Assembly: GCA_040285825.1 (NCBI GenBank)
Contig: JAUPSS010000012.1
Coordinates: forward strand, 434,001-498,000
Direction: 5' to 3'
DNA length: 64,000 bases
Source: Eukaryota sp. TZLM1-RC
Taxonomy: Eukaryota > Protista > Metamonada: BaSk clade
Each line of letters starts with the position of its first letter. The stretch's first letter is position 1. The position numbers and the translations under genes were made by a program. Under the pieces are notes generated by a model. It made no database searches. It was given only the letters and a program-made list of their open reading frames with translations, and was not told the DNA's origin. This document shows positions 1 to 64,000 of this stretch, one piece after another.

Positions 1-1203
1 AATCAGAAAAGCATCGAATTTTTTTCTGATGAAACAATGTTATGATGAAAAACACCCTTCATTTACATCGATCTTTGCATCATTGATTCATAATTTCTGA
101 AGAAAATTTGACTAAATCAAAAATGATTAACAAACACCTTATGTGCAAATCAATCAACTTATCATTGAACGGTTAATGTTATTTTCCATCCAATGACCCA
201 TACTGTTGTCATAGACATCTCGTAATTTAGTGGCAAAGCAGATGTTAACCGTAGGCATAGTAATTGATCTAGAATTGATTGAGCCGCATAAAAGAATGAT
301 TATTGTTTATAAAAAGCTTCATTGTATATATTGAAAACTCGTAGAAAACAAAAATACCAAGAACGTTTCTATGGGAATTTTGTTTGGAAATTTCCAAAAT
401 GTGACAAAATTCACTGACGAAACCCAATTTTCGCCAGTAAAAGCAGTCCAAACCAACAATATGAATCAACTTATTGGATCTTGTTGGTATTCCCTGTTTG
501 GTAATACAAGATCTAAACTCGCAGGTGAGCATATTGTACCTCGGTCTAATAATACAAAACACATGCGCCGGTTTGTGTTCAAGATTGCTCAGAATTTAAT
601 AAATGTAAAAGGATAAACCAGTAATTCAAGTTAGGTGAAGACCAGGTTTCGACTAATAAACAGTAATAAAGAATATAAATAATTAATCAAAATCCACAAT
701 GTGACATCAGCTTTGGGAATATAGAATCAATTTCCTTGTTGTAAGCACTCTCCTGTAGTCACAGAGTGATAGAACCGAAGACAGTGATTTCGTAAAGGTC
801 GAATAAGATGACTTTAAGGTATGGCGAGTTGTTTCACGAAGTTTGATGCCTTTTAAATTAAACAGTTGAAAGTTTTAATAACTGTGAAGGATCTGGAATG
901 GAGATTTTATTTTTGTCTCAAGATGCTTCATGGCTGCATGGATTCTGGTTAAATAACTTAGACATCAGAGGAGTTCAAGAGACAACAATCTCACACCAAT
1001 GTTATGGAATCCAGTGGTCAAAGAATAGAAGTTATTGGGAAAGATTATGAATGTGTTGACACACTGATGAGTCCGATTTTTCAACCCAAACTCACTACAT
1101 CACCACGAATGGCGAACGAAGAAGTGGAGAATTCAAAATGTAATTGAACAGATCCAATCATTATAGGGATTCAATCATATTTGATTTTGATCAAGTTGTG
1201 ACC

Positions 1204-2477
1204 ATGTCCAAGCTTTCATCTTGGATCCTAGGGTTTTTGTTTTGTCTCTTTGCTCTTTCTCAATGTCAACGAACCACTCCAGCTACTTGTCACTCTTGGA
1301 GAGGTGTTGTCACATTTGATACTCCATTTATCGGAAAGTCCAGCTCTATCTATTATCATGATGGGAAGTTCAACAGAGCTCGAGTTGAATCTCGTCATGT
1401 TGATTCTGATAGTTTGTCATTTTCCAAGCATTCATCGTAGTCATTCAAATCCATCAATTTTATGATTCTACAACCCTCTATATCACACCTTATAGAGACC
1501 ACTATCTATGTGACAAACATGTAACAAATATTCCACCCTTTCCTGCAGCTGTTGACACCAATGCTCAGTTTGTCTGTGATACTGTTGTCAACTACATCCA
1601 AGTAGAGCATTGGAAGCTTGAATCCGAGAACCACTCCTATTCTTGGTTTATCCATCGCAGATCCCTTCAATGTGATCAGGTTGTTAGAGTTATTCTCCAT
1701 TCTAATGCTGGTAACATTGTGTATGATGTTACTGGTGTGGAGGAAACCTTCCACTTCGACGATCCTCTTTTCAATGGTCTCTCCTTTGGATGTCCACTCG
1801 AACCCATACAAAAATTCACCATATCTGGTATGATCCGAGACAGCAACACATCTTCACCAATAGCCAATAGCACAATAAGGTTGGTGGGTAAGGAGGGCGA
1901 GTTTTCATCATTCACAGGAAATAACGGTATTTATACAATTCCTTCTGTTCCAAAAGGCGACTACTACCTCTTCATGGACCATCATGATTATTATACCAAT
2001 TCCAAGTCTCTTCACGTTTACGCTGACATTGGACCTGGTGGTAATGGTGATTTTAGAGCAGAAAAGAAAAGGGGTGATTGGCTGATTGTGTTTTCTAAGG
2101 GAAGCAGATTGGCTGAGACCAATGTTAATCTTTTCTTAAATTTATATAATAGATGTTTGTTGTACTATGGTACTTGCGCTTATCGTTGTAGAGTAGATGA
2201 CACTATGGGAAACTATGCCACCAGTGATCATAATTCAAGACAGTCAATAACTGTTGTTAATCACCATTCCCAGAAATCTACTCTTTATGTAAAGAAGTTT
2301 AACACTGGAGGGGAGCCACTAATTGGTGCCGATGGCTTGGTTAAGATTTACAATGATGAAAAGCTTGTTCACAGTCTCAAAATTCCCACAAAGGGTTCAG
2401 TTGTTGATACGATTTGGAAACTTGGTGTTATTGATGGTTATGATTTCATATTAGAAAATGAATTAGGACGAGACTAG
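1204..2477 (+). CDS. Secreted protein, 2 exons (1204-1411, 1441-2477): possible ependymin/LolA-like N-terminal domain plus carboxypeptidase-regulatory-like beta-sandwich
   Basis: ATG 1204 gives a signal peptide (MSKLSSWILGFLFCLFALSQC). Removing 1412-1440 joins ORF 1144 in frame to ORF 1719-2477 with no stops. The ISGMIRDSNTSSPIANSTIRL...TGNNGIYTIPSVPKGDY motif is carboxypeptidase-regulatory-like. The N-domain assignment is by pattern only. Confidence 0.8.
1412..1440 (+). other. 29-nt spliceosomal intron
   Basis: GTTTGTCATTTTCCAAGCATTCATCGTAG; removal restores a continuous frame. Confidence 0.8.
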
Positions 2478-3778
2478 CTTTATCTTGAGTTTATTTATTT
2501 GTTTTTGTAAAGAATAAATAGTTTGTTCTATGTTTTGGCTCTTGATTTGGTAGCTTTGATGAACTTATCATTGCTTTGTTCCACTTGCTTCATCTTTTCA
2601 CAAATGATTCATGCTTTGTGAAATTAGTCCAACTAGCACTCAACAACAATTTTTTGTTGAACAAAATTGTTTTATCTATTCAGACGAAATTTTTTCAAAA
2701 ACTAAAAGTCTAGTTTCTCAAACTCCACATCTACCACTGAAAAGGTCCCTTCAGCATTTTCTTCATAAAATCTTCCTAGTGATAACAACGATCTAGAAAC
2801 AATGCCATGCATCCCTTAAAAATTAGAAAAAACAATTCTATTTTGCCAGAAGGTTCGATCAAATATTCTTCAAATTCTTTTCTTGACAATTGTAGAGAAT
2901 TGTTAATATGTAAATTTTTGTATTTTGAATATGCGTATATTACTCATTGCCCTTGCAAACTTTCTTGAGTGGTACTAATTTAAACCACATACTTACTTGT
3001 CTCAAATATATATTTATATATTTTCAATCAACTCTATCTATTCTTGTTTGTGATTTGTAGTTATGAATTGGTGAAGAGTAAATTTTATGTTAAAATAGAA
3101 CCTTTACTTTCCCGTATTGGTCATTTACTTGTTTCCCAATGAATAGAATTTTATTGAAATTGCTCACGGACGAATTCAAAACATTAGCAACTGTGTTGTT
3201 TGTTTTCTCAATGATAGTTTTTGTTTGAGTTTGATTATTTTGTGTAACAATAAAATGGTTTGTTGTATGTAACTAATACACCGAATAAATATCTTCACAC
3301 TTCATTCAACTATTGTTTACAAGTTTATAATACATCATGAACCCATTGCTTAGGACTAATTTGTCTTCTGACCGTGAAAAGCTTTTGTTACAACGTTACA
3401 TTTTCCTATTATTTCTTACAACTTCATCAAGTGTTTTGCATATAAATTTTGAACAAAAATTAAAGCTTATAAATAAATCATTTGTTATTTTGAATTTTCG
3501 CAGATACGATCAGTATTTGTTGTAAAATAATATGTGAAAATTTTCAAATTCTGTAGGACGAGAGCACCGTTATTATTATTTATTACGTTTTTATCTTGCT
3601 ACTTTAAGATTTTTGTGCTGTTGTACCTGTGTTCGTGCACTGTTTTCAGAATTGTTGAGCAACACCAATCTAACAACACTAAGAAGGTGATTTTCACAAG
3701 TGAAAGTTCTGTACCATTTCAAAACAAGATGAATATTTACACTTGATAAAACAAAAAATACTGAAAAAATCAAATCAA

Positions 3779-4518
3779 TTAAGCAGACTTGACGAACTTG
3801 GCAATCTTACCAACCATTTTCTTTTTAAGAGCCAAAGCTCTGGTAGAAAACATGGTAGCACCAGTTTCCTCAATATCTTCGTATTTCTCACACTTGTTGT
3901 CAGGATCAAAACGATCGTCATTCTTGCTCAAAGATCTAGGGTAAGGGCTAATGGGAAAGGAAACAAACTTGTGGTCAATGTAGGTAGCAACAATTTTGGA
4001 ATCAGGCTCCTCAACATCATAGGAGATTTCTTCATGAACGAATCTATTGGTGACACACCATGAGGTAACGAGTTTCAACGTTTCATCAGGAAACTTGATT
4101 TCATTGGTAGCTTCGTAAACGTCACATTCAACGTCACCGACCTTCTTGGAATCTTTCTTTTCAGCATTGTTAGTGGGCAAAGCATGGTCAATCTGCAGAT
4201 CCATGACGAATTTCATGTCTTCATCAGAATTACGGTAGCATGTGTCATCGCCGTCAGGTTTCATGATCAATTTGCCATCATAATACCAAATCTCCATAGG
4301 TCCCAGCATGCCATCGCTATCAGAGCCATAAATAACTCTATTAGCAATATCCAGAGAGATAGGGTCTGTTTTTCCTTCAGCACCAATTGTTTGTGTGGCC
4401 CACTAAAGACAACAAGCACAATAACAACAAAAACAGTAGCAACCACCACCAGCAATGATTCCAATCAGAGTTTTCTTACTGGGATAAGTCAGGAAGACTA
4501 AACAAACGACAGAGACAT
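3779..4518 (-). pseudogene. Paralog of the 10545-11306 membrane-anchored protein, with two compensating frameshifts around the TM segment
   Basis: ATG 4518, 11-nt exon, intron 4479-4507, then KKTLIGIIAGG. The TM segment (VVATVFVVIVLVVFSGPHKQ) is in another frame and there is a TAG at 4403-4405. The C-terminal part (3779-4309) is highly similar to 10545-11255. Confidence 0.75.
4479..4507 (-). other. 29-nt spliceosomal intron
   Basis: GTTTGTTTAGTCTTCCTGACTTATCCCAG; same position and phase as in the paralog, with branch-like CTGAC. Confidence 0.8.
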
Positions 4519-5156
4519 TGATGTAAATCGACGACACTGATGTTGTCCTACGGTATCTGTACTGAAAAGAGAATCTGCTTCTGACATTGAAGAATGTAGT
4601 AAGGTTTTGAGTCGTCAAACAGTCAAACAAATCTTTTGATTGACCAATTTTGATTCAATAAAGATTGGATTAAGTGACTTGTTGATTTGTTCCATTTACA
4701 CTGTCACATCACTGTAATATTAAGTGATCATTTTGATGAGTGTTAGAACTTGGTATATCTTGATCATTTTTTTCAAAAACCAGCGCACTATCCTCTCTCA
4801 TGATCGATCTATTCTACAAAATTGTTCATCTGCTGTTTCTATTGTTTTCTCTGTAGCTGATGAATCACGTCTATCAGTTTTGTGGAGAGAACAACAGATG
4901 CTAAGGATGTTGGGGATAGAGCTTGTACCATTAACAATAAAGACCATGATGTTCATTACGTCATTTACCATGCTAATCACAGTCATGTTTGAGTCAATTT
5001 CAACTTTATTGTTTGTCCTAGAGTTCCGATCGATCGGCCGATCTAGTGCAGGCTGCATGTGGCCCTTTTTTGGTAAGGATAGTAGCTGGAGGGATATCAG
5101 TATTATTTCCGTAAATAATGTAACATTTACAGCCCAAAATTTATTGAGCAAGAAAA

Positions 5157-7322
5157 CTAAAAAACTTGATTAAATAAATAATTTTCATCTAAATATTCAT
5201 GAAAAATATCAATCAATTCCCTTTCAGCTGAATACTCACTCCACCACGGAAAAGAAGATAATTCAACTAAATATTCATTCATAATTAGTTTAACAGATTT
5301 AATTAAACCTTGATTAATAAGTTTTGTTGGAGATAGAGGAGAATCTGACAGACTGCGTTGAGAAACTTGATTCAATTGAATGAATTTCAAAGAAGGAAAG
5401 TTTTGTTCAGTGATATTGGTAGGAACATTCCAATGAATTACCAATTCCTTCAAGTTTGGTAATTGAATTTGAACACAGACAGGAGCCCACAACAAAACTT
5501 CCATTCTAACAATGGATTGAGGTAAATGTAATTGTCCTTTTAAAACTGTCTTTGAAAATTCACTCGATAAGACCAACTCTTTTAATGAAGAAAGATAGCT
5601 TAAATCGACAAGTTTGCGTCCATTTTCAAGCACTAACCTCACTAGTGAAGTGGGTAATTGTGCAATATCGATTCTATAATCAAGTTCTAGACATTTGAGA
5701 CTTGATAAATGAGCCAAGTTTAAAGTTACTGATTTGGTAAACAGTGAACTTCCACAAAGCTTAACAACCTCAACATTTGGGAAAAATGACAACAAATCTG
5801 GATCATAATCAACTTCATCATAGTAAACATCAAGTTTTTTAATTCTAGTATTAATTACTTTGCGACCATAATAATTAGAAGATAGTTGCAATTGTAAATC
5901 ACAAATATTTCCATTTAAATTTAAATCTTGAGGATCTTTTAAGGACATGATAAAAAGAATCGGATGATCATTAAACACTTCTTGAGCAAATTGAGCTACC
6001 CTTTTACTAATACCACATTTGGTGTAAAATCTTGCTTTAACATAAGGATGATTACCAAATAGCTTTTGCAAATAATTCAAATATTCCCAATAAACAAGCT
6101 TAACTAGACCACTGAACATTCTATTCAAAGTTTGTTTAGGATAATGAAAATTGCCAAGTATTTCAGACCCAAATAATTTGACAGGCTGTGGTCGATCAAT
6201 CAAATCACCTGTACCTAATTGACCTTGATAGTTCCTTCCCCAAGCCCAAACATTGTTTTTGTTGTAGGCAAAAAGAAAGTTGCGACTTACTGAAATACCT
6301 TCTATATTAGTCAAGGTTTCAACACAAATTGGCTCATTGGAATTCCTATAAAAGTTACTTATTCTGCTCAAGTCACCCCACAAAAAAACTTTGCCATTAT
6401 TATCAACAGCAGCATAAATTCCATTTCGACCACTAATAAAAACAATATTAATTAAACCGTAAACTTTAATGGGTTCGCCTGGGAAAGGTGTCTCTGCTGA
6501 TTCTACTGCATACTTCATCACGTTACCATTAATATCAATAAAAAAGAGATCAACGTCAAGTGAAACACATCTACTTGTTATTGGGGAATGAACTGAAGGT
6601 AGTTGAAGTGAAACACACTTTGATAAGTCAAAATAAAGCAAATGATTAGTAATCTTGATTGCTAAAAGAGAATTACAATCAACAGAAATAATAATAATAT
6701 TAATTAAATCTTCAATTAATTCAAATGATTTACCATCTCCCCATTTAACAACTTGGCCTTCAAGAGTCAAAGCAAATGAACAACGGCGACCACCATGAAC
6801 TTCTTTGATATTATAAGGAATGTCTATAAGGCTAACTGGTAATGTCTCCTTTTCTGACACAGTTATTTGCCAATCTCCATTGAAGCCCCAACCATATAAC
6901 TTTCCATCAGAAGAGAGGGCAAGAGAGTAACAAATTCCAGCTGAAATGCTTACAATATTAGTTAAAGGAAGTTTGATTGGTGATTTGATTGATTGAGGTC
7001 CGTCATAAAGAACTTGACCACTACCATTACAGCCCCAACCATAAACCTCACCAGAATAGGTGAGAAGAAGGCTGTGATCTGAGGTTGACATACACCTAAC
7101 ACCAACCTTCCGATCGATCGGAGAAGAACATTCGGTAGCTGGTGTGAGGGAAGGGTAATAATGCATGAGCGAGTTTTGATCTACTCTTGACCTAGAACTA
7201 GGCGGGAAAGTGAACTGGTAATCACTGCGATTGTTGCCAACAGGTTTGTGTGAAGAGTGACCAAATGAGTCGTGTAGTATTGGAAAATCAGAAGCATGAG
7301 GATCACCAAGGTCATGTTGCAT
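5157..7322 (-). CDS. RCC1/BLIP-II repeat protein with C-terminal LRR-like region
   Basis: RCC1 motifs HSLLLTYSGEVYGWGCNGSGQ, SLALSSDGKLYGWGFN and VWAWGRNYQGQLGTGD; C-terminal LxxLxL repeats (LPTSLVRLVL, LSSLKELVL, LPNLKELVI). Confidence 0.85.
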   Translation of the reverse strand: MQHDLGDPHASDFPILHDSFGHSSHKPVGNNRSDYQFTFPPSSRSRVDQNSLMHYYPSLTPATECSSPIDRKVGVRCMSTSDHSLLLTYSGEVYGWGCNGSGQVLYDGPQSIKSPIKLPLTNIVSISAGICYSLALSSDGKLYGWGFNGDWQITVSEKETLPVSLIDIPYNIKEVHGGRRCSFALTLEGQVVKWGDGKSFELIEDLINIIIISVDCNSLLAIKITNHLLYFDLSKCVSLQLPSVHSPITSRCVSLDVDLFFIDINGNVMKYAVESAETPFPGEPIKVYGLINIVFISGRNGIYAAVDNNGKVFLWGDLSRISNFYRNSNEPICVETLTNIEGISVSRNFLFAYNKNNVWAWGRNYQGQLGTGDLIDRPQPVKLFGSEILGNFHYPKQTLNRMFSGLVKLVYWEYLNYLQKLFGNHPYVKARFYTKCGISKRVAQFAQEVFNDHPILFIMSLKDPQDLNLNGNICDLQLQLSSNYYGRKVINTRIKKLDVYYDEVDYDPDLLSFFPNVEVVKLCGSSLFTKSVTLNLAHLSSLKCLELDYRIDIAQLPTSLVRLVLENGRKLVDLSYLSSLKELVLSSEFSKTVLKGQLHLPQSIVRMEVLLWAPVCVQIQLPNLKELVIHWNVPTNITEQNFPSLKFIQLNQVSQRSLSDSPLSPTKLINQGLIKSVKLIMNEYLVELSSFPWWSEYSAERELIDIFHEYLDENYLFNQVF

Positions 7323-8354
7323 GTCGCTTAAAGAATGAAAGGGTGGTGGGGAGTTTGATAACCAACAACTGGTTTTTAATTAGGTCTAAAAACAATGATT
7401 TCTTTTTGTGGTGTCACGAATTCAATTCCCTGAAATTAATAATTCAATTCGGTTCTTTCATCCAATAAGGAAAGCAATGGCGAGAAAACAAACAGATCAA
7501 GATGTTGTAGAGGAAATCCTGGTTCAATGAATTTAGTCCCATTAGATCTGATTTAATCTTATTAAATGAAATTTCATTTACAATTGGTTCTAATTCTTCG
7601 TTTAGAGACGAGAGAGAGCCGAGATTGACTGGTGGTGATTGATAACTGTTGTTAATTTTTGACACATCTACCGGAAATATCTTGATATATTACTACAATC
7701 TAGAAATAAATATCTTCAGGACAAGCTTCCACACCAACAGCAATGTCTTTGTAATGTGCACTAACAAACATCAGAGCTGTCGAAATCATTTTAGAAATCA
7801 TTTGAAATTAGTAAAAACAATACGATTCAACCACAAACGACGATCAAAACGCTTATTTATTCTTTTTACAAGATTTTCAAAATATGAAAATATCATAATC
7901 ATACCTGTAAATTAAAATAATGTTTTTCTGGATTTTAAAGAATCACGAGATAAGGTCCTGGTGAGTGCCAAAGGGAAGAAACAATCATTTGATCATCAAC
8001 TTTCAATCAACTTTTGGTGGATTTACATGACCTTTTCGTTTATTTATATATTTACCAACATTGATGGAAAGCAAATTAGTTGCCTGAAGATCGTTTTTGG
8101 ACTATTTGTGGAAAAAAATAACCTTTAAATGCCTTGTCTGATTCACAGTGTTTTGTCATAAAAAAAGAAAGAAATGAAGAAACATAATAAGACGTAAAAA
8201 AAAGACGTATCATTGCGCTGCATATGTTGTTTGACATTAAAAGAAACAGAAATATAATTTCATTTAATGAGCAAAAACGTAGGACACAGATTATCAATCA
8301 ACACTTCATATACTTATTTAAAAAAAATTATATTATATTTATTTATAAGAAAAC

Positions 8355-10190
8355 TTATAAATCAACATTTAAATAACTTATCTCTCCTAAAACAACACAA
8401 CTAGATTTAACTTTCCCATAGTGAGATGCAAAAGAATGCAGTGCATTAGAAACCCTCTTCAACATCCCCTTTAAAATAGAAGACACAATTCTATTCTGCC
8501 AAAACAATCTTTTGAATTTTCTGTTAGTTCTCTTTACAATCATTTCAAAATCTGCCAAAAAACGTATGGCAGTGGGAGAAAGTGAACCAAATAGAGAAAA
8601 TACAAATGGATACAAATTGTATTTTGCATGCTGTTGGCTGGACAATTTGGGCAAAGCTTCATTGTATTTTTTGTTTTTGAAATTTTCAGCAATTGCAAGA
8701 AAATTATGAATTTCAAAATTAGCAAGCCTTTCATTTGAGGCATTACAAGGATTAACAGACATTACATCCAATAAAATGAAGGTTCCTTCTAATCCAGGTA
8801 ATATGACATCACCTCTATTATTCTTATGAAAATCATTTTCAGCATCAAATAGATTTGACAACAGAGGTTCCAAAAAGGATTCAATTCTATGAGACTTACA
8901 CATACAATATAATTGGTCTCTTACAGCATCGTGAAACTTGCTTCTAAAAATAATAAAATGTTTACAATTTAACAAATGAGTATTTGTAACAAATTAAATT
9001 CTGACGTAAATTATCAGGCCAGATAACGAAACGATATCTCATATTCAAAGTCCAGTCAGAATCAGTTAAGAGAGTGCCATAAACTTGAGGAATTGTTGTT
9101 ACTCAGGCAGAAGATGTACTATCACACATATCTTGTACAAGATTTGCAAAAGCGGGATTCTTTTTCTTGACCAAGTCAAGTCCAACATCAATATTCAAGC
9201 TTTCAAAAATCTTTGACAATTTTTGTTGCAGCTTTTTACAGCAAAACTGCCAATTAAAAAGAGATCGGTTTGGAATTTCTTGAATTGATTGGGAAAACAT
9301 TTGGTCCAGCTTTGTGGTGGTAATCTATCGAGTTCACAGGATGACTCATTCAAGTATGGACTGCAACTGGGAACTAATAAATGAGAATCTTCAGGAATTC
9401 TACGAGAAAATATAAATAAAATTCTTGCATCCACCCAAAAATGCTGATTGACACAAAATAGAAGATTTTCAACATTCCTGGTTGTACATCCAATAAATCA
9501 GCAAATAATTCTGTTCTCAATGAATTAAAGGAACGACCAAAATCTAATGCTATGGAAGGAGCACTTGACCTCAAAATGTGAGTTATTCTTCAAGTAAAGC
9601 AAATTTGGAGCATAAATGCTTCTCTAAGTCTAAAAAAGAAAAAATCCAGTTCAGTTTTCACTTTTCCCAAAATAACTTCTAATTTATTCTGATTTTGAGG
9701 CACACTTCCTAACCAACAACCAAAAAACTTAAAAGCATCACTTTATAGTTAGTAAAAGGGACAACAGGATCGTGTATCACAAGATCCTCAGCAGAAAAAC
9801 CAATAAGGAAACATTTGCTCGCATTAAGATAAAGCCCAATATTTTCATATGAATCGGCAATTTCTTGAGCAACCAATTGTAGTAAATCGAATGAACCAAT
9901 CAGGGATATATCATCCATATAAGCAACTATTTTTATAGAAGGGTATTTTTGCTTAATGATATCTAAAGTTTTGTGAATAGCTAAACAAAACAATAAAGGG
10001 CTTAAAGGATCACCTTGTTTCACACCAGAAATGATTTTACCAAGTGAATCAAATATTTAATCTAATTCTGAACCATAAAAGTGGTAGAAAAAACTTGACA
10101 GCTCAGGAAAATGAGATTCAATTATTTCAAAAATTACTTTCCGTTTTACTGAATTACAAGCATTTTTGAAGTCGAGATTAAAAATAAAAT
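8355..10190 (-). mobile_element. Decayed RLE-type non-LTR retrotransposon (RT and restriction-like endonuclease fragments)
   Basis: KQGDPLSPLLF and AYMDD at 9709-10023; HDAVRD, RGDV..LLDV, AENFKNKKY and PFVFSLFG at 8355-8975; many frameshifts and deletions. Confidence 0.85.
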
Positions 10191-10544
10191 TATTATCCTC
10201 TGATCAAAAACTTATTTAAAAAAATTAGTCTATGGAAAAACAGATTGACAAAAGTTAGTGCAAGACAAAATTGAATGAGTCTTTGTCGTATCTGTAAATA
10301 TTGCCATGTTTTCAATCTTCAATAATTGAATTTTTTCAACTGTCAGAATCCTTTGAACTTAACTTAATAACACTTGAATTCAGAGTGGTATAATACATAA
10401 TTTTACCTACTATTAATTGGAAGTTCTGTCTGAAACAAAAGTGGGATCTATTTAAAGAAATGTGATAAAATTATGGTAAAAATATATTTAAAAACCCCAA
10501 AAGAACATATACATTTTATTACTTATTACTTAGATATCAGAGAA

Positions 10545-11306
10545 TCAAGCAGCCTTGACAAACTTGGCAAACTTACCAGCCATTTTCTTTTTGATACCTT
10601 GAATTCCAGTTGAGAACATTGTGGTTCCACTTTCGTCCAAGTCTTCGATTTTCTCACACATGGCTTCAGGGTCAAAACGATCATCATTCTGGCTCAAAGA
10701 TCTAGGATAAGGGATAACAATAAAGGAAACAAACTCATGGTCTACATAGACAGTCACTTCCGTTTCATCTGGGAAATCAGTGGGATAAGAGATTTCTTCA
10801 TGAACAAATCCATCAGCAACACACCACGAGATAAAAACTTCCATCTCGGTGCCTTCAATTTCTATATCAACAACATCTTGGTAAATATCACATTCAACAT
10901 CACCAACCTTTTTAGAGTCCTTTTTGACAGCGTCATCAGTGGGTAAAGCATACTCAATCCAAAGTTCCATCAGTTCTGTTTCGTCATCCTCAGGAAGGCG
11001 ATAGCATGTGTCATCACCATCTAGTCTTGAGATCATTTCTCCCTCGTAGAACCAATACTCCAACTGTCCAAGATCAGCATCATCAAAAGAGCCATAGATG
11101 ACTTTGTTTGCAACATCAATGGAGACAGGATCTCCCTTGTTTCCATCGATAACCGGAGTGTATTCAAATTGTTCATGAGGTCCACTGAAGACAACGACGA
11201 CGACTACGACGACAGCAGCAGCGGCCACAGTACCACCAGCAATTATTCCAATCAAAGCGTTCTTACTGAAATTAGATCAACATCAAAGAACAAACCCAAG
11301 AGGCAT
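10545..11306 (-). CDS. Acidic type II membrane-anchored protein (possible ependymin/LolA-like fold), 2 exons (11306-11296, 11265-10545)
   Basis: Spliced N-terminus MPLGKNALIGIIAGGTVAAAAVVVVVVVVF (signal anchor). The unspliced frame hits TGA. Cysteines are conserved with the paralog. Confidence 0.8.
11266..11295 (-). other. 30-nt spliceosomal intron
   Basis: GTTTGTTCTTTGATGTTGATCTAATTTCAG; contains an in-frame TGA and branch-like CTAAT. Confidence 0.8.
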
Positions 11307-11583
11307 ATGATAAGCAAAAGAAATAAGATTATCGATAGGTCAATTTTCAGTTCTCGATTACCATCCACTTTCCCAAACCTTATGCCTCAGGTTTCTGAGC
11401 AACGTCAAATCACTTGATCATGTTGGCCTTTCTGATGAACTGTTACGTTTAATATCAACAACAAGTGATCTGGATCCTTGATGTGCCCGCTGTTAAATGG
11501 TTTGTTAATTACTACCCCCACTTGCCTTGTGACTGTTGCTCAGGTTAGGCTAGGTTTGTTCAATACTACTCTAGTATTAGTGT

Positions 11584-11636
11584 CACGTCATGACTCGTTG
11601 TCATACTCACTGCCACGTCATTAACTGCCACGTCAT
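11584..11636. promoter_or_regulatory. Cluster of three CACGTCA (CRE/ATF-like, bZIP-type) motifs
   Basis: CACGTCAT at 11584, 11614 and 11629, about 280-330 nt upstream of the 11306 ATG; function inferred only. Confidence 0.3.
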
Positions 11637-12809
11637 CAGTTGGTATTAGTATACTACTACTGGTCTTTGCTCTGATTAGAGCTCTTTCCACTTTCCAATC
11701 ATGAACACTACCTTCAACAATCTATTTGAGGTCCATTTTGGATCAACGTCAGCTTGATTTACTGTTTGGAAGAGATACCACCGATGCATTGGTGGGGTTT
11801 TGATGATTTCCTATGAATGTTCATCAAGTATTTCACTCCTTTGTTGTAATAACAAGTAAATCTAGGTAGGGTGCTAAAACAATGAGGACATGACCATTGC
11901 GTCATTGATGTGAAAATAGAGGTAAAGAAAATAGGGGAACAAGAGGCGTGCAGTGTTGGACTTTGATTAGGGAACGTAGGGCAAGACTCAATGTATTTGT
12001 TTGTGAGATCATCTCCACCTTGTGATGTCAGTCTGCTTGGAAGAGATGACGACAGTCAGACGGACTAATGTGATATTTCATTAAGCCATAACCACAGCCA
12101 CAAACAGGAGGGTAACAGGAAGAATGGAGTCAATCAATGATATCAATTTAGAATTTTTTGTAGCATCTTACAACTGGTGGTTCTATCCAATCTACATATT
12201 CTTTATTCTGATTATCATATTGTTGTTTCATGTTAAAAGGAGGCTAACACCATGAATGAAACCTTTGAGATGATTACGCTTGGTTTTTGAGACGAGTTTG
12301 ATGATTGTTGATCAAGGGTTGGAATTTACCAGAAAGCTGGTTATGTTGCTATTTGTGCACGGTTCATCATAAACAGGAATCAAACAGATGTTTATGAACA
12401 GAATATAAGAAATCAGACAATAAAAACAATTATATGAATTTGAATCTAGGATTACGTGAGCCACTTTCCTAAAAGGGAAGGTCACGTTTAGTTACTGCTA
12501 ACAGTTGCCAAGAATAAAGATACCCATTAACTGATGAAGAAGAAAATGAATAAATGGATAATATTATTTTGATGACGTGGCACTACTACAATGTCTATGA
12601 GTAAACAAGTGAGCTCCAAAGATTTGTTGACAAGATATGTTTTCTTTATCTTGGTTACCAAAAAATCTGTTTAATTTTCTATTTCTATTTTCAATTTCCT
12701 TCCAAATAAACCTACTCATTTTATTACAGAACGATCTTCTGTTCAAGCTGTAACTGTTATTAATTCTTTATGTTTTTGTATTCGTTATTTCATCAATAAA
12801 TATTCACGC

Positions 12810-13520
12810 AAAAACTAGAACTCAATATCCTCAATACACGCATCAACATCATCAAATCACTTAAGTGCGCAATTTCCATAATCTATTCCTAATTGTAACA
12901 GTGCTTTGGTTATCATTTCCGGAATTGCGTTAAGAATACTAAAAACAATTCCATTGTACCACAAATTAAAGTCCAATTTTTTTCTGCTCTTTCTTTTATT
13001 AAATATCTGAAACCTTCAAGAATTTTAATACCAGATATTCCAATGTTACCAAAAAGAGAAACAGAAAATGGAACCAGCTAGTACTTTACATGCCGAACAC
13101 AGCCAAGCTGAGTTAAAGGCTCCTTGTGCTTTTTGATTTTGTTCTTTTTTCAGCAAAGCACAGTGGAGTTTCAGCTATTTTAGCAAAATCAATTGCTGAT
13201 TCCTTACAAAGATCGACAACCACAACATCAACAACATTGATCACACCATCAGAGACAGGAGTAATTAAATCAGCATGGCGTTTGCCAAAAGTATTTGTAT
13301 CTTCACTTTCAGGTGACAACTTACGCACAAGTAATTTCAACAAAAGCTTCAATGTGGTGGCTTTGCACATAGCATGTAGTTGGTCCCTCACAGCATCGTG
13401 AACAATTGAGCGATATGTAATATTAAAATTGCAATTAAAACAATGATTCAGATTGATAATATGACCACAACGACAAATCAAATCATTTGGCACATTGAAT
13501 TCCCACAGAAAACACCCCAT
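12810..13520 (-). mobile_element. 3' relic of an RLE non-LTR retrotransposon
   Basis: CRCGHIINLNHCFNC, HDAVRD, RHADL..VVDV, then a decayed C-terminus ending FDDVDACIEDIEF*. Confidence 0.8.
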
Positions 13521-13924
13521 GCTTTATGTAGAAGTTGATTTTATTTTGAAAACCATCAATTTAGTTTAACTCTTTGTTCATTAGATGTTTATAGGTCTTG
13601 AATTGTATCAGAAAAATAACCATAATTGTAAATGTAACTCGATGGCAAAATTACTTAATTGCAGATTTACACAATGAATTTTACATTTTACTTCCTGTGA
13701 ACCAGAAATAAGAATCAAGTAATTGTGCACACAACCCAAAATAATTTTCATCAAATGTATAAGAATTGTCAAAATTCCAAAACAAAAAATTCCAAAAAAA
13801 TTCCAAAAGATAAGCTTTTATTGTATATTTTTGCTCCAATACTTTGTTTGTTTGGACGCTTGTTTGGAGGATATTGAATTTTAGATAGTTTTTTTTTTCT
13901 CAATAAATACTCCAGTTCAAAAAA

Positions 13925-14747
13925 AATACCTTATTCGTTGAGAGTTCTTGCGTATGTCTTAAATTGTTCATTTAAAGTAGAAGTGATCAGGCTTCTAATT
14001 TGTAAAGTTTCTAGACATATGATTGAAGCAGTTTGATTTCACAGATAGATTTCAGCTAGACGACATAACTAAAATACAACCATCAGGTAAAATCATTGAT
14101 GATTGGGCACAGTTCACCAAAGAACTTGTTAGCTATAGCTAAACCTGACCTTCCAGTTTCAGAAAGTATCACGTGACCAAATCATTGATGATTTGCGGCA
14201 GTTCATCAATGAACTTTATGATTGACTAACAAAAAAAAGATGGTGCAAATTTATTACTTTCAACTAACCACTGATTGATGATTGTTTATTTTAATTGGGC
14301 GAATAGCACCCTATGTTGATCTACTTGGAAATATATTTCTTGCAAACAGGTCACTATCGAATGAAAATCTAACCAATGTAATATTTGAAAGAAAGTAATT
14401 TTACAATCAAATATTATGATATTTGTCAATATGATTTAATGATTTTTCATTGAAGGGAAAAAGACCAAAATTACTCATTTATTTGGATTAAACCTTCGAA
14501 AATTAAAGATGATTCAGATTAATACTCAGGATTTATATAAGATTATTATCAGATTAATTGAAAAACAAAGATTAAAACAACAAAAAAAGAGATAAACAGA
14601 TGATATCCAAAAATGTTAACAGAAGAACAAAATTTCTTTCATCCTTTTTCATATTGAACAAGCCAGTTTTAAGAAAAATGGTTATAAATTCAATATTTCA
14701 ATATTTTAGTTTGTGTAGAGAGGGTCAGAGAGGATTGTTTTGGACTT
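13925..14747 (+). repeat. ~820-bp dispersed repeat, copy 1 (copy 2 at 49778-50610)
   Basis: Collinear high identity from AATACCTTATTCGTTGAGAG to GAGGATTGTTTTGGACTT; no intact ORF. Confidence 0.9.
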
Positions 14748-14925
14748 TAATTTAAATATAATACAGTAAAGAAAAATAATAATAATAATAATAAAAATAA
14801 TAAATAAGGACCTTGAAAAATATTTTCAAGATTATGACCTTGAAAGACTAAATCCCATGAACAAAGTACTGGTTGATCCAGGGAAAACGGATCTGCTATG
14901 CTTGTATGGAGAAAGTAAAAGTACC

Positions 14926-14970
14926 AAGGAAAGGGTAAAAGGAAAGGGTAAAAGGAAAGGGTAAAAGGAA
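14926..14970 (+). repeat. 13-bp tandem repeat (AAGGAAAGGGTAA) x3.5
   Basis: Read directly from the sequence. Confidence 0.9.
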
Positions 14971-15229
14971 GACAGAATTTGCTGTTAAAGAGCGATAAGG
15001 TCATTTACAGAAACAGAGATTTGCTACAATGTGATTGACTGGAATGGTCCCGTGTATATCCCGCCAAACACTGAAGAAGAAAACCCAAAAGAAATTTAAA
15101 AAAGAGTATATAGAATTGCCAATCGAACAATGCAGCCACAATTAAGTGAATATTCGTCAAAATCATCTGTTTATTTAATTAATTAAATATTATATTAATC
15201 ATTTATTTTATATGTGGAAAAGAAGCTAC

Positions 15230-15756
15230 AAGTATTACCAGAATCGTCAAGGTTTTGGTCTTTAAAAGTATGGTACATTCAAAAAATGCAAAGAATGGTC
15301 TAGACTAAAAAGATCGAATCTCGACTTGAGAGGTGTCACGAAGAATCAGCTACTGGTGTATGAGATATAAAAATATATAAAAAAAGAAAAAGGACAAGAA
15401 CTTGAAACATCAATGCAGAATACGAGGAATTAATTGGAGTCAATGTTTCAATCCTGTCTATTTATTTGGATAGTCAGTGTTATTTTTAGATGAAAAGCAA
15501 ACATTGCCGAAATGTCCAAATTGTAAAGAAAAAATGTCCACGTTGCTGAATAATAGAGAATCCAAGAAGGTGGAATAATGATGAAAATGAACGTTGGGGA
15601 TGATGTCAGTAGGAACATGGTCTAAGTGGTGTAGATGGAGAACCACGTGCTTGGAAAAGGTAGTTGATGAGGTAATAGAACGGAGAGAGAGCAGAGTACT
15701 TGGAAAAGGGAGCTGAACATGTAATGGAAGGGAAAGGGAGACCAGAGTATGTGTAG
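15230..15756 (+). pseudogene. Internally deleted Fanzor1-like remnant
   Basis: Motifs in the expected order: GVNVSIL (15436; cf. DGVSVS), VLFLDEKQTLPKCPNC (15477-15524; cf. DExxTSxxCxxC) and AEHVMEGKGRPEYV (15712-15753; cf. C-terminal RP motif). Confidence 0.6.
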
Positions 15757-17060
15757 AAGAGTAGAGGTAGCTATAACTTTAAGAAAAGTGAGGTTTTGGA
15801 TATTCATTTTCGCCTGCACTTGATTTGATACAATGTGTTACCTTTCTCCCCAAGATGCCATCAACTTTGTAAACAACCCACCCCCCAATTGTGACAAAGA
15901 GACCTACGCGGCAGTGAAGGCTGCTGTTGAGACTCTTCCATTTCAGTACCGTGAAGCTCACAGATTTGGGAAATAGCTCGTACCGCTTCCCACATGCCAT
16001 TTTATGAATAGTGTGCTTGTATTTCAATAAACGCCGTATCTTCTCGTTTTGTGACATTGTTAAGTAGTCAGTAACAACTATACTTTGCAAATAACACCCT
16101 AACATTGACCTTAATGAGCAGCATTACTTGGTGAACACTGCAATACAAACGTCATGTGGATTATGAGTTTCTTCCAATCATTCAGAGTATGTACTGTTTT
16201 GGACATTCAGCTTCTGTCATGAATTGTGGAGCTGAAGTATGCGTTGATACAATGGTGGACTCTGCAGATTGTTTATATCGTTGTTGGGGCTCCTGTCCTG
16301 CTACATGTTATGCTTTACCTGGTTAGCTCCTATCCTGCAATGTGAATATGACAACTTGCGACATAAAACTTCCTCCTCTGATGTTACTGAAACAATATAT
16401 TTTTGTTTAATTACAGAACAAATTAGCTATTGCTACAGAGCTTTTGAATGATTATAATTTATTGGACTTAAGAATTAAGTACTTGAGTTTAATGATGTTC
16501 AAGCAGTATAAGGATTCATCAAGAGTTGGCGTGGAGAATTTTGTTTCTTATGTGTTTTAGTTTGTTTTGTTTTGTTTCTTCGTAGAAACTAAAAATAATA
16601 TTAATACAATAAGAATTTATCAGAAAATATCTCTTTTAATCGTCAAATACACAACTAAAAATCCACATGCTCAAAACCGGCCTTACCTACATCACAGCAA
16701 TTAATTACTGCAGATTGACAAAATTTACCAAAAGAAGAAAGTGAATCAGAAATTAATTTCCCCGTTTGCTCATAAATTGAAAATGCAATCCTCTTTTGCC
16801 AGTAAACAGTCTCCCAGTCATTTCCTTTACAATTTCACTGAAATCCTCAAGGAAAGCCATAGCAGCCTGAAGAATCGAGCAAAGCAAAACCAAAGGGACA
16901 TAAATTATATTGGGCATGAGAATAGATTTCGTATTTACCAATTTTGTATTTTTCCTCAGCAAGAAGAGGGTTATTGACATTAGAATTAATTAAATGTTGA
17001 TTAACAAAAAGATAGCATTATTTTGCAGTATCCAATCCTTTATTTTGGATATCCTTGACA

Positions 17061-19028
17061 ATGCATATTGTCCTATTAACATCAATCCTTCTACTGCTTG
17101 GCTCAGTTACATCCGCGCTCAATCCCAATGAAGTAGAGTCTTTTCTTGATGGTATAGTACACGGTTACATGCGTGAACATCATGTTTCTGCTGCTACAGT
17201 ATCTGTTGTACATGACAAAGCAACCTTACTCTCCAAAGGATATGGAATGCAATCTCCAGATGTTCCCACTAACCATGATACTTCGCTATTCCGTCCTGGT
17301 TCTGTCTCCAAGCTTTTCGCGTGGACAGCCGTCATGCAACTCGTAGAACAGTCTAAACTAGACCTTGATGAAGACATTAACCAGTACCTCGACTTTGAAA
17401 TCCCATCGTCCATGATGCGAGCCTCTTCCGATAACACTGACCCTATCACCCTTCGCCATCTTCTTACCCATACTCCTGGGTTTGAAGACCAAATGGACGA
17501 ACTCTTTGCCTTCTCCGAACCCTTCATGACGCTTGAACAATATTGCAAAGAAATGCTCCCTGCTCGTCTCTATCCCCCTGGCCAAACCCTCTCCTATTCC
17601 AACTATGGAACTGCTCTTGCTGGTTACATTGTAGAGTTAACCGCAGGGATTCCGTTTGAGGAGTACGTTGACCAGTACATTTTCCAACCTCTCGGTATGA
17701 GTCACTCCACCTTTTTCCAACCACTTCCCTCTTCGTTGTCTTCTCATATGACCCAGGTCAATAAACTAGTCTCATCACAATGGGAATCTGCTCCTTTTGA
17801 AGTAGTTGTAGGTTCACCCGCTGGTGGTCTTTCTTCCTCTGCTTCTGATATGGCCAAGTTCCTCATTACTCACCTGGATGATGAGGAAACCATCCTCTCC
17901 ACCGCTTCAAAACAAACAATGCACTCTCACCAGTTCTCACACCATGAAGAGCTTAATGGCATGGCACTGGGATTCATGGAGACCAGTGTAGAGGGAAGAA
18001 GAGTGTTGAGGCATGGGGGGAATACTTTACTTTTCCATTCTGGATTTTATTTAATTGCAGAGTTGAATTTGGGATTTTTCATTTCTTTCAATGGTGGTAC
18101 CGGTTCTGAACATGAAAAAGTGTTTGTAGAGTTTGTAAAGCGGTTTTACCCAGCTGATGATGTGACTGGTGACGTGGCAAAATGTGATGATGACGTGGAC
18201 GAGTATTTGGGAGAATATGAAGGTTTAAGGAGTAGTTTTAGTCAATTTACTAAGCTTTTAGGCCTTTTTACCAGAATTAATGTTGGAAAAAGTTCTAATA
18301 ATTGCTTACAAATCCAAGGAAACGAATACATCCACCTGGAAGATGGTCTTTTTAAAGCGAGATATTCAAATATTTCTACGCCATTGGAGTTTATTGCTTT
18401 CTCCACTGCTCCTGATGAGAGAATGCTGTTAACCTCTGAAATGCCAATGGACTTTGTCAAGGTAAAGTTGTTTGAATCTTTAGGAATTTTGGCTCTATTC
18501 ATTCTGTTTGGAATTGTTATGTTGATTGGTAGTCCTGTTTGGTGGTTTTTGAGATTTTTGAGTCGTGAAAAGTCAAGTAAAGACCAAAAAGAAGTGGAAG
18601 TCAATCAAAGTCAACGTGATTACATTGCAATGCAAGATCTTGGCAGCAGGGGAAACTTTTTTGGCGATTATGCTTTGCAGGAGGTCAAAAAAGAGGTCAA
18701 TATTCCACAGTTCTTTGGATTTCTGTTTGTTTTGATTTTGGGAACTACTTTGTTTATGTTTATAGCAATTTTAATCTCATTAGTATTAGATGTTGATCCT
18801 ATTTTACAATTTCCAAAGTTTGCATTTGGTGAAATTTCAGTTAGTTTTAAAATATTAGTGATTCTACCCTTTGTTTTTGTTGGGACTTCACTAGTGATGT
18901 TGGTATTTGCTATTATTGTGGTTGTCAAGTCTCAATGGAAGGTTAAATCAAGAATTCATTTTGTAATTTCTTTATTGTCGGCCTTGGGGGTTTGTTGGTT
19001 TTTTGTATATAATCGTTTTCTTTGGTAG
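17061..19028 (+). CDS. Beta-lactamase-family (class C/AmpC-like) serine hydrolase with signal peptide and C-terminal TM helices
   Basis: FRPGSVSK (SxxK), LRHLLTHTPG, YSNYG, PAGGL and HGG motifs; about 4 C-terminal TM segments; intronless. Confidence 0.92.
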   Translation: MHIVLLTSILLLLGSVTSALNPNEVESFLDGIVHGYMREHHVSAATVSVVHDKATLLSKGYGMQSPDVPTNHDTSLFRPGSVSKLFAWTAVMQLVEQSKLDLDEDINQYLDFEIPSSMMRASSDNTDPITLRHLLTHTPGFEDQMDELFAFSEPFMTLEQYCKEMLPARLYPPGQTLSYSNYGTALAGYIVELTAGIPFEEYVDQYIFQPLGMSHSTFFQPLPSSLSSHMTQVNKLVSSQWESAPFEVVVGSPAGGLSSSASDMAKFLITHLDDEETILSTASKQTMHSHQFSHHEELNGMALGFMETSVEGRRVLRHGGNTLLFHSGFYLIAELNLGFFISFNGGTGSEHEKVFVEFVKRFYPADDVTGDVAKCDDDVDEYLGEYEGLRSSFSQFTKLLGLFTRINVGKSSNNCLQIQGNEYIHLEDGLFKARYSNISTPLEFIAFSTAPDERMLLTSEMPMDFVKVKLFESLGILALFILFGIVMLIGSPVWWFLRFLSREKSSKDQKEVEVNQSQRDYIAMQDLGSRGNFFGDYALQEVKKEVNIPQFFGFLFVLILGTTLFMFIAILISLVLDVDPILQFPKFAFGEISVSFKILVILPFVFVGTSLVMLVFAIIVVVKSQWKVKSRIHFVISLLSALGVCWFFVYNRFLW

Positions 19029-19598
19029 ATTGGATAAAGTTGTTTAGTTTAGTTGTTTTACATTTACATTTTGGTAATCAGTGTGTGCAAAGGGTGTTTG
19101 ATTCTCTACTAGAAGCAGGTGATAGAAGTAATTGATTATGTCTCTCACTGTAAGGGAATATAGAAAACACCTAGATAAAATAGTTAATAACACAATTTTT
19201 CACAATTTTTTCATATGTATTGGTACAAATTTAGGTCTTAAATAATCCAGCTCAGACCACTATTCAAGCTCATCACTACAGAAATCATTATTGAATTTGC
19301 CAATTGGTGAAAATAGTAAAATTGCAAAAAGTGCATCGGTCAAAACATAGAAAGTAGTTGTTGTATCGCAAAACAATTATTTTTTGGCTAAAAAGACAAA
19401 TGATTTTGTTTCTTGGAAAATTGGACTTTCACAAACATCGAGTTTCATCTAACAAACAAATGGATCAAATCTAAGAAGTTCATCTTAAATAGCTTCAAGT
19501 GATGAAATATATGGTCTAGGCTGAGCAGTATTGTCTTTGGTAAACACAGTTGTTTTTTTATAATAAAAAAATTATTTTCAACGCTAGCAAAACATTAA

Positions 19599-19647
19599 AA
19601 AAACTAGAACTCAATATCCTCAATACACGCATCAACATCATCAAATC
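19599..19647 (-). repeat. ~48-bp copy of the 3' end of the 12810 RLE relic
   Basis: AAAACTAGAACTCAATATCCTCAATACACGCATCAACATCATCAAATC, identical to 12811-12858. Confidence 0.75.
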
Positions 19648-22079
19648 TTTACTTCTATGAAGCAAGTGTTACATTGAAAATAAATTACTTTTCAGCTACA
19701 CTCAAATTAACCAATAACCTGTTGATTATATTAGTCATAATCAGGAGCGGTCTATTAAATCGATTCGCTCAAGTTAGATAACAGCGTATCAGAATATATA
19801 TATGAATATATATAGATTCCTGGCCTTTGCAAAAGCCATCATTAGTGATATACAACAGGAACGCAAAGTGGAATGCCTCAACTGATGGTCATTTATTAAT
19901 CGCTAATGTTGTTGCTTGTGTGGTAAATGTGTTTAGGTTCAAATAAATTGGATTTAATAAATGATTATTATTGTTAAAACAACTTTGTGGTTTAATACCT
20001 TGTTGGACTTTCCTTCTGATTTGCTTCCTGTCAAATTAGTTTATCAATAATGTGGCTAATTTGGTCTGAATAAATTTTCAACCATTAGACAATATAAGTC
20101 GTTAACAAGAACAATTTAAAACAATGTGGGATGTATTGTGAACCAAACGGCTTTTTCCTTGACTTGAACATCTACAGCAACAACTCTTTGTTAGGCTGGT
20201 GAAAGCACTTTTCTTCTTATCATTTGAAAGGATAAATCGAGTATCTATTTCGGTGCTTAAAGTCAACAATATGACAATAAACCAAATTTTCATGGAAATC
20301 ACAATCTCAGTATTACCCAGTGAAGGATTGAAGATATGGTTCAAAACTTCCTTCACCATCTTTTGAAAAGTTTCCCCTCTTTTTCATCAGTTTCTGTACT
20401 GCTACTTTTTCGTATCATCGTACTGTTTTTCTTAGAGAAAAGCTGCTTGATCCTTTTTACATGTTCGTTTTCCAAATAGTATGGCACTCCTGTGAATTGA
20501 TTTTTAATAGTGAATACATGTTGGGATTCGTTTGCTAGACCAAAATTTCTCCTAATGTTGTTGAATAAATAGAAAAATAGATATTCATTTTAATGATTCT
20601 ATTATATTGTTCTGTTTTACATCTTTTTTACATTTTTACATAGCACATATCATTTTTATCTCTTCAGCAGCTGCAAAAAGAAAAGAGACAACACTGTCTT
20701 ATATCAGCGACAGCTCTACCATAACAGAATATAGAAAACCCACGGAATTAAAGACATTGAGGCTTGAAGGCAATAGCATGGAAAACACAACTTGTACACA
20801 TGTTTCTTCATTAAGGTTCTCCTCCTCCAATCACACCCTGTTGTTTAGAATAATTTGAACTGCTTGTTAAAATTTGGGCAAATGGAAATGTTAACAGATT
20901 ATTTTGGCAGATGTTTTTGATACATTGTTTTCTCATGGGTCTCATAAGGAGGGAGCTGCATGTGGCTGTTTTGTTTTGGGAGAGATGGATTATTTACACG
21001 TAGATTCATAGATTGTCCAATCAATAATCTTTTTTAAAAAACTGGAAATTTCGAACTTTAAATGCCGTATATTGTTTAAGTACAATTCATAACCCCACCT
21101 GTTCTGCATATTTACATCACGTTTGAGATGAGTTATCGTTTTTTCTCTTACGCAATTACCTTAACGGACCACTTCAACTGGAGTGGCTGAGAAATGATTA
21201 TGAGATTGAGAATAGGTTTGTGGCACAAAAGGTCCGAATTTAATGTGATCAAGATAAAGTAATATACTGGTAAGATTTCTACAAGCGCTAATGTCAACAG
21301 AGGAGTTTATTGTCATACAATTAAATATTAACGATCATTTCTTCTTGTTGAAATGATAATCGACGGTGAAGTGTTCCTCAAATGTCCAGTTTTCGATTGT
21401 ATATCATATTCACAAAACCAAAAAAGCACACTTCTTAGAAGCAACAATGTTTTTGGTCACGAACATTACATTGTCAAAACAAAGATAAGTAATATAGAGC
21501 ATCAACATTCTAATTAATTGATGACATGAAAATCTAACCATCTATTCTTTGATTTCTTGTTACCTTTACCTGAATGTTTCCTTTGCGACTTCTTACACAA
21601 ACAATCAATGGTCTTCTTCTAGATAGATTTACATCCTCAACTTCCCTGCAATTTGGACGCCTGAGAACCACGAGAAACATTCATCTACATTCGTGACCAT
21701 GAAGCAGTGAGATGGACACCTACGTCCACACCCACCGTAGAATAGAGCTGGTGATCCATCCATTTCTACTCTAGGGGCTCTTTTCTGTTATTATTTGTTG
21801 GAGGTGTGTGAACGGTTATTAATATTAAGTTATTCTAAGTATTAGTATAAGCTTGTACTTACAACAATTCCTGTTGTCCTCTACCATTGTCCTCCCACTC
21901 ACATGGCACTTACATCGCATGCCAAAGCATCAACAATTAATGGGGAGCCTTTTTTTCCACACTATACCATTGATTCTAAACCGCTTCAGGTTTATCCAGA
22001 ACTTCTTCAAGATCTCTCTATGGTACGTTATTTATGATCTTGTCTTTACTTTTCACTGCGAGCTAAACGCTTAGATACT

Positions 22080-22690
22080 ATTATTACCCTTGTTAAATCT
22101 AATGTCGATTTGGATCTTCTAATTATCGTTGTTTGTCAATCTCAATCTTTTGTTACTACTGATTCTAATATTGTTTTAGAAACTGTTCTTTGTAATGATG
22201 GCTTTGAATTAAATAGCATTAATCAGACTAAGAATAATGCAAATTTTAGTTCATTTTTTTGTTAAAGTTTGTATTAAACTACAAGACTTTATAAATTAAA
22301 TCAGAACTCATAGGAGCAAAATCAATTAACCAAGATTTCCTTGATATAGTATAAAGATTCTTTTTGTGGGAACATGAATGGTAGATATTGATAATGTAGT
22401 TCTTGGTGGTTGTCATTCTAATTCTATTGCTGCTACTGATGCTACTATTGATTATCATTATTATTATGGCTGATTTCCATGGTAATGTTATTGATGGATG
22501 TGAAATATCAACCTCTTACTCCTGTTATTACTCTTGTTAAATCCATTGTTGAGTTTGATTACATAGTCGTTGTTAGTTGTTAATCTTCATCTTTTGCTAT
22601 TTTGATATTTCTATTGATTTAGTGACTGTGTTTGCTAATCATGGTCACTTTATACTAAACAAAATTAATTTGATTATGATTAATGCTGTG
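22080..22690 (+). pseudogene. Decayed internally repetitive protein gene
   Basis: Two diverged ~170-bp units about 445 bp apart (IITLVKSNVDLD... and VITLVKSIVEFD...) with stops. Confidence 0.3.
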
Positions 22691-23501
22691 TTTCTTCACT
22701 GCTATTTTCAATCAATTATGCTGAAAAATAATGATGATTTTGTTAGTTTTAATTGAGGATTCATTTATTAATTTGTTCAGTATTTGAGTTGTTGTCTTTT
22801 CTCATCCTTTTATTGAATCAGCAATTTATTTTTTTCATACTTCAGAATCTCTACCAAATATTGAGAGTAATTCTCTTTATTTCGAGTCTCTAATCCTAAA
22901 TACATAAACGACTGAGTAATCATCAATCATTCAGTTTTTAACTGTTTGAAGTTGATTACGGTTAAGAAAGATCTGAATACGTGTGTCTGTATAGTCTACA
23001 TGTTTTTGGATCTTTGTAGGTTTAATACTTACAACAATGATATGAATTAATTTGAGTGGATATTGATATACACATAGTTTTATTCACAAGGGAAAAGATT
23101 CATTTTGTAGTGATGTCTAAAGGTTTTTGGTTCATGTTGTGGTCACATCAGAAGAAAACTATGCCTGTAATATAGCAATCATCTTTGCATGACGTAATTG
23201 AATCTTTGGATTCTTTGAACTTGCTGCTGATCTCATATATTGTCAGTTTTTAACCAGTGGGTTTGTTGGCTATTGGTAAAACATTGGCAGTCTCTAGCAG
23301 GGTTCGATTTGTCTGATTCATGTATGTTTTTGTTTCTATTGGACTTTTTGTGCTTTGCCAGTTGGAGTTTTTCTCATTTTCCCCATTTTCTCTCCATGAA
23401 AACTACACCCATGATAATCATTGTTTTTTTGGGCATGCTCACAATACACAATAACCTAAATATGATTTTTTTTCAGGACTGCTCTCAATACCATACTTCA
23501 G

Positions 23502-23617
23502 TGATGATCTGGGATAAGTGTACCTAGATAAGTGTAAAGCAATTCATTACGAAGGCAAAAGGGAGTCTAAACTAATTTAAATACAAAGACTATTCGTAAA
23601 CCCAACCAATGCTAACA
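23502..23617 (-). repeat. Variant 3' LTR (116 bp)
   Basis: On the minus strand, a purine-rich tract ending CAG is followed by TGTTAGCATTGG...CCCAGATCATCA. Termini match LTR A; the interior is diverged. Confidence 0.75.
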
Positions 23618-26380
23618 CTGTCCTTGCTCCTTTTCTTGCGTCGAGGCCTAGAGAAGGCAGACGTCTTTCTATTGTTGAAGTTGCGATTAACACGACGTTT
23701 ACGATTGGAGGGTGAGGAGGGAGTATTGGAGAAAGACTTGAAGGCTTTATAAGCAGCAGTATTCTGAACGGTAGACATCAGCTCAGTGGTAATATGATTG
23801 CCAGGCCATTGCACTTGACAGTAATGACCAGACTGAGGACTTTCTGAATCACGTGCTCTTCAGCATCACCAGCAGCTACCTAGGAATAAAATTCATCATC
23901 AGGTGGGAGACCTGAATACCATCGCTGGAGGTGATGGCAGCTGGCTTTGACCACCATACCAGTACACAGATCCTTAATGTTGGCTGTGGTGGTAGATGGA
24001 GTGTCAATTACCTTTTTTTTCCTTTGTATTTACCATGTAACTTAGCCGTGGAAGACGAAGCTCGTATGACCAATTGGCCAGGATAGAAAGGGTTGGCTTC
24101 GATTTGGGAATCACGAGAAAGAGCCTCGAAAGCTTGCCGGAGCTCTGCTTCCTCCTGTTTCTTCTTCAATCTAGCAAATTTAGATTGAATGTCGTTGATG
24201 TATGTTGACTCAGACGTTGAGCTTTCGAGGGTCTCTATGATTTTGCCGGGGTCAGCTCTGGGGCTAAAATCGGAACCGAACATGAGCTCGAATGGAGAGT
24301 AACCTGTAATCGAACTCTTGGATGAGTTGATTAACAATTGTACATAGGGTATGTACTCTGACCATGCCATTGGCGTTAAAATCTACGAGCAGCTTCTTAA
24401 AATTCTGCAAAATGTCACGGTGACGGCGTTCGACTAAACCGTTGGACTGAGAGAAGTGAGGGACGGACTTTGAGACCTCTATGCCCAAAAACTCACATAG
24501 AGCGTCGAAGACAGCTTTTGAGAACTCAGGACCGTTGTCACTATGGACTATGAACGGAATCCCGAAAATCGCACACACCTTCCATATGAGAGCGTCAGCA
24601 GTAAGGTTGGCGTTGAGTTCTTTGAGAGGGACTATGATAGTGAACCTTGTGAAGCTATCCACAAATACAAGAATGTATATGTGGCCGTGTTGATCTTCTG
24701 AAGAGGACCAATGACGTTAACTCTTGCAAATGGTCTGTCAGCCCACGAGGAACCAGTTGTAGGGACATGCAGTTTGGGGACTGCTGCTGTCTTCTGACAG
24801 GAGGGGCATTCCTGGATGTGCTTGGTTATGTCAGAAAGCATGTTAGGCCACCAACAGTCACTGTTCTTGAGTCTGAGGAGACCTTCTGCCTTACTGGGGT
24901 GGCCACCTTGCGGGAGTCCATGTAGAAGGTTAAGCGTATCCTTAACCAGTGATTGAGGAATCACGATCTTGTGCTCTGGAGTGAGATAGAGATCTAGACG
25001 ACTATCCAAAGTACAGTTGTTTAACGAGGTGTCCTGATTAGCGAGGGCTCGCATTTGTTCGGACCTGATCTTGCAGAGCCATGGCTCGAAGAGTGGGAGG
25101 TCATTGGAGCATTTATCTTGAAGGATAAGCACCTTCTCGAATGTATGGAGATCTTCAACGAAGCATCTCTCTGACTCAGTTTCATCAATCCTATTTGTGT
25201 AGTAGATAGCGTGAAACTCTAGGTCGTTGGAATGGACCAGATGGTTGATGGTATGATTAGTAACATACCATAGTTCAATATGACTCGGTAGTGTAACCCA
25301 ACTAGTACATGTGAAACATAGCTTGGCCATCATTCCTGGCAACAATATGTTACTAATTGGTAGGCTTTGGTGTATTACATGTTGGAGAGCTATCTTGCTC
25401 TATAGTAAACAGTGGGTATTTATGTGCACGTTTATTACTGCTGCAAGGGCCCTTGCCTCTTCCTCTACGTCTACCTCTGCCTCTACTACTACTACTACCT
25501 CTTGCCAAATATGCTTGAACTGCATCTGGGTTGGCATCTGGCCATTGCTTGGATCGCTGGCAATCAGGGTCGGGACATTCGTTAATAGTGTGGCCTGGAA
25601 TACCACAGAATCTACAGAGACCAGCTTTATCTCTTTCTTTCTTCAATTTGCGACTTGCTCCCTTTGCTAAGTTGAGCAGGGGCGACGCTGGAACCCGCAG
25701 GCTTAAATTTGCCTATTCGTTTCTTGTCCTTTGGGTTTGCTCTAGCATAGTGACTCATGTATTCAGCAGCAAGGATGTCAACAAATTGTTGTAAAGTATG
25801 GTGTTGCCAAACATTGGGAGTGGACCATACTGTTCTCAGGTTGTCACTGATGGCCTGAATACCAACCGAATCAATCATATGGGTTGCAATTTCCCAGTTT
25901 TGAATGCGCTATAGGAAATGTTGACCATACAAGGCACGGTCGCTTGCCCTGACGTCAGAAATGGCAGTACTTCGTGAAACTGTTCTCATTGGCCTCACAG
26001 TGAAGTCGCCCCAGCGATTCCTAAAGTCCTGAATATTCCAATTCATCTGGACTCTATATAACTGATCCTCGCCGTTTCTAATGTACTATACTGGCTGAGG
26101 TGTAAAATTGATTCCCATATTTGCTCCTCATTAATGTTGTCGATAGCTGAGATACTATCAGACACAGACGAAAACCTGCCTTGAGCTCTCAGAGCGGCCA
26201 AGCACTCTGGAGTAACACAGGAGGCAATCCTTCGAGGGTCGACTTGAGCAGCAGCTCTGAATCGGTCCCACTCGTGGAGGGGGTTACCATATCTCTGATC
26301 GAGAGGGAGGTTCCGGTTTTCTCTGCTAATGGATTGAGGAGTGGCAGGAGGACGAGAACGTTCCTCAAGTTGCCTTCTTA
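23502..26380 (-). mobile_element. Internally deleted family-A-like Ty3/gypsy copy (gag C-terminus, integrase, chromodomain, variant 3' LTR)
   Basis: High identity to 44319-45410 and ~47580-49100. PR-RT-RH is missing except for an inverted 82-bp protease piece. Frameshifts and small deletions throughout. Confidence 0.9.
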
Positions 26381-27784
26381 GTTTCCAGATTTGGAGAGCT
26401 TCAATCCAGATTTGGCTTTGATGATGCAGTCTTTAAACAGAGGATCATTATCTGACACTTTCTGTTGGTCTTTAAAGATCTTGTTCAAGAAAGCGGCAGC
26501 AGGGGAGCTGGGAGGTCCGGACGGGAGCAGTTCTTGGGCGGAGGAATCGGAGGTACTTGAGGAGGTAATAGTGGAGACAAGGTGGACCTCGTCAGAGGAA
26601 TCAGAGGAGACATCGATGGGTTGATCAGAGTCTTCACGAGGAGGGAGGCTCTCTTCGGATGATATGGCTTGCTCTTTGAGGAATCGTTCGTGGTTATATG
26701 CAAAAGGTTCAGTTTCAAAGATCTCCAGCCTAGAGGGCAGGTTCAGGGGATAACTAAAATCATAATCTTTTGGGGCGGAGACGTCCTTATATAGAAAAGG
26801 AAGGTCGGTGGACAAGATAAAGTACTTGGCGGAGGAGGAAGCAAGATAGTCGTACGGTTCAGGATTCACGTTGTAATGGAGGAAATGTTTCAAGGAATTC
26901 AGAATGATTGAAGGATGGAGGATTCGTTCAGCAGTATCATAGTCGATGTCGTACCAGCGATCTGTGTCGTAGTGTCTCAGATCATCAAGATTTAGGTAGT
27001 TCCATAGAGGAGACTTGGCCTGGTCTTGATAAGTCATCATGCAACACAGTTCGGGGGTGGAGTTATCGCAGATATCTCTGGTTTTCTTCTCTTTCTTCTT
27101 TTCGGGGAGAAGAGAGGCGCGGGATAAATAGTCTGCCCAAAAATTCTTGGGGCCTTCGATCGGTACACAGTCAAACGAGAAAGATTGTAGTACAGGGATC
27201 CAGCGGAGTACTACGCGGTTCGAGTCGGGACAGCTAAATAAATACGAAAGGTTCTTGTGATCACAAAAGATTGTCAAGTGTCTGGTGAGTAGGAAAGACG
27301 ACAAGTTGGGTTGGTTGAGAGTCATTACAATAGCAAAAAACTCTTTCTGGAGAGTAGACCAACGTTGCTGGGAGGAGGTCAAGATTCTGGAGTAGAATGA
27401 GATGGGCATCACCTTACGCTTGGAGAGACAAGTTCCAGGAGGAGAGGGTTCCAGTTCTTTCCAGATTATTCCGGCAATGGCTTTTTCAGAGGCATCGGTT
27501 GAGATTAAAATGTTGCTGTTAGAGTCCGGAAGGGCAAGAGGTAAGCTACGAGTTATCGTGTTCTTGATGTTTTCAGAGTTCTTGAGTACCTAATCGTACT
27601 TTTCTGGGCTTATTTCGGAGAAGGGCAGTTAGAGGTTCAATTTCTACGGATAGAGAAGGCAACCAATCGCAGAGGAAGTTTACGGATCCGATAAAGGATC
27701 TGAGTTCGGGGACAGAAGAGGGAGGAGCAAGCTTGGTGATGGATTCGATCTTGGAGGGGTCTATTCTTCGTTGGCCGTTTTCAA
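26381..27784 (-). mobile_element. Fragment of family-B pol (RT thumb, RNase H, shortened insert)
   Basis: Near-identical to ~55820-56899 and similar to 57938-58267. Confidence 0.9.
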
Positions 27785-28251
27785 CCTCTTCATCAGATTG
27801 AGCACACGGCAACTAGAAGACTGGTCTCATTCCAAAACGCAAACGATTTTTTGAGCAACTTGTGTTTCTAACGACATTTCGTTGCATATGGAGATGGACT
27901 TGAGTCTGTTGATGTCTCGATCGACCAGGATATTTGGATAACATTGGTGGATAATTGCGGACAGCGTTGCCGAAAAAGTTAAACATTGCTCGAAAGTCTG
28001 GTTTATCAACAGTGTTAAAGGATAAATCTAGGGAAATAATTGAAGAAGCTGTTTGACCTTGGACTATTTTCTTCACGTCATCAATAGATACTGATTCCGA
28101 TAATAGAAGCTGGCGTTTGTATTGAGGTGAAATAAAGGTAAATTCTGCTGCTGTGGATTTCTTTTGAGTTGCATAAATTTCTCTTTCTCCCAAAATTTCC
28201 CCATTACTTCAAGACTCTGACTAAATGTACCATTGATTGCACCATATATTA

Positions 28252-31200
28252 AAAGATTTTAGGATTTATTCCAAGAATGCAAACAAGATTACTATAAACA
28301 AAAACAATGCAAAGCAATATTCTAGATAAGTGATCACTGACAAAATGAAGGTAGTTTCTCACTATTTACGGGTTCATGAGCACGTACATTGTGAAACTCA
28401 GTAATACTTAAAAGTATTGAGTTAAAATAACGTGGTAGAGCCTTAAAGAGTAAGAAAACAATTCTGTTCTTCCAAATAAGTTGATCAAAAGAACGTCCTG
28501 AGTCTTTTAAGAAACTGCCTAAATCATTCAAGAAAGATAGTCCTTCCCTGCCTAAAGTACCAAAAATAGAAATTCCAATTGGAACAAAAACAATGTTTCT
28601 GCCACGTTGTTTGTTCAAACGTACAAGTAAATCATTATACTTCGAGTGCTTGCTCCTTTCCGCATTCTTGAGGGTTGATTCAATGTCCGAAGACGAAGAC
28701 AACTTCCAAGGAGAAACAGTTGTACAATCAATAATTAATTCCTGGCCGCTACGCCAAGCACATTGAATGTCACCTCTTTTTTGACTTTGAGCAAGCTGCA
28801 TTTCATCAAAAACTGGTTCTAGTGGTACTGGATGATGAGCACTCTTCAACAAATCATAAATGCAATAGCGAACGGCATTGTGAATAATCGACCTCTTCTG
28901 AGTGAACTTCCTACAAGATAAGACATGAGTATAGGAAGCAACTGCTCCGCATTTACAACGAATATTTGTTAAACACTGAGGGGGAGGTAAGTTCAAACGT
29001 AGTCTCATAATTGTTAAAAACTGGGACTTGGAATGCAACAGACCAAAACGGCGAGGTACTTGGGTTATTAGGCAAGATGTACTGTTGATAAAAGAACCCT
29101 TATCGCAAAGAGAGGATAGAAATGTTGCAAAGGAAGAATCACCTGAATTGTTAGCCAAGCTAATTTGTTGTTCTAGTGATTCAGCTTCGAGAGCATTAAT
29201 CAACTTCTTTTGCAGTTTAGGGACAGTTATCAAAAAATTACTTAAATCTTTAACTTCAACAGAGGCACGATCAACTGTAGAAGCAAACATTGAAAACCAA
29301 AGTTTATCAGGGCAGTTATCAAGGAATATTTTGACAAAGAGAGCAGCACTTGAGTTAGAATTAGTGACTAAATCAATCCAGTTATTAGGGAATCATACAG
29401 ATAATTCAAACAAGAAATTCTTAATGCCTCCCAAGAACGCAGCATTTGTCAAAATGTATGAACGAGTCAAACCAACACCACCATGCGAATGTGACCTGAA
29501 ACAGTGAAGTGGAATATCCTTAATGTTCTTAACACTAAGTAAGTCAACCAAAAAGTTGGTTCTTCGAGACAAAAACAATTTGATTTCAGGTGTGGTCAAA
29601 TCCGGTGGAATAGAGCGAATCAGGTGATTTACTTTAGAACTGAAGCATAACCTATCCACATGAAATTTAATATGTTTTTTCAACGGCAAAGCCTGAATTT
29701 CATCCAACTTAGCAGATGCACTTTCAATTTCCTTATGTAATGATCTACTAATGGCTGATTCATTTCCAATGAAAGTACCCAGTAATTCAATACAATCATT
29801 TTGATAATCCACAAAAGGAATTTCTTCATCGTTAAGCACAATTGAATGAAACGAACGCCCAAGAACTTGACACTTGCTAGCGTTAAGTTCTAGACCAATA
29901 TTCAGTGCAAGTTTACGAAAATAAATAACAGCTTCGTGTACTAAAGAAGCATTACCAATAAGGGAGACATCATCCATGTAAGCAACAACTTTCAAATCAG
30001 GAAACCGAGACTTCAACTTTTCAAACAAAGTATGTAGAGCAACACAAAAGAGAAAAGGACCAATGGGATCACCTTGCTTTACACCTGAGCATGAAGGAAT
30101 AGAGTCGGTGTCTAATACAAGATTCGAATGTTTGGAATACAAAAACTCGAACAGAGGGGCAACTTCAGCCAGAACAAGAGACGTTTTCAAAGACTCAAGA
30201 ATTGCATTGCGCTTAACTGAATTGAAGGCATTTTTAAAATCACAAATTACTGCCATGTTATCCATTGACAAATTCATAAAAAGGTCAACAGCAAGAACAG
30301 CGGAATTAGCACCGTCATACGTACCGATATACGTATACGTACCGATATCGAATTGAAAAGAACCTAAAAATTCCTTGGCACAATTTTTTATTCTAGAAAA
30401 CACAAGCAAAGACAATAATCGTGGTACAACTTCACCTATGGCAATAGGTCTAACTCCATTATTTTTCTTACTGAGAGCAATTAAACGTGACGCAGACAAC
30501 TCAGGAGGAAATCCTTGAGGATTGAGCATTATCAAATTAAACAATTGGGTCAACGAAGGAATGATTGTTCCAACAGCTTTTGAAGCAGATTTCAAATGAT
30601 CAAAAGTCAAAAGGGATGGGCCAGCAGCTCTACCATAGGGACGAGAAGACAGGGAGCAAGATACTTCTTTTTCTGAAAAAGGATTTGATTTCCAATAATT
30701 AAAGGAATCCACTGGGGAAGCAAAGTCAATGGGATCTTCAAAAGGATGTTGTTTCAGCAAAGTTGAAATGGTCTCAGCATTTTGAGGAACAAGTGATTGA
30801 CTAGATAGAGAAGCCATTGCACCACTAACTTTACCATCAAGAAACATTTTTTCGAACCTTTTGCATTTGGAAGAAAAAGTAGAAGCTGGACGTGTAAGAG
30901 AAGCGTTGGACTGAGAAACTGATAAGGAATCCTTAAAGAAATTCCACAACGGATTTATGTCATACACTTTTCGGAATAAGGAATCTAGAAAGGACTGAAT
31001 AGCACAACCTAATTTGAATCCTTGACGAGGATTTGGGATTGGCTTCACTTTTAAAGAACATCTCCAAGGATCAAGAAAATCAGATGAAACAGAGTTACAC
31101 AGCTGCACCTTCATAGCTACTTCAAAATCAGTAAACGGTTTAAAAAGAAACCCAGAAATATTCTCTTCAACCCAAAACTGTTGAAGTCTGATCTTAATGA

Positions 31201-31378
31201 GGCAGCATTACCTGAAAGCTTAATTTTAACTCCAACAATTTTATTAAAAAATCGGAGATTTTTTTTCATAACAACAACAGTAGTTCTTTCAAAGTTATTG
31301 TCAATGAAAATAAATTGTTTACGAGAGAGAGTTTCAATATCATCTAGAAGAGTATATATATTATATATATACAAATAT
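28252..31378 (-). mobile_element. RLE non-LTR retrotransposon, copy 1 (disrupted)
   Basis: Nearly identical to 60886-64000. Lesions: frameshift near 31189, TTA>TGA at 29393, 18-bp duplication near 30320. Flanked by ACCATATATTA at 28241 and 31379. Confidence 0.92.
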
Positions 31379-31742
31379 ACCATATATTATATTTTTTTTG
31401 GTAAATGTACCATAAATGAAATGTTGTACCATAAAAGGCATTTTTTATAGAATACCTGTAATCCATACAACTTTATTGCCTGAAACAAAAGCTCCATAAA
31501 ACAAGCAATGGAACAGTTATAACTTAGCAGTTTTTACGTGGTCTACCTCGTGGAAGTTTCATAGGAGGCACTTCAAATGCAGAAAGATTTCTACGGGTAC
31601 CTCTAGAACCTAAAGGTCGCCCCCTTGTCTTTTTTACAGAAGGAGCAAAAGGTATGTTCTGTACGGATGTCACCAATTGGTTTATAGAAGACGTCAGAAA
31701 TTGACACTGTTCTTCGGATAGCGAAGCGGATGAAAGAAGCTC

Positions 31743-32639
31743 TTACAGCGTGGTATCAGTTGGAACAGGAACTTGTGGCTGTGAGGGAACTTGAATAGGA
31801 ACATGGGAATGCTCCAAATGCCAGTGAAGATGGCATAAATCGACTGAGAGTTGGTTTCCGCTTTCATACAGTTGATGAAGCTGAGATGATGACGGAAGAC
31901 CAAAGTTGGATGAAAGCTGATCATTGGGAAGAGAGTCGCATTGTGATTGTGATCTTATCAATTCGTCCGCAACCAGGATGCAGATGAAATTGGGAAGTTT
32001 TTTTAAGATAGGTTGAATTAAAGAATTTACGCATTTTGGATAGATCAAGTTAATATCAACGTCTCTAGTCATTTGAAGTTTGTGTTCAGCCACTATATTA
32101 GACCACATAACAACCGTCTTCTCCGCAATATCTGCCAAATCACCAGTGGGTACTTTAAGATATCTTTTCAGAACACTGTGAATTGATTCAACTCGAGATG
32201 AAGCCCTCTGTCCAAGGTTGAAATCATAAGTTGTATGACAAACAAGAAATTTTTCCCAATAATTGTCAACCAAATCATCGAGATAATCAATCAACTGGGG
32301 AAACATGTGGAACTCCATATCAATTTTGTTCTTTTTCTGCAGCATTGACGCGTGGTCCCCGGCACAGCAAACTGATTTCCATAAACTTCGTACTTTGTAT
32401 TCCAGATCAGTATCTCCTACGAAAGAATGGCTCTTGGTTTCTACATTCTTATTGATATGCCAAAAGCATACTCCATGTTTAATATTTGGAAAAATGATTT
32501 CAATGGCTGTCGCCAAGGCTTGCTCTCGATCAGTTAAAATTGTTTCAGTGTACTGCAGAGAAGGATAAACTTTTACCACCTTCGTTTTTACAACGGGAGT
32601 TGCCTCTTTTTTGACAACAGATAAGCCAAGTGTAGTCAC
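31743..32639 (-). pseudogene. MULE DDE transposase, N-terminally truncated
   Basis: ILTDREQALATAIEIIFPNIKHGVCFWHINKN and RASSRVESIHSVLK; AT-hook-like RGRP motifs in the decayed tail (~31540-31630). Confidence 0.88.
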
Positions 32640-33554
32640 ATGAATGAGCTACTATCAGAGCATAGCCGAAGGCAAAACAGTGTGCATAAAGGGAGGTTTT
32701 CATATTGGTGAAACTGTCTGCCTTAAGATCAGAGAAGTCCATATATGAAGTTCAGCCGAAACAGAATGTGGTACGTGAATGAAATTGTGGTACGTTTTCA
32801 TTATGGTACATTTACCAAAAAAATTATAATTTATGGTGCAATCAATGGTTTGACAACAGCAATGAAAGAGAAGTATGTTTTGCTGTAAAGTACAATCCTC
32901 GCACTCTTACCCGGACTTAGTATTTGTCCTTCACCAATACTCAACATGTGGAAGATGCCAGATGTGTTACCGCTGATAATCTACAGGAAGTGAACCCTAA
33001 TCTTTTTGCAGACATCACTGCGTGGAATACATGGACAAATATGTGTTCAAAACAGCAGGCGGAGGTAACTGTTATTCCAATCCAGCTGGTCCATTTTTTT
33101 GTACGGCTGATCCCCATGACACTGGTCAAGTCGATATGATGCTCCGTAAAAGAATCACGGCATTTGTTCCATCTGAGTTGTTGCAACTGGATGTAGAGCT
33201 TCAGTCTGTTGTGGCTTCTTTTTGTGACCGATTGTTTAGAAGAATTTAGAACTTTGCACTTGGATGCTTGCAAAGACGTGCATCTCAAACTACTTGGGAA
33301 GATCATCCGAAGCTAATCATCGAAGAGTTCTTGATGTTGAGTACCCACATGGGCTTCTTAGTACGCCAGATTCAGTCGATGTAAATACAGTCGATGTAAA
33401 CAAATAGCTTTATTAACTGTTGATGTGTAATGCTAATGTACTGTTCTGAACAGTTCTGCGGTACTTTAGGTAAACTCTAAACCTCTACGAGCATTTGATT
33501 TTGTATTCCAATAAGGAGACTTATGGAAATGACCATTCCTCCATCCAGCATGGT

Positions 33555-34586
33555 TCAATAGACTTGAGTAGTCCCTGTCATTGATTTCAGTAGTGATTGT
33601 ACAAGTTCGTAAGGACCGATACCAATCCGTCTGTGGGACTCTGAAGGAACGCTTTTTCTCAAAAGACCAAAGAAAGCTTCAATTGGGTTTGCTTCTGTGC
33701 AATAAGGGGCCAAGAAATAATACCGTAAACCAGCTTGGCGAACCGATTGCACAAGAGGCTCAGAAATGTGGATTTTGCATCCATCAAGAACAAGCAAAGA
33801 ACGAGGACCACCAGAAGTCCAGAGAAGGCCAGAACGAATTAGCGATTTAAGGAATAACGCAAAAGAGCATCTACTGAAATGTGCTTCCTTAAATGTATGG
33901 TAAACCTAACCATTTCAGTCAAAAGCAATAATTAGTGAAAAGGCATTGAACCTGGAAGTCTTTGGATCAGACGCAATTGGTTGTCCCGATAAAGAATATC
34001 CAAACTGTCTGTTGAAATGGTCCGGTCTGAAGGAGAGTTCATCAACGAAGAGAAGTTGTCTATGATAAAGAATACCAACAGCTGACGCCAGTTTCCATTC
34101 GAAGCGGCGAATTAGTGTCACCTTGGCTCTTTGCATAATGGTTGTCACTTTTTTACGATCGAATCCATGCTTAATCAGAATTCGGTGCACTGTACTAACA
34201 GATATCGAAAAATCATCGTATATTTGTACAAGATAAGTCACTCCTCGAAGAAAAGTTAGAGGGTCTTCTTTCACCAAATCGAGAATATATTGTTGGATGT
34301 GTAAGGGAGTTGCATTAGACCGTGGCGTGGTGGTGTTGGATGTTTCTGGCGAATTTACAAGAGGGTCCAGTCCAGCGAAGTACTGCTTGACCCACCGACT
34401 AACAGTGGATTGATCGACAAGGAAGTACTTTGCCACAGCTTTTTGCGAATCATTCAAAAACAGATAAGTGTACACAGTACGTGTGACAGTATCTTCTGAA
34501 ACATGAGATTAGAGCTTTTGAACATCAACACCAAGCAGAAGAAGATTGAAATGGAGGGGCATAGGTGTTGCAGGTGGTTGTGACAT
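33555..34586 (-). pseudogene. Tc1/IS630-like DD34E transposase, disrupted
   Basis: HTH (SQKAVAKYFLVDQSTVSRWVK), LLFVDE, and VLD-x34-E (LAPYCTEANPIE); stops and frameshifts; TA+CAGTCGATGTAAA at 33386-33400 may be a TIR. Confidence 0.85.
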
Positions 34587-34689
34587 CAAAAAAAGGCGAG
34601 GAAAAATCAAGAATCCCAATTATGCACCCAAATTGCGACCCAGTTCGTAAATTGCTTTTCTTTTTACACTGTTGAAAGAATCGATGAAA

Positions 34690-35330
34690 TCTAAATTGAA
34701 AATAAAATTGTTTCCTTTGGAGTTAGATAAACAAGTCAGATGTTGAAGCAGCAACTGAAGCTCCATTATTCGTTTGAATCTTAAATTGCAATGGCGAAAA
34801 AAATTAACCAGCCTTTTTCACAATTCCATTCAAATAATTGAGGCAAATAAACGAGAGAAAGATTCACCTTCTGCAATGGGACGATTTTTAAATTCACTCC
34901 CAGTTTTCACTGAAGCAATAAGACGTGCAGCAGTAAGCTCAGGTGGAGGAACGATTTTGAAAGAGTCCAATTGCTGAAAAAAGCTAATTTATCTGCAATT
35001 TCAGGTTTTTTATTGCTTGTAGGCAGTTTTTAAAATATCAAACGTAATCCCTGATGGTCCAGCGGCTTTACCTTTCGGTAATTTTTCAATTAAAGCAAGA
35101 ACTTCAGAAGCATTAATTGGATTATTAGTCCAAAACTCACAAATATTGGGTTTTGGACAAGTAAAATTTTCAATTTTTCAACTGTGTCAAGAGTTAATTT
35201 AGCAATATCAGAGGAAAATAATCACTGAACTCCGTCACCGTACCTTCCTAGAAGACATAGTTTTCTTAGTTGATTGACTTTTTGCATCGGATTTTGTTTA
35301 TAGACAGCATTTTGACAAAAGATTTCTTTT
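34690..35330 (-). mobile_element. RT N-terminal relic of an RLE non-LTR retrotransposon
   Basis: Minus-strand PKGKAAGPSGITFDILK and RPIAEGES, homologous to the RT of 60961-63996. Confidence 0.8.
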
Positions 35331-35669
35331 TTGCAAAAAATTTCCAAAAGCTACTTGTGTCCCATTCATTTTTCTTCAACTTACTAGTAAATGAACGAAG
35401 TTGAAGAGACATTGGGATTGAAGGAGCAGGACTGACTTCAACAGGAATCTTGACTGGGGGTCCCAGAGTATCTTGTGCTTCACCGTAGATCTTCAACGTT
35501 CTCTTCTAGCGAGAATTCGAGATAATGTATTCCATGTTCTTCACTTCCTTATTGAAACCACTATTGATGAGCTTTTGCACTGTTCCAGGGTTGTTTCAAA
35601 GATTCGTGGTTCCAAAGGCACAATTCTCGATGTGTCACTAAGACGAGGTCATTTTGGCGCTCCCAAGAT

Positions 35670-35760
35670 TTGAAAATTCAATCGTGCTCCAAGTGCCACC
35701 AGTCTGGACACATCTCCTGTGATTGTCCAACTAAAATCAAACATGAGGTGAATTATGTGT
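35670..35760 (+). pseudogene. Gag-like CCHC zinc-knuckle fragment
   Basis: CSKCHQSGHISCDC (CX2CX4HX4C). Confidence 0.5.
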
Positions 35761-37086
35761 GTCAAACCAACGATGCAACGAAGAATTTGACAAACCCCTT
35801 ATCTGCACTCTATGACTTGTACTGTGTAGTGTCTTCAGGTAAATGGGAAAAAGTGGTGTTTTTTTCGAACTTAAATTGATAAAATAGGTTTCTTTGTATT
35901 TTGTTTGATGACGTGATTCTGGTTTATGCTTCAGTTTTATTAATAAACTCAGATTTTTTTCTCTCCCTCATGTGTTCATTTGCCAAACTGCATCATTATT
36001 TGATTTCACACCATGCAAACTGACAGCAACCTGAAAAATGGAAGATTGAAACAATGCCTAGGAAAAGCAAAAGATTTTTTTGTTACATTGACTGTGTTCA
36101 GAGAAGATAGTACATGGTTAGATGACTGCAAAAAAATGGACAGCATGCTTCAATATAGCATGTCTCCAAACAAGTAGAGAGCATTTAATTATGGTGGACC
36201 GCCTTTCTCTATGGTTTCTATGAAAAGCTAGTTCAATTCACGTTGTGAATACATAGTGACATTTCCACATTCATACATGTTACAGTTAATACATTGTTAA
36301 ATACATTGTTTAAAACCTTTCCATATTTGTTCAGCACTAAATATGCAGAAATTTATCCACCATCACAGTTTCATTTGCACAGCCATATTGCAAAATTTAA
36401 AGCGTTGTAATAACAACTGATTTGTGTGTTGTCTGCTCTGGTAGATACAATTGAATGAAAAACAAAAATGTTGACAAATATAGGGAGTTGTAGTATGAAA
36501 TCAGGAAACCAAGAAACTTCATTATTTAACACACTGAAAGTACTATCACTCAATACGTAGGTCAATTCCTACATAACAACTGAACAGTATTGACGTTTTT
36601 GTGAGATAATGAAATTGAAATTATCAAATCTACCATAAGATCTGCTGTTGAACAATCGTCGCAATCGCTTTAAATCTGGTACCCCAACGCTATTTAGAGA
36701 AGATCTCAAATGTGGTATTGTGTAGGAGTGAATGGATATGATGAGCAAGGTTACGCGAGAGTGCTGGAGTCCAAAGTATGTCACCATTTCAAATGGAAAA
36801 TATTACCGCTTTTTTATTGTATCGAATATATAATCTCAGTATTCAAAAACTTATCAATTTCGCTATCATAAACATTCTAGAATCTTTCCAGAATATAAGA
36901 TTTGGGTTCCTGTTTTTGAACTAAAAATGTATAAAAGCAGTGAATTTTACTCTGTCATAATGTTGTAAGTAATAAAAAACCATATAATAAATTATTTAAA
37001 TATTTGTAGAGATACAAGTGCATGATGACTTTTCCCTTTCTATTCCCAGTATTGCTTATATTCACTTTATTTGATTGAAAATTCTA

Positions 37087-40000
37087 TTACAAAGAAGTGG
37101 GACAGTTGAAACAAACACAGTGGAAAACTTTTAGGTGTCGCAGGAGAAAATATATGCCAAAATAAAACACAATGAACAGTATAATTGAGCAAAATGATGC
37201 ATCATCCATATCCAGTGATTCAATTGATCCACTTGTAAATGCAAGAGCAAGGACAAATGTAGTTAAAGCTGTCCACAAACACCACCAATACCCACTTGAA
37301 TGAACTCGAGCCATGAAATGCACAATAGGTCCTTTTTGAAGTTCAATGTAGACGTGTAGCGTATAATAACAATTACCAGAAAATGAGTATCCGCTGAAAG
37401 TAGAATTATTCTTATAATAAATTGAATCAATGAGCGAATCTGGCCGGTCTTCTCCGTAGTGGTGAACATTGAGGGCTCTAGAGAAATGATCAAACATAGC
37501 ATTCTCGTCTCTGCTCACATATCCCCATTTTGATACCTCATTTGCTGGGAAAAGATCGACATCATCGCAGAGAATGGAGAGAATGGGGCAATATTGTTCA
37601 TCAGTGATTTTGAACCGACGAGACGCAGTTCCCAACTGAAGTAACACACGAAAGGATAAATCTTCGTCATGTTGAAGGGTAACTTGAATGTTGAGATTGA
37701 TCAATGCCTGTGCAAGTGAGCTTTCAATTTTATCTTGGAAAACGTGTGAAGAAAAACGACAATAACAAACATGAATGGGCAAATCCCAAGTTAAAACAAT
37801 CTCACGTGCTTCTTCAAGAGCCTTACCATTGGGTGAAAGTCTAATTGACAACAGAGTGATTGAACAACTAACGGTAACATCAGAATGGAAAAACTCCACT
37901 TGAAACAAATAGTCACCAATTGATGACACCTTGAAAGGTACAATTGTATTTTGAAACAAAGTATTGCTTAGTTCTGTTTTGACAGCTTCTTCTAGCATAA
38001 TTTCATCAACTACATACAGGTCATCAAAAACCACAAACTCTATAGAATAGTTTGTCAGCATTTCCATCGCATTCACCATAAATTCTCCTTCGGCGCTCAG
38101 AACTAAAATCGGTTCAATTGTTAATGATATCTCCAAGGGACTGAGCATTGCAAAAACGTGATATCCAGAAGTGGACCTAGTGACAGTTGAAGATTCACCA
38201 TGCAGTAACTGACTAGATACCTCATTCTTGACTACTCGTAAAATATGACTCGGATCTAGGAGACTATCAACAGTGACTGGTGATGTGTGAAAAAGGGATA
38301 TTAAAGTTTCCTTAGTTTTTCTTAAAGAAAAATGCTGTTCACATCGAAGTACAACAACTTCAATTTCAGCTTCCTCAACTGTTCCATTGAGCTTAATGGA
38401 AAGGTCTACATGAAAAGTTTGATGATCTGAACTGGTGGCCAGAAGTGTATACTTTCCTTGAATAGACACTTCATAATGTTTCAAGGAATATAATGATGAA
38501 ATGATGGTATCCATTTTTGAAAAAAATTCATTTCCTGATTCCAAACAAACAGTTCCAGTATCGAAAACAACGAATTCATGGCTTAGCAAAATGCTTGTGG
38601 CAAAATGGACCGCACCAAGGTCACTGTGGAAAAATAAGGGGTTCCAGACGAGGAATGACCTACTGACATCTTGTCTAGGCATCATGTTTCTTCTCGAAAT
38701 TCACCTCAACCGTTATCACACGAGAATTGAATTCCCGCATCAAGAGCTCCTGAATGCCGGATGTCTGATTGTTGTGATCATTAATATCAAAAATGAAAAT
38801 GGATTCTTTTGCGAGTAGTCGCTTGCAATTCCATTCTGTTCGTAACAAAATACCGCTATTCGAGAGCCAAAATCAAGAGCCATAGTATGGAGAACAAAAG
38901 CAGTGGTAAGCCTATAGAAGGAATTGGAATACGCATTTTGATCTTTTTTAATTGTAACAAAAACTGCATTGAAGATTTATAAAGAGTAAGCAGTTTGTCC
39001 CTAATATTAGTTCTACTAATGACGCTATTATTTGAGGTGGTGGGAATTGAACTTGCTCGGGTATTGGTTGAGATAGAATCTGTGACAGTATTTGAAATAA
39101 TTGTATCACTGTGTTGTGTAGATAGAAAGGCTGATAAGGCAGATGGGATTTCGACTTCGACCAAATTCCCCTTAATAGTAGCAAGAATGTGTTGTGCTGA
39201 AGGACGATCCTCAGGATTCAATTGAATCATTGAACAAACAGGTGACTTCCATTTGAACGGCAGCGCCTCGGTAGTGATGAGAGCAGCACCTTCTGATTTA
39301 AATCGCTGCACTTGTAGCAAAGGAGCACTTTCGGCCATCTGAGAAGGGTCCTGGTTTGTTAAAACAGTCCAAAACTAAACACCCAAAGCAAAAATGTCAG
39401 CTTTTGGACTGGCTTTGGTACATTGTGCAAGTAAAACTTCTGGTGCCATATACGCGACAGTTCCAAAGACAGACTGAGTAAGAGAAGCATCGTTGGTTCT
39501 AGAATCATCTAAATCTGCGATTTTTGCAGTAGTTATGACATTTTGACGAACTCTAAGTAGGACATTTCCAGCAGAAATGTCTCTATGGACATAACCATTC
39601 TCATGAAGGGCAGACAGCCGTGTAACCACATCCTCCATAATGATTTCTGTTTCCTCTGAGGAGATTGAGCGGTTCAAGTGGAAAAATTCTTGAAGAGAGC
39701 ATGCTAGTCGCTCCTGGACCAGTCCAGGAGGGTCATGGGTAACACCATAGATAAACACAATTTGCTCAATGTTACTGAGTGCCTTGCAGATTTGAAAGGT
39801 GCGCACAACATCGCCTCTTACTGCTTCAACATTGTGAGAAGTGAAGTATGGCCGTTTCCAGACGATGTCTTTTGTTCCGTACTGACCAATGAAGAGTTCC
39901 GGCCTAACAGTTCGGGCTAGAAGATCGGTAGAATTTATGTCAGAAGCATCAATTGTTGTTGGTTTTAGAACGTCAACCATAAGATCCCTAAGCTAATAAT

Positions 40001-40179
40001 TGGCTGTTACATCTTCTTGGGTGGCGGCCTTCCGACATGATGGACATGTGGGAACTTTTGCTAGCCATTGGTTAATGCAATCCAATGAAACAGAAGCTGT
40101 GACCACATCGGAGTACCACAGGATTCAAAAGAGGCCCTCTATGAATGACACAGAAGAAGCTGTCAGGGTGGTCGGTCAT
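37087..40179 (-). pseudogene. RING finger - protein kinase - TM - unknown region - TM gene with several stops and frameshifts
   Basis: ATG 40179 MTDHPDSFFCVIH...CGHSFC / LDC...CPSCR (RING); HRDISAGN, ADLD, GTVAYMAPE and DIFALG (kinase); in-frame TAGs at ~39993, 39375 and 38856; ORF 37087-38685 has C-terminal TMs. Confidence 0.7.
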
Positions 40180-40672
40180 GACGATTACAACAACTCAATT
40201 CTATCTTTTGATTACTGTCAATTCTGATTATAATAATCAAGCTTTAATCTAACTTTTATGTAGTTTTTGTTGATTTGGATTTCAATAATTTTTTTGGTAC
40301 AAGGTCTGAATTTTGATGAAACTACAGAATGGTACAATGTTGGTCTCACTGAGATTGTTTTGTAGCCTGTTTTCTTGATCTATTCTATTTCACGTGCATT
40401 TTCCATAAATCAACAGCTTTCCCATGTTTTTATGAACTTTGTCATACTTTCATTTCATCCAATGTGTTTCATTGTAACATTGAGACAATGTAGGAATTCC
40501 TGCTTCTTAGATGACTTATCCTTCATTTTTTGTATATTGATTGTATTTATATAACATCTGCTTGTACCACCTCAATGGAGGCCGTGATAAAATTCAGAGC
40601 CATGTCATAATCTCAAAAAATGGACTTGTATAACCCTTTTGTAATTAAGGAGAATTATTCAACATCATTGCT

Positions 40673-41659
40673 TTATGTCATATCTTCAAAACGTTTCCAA
40701 TAATCACCTGTGCGTTCTCTTACACAGGAAAACCTAGAATAATGTAGTTGAGGCTTATATTTGTGATTCAATGCTGGTTTGTTAAGAGCAGCAGCCATTT
40801 CCTTGATGTGATAAGGCCTAAAACCACAACATCCACCAATAAATATCACACCCATTTGTTTCGCATCTATAGCATATTTTGCACCTTGAAATCTATTAAT
40901 TTGAACAGACTCAAGGGCCAATGGAAACCCTGGGTTAGTTTCCCAGTTCGTGGCATTGTATCCGACCGGCATGCAAGCAAGATACATACCAACAGGACGA
41001 GGTATTTGCTGCACCTTCTCCATCATCCTGAGCGTCTCTTTAGGGCCATCATAACAGTTCAAGCCCACTGCTAAAGGCTCTTCACGTACTAAGCTTGCGA
41101 TGTCAGACTGCAGCGTCTGGTCATTGCCTCTTATGGTGACAATTGGCAACATATTCTGGCTTTTACATGCTCTTACAGCCATTGTTGCCTCTTGAACCGA
41201 CATGAAGGTTTCACACACTATAACATCAGCGTCAGTCTGAGCAGAAAGCTGTTCCTTGAATACATCAGCCATAATCTGATCTTGTTTTTCACGCTGGGAA
41301 AAGAACGATAAAGGCGAAAGGGCACCTGCAACGAAGATCGGTCTTTCAAATGCTGCACTTGAACGCTTCACACCTTCTCTAGCCAACAGAATTGCTTGTC
41401 TGTTCAATCTATGTATGTCAATCTCTATTCCCAGCTGCTGAGCTTTTGCTTTATGTGAGTAGAAATTGATTACCTGTAGCACTTCGGCTCCACAATCAGC
41501 AAAGTCTTTGTGAAGTTGAACAACAGCTTCGGGATTGTCCAAAACCACTTCTGGTATCCATCGTCCAGCTGCCATAGCTCCCCGATTCTCCATCTCAAAC
41601 ATGGTTCCACCATCAAACAGGATAGTTTCGTGATCATTGCAGTATTGAAGGAATGTCAT
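40673..41659 (-). CDS. Homocysteine S-methyltransferase family protein (BHMT-like)
   Basis: DGGTMFEMENRG, PEAVVQLHKDFADCGAEV, and Zn ligands GLNC and GGCCG. Confidence 0.9.
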   Translation of the reverse strand: MTFLQYCNDHETILFDGGTMFEMENRGAMAAGRWIPEVVLDNPEAVVQLHKDFADCGAEVLQVINFYSHKAKAQQLGIEIDIHRLNRQAILLAREGVKRSSAAFERPIFVAGALSPLSFFSQREKQDQIMADVFKEQLSAQTDADVIVCETFMSVQEATMAVRACKSQNMLPIVTIRGNDQTLQSDIASLVREEPLAVGLNCYDGPKETLRMMEKVQQIPRPVGMYLACMPVGYNATNWETNPGFPLALESVQINRFQGAKYAIDAKQMGVIFIGGCCGFRPYHIKEMAAALNKPALNHKYKPQLHYSRFSCVRERTGDYWKRFEDMT

Positions 41660-42012
41660 CAAAGATACTTTACAGTGAAATTAGATTCATGTTGAAGGAT
41701 TTAATCAATAATCATTTAAAAATGATGCATTCCAATGTAAGGTTTAACAACATAAACAACAATTAATTAATGTTTTGAAACACTTGCATTGTAATTTCCA
41801 ATGATTGTTCAATTTCCAATGATTCGTTGGTGAAAAGGTTGCAGAGTTGAAATTAAATTCAACAACTTTATAAGTATTTAATTCTATGAAGTGAAAATTC
41901 ACGTACAATGTTGTTTAAAGTGAACTCAACCTGTAGAATCATTAACAATTGTTAATGCAAAATTCATCAGCCATTCATCCCATTGTGTCTTTAGTAAACG
42001 TTTCTCAGCCAT

Positions 42013-42172
42013 TGTTAGCCTTGGATAATATTTATAATAGTTTATTTATAGTTTATTAATAGTTATTGTAGTATTGCGCCCATGCGCTTAAGTTAAGGGA
42101 AATCCTCATTCCCTCGTAATAAATCTAATTACATTTAAGGTATACTCAATGTCTAACCCCCACAGATCATCA
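42013..42172 (+). repeat. 5' LTR of element A
   Basis: 159/160 identical to 49234-49393. Confidence 0.97.
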
Positions 42173-45100
42173 ATACGTATTGGATCACCTTTGGGTGGTT
42201 CCAATGACAACTCCGAGACTGTTAGGACTGATCCTCCTACGTCTCACTTTTCGAGTTCTTCCTCCCGAACTCCTCAGTCGGGACCAGAACAACCCTTGAC
42301 AACTGGGTCCGAGGGAAGCAATGCTTCTCCTCCTCCTGTGTTAACTCCTCCCTCCGGAGATTCTGTTACACAATCCAATGTTACAAGTTCTTCCTCCCAA
42401 ACTCCTCAGTTGGGTACAGAACAACCCTCTGGTGGCGAGAGAAGTGATACTTCCTCTCTACCCTCGGGTCAAGGTTCCACTCCATCTACGGATGACGTTC
42501 CTGTGGTTCCTATCAGTCTTCCTGTTCCTCCCTCTAATGTGGAAAACTTTGTACCTCTTTCTCCTCCCCCTGGTTCTGAAGGAGAGGTTGAAGATTCCCT
42601 TTTAGGTCCTGAACAGTTCAGTACTTTAGATGAAAATCTGAAGTATATCATCAACCAGACTGACCCTGACTCGGCCAGCAACAAGATATCTGAGCTGTTG
42701 AAGCTCAAGAGGGTAGAGCCTCCCTCTTCACCTATTGTTTGCGCTCCTGTTGCTCCTTCCACTTCTTCTACGGAAGCTCCTGGGGAAGGACAACAAGTTC
42801 CTTCTACTTCTTCTACGGAAGCTCCTGGGGAAGGACAACAAGCTCCTTCCATTCCTTCTAGAGAAGTTCCTATGGAAAGCAGCCCTCCGCAACAACCAGC
42901 TCCTCCTGCAGTCCCTGCTGGTAACTCTAATCCTACTACTCCTTCTCGAGAAGTTCCTGTAGCAGGTCCTCCTAATACTTCTGCTCCTACTACGGTAGCT
43001 CCTACAGAAGTCCATTCAACTCCATCTGTTCCTCCTTCGGGAGTTCCTACTAGAGGAGTAATTCATATTCCCCCAACCTCTGGCCAGACTCCTCAGCAAG
43101 GTCACGTTGTTTCTTCTGTTCCTGCTGCTTGGCAGGTGCTTAGTGCTGCACAGCCTAACACCTATCAAGCCCCAAGCCAGCCCCAGGAATCAGATTCTCC
43201 TTTCATCTCCACCCAGCAGAGGACTGAAGCTCAAACTTTAGTTCTCAATGCTGGTATTGAGTTAATGCAAGGAGATCCTGCATCGATTCCTCCCAATGAA
43301 CTCATTGCTGCTTTACCCCCATTTTGGGGTCCAGAAGTGGTTAATGATCACGGCTTTAGGATACGCAGAAGAATTGGCCCCTACATCCCAACGGAGGAAG
43401 TAGACAATCTTACAGTTCGTTGTGACCCTCCTCCAATTTATCCTCAACGGGATACTGTTGGAGGGTTCAGAACTCCTCGTGACGGTGTACAGAGGATCTT
43501 CGCTGGTGATGAGCTGAATCTCTTCCTCAACCGATGTAACCCATGTCCTTTCCCCAGGTTTAGCCCTGGATACAATGCCTCTCTTGATATTTATATCAAT
43601 AGAGATTTCAGGACTGGATGGTGGTACACTTACACTACGAACTACCAAAGATTGTACCTTCAAGACCGCAGACCTGACCTTTGTGCGTCATATTTTGGTC
43701 CGGAGCATAGAAGGAATAGGCCTTTAAGGGATGCCCTGATGAATGTACAGGAGAACATTGGCGTCACCAATTCTAGTTCTCTTCTGTGGGTCAATATCGA
43801 TGGTAATGTGCAAAGTTACTATCCGAGTGGTCATGACCCAGTAGAATTGAGAACTTCTGAGCCTGACCCAGTTGAGACAGACACAGTTTTCTCATCTTTG
43901 AGCATTGAGCCTCAAGATGACCAACAACAAGATGAGCCGATGGCAACTACTGACACTGTGGAGACAGTGCAACAACCTGTAGTTGTCCAATCTCAGGATC
44001 CATCAACTCCTTCCCAGGTCCCTCAGGACCCTAGGCTCCTAGGAGCAACTCCTTCTAACACTCCCATAGCTCCCCAGTTTTCCAACACTCTACTGATGGA
44101 AGCTATGGCGAGTTCACAAGATAGAGATAGAGATAGACAAAGAGGTGGTCGTCCTAGAAAACCCACCCTGGAAGCCAACGATATCTCTGACCCTGTAAGG
44201 ATCTTGAAATTCATCGACAGATTTATTCTGTATGCTAGGACTGAGAGGACCATTGAAGAGAGAGATATCAATGAATCTGATCCTACTCAAGTCAGACTAG
44301 CAAGAGAAGTGTCTGAATTAAGAAGGCAACTTGAGGAACGTTCTCGTCCTCCTGCCACTCCTCAATTCATAAGCAGAGAAAACCGGAACCTCCCTCTCGA
44401 TCAGAGATATGGTAACCCCCTCCACGAGTGGGACCGATTCAGAGCTGCTGCTCAAGTCGACCCTCGTAGGATTGCCTCCTGCGTTACTCCAGAGTGCTTA
44501 GCTGCTCTGAGAGCTCAAGGCAGATTTTCGTCTATGTCTGATAGTATCTCCGCTATCGACAACATTAATGAGGAGCAAATATGGGAATCAATATTACACC
44601 TCAGCCAGTATAGCACTTTAGAAACGGCGAGGAATCAGTTATATAGAGTTCAGATGAATTAGAATATTCAGGACTTTAGGAATCGCTGGGGCGACTTCAC
44701 TGTGAGGTTAATGAGAACAGTTTCACGAAGTACCGCCATTTCTGACGTCAGGGCAAGCGACCGTGCCTTGTATGGTCAACATTTCCTACAGCGCATTCAA
44801 AACTGGGAAATTGCAACCCATATGATCGATTCTGTTGGTATTCAGGCCATCAGTGACAATCTGAGAACAGTATGGTCCACACCCAATGTTTGGCAACACC
44901 ATACTTTACAACAATTTGTCGACATCCTTGCTGCTGAATACATGAGTTGGTGTTCAGCAAGATCCTATGACGAGCAAAGGGCCAATATCAGTGACAGCTA
45001 TCAACAACATATGGGTCACTATGTTAGAGCAAACCCAAAGGACAAGAAAAGAATGAGCAAATTTAAGCCTGCGGGTTCCAGCGTCGCCCCTGCTCAACTC

Positions 45101-48100
45101 ACCAAAAGGAGCAAGTCGCAAATTAAGAAAGAAAGAGATAAAGCTGGTCTCTGTAGATTCTGTGGTTTTCCAGGCCACTCTATTAACGAATGTCCCGACC
45201 CTGATTGCCAGCGATCCAAGCAATGGCGAGATGCCAACCCAGATGCCGTTCGAGCATATTTGGCTAGGGGTAGTAGTAATAGTAGTAGTAGAGGCAGAGG
45301 TAGACGTAGAGGAAGAGGCAAGGGCCCTTCTAGTAGTAATAAACGTTCCCATAAATATTCAATGTTTACTATAGAGCAAGATAGCTCTCCAACAGGTAAT
45401 ACATCAAAGCAACGTTCAAACAAATGTTCCTTGTTTACTATAGAGCAAGACAGCTCTCCAGCATGTAAAACACCAAACATAAAACAAACCTCAGTCTCCA
45501 ACCAGTGGATTAAGTGTTTAACTAATCCTTTGACTACCCGGAATTTTAAAACAGCTACAACGATAGAAACACCAAATAAACCCTGTTTCAATCATGAGTT
45601 CGACTCGAACCCAGACTCAGAGTCCCACAGCGATATCTTCATGGTTCGCACCTCAGATGTCGCACGCAAAAATTTAAAATTGAAATTTTCAATAAATAAC
45701 TGCGAAATAGAAGGGATCATCGACTCTGGAGCTTCGATATCAGTCATCACTGTTGATTTAGCAGAGAGATGCAACATGGTAAAGACTAACCATTGCATAA
45801 ACTTTAAGTCTGCAAACAACATCATGTCGAAGTCTTTAGGATCAGCAGAAGGCACACTGAGCTTCAGACTCGGAAGTGTAACCCAATTAGTTCATGTGAA
45901 ACATAGCTTGGCCATCATTCCTGGCAACAATATGTTACTAATTGGTAGAGACCTGTTGCATCACCTAGGCTTATTGAACGATGAAGGCCTCTTCATCAAG
46001 ATGGATGAGGAACATCGTACATTACTTCTGCCTGAGGCTGAATTCGACCATCGAATCTCCCAAGTCTCAGATGTCGTCAACGTCCCCAGACGTTGGTTGG
46101 AGCACATACAGTCTTCTGGTTGTACTATTAACCTCGACTGTGATAACGACAAGAAGACCTTACTTCTAACCTTGAAAGAGTTCGAAGAGACATTCACCCT
46201 TAAGCCGCATGCTGATGGGATTGACTGTCCTCCAATGGAGATCAACTTTCATGATGAAAGTATTCGAGTCAGACGACCCCCTCGTAGGTTAAACCCCGAA
46301 AAGCAGAAAGTCGCCGAACAGATCTTCGATGAACTCGTCGAGTCTGGATTTGCTATACCATCGAACCATGAGTTTAGCTCTCCAGTATGTCTTGTGGTAT
46401 ACCCTGATCATCGTAAGCCTCGCCTTACTGGTGATTACAGCGGCAAGGACGGAGTCAACGCCAACACTATTCCCGTTGAACCTAATCTCCCCAGAATATC
46501 CGATGTGCTAGTCTTCCTTTCGGAAGCCAATTTCATCGGTACCCTTGACCTCCCCAAAGCCTTTTGGCAACTAAAGATTGCAGAAAAGGACTGGGAGAAG
46601 ACTGCCTTAAGCATCCCTGGCAAAAGTATCATGTTTAAACGTGCTGCTTTCGGCCTCAAGAACGTTCCTGCAGTTTTCCAGAACGTTATGGCAGACATCT
46701 TCTCCGGAGACGGTGTATTCATCTATATAGATGACATCATTATAGTAGGTAGAACCTTCAACGAGTTTTTCGGACGTCTAAGACGTGTCCTCAAGAAAGC
46801 TCGAACCCGTAGAGTTAGCCTTGGACTGCCCAAGTGCCATTTTGTGTCCTCTAGACACCCAATAAAGATCCTTGGTAGCAGATTCCAACACAAAACCAGG
46901 ACCATAGATCCTACACGCACAGAGTCTTTACTGAATCTTCCCAGACCTAAGACTGTGAAAGACGCCCGTAGCCTTGTCGGCTCAGTCAACTTCATTAGGG
47001 AATGGCTTCCCCAGGTAACCAAGCATGTTGCCCCGATCATCAAATTAACACACGGCAAACCACGTCGCTTCCAGTGGAAAGACACTCACGACTACCATTT
47101 AGCCGAAATCAAACGTCTGATCGCGGAGCATATGCCTCTCAACTTACCTCCGGTGGATAACCAAATACTAATTAGTTGTGATGCCTCTGATATAGCAGTT
47201 GGCGGCGTGATTTGGGAACAAATAGAACCCACTAAGGACCCTGGTACTTCCTTACTCAATAGGAAATGTAGACCAATCAGCTTCTTCAGCAGATTGTTGA
47301 CTAACTCCCAGCAGAACTGGCCCACGGTACAGAAAGAGCTTTATGCTATCCTTCTCATGCTTACCGAAAGTGGCTTCGAGAACTACCTCAAAGGAAGGCG
47401 TCTGATCATTTTCACAGATCACCAAAACCTTACTTACATGCTTACCGCTCCGAACAAAAACAGAATAGTCAGAAGGTGGCTTCCCATCTTTTCTGAGTTC
47501 CTATTCGACATAGTTCATACAAAAGGGGAAGAGAACCATTGGGCAGACATGCTATCTAGGATAGTACCGCCCCAAGACAATCATACCATCAACCATCTGG
47601 TACATTCTAATGACCAAGAGTTTCACCCTATCTACTACACAAATAGGATTGACGAAACTGAGTCAGAGAGATGCTTCGTTGAAGATCTCCATACATTTGA
47701 GAAGGTGCTCATCCTTCAAGACAAATGCTCCAATGACCTTCCACTCTTCGAGCCATGGCTCTGCAAGATCAGGTCCGAACAAAAGCGAGCCCTCGCTAAC
47801 CAGGACACCTCGTTTAACAACTGTACTTTGGATAGTCGTCTAGATCTTTATCTGACTCCAGAGCACAAGATCGTGATTCCTCAATCACTGGTTAAGGATA
47901 CGCTTAACCTTCTACATGGACTCCCGCAAGGTGGCCACCCCAGTAAGGCAGAAAGTCTCCTCAGACTCAAGAACAGCGACTACTGGTGGCCTAACATGCT
48001 TTCAGACATGACCAAGCACGTCCAAGAATGCCCCTCCTGTCAGAAGACAGCAGCAGTCCCCAAACTGCATGTCCCTACAACTGGTTCCTTGTGGGCTGAC

Positions 48101-49249
48101 AGACCTTTCGCAAGAGTTAACGTCGACGTCATTGGTCCTCTTCCAGAAGATCAAGACGGCCACAGATACATTCTTGTATTTGTGGATAGCTTCACGAGGT
48201 TCACTATCATAGTCCCTTTCAAAGAACTCAACGCCAACCTTACCGCTGACGCTCTCATATGGAAGGTATGCGCGATATTTGGGATCCCGTTCATAGTTCA
48301 TAGTGACAACGGTCCTGAGTTCTCTAAAGCTGTCTTCGACGCTCTATGTGAGTGTTTGGGCATAGAGGTCTCAAAGTCCGTCCCTCACTTCTCTCAGTCC
48401 AACGGTTTAGTCGAACGCCGTCACCGTGACATTTTGCAGAATTTGAGGAAGCTGCTCGTAGATTTTAACGCCTACGACGCATGGTCAGAGTACATACCCT
48501 GTGTACAATTGTTAATCAACTCATCCAAGAGTTCGATTACAGGTTACTCTCCATACGAGCTCATGTTTGGTTCAGATTTTAGCTCAAGAGCTGACCCCGG
48601 CAAAATCATAGAGACTCTCGAAAGCTCAACGTCTGAGTCAACCTACATCAACAACATTCAATCCAAATTTGCCAGATTGAAGAAGAAACAGGAGGAAGCA
48701 GAGCTCCGTCAAGCTTCCAAGGCTCCTCCTCGTGATTCCCAAATCGAAGCCAACCCTTTCTCTCCTGGCCAATTGGTCAAACGAGCTTCGTCTTCCACTG
48801 CTAAGTTACATGGTAACTACAAAGGACCATTCTTAGTTATTGACACACCCTCTACCTCCACAGTTGATATCAAAAATCTATGCACTGGTATGGTTGTTAA
48901 AGCCAGTGTGAAGCATCTCCAACCTTGGCATTCCAGTTTACCAGCTGATGATGAATTTCACTCCTGGGTTGCTGCTGGTGATGCAGAAGAGCACGTGATC
49001 CAGAAAGTCCTCAGTCAGGATGGTGATTACTGTCAAGTCCAATGGCCTGGCAATCATATTACCACTGAGCTGGTTTCGACTGTTCAAAACACCTCTGCCT
49101 ATAAAGAATTCTCCAAGTCTGTTTCTAATACTCGCTCTCGTCCTTCACGCCGTAAACGTCGTTCTGATAATATTAACAATAATGTTAATCCAACTCCTAT
49201 CAGGCCTCGACGTTCGAAAAGAAGAAAGGGCAGTGTTAGCCTTGGATAA
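42149..49249 (+). CDS. Gag-Pol polyprotein of element A (~2366 aa), interrupted by one TAG at 44660-44662
   Basis: ORFs 42149 and 44702 share a frame. Motifs: CRFCGFPGHSINEC, IDSGA, LDLPKAF/YIDD, CDASD...TDH, integrase HHCC with SDNG/NGLVER, GPF, and a chromodomain-like tail. Confidence 0.92.
42753..42850 (+). repeat. 45-bp coding tandem duplication (PSTSSTEAPGEGQQ x2)
   Basis: Read directly from the sequence. Confidence 0.85.
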
Positions 49250-49393
49250 TATTTATAATAGTTTATTTATAGTTTATTTATAGTTATTGTAGTATTGCGC
49301 CCATGCGCTTAAGTTAAGGGAAATCCTCATTCCCTCGTAATAAATCTAATTACATTTAAGGTATACTCAATGTCTAACCCCCACAGATCATCA
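49234..49393 (+). repeat. 3' LTR of element A
   Basis: Followed by TSD CCAT at 49394-49397. Confidence 0.97.
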
Positions 49394-49777
49394 CCATTGC
49401 TCATAAAGAAGAAACACCATGTTTTAAATAAACCTTTAAACGAATTTAAAAGAACAACTCCACAATATGTCCAATACGTTAGCCATTACTGCATCTGTGT
49501 CAAAGCATTGATTTTGTTTTTAGCACATGTAGTTATTTTTATACCAAACAAGTGTCATTGTGGTTTGCGAATTCCGTCCCCATTTGAAGGAATGATTGTT
49601 GCATTCCTACAATTGAAGATATTGGCTTGACATATACTTAGAATTTCGAGTTGAGTGACTGACTCAACGAATGTTGAAATCTAAACAATGAAAATCATTC
49701 TTCACAGACAACCTCTTCTTTCTAATCTTTAATCTTATATCTTTAATTTTATTGAATATTTTTGCCTATTACTTTGC

Positions 49778-50610
49778 AATACCTTATTCGTTGAGAGTTC
49801 TTCCGTATGTCTTAAATTGTTTGTTTAAATTAGAAGTGATCAGGCTTCTAACTTGTAAAGTTTCTAGACATATGATTGAAGCATTGTAATGCAGTTTGAG
49901 ATAGATTTCAGCTAGACGACATAACTAAAATAGAACCAACAGGTAAAATCTTTGATGATTTGGCGCAGTTCCTGAATGAACTTGTTAGCTATGGCTAAAC
50001 CTGACCTTCCAGTTTCGGAAAGTATCACGTGACCAAATCATTGATGATTTAAAGCAGTTCATCAATGAACTTTATGATTGACTAACAAAAAAAAGATGGT
50101 GCAAATTTATTACTTTCAACTAACCACTGAGTGATGATTGTTTATTTTAATTGGTCGAATAGCACATCCAATGTTGATCTACTTGGAAATATATTTCTTG
50201 CAAACAGGTCACTATAGAATGAAAATCAAACCAATGTAATATTTGAAAGAAAGTAATTTTACAATCAAATATTATGATATTTGTCAATATGATTTAATAA
50301 TTTTTCATTGAAGGGAAAAAAAGACCAAAATTACTCATTTATTTGGATTAAACCTTCGAAAATTAAAGATGATTCAGATTAATACTCAGGATTTATATAA
50401 AATTATTATCAGATTAATTGAAAAACAAAGATTAAAACAACAGAAAAAGAGATGAACAGATGATATCCAAAAATGTTAACAGAAGAACAAAATAATTTCT
50501 TTCATCCTTTTTCATATTGAACAAGCCAGTTTTAAGAAAAATGGTTATAAATTCAATATTTCAATATTTCAGTTTGTGTAGAGAGGGTCAGAGAGGATTG
50601 TTTTGGACTT
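49778..50610 (+). repeat. ~830-bp dispersed repeat, copy 2
   Basis: Collinear with 13925-14747. Confidence 0.9.
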
Positions 50611-50889
50611 CAATTTTAGTTAGGGTTTTACTGATAATGTAAATGGCTTCTGCTATGAGAATTAGGTCGGATTAGGTCGGAATATAGTATGAATTTCTGG
50701 ACTGTGATGGGATTTGGTAGAATGAGAAATATGGTCATGACTGTTTGTATCGGAGGATGAGGAGAACCCTCCTTCGGACATAATGTTTGTGTTGAAACTA
50801 AACACCTTTATTCAAATAAATTTACCACTCATTTTGTAGTGGAAAACAAGGTCACAAACCTAATCTTAATAAACAAGACAATTTTGTAA

Positions 50890-51090
50890 TATTATAAAAG
50901 TCGACAAGCAGTTTCATGGGGTTTGAGGCAGTGTAATCAATGCAAAACGTTCTGGAATCGAGATACCAATTATGCTCTAGATATTCTGATGTTGGCTGAA
51001 CACATTCTGGATGGAAGAGAGAGAGATCAGAGGTGTTTAAGAAACAACAGTATCAAACCAAAGTTATTGAACCTACTGATGACAGTTTAA
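50890..51090 (+). pseudogene. Fanzor1-like C-terminal remnant
   Basis: Open frame reads SWGLRQCNQCKTFWNRDTNYALDILMLAEHILDGRER (Zn-ribbon plus RuvC-III WNRD.N motif). Confidence 0.75.
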
Positions 51091-51746
51091 AGGCTGCTGG
51101 AAAGGGTACTGAAGGTGCTGGTATACCTATGAGTCCGATGCAACAACCTGATCTCAATACATTATCACCAGTAGCGAAAGCGAAAGTTGAAGAACAATGT
51201 ATAGTTTTGAAGTAACTTAAGAAATCAAGCTTTTGTCTATTTAGGTTGGTTCTTAGGAGAAAGGCCAAGAGCGAATGTGGTTAGCGAACTATTGTTAGTT
51301 AGCAACGCGACAATTGTAGGTGTAAGGGAGTCAGAAATGTTGTTTTCGCTGACGTTGTCAAGTCTTTACATCGGAGAAGATAGAGTTGGTGTAAGAGAGA
51401 AGTTGTGAATGTTGTCCTGTCAAGAGTCATTGTTAGGTTCAGTGGTTTCTATTTAAAGATAAAAGAAGTGTCAAGTTGATCAGATTATGAAAAAAAAACT
51501 TTATGCGAACTCATTGAAACAACACGTTCTTTTGATTGAATATGCTACTGTTATCACCGAGAAAACTCCTTCAACTGTAACCTTTTCACGAAAGAAAATA
51601 GTTTCGGCAGCTTAAATATCACGTATTATAGTGTTTAATTATCATTTTGCTCAGGCTTTGTATTTGTATAGATGTAAGAAGTTGTGAATAAATCAAACTT
51701 TTATTGTTGACTGTCTGATCTTTTCTCGACTGACATATTCACCCCA

Positions 51747-52512
51747 ATGGCAAATACAGAGTTGCCACGTCGAGGGCGTGTACTCCCCTGGGAGGTTAAC
51801 CGTCGTGAGCAACCCATAAACGACAGCAAGACGACAGTTCCAGCAAGTGCTGCTCAGTTCTTCTCTACTGCAGCTCTTGTTTCAATGGAAAGACAGTTTT
51901 GCTATATTCGCACTGTCACTGTGCTTACTGCCCGGTTAGCACAGCTGTTCGTCCTACAATATTCGGAAATGGCTTTCTGGTTATATCAACAACAGTTTTG
52001 GTATCAATGTCAAGACTTTGTAATGGTACCTCATCCGACTGTGAGACGCCCATTCGAGAATCATATGGAAGTGTACCGCGCACTCTATGATGTCTCTTTC
52101 CGACCTGGCTGGCCGTTTCCTCCTATTGGCTTTCAGAAGGGAACCGACAACTGGTGCCACTCTGACATTAGAAGCTTTCGCGCACTGCAATTGGCGAACA
52201 GCTTTTGTCAAATACTTACTGATGGCCCTGTCTCCTGGAAGCTGAACTTCCTATTTATTCAGCAGGTTGCCGACCCTCATCGTTTTGACGCTATGTTGAT
52301 GCTGGACAATGTTGATCTCAGTCCAGACAACATCACCTTCTTATTCACTGCTGGGCTAAATATTTTATCCTTTCTGGAAAATATTGCATCTGACACCATG
52401 CGAAGAAATGCAGTGTCCCCATCCCCCAGTTATTCTTCTGGCTTTATCTCTTTTAGTCAAAAACTGGAAAAGCATTTTCTCTCTTTTAATGCCAACCACT
52501 GTCTGCTGAAAG
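51747..52512 (+). pseudogene. Fanzor1-like RNA-guided nuclease, 5' part (WED/REC), interrupted by LTR element B
   Basis: After removing element B and one AAAG TSD copy, the frame continues AAA G|AT CCG (HCLLK-DPFAFF). Confidence 0.8.
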
Positions 52513-52666
52513 TGTTAGCTGGAGCTAAACGTGACTTTCCCTTTTAGGAAAGAAGATCACGTCATCCTTAGTCTAAATTCTAGTTTTGTTTTATTTTTGT
52601 TTGATTTTCTTATATTCTGTTCATAAACTTCCGTAATTGTTTATGTTAAGTGCACGTAAAGCAACA
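52513..52666 (+). repeat. 5' LTR of element B
   Basis: 152/154 identical to 59564-59717. Confidence 0.97.
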
Positions 52667-54545
52667 GTAATTACTGGAGCCCGTAAGGAATCCAACCTGT
52701 CTCATGTCCCCGTCCAGAATTCCGCGAACCTGATTGCTCCATATTTGAATCATACCGGTAGAGAGTCCGTCTCCCGATATGTAGAAGCATTGAAGGTTTA
52801 CGCTCAGCGTATGTCTTGCCATGTCATGTCAGACATGACAAGATACCCTCCTGACGCTAACTCCCAGTCCTCATCCGCCAAAGAAGTTACCCGCTCCCCC
52901 TCCGCTCCCGACACTGACCCTACCATCTCCGCCATGTCTAAGGAGATAGAAGACTTGAGAAGCAGACTCTCCCAAGTCTCTTCTCAGTCCCAAGTTTTCG
53001 GTGAAGCCTCCGACTCTGACACTGAGCCCATTCAAGCCAATAAGTGCTCTACCCCCGTTTCCTCTTGTCCTCTCAATGATCCCGCTGAAGGCGCTGACCC
53101 TTTCCCATCTGATTCTCCGAACCACTCCGGATTAGCTTCGTATGAACTCCGTAGCAGCACTGAAGAAGACCGCCTCTTCGAAGCCATGTTACCTTATGTC
53201 CCGTATACTATTGCTCCAATTGTCTTGGAAACGTTCGAAATCTGCCATGGTATATATCCTAGAAGTCCCTCTGCTATCCTGACTCATCTCATGTCTATGT
53301 GCCAGTTCGAAGACCCTGCTAGTGTGTACCAACGATTCCAGTCCCTCCGTCTCTCTCTCCGCTCCAACAGTTGATGAAGCTGTCACATCTTATATCTCTC
53401 AGTTCCTCAAACTAGTCCGACTCTGTCCTTCTCCTCTTCCTGAATCTGCAAGGATGAAGTTTTTCTCTAACGGAATCCGCCCCGACAAACTCAAGATGGT
53501 GATCAAGACTGACATTGAAGTTGGAACCATCTTCAGCTTCGCCTCTCTCGTTTCCCACCTCCGTGAACTCCTCCCTGCTTACCACCTCCCCTATTCGGCC
53601 TATCATGCCAATAGAGACATTGCTCCTCCTCCTCCTAGAGACTCTCGCCCTCCTCGACGATCTTCCACTTCTCCCAGAACTACTAGACACCCTCCTCGTA
53701 ACTCTTCTTCCCATCCTGCTCCCTCTTCAGCCAAGCCACCCGCTTCCTCTCAATCTCAACGCTCTTCATATTCTACTCCTGCTCATAGCTCTTCCGTGAC
53801 CTGCTTCTACTGCAAAGAACCAGGCCATGTAATCAAAGATTGCCCCAAGTCCGGATGCAAAGCCAGCCAGAAGCCTCGTCGACGCCCTCTCGGAAAGAAA
53901 CCATCCCTTCAAAGGAAGCACTTCACCAGAAGAAGTGTAAACCAAGTAACTCATGCTGCCCATGATAACCGCCCTGACTCCGTAAACTTCATTATCGATT
54001 CAATTCAAGAAGCTATTCAAGAAGATCACCAAATAGATGCTACTTATCTTCATGGTTTGAGCTCCTCCTCTTTTTCCTCTGACAATGAGCCGTATAGAGC
54101 CACCTTGAATCCATTTTCTACAATAAACCATAGTACTTACTCTTCCTCTCTACATCAACACCCTGCTATGGTATATCAGCAAGCCGAAGATTTTTAACAC
54201 CTCTTCAACAATCTTGAATCTTTTACCTCTGCCCTAGCTTCACGAGACAACGCCCTTATCTCTCCCTATCCGTCATTCTCTGATTCTGGATTGGACTCTT
54301 CCTCTGACTCTCTGTCCGAAGCGTCCGAAGTAGTTTCTAAGGTAGACTCTAATAGCCATATGGTACCGCCAGGCAACGCTCCTTCCCGCCAAAATGGTTC
54401 TTTGCTGTTGGAAGCTAGTCCCGACCTCAGCTCTGAACCAGGGATGATCGACGCAGACTGTGCTCGTCACCACGGTGGAGTAACGCGTGGACCTTTAGAA
54501 TCTCACCTTAAGAACTCTTCAAAGCCAAAGACTCAGAGTCCTTAG
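52643..54545 (+). pseudogene. Gag of element B (frameshift in a CT run near 53350; TAA at 54195)
   Basis: KFFSNGIRP and CFYCKEPGHVIKDC; the frame stays open past 54197 to 54545. Confidence 0.8.
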
Positions 54546-54610
54546 GAACTGCTCCTGCCCAGAGTTTTGAACCGTTTGTCTCCTTATCACCCCAGGAACT
54601 CAATAAGCCC

Positions 54611-57600
54611 TTGGATAAGAAGCTCCCCCATCTCAAGATCTTTGTTGATTCTCAGACTATGCTCAATGGAATGGTAGACACTGGTGCTACCGTATCTTGC
54701 ATTTCTCATGACCTTCTGAAGCAAGCTAAGCTGAAGCTTACCTCTAAGACTCTAGAAGTTGGTTTAGCTGATAAAACCAAGCTCTCCTGCCCCCTTGTCT
54801 CTGGAAAACTCGCTTTTGCCCTAGGTGGTGCTACTAAGCTCACCTATGTGAATGTAACTCTGGCTGTCTTGCCCTGCTCAAACTCCTGCATTATAGGATG
54901 CGACTTATTAAGAAAGCTCGGCATTCTGACCTCCGATTATTTGTTCTTGAACCTCTCTGCCAGGAACCTGCAAATTCTCGAAGACGAAGCCATACCTGAC
55001 CAGTACATACCACCTTCTGACCAAGTTTCCTCCGTTTCTTCTCTCCCTGATCTAGACAAAGCCTCATTCAAGCTGAATGATCCAGAATTAGAAAGCTCTG
55101 TTCGATCCCTCTTGTTCAAATATCCAGAAATCTTCTCGAAGCTCCCTGACCCCCAAGGAATTGACTGCCCTCCCATGCGAATACCGTTTCATGATGAGTC
55201 CAAGATAGTAAGCAAGAAGTTTCGCTATCTCCCTCCTGATAAGCTAAAGGTAGCCAACGAGGAATTTGACACTCTGATCAACAATGGTTTCGCTGTGCCT
55301 TATGATGGTCCCTGGAGCTCCCCAATCTGCCTCGTTCAACGCCCTGACAAACCCACTAGATTAACTGGCGATTACTCTGGCGCCGATGGCGTTAATGAAC
55401 TTTCCATCTCCGTCCCCGCTGACCTCCCCAGAATTTCTGATGTTTGCCAATTCCTATCCGGTAGCCACTATATTGCCACGTTAGACCTACCGAAAGCCTT
55501 TTGGCAGTTGAACTTACACCCCGATGATCAAGAGAAATCCGCCATAGCTATCCCCGGCCGCAAGATCAAATACACCCGCGCTGCTTTTGGACTGAAGAAT
55601 ATCCCCGCTATATTTCAGAACTTGATGAAGAAGGTATTTAAATCTGATGGTGTCTTCATCTACATGGACGACATCATCGTAGCCGCCTCCGATAAGAAGT
55701 CCTTCCTGACCAGACTAGAATTCATTTTCAAGCAAGCCGCCAAGTATAGAATTCGAATAGGTCTCCACAAGTGCTCGTTCCAAACCAAGGAACATCCAAT
55801 TAAAGTCCTGGGATCCATTTTTGAAAACGGCCAACGAAGAATAGACCCCTCCAAGATCGAATCCATAACCAAGCTTGCTCCTCCCTCCTCTGTCCCCGAA
55901 CTCAGATCTTTTATCGGATCTGTGAACTTTCTCCGCGATTGGTTGCCTTCCGTATCCGCTGAAATCGAACCTCTAACTGCCCTTCTCCGAAATAAGCCCA
56001 GAAGAGTACGATTAGGTCCCGCTGAACTCAAGAATTTTGAAAACATCAAGAACTTGATAACTAGTAGTTTACCCCTTGCCCTTCCTGACTCTGATAGCAA
56101 CATCCTAATCTCAACCGATGCCTCTGAAAAAGCCATTGCCGGAATAATCTGGAAAGAACTGGAACCCTCTCCTCCTGGAACTTGTCTCTCCAAGCGTAAG
56201 GTGATGCCCATCTCATTCTACTCCAGAATCTTGACCTCCTCCCAGCAACGTTGGTCTACTCTCCAGAAAGAGTTTTTTGCTATTGTAATGACTCTCAACC
56301 AACCCAACTTGTCGTCTTTCCTACTCACCAGACACTTGACAATCTTTTGTGATCACAAGAACCTTTCGTATTTATTTAGCTGTCCCGACTCGAACCGCGT
56401 AGTACTCCGCTGGATCCCTGTACTACAATCTTTCTCGTTCGACTGCGTGCATATTGAAGGCCCCAGGAATTTTTGGGCAGACTATTTGTCCCGCGCCTCT
56501 CTACTCCCCGAAAAGAAGAAAGAGAAAAACACCAGAGATATCTGTGATAACTCCACCCCTGAACTGTGTTGCATGATGACTTATCAAGACCAGGCCAAGT
56601 CTCCTTTGTGGAACTACCTAAATCTTGATGATCTGAGACACTTCGATACAGACCACTTATATGATATCGACTATAATACAGCTGAACGAATCATCCACCC
56701 TTCCGCTCTCCGCTCGAAGCATAGCACAATAGCTTACCTGAACTCCCTAAAGCACTTCATTCACTACAATGTGAATCCCGGAAAGTATGATCCGCTTGCG
56801 TTCTCCTCCGCCAAGTACTTTATCTTGTCTACCGACCTGCCGTTTCTATATAAGAACGTTTCCGCCCCGAAAGACTATGACTTTAGTTATCCCCTGAACA
56901 TGTTCTCTCGATATCTCACCGTTTATGATATCATCCAGCAAGCTAACTGGAATGCTCGAGTCTATTTCCATCACCCAAGGATGCCCTTTTTGGATTACCT
57001 TCCAGAAGTAGTACCCCAAAACGCTCATTTCATAGTTCTCAATCACATTCCCCCGCGTACCACCATTGGCGATCTGCTCACCGCTGTTAACATATTTCAT
57101 ATTGTTCCCCTCCCCACTCTTATGGTTCCTTTTGACCTCGATCACAATCGCTACATCTCTGACCGCTTCCTTAGCGTTATACTCCGGCCTGAAGCTAAAG
57201 AAGGTGCTTACGACTTTGAACGAAACCTATGGTTTAGAGCCACCGGAGCTAGCGAACGATATGCCTTCCATGATCTCGTCCCTCCTCGTTGTAACCCTCA
57301 GGAATGTCCTGACTCCCCTCGCTGTGACCACTACCCCTGGACTCCTGACACAGGCAAACCCAGTCCATACGGTGAACAACTTTATGATTGGAGTCTTCAT
57401 CCTCGGTTCCACAAATATTCTGATTTACCTTGCTGCAACGTACCAATCAGACCCCTCTACCCTGACTCAAACTACCGAATGTATTTGCTGAACCCTTGTG
57501 TAGATGTAACCACCTACATTCCTCTCTGCCTATTGAAGCCCGTCGTCCACAGAATTTATCATTATGATAACAATGAACTGACTCCTTGCCCCTTTGCCAT

Positions 57601-59569
57601 CCCCGGATTAGAACTAGTCTCTGGACACCAGGTTGATCCCAGCGACCGATCTATTCATTATTATTTAATGCCACTTGATTACTCCTCCGTAGCTGAAGCT
57701 GAATTTGACAACCCTGACCCCGACTTTATTTACGATGACTCGACTACCTGTCCCCACTTCCCAGATTTACTTGACCTATACTTTAATGGACCCATTCAAC
57801 ATCACTCAAGATTGGATTTCATTTTGCAAGACAAGCGACTCGAGATAGTCCCTCACCCCACCCGTTCCATCGCTTTCGCCCTGCCCGGATACCCTGCTGA
57901 TCAACCTAGGTATTACTTACCATCTTCCAGAAGTGAACTGCCGTCTAGATTAGAAATTTTCGAGGCTAACCCATTTATGTTTGACCATGAACGGTTTCTC
58001 AAAGAACAAAGCATGTCCCCTGCCGAGCTCATCGACATTTCCTCTGACTCATCTGACGACGTCCACATCGTCTCGGCAATCCTCTCTTCTAGTACCTCCG
58101 ATTCCTCAAGCCATGGTTTATTGTCGTCCAAACCCATCAGCTCACCGGCCGCTGCGTTCTTGAATAAAATATTCAAATCCCAACAGAAAGTTCCCGATAA
58201 CGATCCCTTGTTCGCTAACTGCCTCATCGACGCCCCGACCGGACTGAAGCTTTCCAAATCAGGAAAGATACTGGTTCCTCCATCCATGCGTTCTGAGATC
58301 CTCCTGCTTACCCATGGATCTATTGAAGCCGGTCACCCTCCTTTCGCCCAATGCTGGAAGTCCCTTCAACAATCAGATTTTCACTGGCCCAACATGCGAA
58401 ATGACCTTTTGACCCATGTCAACTCTTGTATTTCCTGCCAGAAAACTGCCCCCGTCCCCAAGACTTCGATCTCTTCCACTGGATCTCTGAATTCTGTTCG
58501 CCGCCCTTTTGAGAGCATGCACTGCGATTCTATCGGCCCTCTCTCAACTGACACTTATGGCTATAAGTACATAGTCCACTTCGTTGATGCTTTCTCTAAG
58601 TTTAGCATTCTTGTCCCAACCAAGGACCTTAAAGCCACTACTATTGTAAATGCCCTGATCTCCTCTGTCTACTCTGTTTTTGGTGCCCCTCGTTGTATTC
58701 ACTCTGATAATGGCCCTGAATTTGCCAATAAGATATTTAGCTTGTTATGTCAATTTTTGAACATCGAACACACCCAATCCCTACCCCACTACCATCAATC
58801 CAATGGCCTTGTTGAACGCCAACACCGAAGTTTCCTCCAGGTAATCCGACGTATGCTTCTTGATTTTTCAGACTACCACAATTGGTCAGACTATGTCCCT
58901 CTTTGCCAGATGGTCCTGAACTCCCAGGAAAGAAAAGCTCTGAACTCATCTCCGTATCGCCTCATTTTTGGATCTGACACCTCTCCTCGCTTGTTACCCA
59001 ATCAGCTCCTGAACTCTCTGTCCACCCACCCTCTCCCTCCTGACAAACCCGAGTTCATAGAACATCTCGTGACTCTTACTAAGAAATTATTAGTCTCATG
59101 GGAAGCTGTAGCCCCGTCCTCTGTCCCTCTCCCCGTTGATGCACCTGAGCCTCCGTACCATCCTCTGGCCAATGATCGAGTTTTTGTTCTGCGCGAGAAG
59201 CCAGACAAACTACACGGTCACTTCGTGGGCCCCTACATCGTTCTCAAAGTCCTCTCCTCTAGCTCTCTCCTGGTCCAGAACCCCGTTTCAGGTTCGTCCC
59301 TCAAGACTGCCACTCACCTAGTAAAGCCCTGCTTGTCTTCATTGCCACCTGAGATTCTTAACGCCTATGTTGCTGCTGATTCCGGTGAGTTGATCCTGGA
59401 TGCGATATTAGATATCTCTAACGAATCCGCTACCGTGCTTTGGTCTGATGGAACCACCACCGTACAGCCTGTTTCCTCCATTCGGAATACTGCAGCCTAC
59501 TCCAGATACAGCAAGCTTGCCGCCGATACTCCTAAATCCCGCCGAAAAAGAAAGAGAAGGCAGTGTTAG
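54611..59569 (+). CDS. Pol of element B (PR-RT-RH-unknown insert-IN-chromodomain-like)
   Basis: VDTGA, LDLPKAF, YMDD, TDASE...CDH, HHCC, SDNGPEF, NGLVER, GPY; frame is open from 54512. Confidence 0.95.
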   Translation: MDKKLPHLKIFVDSQTMLNGMVDTGATVSCISHDLLKQAKLKLTSKTLEVGLADKTKLSCPLVSGKLAFALGGATKLTYVNVTLAVLPCSNSCIIGCDLLRKLGILTSDYLFLNLSARNLQILEDEAIPDQYIPPSDQVSSVSSLPDLDKASFKLNDPELESSVRSLLFKYPEIFSKLPDPQGIDCPPMRIPFHDESKIVSKKFRYLPPDKLKVANEEFDTLINNGFAVPYDGPWSSPICLVQRPDKPTRLTGDYSGADGVNELSISVPADLPRISDVCQFLSGSHYIATLDLPKAFWQLNLHPDDQEKSAIAIPGRKIKYTRAAFGLKNIPAIFQNLMKKVFKSDGVFIYMDDIIVAASDKKSFLTRLEFIFKQAAKYRIRIGLHKCSFQTKEHPIKVLGSIFENGQRRIDPSKIESITKLAPPSSVPELRSFIGSVNFLRDWLPSVSAEIEPLTALLRNKPRRVRLGPAELKNFENIKNLITSSLPLALPDSDSNILISTDASEKAIAGIIWKELEPSPPGTCLSKRKVMPISFYSRILTSSQQRWSTLQKEFFAIVMTLNQPNLSSFLLTRHLTIFCDHKNLSYLFSCPDSNRVVLRWIPVLQSFSFDCVHIEGPRNFWADYLSRASLLPEKKKEKNTRDICDNSTPELCCMMTYQDQAKSPLWNYLNLDDLRHFDTDHLYDIDYNTAERIIHPSALRSKHSTIAYLNSLKHFIHYNVNPGKYDPLAFSSAKYFILSTDLPFLYKNVSAPKDYDFSYPLNMFSRYLTVYDIIQQANWNARVYFHHPRMPFLDYLPEVVPQNAHFIVLNHIPPRTTIGDLLTAVNIFHIVPLPTLMVPFDLDHNRYISDRFLSVILRPEAKEGAYDFERNLWFRATGASERYAFHDLVPPRCNPQECPDSPRCDHYPWTPDTGKPSPYGEQLYDWSLHPRFHKYSDLPCCNVPIRPLYPDSNYRMYLLNPCVDVTTYIPLCLLKPVVHRIYHYDNNELTPCPFAIPGLELVSGHQVDPSDRSIHYYLMPLDYSSVAEAEFDNPDPDFIYDDSTTCPHFPDLLDLYFNGPIQHHSRLDFILQDKRLEIVPHPTRSIAFALPGYPADQPRYYLPSSRSELPSRLEIFEANPFMFDHERFLKEQSMSPAELIDISSDSSDDVHIVSAILSSSTSDSSSHGLLSSKPISSPAAAFLNKIFKSQQKVPDNDPLFANCLIDAPTGLKLSKSGKILVPPSMRSEILLLTHGSIEAGHPPFAQCWKSLQQSDFHWPNMRNDLLTHVNSCISCQKTAPVPKTSISSTGSLNSVRRPFESMHCDSIGPLSTDTYGYKYIVHFVDAFSKFSILVPTKDLKATTIVNALISSVYSVFGAPRCIHSDNGPEFANKIFSLLCQFLNIEHTQSLPHYHQSNGLVERQHRSFLQVIRRMLLDFSDYHNWSDYVPLCQMVLNSQERKALNSSPYRLIFGSDTSPRLLPNQLLNSLSTHPLPPDKPEFIEHLVTLTKKLLVSWEAVAPSSVPLPVDAPEPPYHPLANDRVFVLREKPDKLHGHFVGPYIVLKVLSSSSLLVQNPVSGSSLKTATHLVKPCLSSLPPEILNAYVAADSGELILDAILDISNESATVLWSDGTTTVQPVSSIRNTAAYSRYSKLAADTPKSRRKRKRRQC

Positions 59570-59717
59570 CTGGAGCTAAACGTGACTTTCCCTTTTAGGA
59601 AAGAGGATCACGTCATCCTTAGTTTAAATTCTAGTTTTGTTTTATTTTTGTTTGATTTTCTTATATTCTGTTCATAAACTTCCGTAATTGTTTATGTTAA
59701 GTGCACGTAAAGCAACA
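59564..59717 (+). repeat. 3' LTR of element B
   Basis: Contains the pol stop codon (CAG TGT TAG). Confidence 0.97.
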
Positions 59718-59721
59718 AAAG

Positions 59722-60730
59722 ATCCGTTTGCCTTTTTCAGAAAAAAGAAGTATCTGACTTACACAATCAGTTCAGATGCTGTTTCAATCCGCTTCACTTT
59801 TTCCTTTGCCCCGAAAAAAGATAAGAATCGCCGGACAGCCAGAGAATTGGCAACCACCATAGCCAGTTGGGAACTCGATATACCTGCAAAGAGTCGGAAG
59901 CGAAACTCTAGACTTCAACAACAGGTCCGTCCAAGGCAACGTCGAAGAACTGACGACGCCTATGAGCCTCCGCCAGTTGATCCAATTGAATATTCATTTT
60001 GTGCAATTGATCCTAATCACAAAAATTTGTGTGGTTATTCAATTGGATCAAGAATTGATAATAACAATGTTGATCATCAACTTTCGGGCCTTGTTCTGAA
60101 TCCAAAGGCAAGGAAGATCATTCATTCACCGGTCCTGACCCATGTATCACCAATTGCTATTTTGCTAAGAATTTACACAAATATCTTAATGAAATAGCAA
60201 TGCCTTTGATGTGGGTACCGACACAGGAAGAAATCAGCAATCCCGACTTCCGTCCGAGAACTATACTAGACCAACTGCTGATAAATGGAGATCGCCGAGC
60301 CCTGCGCCGCAACAAGTTTGATTTTTTTATAAGAAGGCAAAAAAGAATAATGGGATTTATTGAAAAAATTAAACTAATGGCTAATGGAAGAAAAACCATA
60401 ATTTGGTTTGGTAGTGGAGGTGATGGGCCATCAAGACAAGCTGTGAAAACCCCAAGGAAGCGCTTTTTGAAGGAGATTCAGAAACATTTTACATATGTGA
60501 AGGCCAATGGAGATGAATTCTACACATCTGCCAAAACGAATTGCTGTAAGGTATTCAATCAAAAGTTGTATCACGATGATGGGAGGGTGAACAATGATAA
60601 GTTTGTATGCCCTCAATGTCAGACAATCTGGTCGAGGGACATCTCAGCTTCCAGAAACCAACTGGAGATTGCCATAAGTGAGCACTACCATAATGAAAGA
60701 CCTGAGGCGTTCCGGAGACCCCGTAGATAA
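59722..60730 (+). pseudogene. Fanzor1-like nuclease, 3' part (RuvC I/II/III, Zn ribbon)
   Basis: SSDAVSIRF, AIDP (D at 60009), IIWFG, GDEFYTS (E at 60515), CPQCQTIWSRD (D at 60638), ASRN and RPEAFRR; one frame change between 60074 and 60197. Confidence 0.88.
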
Positions 60731-60885
60731 GTATTTTTCCATGTATTGCGTACCTGTACGCGTATTGTGATGTTGCTGCTTTAACTATCATTTGATCGTG
60801 ATATCATACAGTGATAGAACTAAAGTATGCTTAACGTCTATCAAGATTGCATGAATTGGTCAAAAGCCAGAAGTGTGTTTTGAAC
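60731..60885 (+). ncRNA. Candidate omega-RNA scaffold of the Fanzor
   Basis: Directly 3' of the stop; hairpin GCGTAC/GTACGC (60748-60761) and long hairpin 60777-60827; position as expected for TnpB/Fanzor. Confidence 0.45.
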
Positions 60886-63800
60886 TTAGGCTTTATTCCA
60901 AGAATGCAAACAAGATTACTATAAACAACAACAATGCAAAGCAATATTCTAGAAAAGTGATCACTGACAAAATGAAGGTAGATTCTCACTATTTACGGGT
61001 TCATGAGCACGTACATTGTGAAACTCAGTAATACTTGAAAGTATTGAGTTAAAATAACGTGGTAGAGCCTTAAAGAGTGAGAAAACAATTCTGTTCTTCC
61101 AAATAAGTTGATCAAAAGAACGTCCTAAGTCTTTTAAGAAACTGCCTAAATCATTCAAGAAAGATAGTCCTTCCCTGCCTAAAGTACCAAAAATAGAAAT
61201 TCCAATTGGAACAAAAACGATGTTTCTGCCACGTTGTTTGTTCAAACGTACAAGTAAATCATTATACTTCGAGTGCTTGCTCCTTTCTGCATTCTTGAGG
61301 GTTGATTCAATGTCGAAAGACGAAGACAACTTCCAAGGAGAAACAGTTGTACAATCAATAATTAATTCCTGGCCGCTATGCCAAGCACATTGAATGTCAC
61401 CTCTTTTTTGACTTTGAGCAAGCTGCATTTCATCAAAAACTGGTTCTAGTCGTACTGGATGATGGGCACTCTTCAACAAATCATAAATGCAATCGCGAAC
61501 GGCATTGTGAATAATCGACCTCTTCTGAGTGAACTTCCTACAAGATAAGACATGAGTATAGGAAGCAACTGCTCCACATTTACAACGAATATTTGTTAAA
61601 CACTGAGGGGGAGGTAAGTTCAAACGTAGTCTCATAATTGTTAAAAACTGGGAATCGAACAGCAACAGACCAAAACGGCGAGGTACTTGGGTTATTAGGC
61701 AAGATGCACTGTTGATAAAAGAACCCTTATCGCAAAGAGAGGATAGAAATGTTGCAAAGGAAGAATCACCTGAATTGTTAGCCAAGCTAATTTGTTGTTC
61801 TAGTGATTCAGCTTCGAGAGCATTCATCAACTTCTTTTGCAGTTTAGGGACAGTTCTCAAAAAATTACTTAAATCATTAACTTCAACAGAGGCACGATCA
61901 ACTGTAGAAGCAAACATTGAAAACCAAAGTTTATCAGGGCAGTTATCAAGGAATATTTTGACAAAGAGAGCAGCACTTGAGTTAGAATTAGTGACTAAAT
62001 CATTCCAGTTATTAGGGAATAATACAGATAATTCAAACAAGAAATTCTTAATGCCTCCCAAGAACGCAGCATTTGTCAAAATGGATGAACGAGTCAAACC
62101 AACACCACCATGCGAATGTGACCTGAAACAGTGAAGTGGAATATCCTTAATGTTCTTAACACTAAGTAAGTCAACCAAAAAGTTGGTTCTTCGAGACAAA
62201 AACAATTTGATTTCAGGTGTGATCAAATCCGGTGGAATAGAGCGAATCAGGTGATTTACTTTAGAACTGAAGCATAACCTATCCACATGAAATTTAATAT
62301 GTTTTTTCAACGGCAAAGCCTGAATTTCATCCAACTTAGCAGATGCACTTTCAATTTCCTTATGTAATGATCTACTAATGGCTGATTCATTTCCAATGAA
62401 AGTACCCAGTAAATCAATACAATCATTTTGATAATCCACAAAAGGAATTTCTTCATCGTTAAGCACAATTGAATGAAACGAACGCCCAAGAACTTGACAC
62501 TTGCTAGCGTTAAGTTCTAGACCAATATTCAGTGCAAGTTTACGAAGATAAATAACAGCTTCGTGTACTAAAGAAGCATTACCAATAAGGGAGACATCAT
62601 CCATGTAAGCAACAACTTTCAAATCAGGAAACCGAGACTTCAACTTTTCAAACAAAGGATGTAGAGCAACACAAAAGAGAAAAGGACCAATGGGATCACC
62701 TTGCTTTACACCTGAGCATGAAGGAATAGAGTCGGTGTCTAATACAAGATTCGAATGTTTGGAATACAAAAACTCGAACAGAGGGGCAACTTCAGCCAGA
62801 ACAGGAGACGTTTTCAAAGACTCAAGAATTGCATTGCGCTTAACTGAATTGAAGGCATTTTTAAAATCACAAATTACTGCCATGTTATCAATTGACAAAT
62901 TCATGAAAAGATCAACAGCAAGAACAGCGGAATTAGCACCGTCATACGTACCGATATCGAATTGAAAAGAACCTAAAAATTCCTTGGCACAATTTTTTAT
63001 TCTAGAAAACACAAGCAAAGACAATAATCGTGAAACAACTTCACCTATGGCAATAGGTCTAATTCCATTATTTTTCTTACTGAGAGGAATTAAACGTAAC
63101 GCAGACAACTCAGGAGGAAATCCTTGAGGATTGAGCATTATCAAATCAAACAATTGGGTCAACGAAGGAATGATTGTTCCAACAGCTTTTGAAGCAGATT
63201 TCAAATGATCAAAAGTCAAAAGGGATGGGCCAGCAGCTCTACCATAGGGACGAGAAGACAGGGAGCGAGATACTTCTTTTTCTGAAAAAGGATTTGATTT
63301 CCAATAATTAAAGGAATCCACTGGGGAAGCAAAGTCAATGGGATCTTCAAAAGGATGTTGTTTCAGCAAAGTTGAAATGGTCTCAGCATTTTGAGAAGCA
63401 AGTGATTGACTAGATAGAGAAGCCATTGCACCACTAACTTTACCATCAAGAAACATTTTTTCAAACCTTTTGCATTTGGAAGAAACAGTAGAAGCTGGAC
63501 GTGTAAGAGAAGCGTTGGACTGAGAAACTGATAAGGAATCCTTAAAGAAATTCCACAACGGATTTATGTCATACACTTTTCGGAATAAGGAATCTAGAAA
63601 GGACTGAATAGCACAACCTAATTTGAATCCTTGACGAGGATTTGGGATTGGCTTCACTTTTAAAGGACATCTCAAAGGATCAAGAAAATCAGATGAAACA
63701 GAGTTACACAACTGCACCTTCATAGCTACTTCAAAATCAGTAAACGGTTTAAAAAGAAACCCAGAAATATTCTCTTCAACCCAAAACTGTTGAAGTCTGG

Positions 63801-64000
63801 ATCTTAATGAGGCAGCATTACCTGAAAGCTTAATTTTAACTCCAACAATTTTATTAAAAAATCGGAGAATTTTTTTCATAACAACAACAGTAGTTCTTTC
63901 AAAGTTATTGTCAATGAAAATATTAAATTGTTCACGAGAGAGAGTTTCAATATCATCTAGAAGAGTATATATGTTATATATATACAAATATTCCATATAT
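60886..64000 (-). mobile_element. RLE non-LTR retrotransposon, copy 2 (ORF intact)
   Basis: Near-identical to 28252-31378; runs to the window edge. Confidence 0.93.
60961..63996 (-). CDS. RT + CCHC + restriction-like endonuclease polyprotein (CRE/NeSL-like grade)
   Basis: RPIAIGE, DFKNAFNS, GVKQGDP, YMDD, CKCG...HVLSC, HNAVRD, RGD..IID and AERSKHSKY; true start uncertain. Confidence 0.92.
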   Translation of the reverse strand: MEYLYIYNIYTLLDDIETLSREQFNIFIDNNFERTTVVVMKKILRFFNKIVGVKIKLSGNAASLRSRLQQFWVEENISGFLFKPFTDFEVAMKVQLCNSVSSDFLDPLRCPLKVKPIPNPRQGFKLGCAIQSFLDSLFRKVYDINPLWNFFKDSLSVSQSNASLTRPASTVSSKCKRFEKMFLDGKVSGAMASLSSQSLASQNAETISTLLKQHPFEDPIDFASPVDSFNYWKSNPFSEKEVSRSLSSRPYGRAAGPSLLTFDHLKSASKAVGTIIPSLTQLFDLIMLNPQGFPPELSALRLIPLSKKNNGIRPIAIGEVVSRLLSLLVFSRIKNCAKEFLGSFQFDIGTYDGANSAVLAVDLFMNLSIDNMAVICDFKNAFNSVKRNAILESLKTSPVLAEVAPLFEFLYSKHSNLVLDTDSIPSCSGVKQGDPIGPFLFCVALHPLFEKLKSRFPDLKVVAYMDDVSLIGNASLVHEAVIYLRKLALNIGLELNASKCQVLGRSFHSIVLNDEEIPFVDYQNDCIDLLGTFIGNESAISRSLHKEIESASAKLDEIQALPLKKHIKFHVDRLCFSSKVNHLIRSIPPDLITPEIKLFLSRRTNFLVDLLSVKNIKDIPLHCFRSHSHGGVGLTRSSILTNAAFLGGIKNFLFELSVLFPNNWNDLVTNSNSSAALFVKIFLDNCPDKLWFSMFASTVDRASVEVNDLSNFLRTVPKLQKKLMNALEAESLEQQISLANNSGDSSFATFLSSLCDKGSFINSASCLITQVPRRFGLLLFDSQFLTIMRLRLNLPPPQCLTNIRCKCGAVASYTHVLSCRKFTQKRSIIHNAVRDCIYDLLKSAHHPVRLEPVFDEMQLAQSQKRGDIQCAWHSGQELIIDCTTVSPWKLSSSFDIESTLKNAERSKHSKYNDLLVRLNKQRGRNIVFVPIGISIFGTLGREGLSFLNDLGSFLKDLGRSFDQLIWKNRIVFSLFKALPRYFNSILSSITEFHNVRAHEPVNSENLPSFCQ

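Follow-up and report, generated by a model that had tools for sequence, protein, structure and literature searches.

A Fanzor1-family pseudogene in a retroelement nest of a skoliomonad metamonad

Does this locus hold a nearly working gene for a Fanzor1-like RNA-guided nuclease that was merely split by an LTR retrotransposon, as a sequence-only reading of the DNA had proposed, or the remains of one? The window (the whole stretch of 64,000 nucleotides that was analysed) was compared with paralogous copies, protein profiles, predicted folds and public reads. Our analysis revealed that the locus is a pseudogene of the Fanzor1 family in a nest of retroelements and belongs, in degraded form, to a large family of repeats. 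It is highly likely that the locus as a whole represents the decayed remains of a Fanzor1 element that is present in many copies, lacks a transposase and, at this site, carries four lesions of its own.

The host is a skoliomonad metamonad, a free-living anaerobic protist, and the Skoliomonas litria (TZLM1-RC) assembly contains paralogues of the window copy. Paralogues were found in NCBI assemblies of three strains, Eukaryota sp. TZLM1-RC, TZLM3-RCL and GEM-RC1, where ordinary eukaryotic genes adjoin them; the three are skoliomonads from the study 10.1101/2023.05.03.539051. The Fanzor gene of the window likewise sits in eukaryotic DNA, with LTR and non-LTR retroelements within and next to it.

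Three pieces of the gene lie on the forward strand, and none of them contains an internal stop codon. They are preceded by 5' non-coding sequence of the unit (51357–51746), which begins where the shortest paralogue, L001, begins; the left start of L001 carries a TCT(C/T)TACA motif resembling the left end of TZLM3-RCL elements. The N-terminal REC-like piece (51747–52512) comprises 255 codons and one base. The middle piece (59722–60149) contains the SDAVSI strand (TDGVS in Fanzor1) together with a basic linker and the RuvC-I motif AIDPNH. The C-terminal piece (60152–60730, stop codon at 60728–60730) contains KFDFFIRRQKR, the canonical RuvC-II strand WFGSGG, without glutamic acid, GDEFYTS, CC...CPQC, SRD and RPEAFRR, and is 94% identical to paralogous proteins. 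Every motif quoted in the sequence-only reading was thus found, as were the three RuvC acidic residues: aspartic acid at 60009–60011 (AIDPNH), glutamic acid at 60515–60517 (GDEF) and aspartic acid at 60638–60640 (SRD). The pieces were searched separately, and natural intact homologues were used for full-length analyses.

The element that parts the N-terminal from the middle piece is a Ty3/gypsy-type LTR retrotransposon of ~7.2 kb (52513–59717, forward strand). Its direct LTRs (52513–52666 and 59564–59717) have TG...CA termini and a length of 154 nt; the only two mismatches between them are at 52554 and 52573 (98.7% identity), which agrees with the 2 in 154 sites counted before. A polypurine tract just before the 3' LTR, gag-like ORFs with a CCHC knuckle (52637–54197), a pol region in the order PR-RT-RNaseH-INT (54611–59569) and a short target site duplication, AAAG (52509–52512 and 59718–59721), complete the features of this class. 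The uninterrupted paralogues L001, L002 and L010 contain a single AAAG and read ...CTGCTGAAAG followed directly by ATCCG..., so that 52512 joins 59722 exactly, as the proposed excision of 52513–59721 predicted. The only public sequencing runs found were of DNA, and their contigs (Logan) showed the same uninterrupted junction, as loose ends before 59718; these contigs derive from other Fanzor copies, and the share of words in common with the window was 0.47. Excision keeps the frame: G 52512 and AT 59722–59723 make one codon, and the frame of the ORF starting at 51747 passes into that of 59724. Profile, profile-profile and fold comparisons, together with these empty sites, support the proposal of a Fanzor1-like gene split by an LTR retrotransposon.

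The retrotransposon is one lesion among several. At 52249/52250, within the N-terminal piece, a 138-bp in-frame deletion found in this copy alone removes 46 conserved residues from the helical N-terminal region. The deleted residues are conserved across all skoliomonad subfamilies and, judged solely from that conservation within skoliomonads, are probably needed. They fall within a part of the protein for which there is no alignment to canonical Fanzor1 (the hhalign alignment begins at P0007 residue 214).

Between RuvC-I and RuvC-II the reading frame changes, with 59724–60194 and 60200–60727 lying in different frames. The window reads CACCA-ATTGC at 60150–60152, and the paralogues read CACCAAATTGC or CACCACATTGC. 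Since five paralogous proteins and also three paralogous loci read straight through as SPNCYF, one A has been lost from the window at ~60150–60152. The single frame of 580–590 amino acids that had been proposed crosses this frameshift and could not be upheld. An intron at 60149–60200 was considered in place of the frameshift and rejected: the only in-phase GT...AG pair would give an intron of 26 nt, paralogue DNA and proteins read through, and no intron interrupts the intact genes of TZLM3-RCL. A deletion of one nucleotide in a short A run could be an error of the Nanopore-based assembly; against this, ~8 kb of adjacent retroelement ORFs are unbroken. Read contigs showed only the form with the additional A at ~60151, and all of them come from other copies, neither confirming nor refuting the frameshift of the window.

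The right end of the unit is ~17 nt short (60884/60885). It was cut by a non-LTR retrotransposon on the reverse strand (60886–64000, RT ORF 60961–63996), which meets the shortened Fanzor tail with its 3' end and of which the window holds a second copy at 28259–31387. A conserved terminal stem has thereby lost one of its strands; a read contig from another copy runs on as TAGAAATTCAC... beyond 60883 and supplies the full right end. Both this truncation and the 138-bp deletion were missed in the earlier reading. The anatomy of the copy, its lesions and the empty site are observed features, and no intact coding sequence was found at the locus, given the LTR insertion, the deletion and the frameshift. 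With the right end truncated as well, neither the nuclease nor a full-length 3' RNA can be produced from this copy.

The 3' tail of the window (60731–60884, forward strand), a candidate omegaRNA and right-end region, ends ~17 nt before the right end of the family, so its terminal stem cannot close. Five paralogue tails from four subfamilies fold better than shuffled sequences (z -2.4 to -5.6), and the window tail gave z -1.2. The terminal stem is shared by the paralogue tails, and at one place in it both partners have changed so that pairing is kept (CUGUG/CACAG versus CUGAG/CUCAG). The 3' tail is the expected place of an omegaRNA scaffold and a right-end signal, and a role as omegaRNA is predicted from these sequence features.

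The carrier of the gene had been left undefined, no transposase being visible. No transposase was found in the repeated unit either, and the carrier is now narrowed to a unit of ~2.3–2.9 kb that has the Fanzor as its sole ORF and the conserved terminal stem at its end. Uninterrupted copies supplied the right end; the left boundaries vary between copies, and so do the candidate target duplications (5 nt in L005, 11–13 nt in L003). No convincing terminal inverted repeat was seen among the copies examined. In seven of nine copies examined, the right end lies 3–45 nt upstream of a host start codon. A right-end-like 11-mer at 28151 on the reverse strand is probably a chance match.

Within the 64-kb window the only other Fanzor copy found was a C-terminal remnant of a more canonical Fanzor1-type ORF (50911–51057, forward strand) with the second CxxC, WNRD and a G..R tail. 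It was matched in tblastn by the window C piece (E 0.055). Alignment placed it within a left region common to the window and L002, and partly to L010; residues 534–582 of P0015, a Fanzor1 relative, match L002 at the equivalent place (E 8e-4).

Membership of the Fanzor1 family is backed by sequence and by fold. The C piece of the window matched the Pfam family PF07282 (Cas12f1-like TNB) with E 8e-7, above the cut-off, and a phmmer search with the same piece found 83 matches among 1.8 billion proteins. The non-skoliomonad matches from that search formed profile A7, and skoliomonad proteins formed profile A3. Profile A7 matched SpuFz1 (8gkh) over its full length with E 7e-53 and also matched PpFz1 and GtFz1. 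With hhalign, A3 aligned to A7 from the WED domain through the C-terminus (P0007 residues 214–593; probability 99.7%, E 7e-26), the first ~210 residues being unaligned. Single-sequence searches of the window pieces against solved structures gave nothing meaningful, and the skoliomonad-only profiles A3, A4 and A5 gave no significant match to solved structures; the link to Fanzor1 therefore needed intermediate relatives. An AlphaFold model of P0007, the closest intact homologue (604 aa), had a pLDDT of 79 and a pTM of 0.71. Foldseek placed SpuFz first for this model (E 1e-14, TM 0.56), then PpFz and GtFz, then Cas12 and TnpB; these three Fanzors took ranks 1–7, Fanzor2 (9b0l) ranked 34th, and the top 40 were all Fanzor, Cas12 or TnpB. 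When the C piece of the window was itself modelled, PpFz and SpuFz were among the top matches, in the same superfamily and with weak E values. The Pfam match and the two models, that of the C piece weakly, support a TnpB/Cas12-type split RuvC fold with a zinc-ribbon insert.

Analysis of the motifs revealed where the family departs from other Fanzors. DPG in RuvC-I is reported to be near-universal in Fanzors (PMC10711439) and was invariant in the 20 other relatives. The window and all skoliomonad subfamilies have DPN instead (AIDPNH), with the aspartic acid kept. RuvC-II is rearranged: the glutamic acid at 60515–60517 of GDEFYTS aligns with the invariant glutamic acid of profiles A1 and A7, and its spacing to the first cysteine is 8, not 6. 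Likewise, the SRD aspartic acid of RuvC-III (60638–60640) aligns with the invariant RD of A1, A3 and A7. At the zinc site the second knuckle, CPQC, is present and the first is CC, not CxxC. The clade-invariant histidine after the CC knuckle is asparagine throughout the window subfamily and histidine in all other skoliomonad subfamilies; the progenitor of the window subfamily may have been impaired, or this histidine may be dispensable. Overall, the gene is a Fanzor1 from a divergent clade, with DPN for DPG and a CC-type zinc knuckle.

Dozens of copies of the family occur in skoliomonads. Intact, intronless copies of 592–605 aa were found in strain TZLM3-RCL, and five of them (P0007, P0090, P0092, P0094 and P0008) are 98–99% identical; these intact relatives are predicted to be active nucleases. 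Each annotated member of the window subfamily that was examined is partial or degenerate. The 90% cluster of this subfamily (P0139) holds at least 28 distinct protein sequences, and the window copy diverges from its closest paralogue by 1–4%.

We propose that the ancestral unit would have measured ~2.3–2.9 kb, with a 5' region of 0.4–0.9 kb, an intronless ORF of ~640 codons and a 3' tail of ~170 nt. The ORF would have encoded an RNA-guided nuclease of Fanzor1 type, comprising a REC-like N-terminus, a WED domain, a split RuvC with the 'alternative' glutamic acid and a zinc knuckle, and the tail would have ended in ...TTTTGATAGAAATTYACAGTGCA, its last bases pairing with an upstream segment. The window copy would then have undergone four events, probably in this order. 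The N-terminal helical domain would have lost 138 bp in frame; the loss of one nucleotide would have shifted the frame between RuvC-I and RuvC-II; a Ty3/gypsy element, still young with 98.7% identity between its LTRs, would have inserted where the REC-like part gives way to the WED part; and a non-LTR retroelement would have inserted at the right end and taken away its final ~17 nt.

The two LTR mismatches in 154 sites, the three pieces free of stops with all RuvC acidic residues kept, and the 94% identity of the C piece to paralogous proteins are what one would see in an otherwise intact Fanzor1 recently disrupted by the LTR element alone, from which precise excision would restore a near-functional nuclease. 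The copy-specific 138-bp deletion, the frameshift at ~60151 and the loss of ~17 nt with the terminal stem make this very unlikely. Moreover, divergence from the closest paralogue (1–4%) is of the same order as that between the LTRs, so the copy is not demonstrably much older than its disruption, nor was it demonstrably intact beforehand. The claim that the disruption is recent and the protein probably close to functional therefore finds no support, given the deletion of 46 codons, the frameshift, the cut right end and a subfamily of partial or degenerate members. A dead coding part could still belong to a living non-autonomous element, whose omegaRNA or ends were served in trans by intact Fanzors or an unlinked transposase. 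The subfamily has spread (at least 28 sequences in cluster P0139) although the annotated members examined all seem to be defective and have asparagine in place of the histidine, which fits mobilisation of the family in trans; for the window locus itself such mobilisation is highly unlikely, as the non-LTR element has cut its right end and the 7.2-kb insertion parts its left end from its tail.

It is extremely unlikely that the gene is no Fanzor1 at all, but a prokaryotic TnpB contaminant, a Fanzor2 or IS607-type gene or motifs that have come together by chance. DPN in place of the DPG reported as near-universal in Fanzors (PMC10711439), a first knuckle of CC and not CxxC, and a skoliomonad-only profile without a significant match to solved structures would fit such an origin. 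Against it stand the eukaryotic DNA, with LTR and non-LTR interruptions and paralogues beside ordinary eukaryotic genes, and the strong transitive profile link (A3 to A7 to SpuFz1). In addition, the fold search puts three Fanzor1 structures first and Fanzor2 (9b0l) 34th, and glutamic acid is at the alternative position, with WFGSGG as the canonical RuvC-II strand.

Taken as a decayed Fanzor1 copy, the window locus alone matters little: it is a pseudogene and offers no quick route to a functioning nuclease. The family widens the range of Fanzor1 to include a free-living, deep-branching lineage of metamonads, and a literature search found no paper naming both Fanzor and Metamonada. Since it departs from DPG and E-x6-CxxC, motifs used to define or mine Fanzors, regex-based surveys would miss it. 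The intact TZLM3-RCL copies are sensible candidates for biochemistry, and the placement of right ends just before host start codons merits separate study. Tentatively, and on balance doubtfully, the window copy may be the wreck of an undescribed transposase-free skoliomonad Fanzor1 lineage (DPN, CC-His knuckle, compact intronless proteins of 590–640 aa) whose right ends lie 3–45 nt before same-strand host start codons. If the sequence immediately beyond the right end served as the omegaRNA guide, host genes would programme the skoliomonad nucleases through their 5' ends, and the docking would reflect RNA-guided targeting or homing and not mere survival of harmless insertions.

Comparison with known systems places both elements of the locus. 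The retrotransposon shares TG...CA LTRs, a 4-bp target site duplication, a polypurine tract, a CCHC gag and PR-RT-RNaseH-INT pol with Ty3/gypsy (Metaviridae-type) elements; unlike these, its LTRs are very short (154 nt) and its pol of 1652 aa has a long stretch of unassigned sequence from RNaseH to integrase.

The skoliomonad family shares its domain order with SpuFz1 of Spizellomyces punctatus (PDB 8GKH, 9CEU-9CEZ), PpFz of Parasitella and GtFz of Guillardia. A REC-like N-terminus, RuvC-I, a RuvC-II strand without glutamic acid, the alternative glutamic acid in DEF.TS, zinc knuckles and an RP..F.R tail are common to both, and TDGVS of the WED domain, RLKFD.YI..QK and WNRD correspond to SDAVSI, KFDFFIRRQKR and WSRD here. 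Identity to these proteins is, however, only ~14%, with ~210 N-terminal residues unaligned. The skoliomonad proteins (590–640 aa, in units without recognisable transposase or terminal inverted repeat) differ further in DPN for DPG and in a glutamic acid 8, not 6, residues before a CC, not CxxC, knuckle; the window copy, moreover, is broken in four places.

With Fanzor2 and IS607- and IS200/IS605-type TnpB (mimivirus Fanzor2 9B0L, ISDra2 TnpB 8H1J) the family has in common the RuvC-zinc-ribbon core and the expectation that the guide RNA derives from the element's 3' end. Fanzor2 and 'pro-Fanzor' TnpBs also have the alternative glutamic acid (PMC10711439). Matches to this group are limited to the last ~60 residues, and the skoliomonad proteins are far longer N-terminally and have neither TnpA nor an IS607 context. 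Jiang et al. 2023 (PMC10530073) described carriers of Fanzor1 that are non-autonomous, among them Helitron, hAT and LINE-associated loci. The ends of the skoliomonad unit match no recognised family and its left boundaries differ between copies, but, as in those carriers, the Fanzor is the sole ORF of the repeat, a conserved structured 3' non-coding region runs to the right end, and each genome holds many copies.

The N-terminal (51747-52512), middle (59722-60149) and C-terminal (60152-60730) pieces of the window's Fanzor gene were searched separately. All motifs quoted in the sequence-only reading were found in the window, and the RuvC acidic codons occupy the expected positions (GAT 60009-11, GAA 60515-17, GAC 60638-40). 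The C-terminal piece matched the Pfam Cas12f1-like TNB family above that family's cut-off. When 1.8 billion representative proteins were scanned in full with HMMER, this piece had 83 matches, and the nearest were hypothetical proteins from Eukaryota sp. TZLM1-RC, TZLM3-RCL and GEM-RC1. All three strains are skoliomonads described by Williams et al. (10.1101/2023.05.03.539051); Skoliomonas is a metamonad living free in soda lakes. A profile of the distant, non-skoliomonad matches aligned alone (A7) matched SpuFz1, the Fanzor1 of Spizellomyces punctatus, over its full length (E 7e-53), followed by PpFz1 (Parasitella) and GtFz1 (Guillardia); its similarity to Fanzor2, TranC, Cas12f and TnpB was confined to the last ~60 residues. 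The skoliomonad-only profile (A3) by itself matched no solved structure. With hhalign, A3 aligned to A7 at E 7e-26 and a probability of 99.7% between the WED region and the C-terminus, with the A7/A3 motif pairs TDGV/SDAVS, GIDPG/AIDPNH, RLKFD.YI..QK/KFDFFIRKQKR, FGD/WFG.GG, VDEF.TS/GDEF.TS and C..C...WNRD/CP.C...WSRD, and RP..F.R. The AlphaFold model of P0007, the closest intact homologue (604 aa; pLDDT 79, pTM 0.71), was closest to SpuFz (E 1e-14, TM 0.56), followed by PpFz and GtFz and, after them, Cas12 and TnpB proteins. For the C-terminal piece of the window the model was mediocre (pLDDT 62), with PpFz, Cas12j, Cas12f and SpuFz as best matches. The Fanzor1-like identity proposed from sequence is supported by the Pfam match, the A3-A7 link, the A7-SpuFz1 match and the fold ranking of P0007; the HMM and structure comparison was run on natural homologues and the separate window pieces, and Fanzor1 structures ranked best for P0007.

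The gene is split by a complete LTR retrotransposon, with LTRs at 52513-52666 and 59564-59717 (154 nt each, TG start, CA end) that mismatch only at 52554 (A/G) and 52573 (C/T). The element is flanked by AAAG (52509-12 and 59718-21) and its 3' LTR is preceded by a polypurine tract; between the LTRs lie a gag-like ORF with a CCHC motif and a pol of 1652 aa whose domains run protease, RT, RNase H, integrase, and the element is of the Ty3/gypsy type. Excision of 52513-59721 forms one codon from G 52512 and AT 59722-23, and the frame of ORF 51747 continues into the frame starting at 59724. The claim that the LTR element splits the ORF and that its removal joins the two sides in frame is borne out by the LTRs, the AAAG flanks and the codon join. 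The empty site, predicted to join 52512 to 59722, was found in three uninterrupted paralogues of the TZLM1-RC assembly, L001 (JAUPSS010000004.1), L002 and L010 (both JAUPSS010000002.1), where AAAG occurs once and the junction sequence is ...CTGCTGAAAG|ATCCGTTT...; this evidence comes from paralogues, not alleles of the window locus. An identical empty junction occurs in contigs of public runs with the same organism label. Short contigs of run X3, labelled as another organism (B) of the same study, show 0-2 differences from the window Fanzor at 59718-60606 and include the uninterrupted junction; a shared element, very recent transfer or library cross-contamination are possible explanations.

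The LTR insertion is one of four lesions specific to this copy, and the locus is a pseudogene. Between 52249 and 52250, 138 bp (46 codons) are missing from the window that are present in L001, L002, L010 and every paralogous protein; the deleted 46 residues are conserved as NFF..CP.P..YA...PE..W in distant subfamilies (P0007, P0008, P0009, P0001). The frames of 59724-60194 and 60200-60727 differ, and the earlier single reading of 580-590 aa fails, since it crosses this change. A search for an intron explaining the change found none workable. Proteins P0013, P0134-P0136, P0138 and P0139 and the DNA of L001, L002 and L010 read straight through (...THASPNCYFAKNLHKYL...), and the window has CACCA-ATTGC against CACCAAATTGC or CACCACATTGC in paralogues; on this alignment, the window appears to carry a 1-nt deletion at ~60150-60152. 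The 3' tail matches paralogues up to 60884 and no further: paralogue tails run on ...GTTTTGA TAGAAATTYACAGTGCA, and the window instead enters a minus-strand non-LTR retroelement; comparison with another copy of this retroelement, at 28259, places its 3' end at ~60886. A public read contig extends TAGAAATTCAC... beyond 60883.

Of the lesions, only the frameshift could have arisen in assembly: the assembly is Nanopore-based, the site is a short run of A, and the contigs from reads over this region derive from other copies; against this, ~8 kb of adjoining retroelement ORFs are unbroken. The deletion and the tail truncation would stand even then. 'Recent' is a fair description of the disruption because the LTRs have diverged by 1.3%, comparable in order to the 1-4% that separates this copy from its nearest paralogue; that part of the view of a recently disrupted, nearly functional gene holds, but the 138-bp deletion, frameshift and tail truncation contradict an otherwise intact one.

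The window is a nest of retroelements. A second LTR element occurs at 42010-49393 (163-nt LTRs), and on the minus strand at 23740-27784 lies the remnant of an LTR element that is related to this one and to the one within the Fanzor gene. The non-LTR element has copies at 28259-31387 and 60886-64000 (98% identity), and a ~840-bp dispersed repeat lies at 13925-14753 and 49778-50616. L002 has its own 523-bp insertion (9292-9815) within the AIDPNH codons, which looks like a minus-strand retroposed insert, with a T-run at its start and repeated ATCACAA flanks.

The window groups with P0134-P0136, P0138 and P0139 at 80-94% identity, all of which look partial or annotator-patched. Copies are numerous in skoliomonads: in TZLM1-RC the 90% clusters of P0139, P0127 and P0132 contain 28, 18 and 17 sequences, and in TZLM3-RCL those of P0124, P0141, P0007 and P0008 contain 41, 24, 14 and 10. 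Four intronless 604/605-aa genes of TZLM3-RCL are 98-99% identical across ~2.5 kb, from ~600 nt before the start codon to 75-80 nt beyond the stop codon. Degenerate second copies lie within 2-3 kb of those examined (L001:14223-16638; L009:2-1310, minus strand), so Fanzor copies tend to cluster. A 526-aa gene with DUF8286 and a weak Cas12f1-like TNB match (L003:51-1631, minus strand), 4.4 kb upstream of an intact TZLM3-RCL Fanzor, is possibly another TnpB/Fanzor lineage.

As noted from the window alone, no adjacent transposase is visible, and none was found within the repeated unit of any copy. Right ends share TTTTGA(A/T)A...C(A/T)CAG. In five tails, drawn from four subfamilies, the terminal bases pair with upstream CUGUG/CUGAG, and the pairing includes one compensatory change. 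These five folded with z-scores of -2.4 to -5.6, the window's cut tail with -1.2. The tail is a candidate for the omegaRNA scaffold, expected at the Fanzor right end (PMC10530073), or for a right-end DNA hairpin. The left boundary varies (~51357 in L001, 51047 in L010, 50808 in L002); directly upstream of the element, within the extra left DNA, a plus-strand C-terminal remnant of a different and more canonical Fanzor1 ORF (50911-51057; CNQC...WNRD...G.ER) is common to L002 and partly L010. The left flank of intact L003 (5375-5400: GGAATCCACAG CAGTATCTC TACTTATTTGACTGA) resembles its own right end and right flank (7878-7905: GAAATCCACAG TACTTATTTGACTAA); judged from this likeness, insertion seems to have duplicated the target together with a right-end stub.

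Among nine copies examined (the window's right flank being replaced by the non-LTR element), the right end lies 3, 5, 10, 11, 43, 43, 45, 301 and 548 nt from the next annotated same-strand host ATG. Seven lie within 3-45 nt, upstream of kinase, CRM1, PDCD2_C, VPS51, glycosyltransferase and other genes (L001:12076-12082, L007:5886-5890, L005:7897-7908, L010:7072-7084, L003:7889-7933, L006:7892-7936, L002:10700-10746); the exceptions are L009 (301 nt) and L004 (548 nt). By rough judgement, rather than calculation from the actual density of genes in the genome, random placement should put far fewer than seven of nine copies this close to an ATG. An ATG also follows 8 nt beyond the right end in a read contig that belongs to the subfamily of the window.

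Fanzors are defined by DPG in RuvC-I and a glutamic acid six residues before the zinc finger (Yoon et al., PMC10711439). Like Fanzors (PMC10711439), the skoliomonad clade has the alternative glutamic acid and lacks it on the canonical strand (WFGSGG in the window). Unlike the invariant DPG of the 20 other relatives, DPN occurs in every skoliomonad subfamily, and the first knuckle is CC, eight rather than six residues past the glutamic acid, followed by a clade-invariant histidine. This histidine, five residues after the knuckle, is a possible zinc ligand, and asparagine replaces it throughout the window subfamily (window, L001, L002, P0134-P0136; codon 60551-60553 in CCKVFNQK); the subfamily nonetheless grew to at least 28 sequences. 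Overall, the skoliomonad family is a divergent Fanzor1 clade and not a textbook one, because DPN, the CC knuckle and the glutamic acid spacing depart from the definition.
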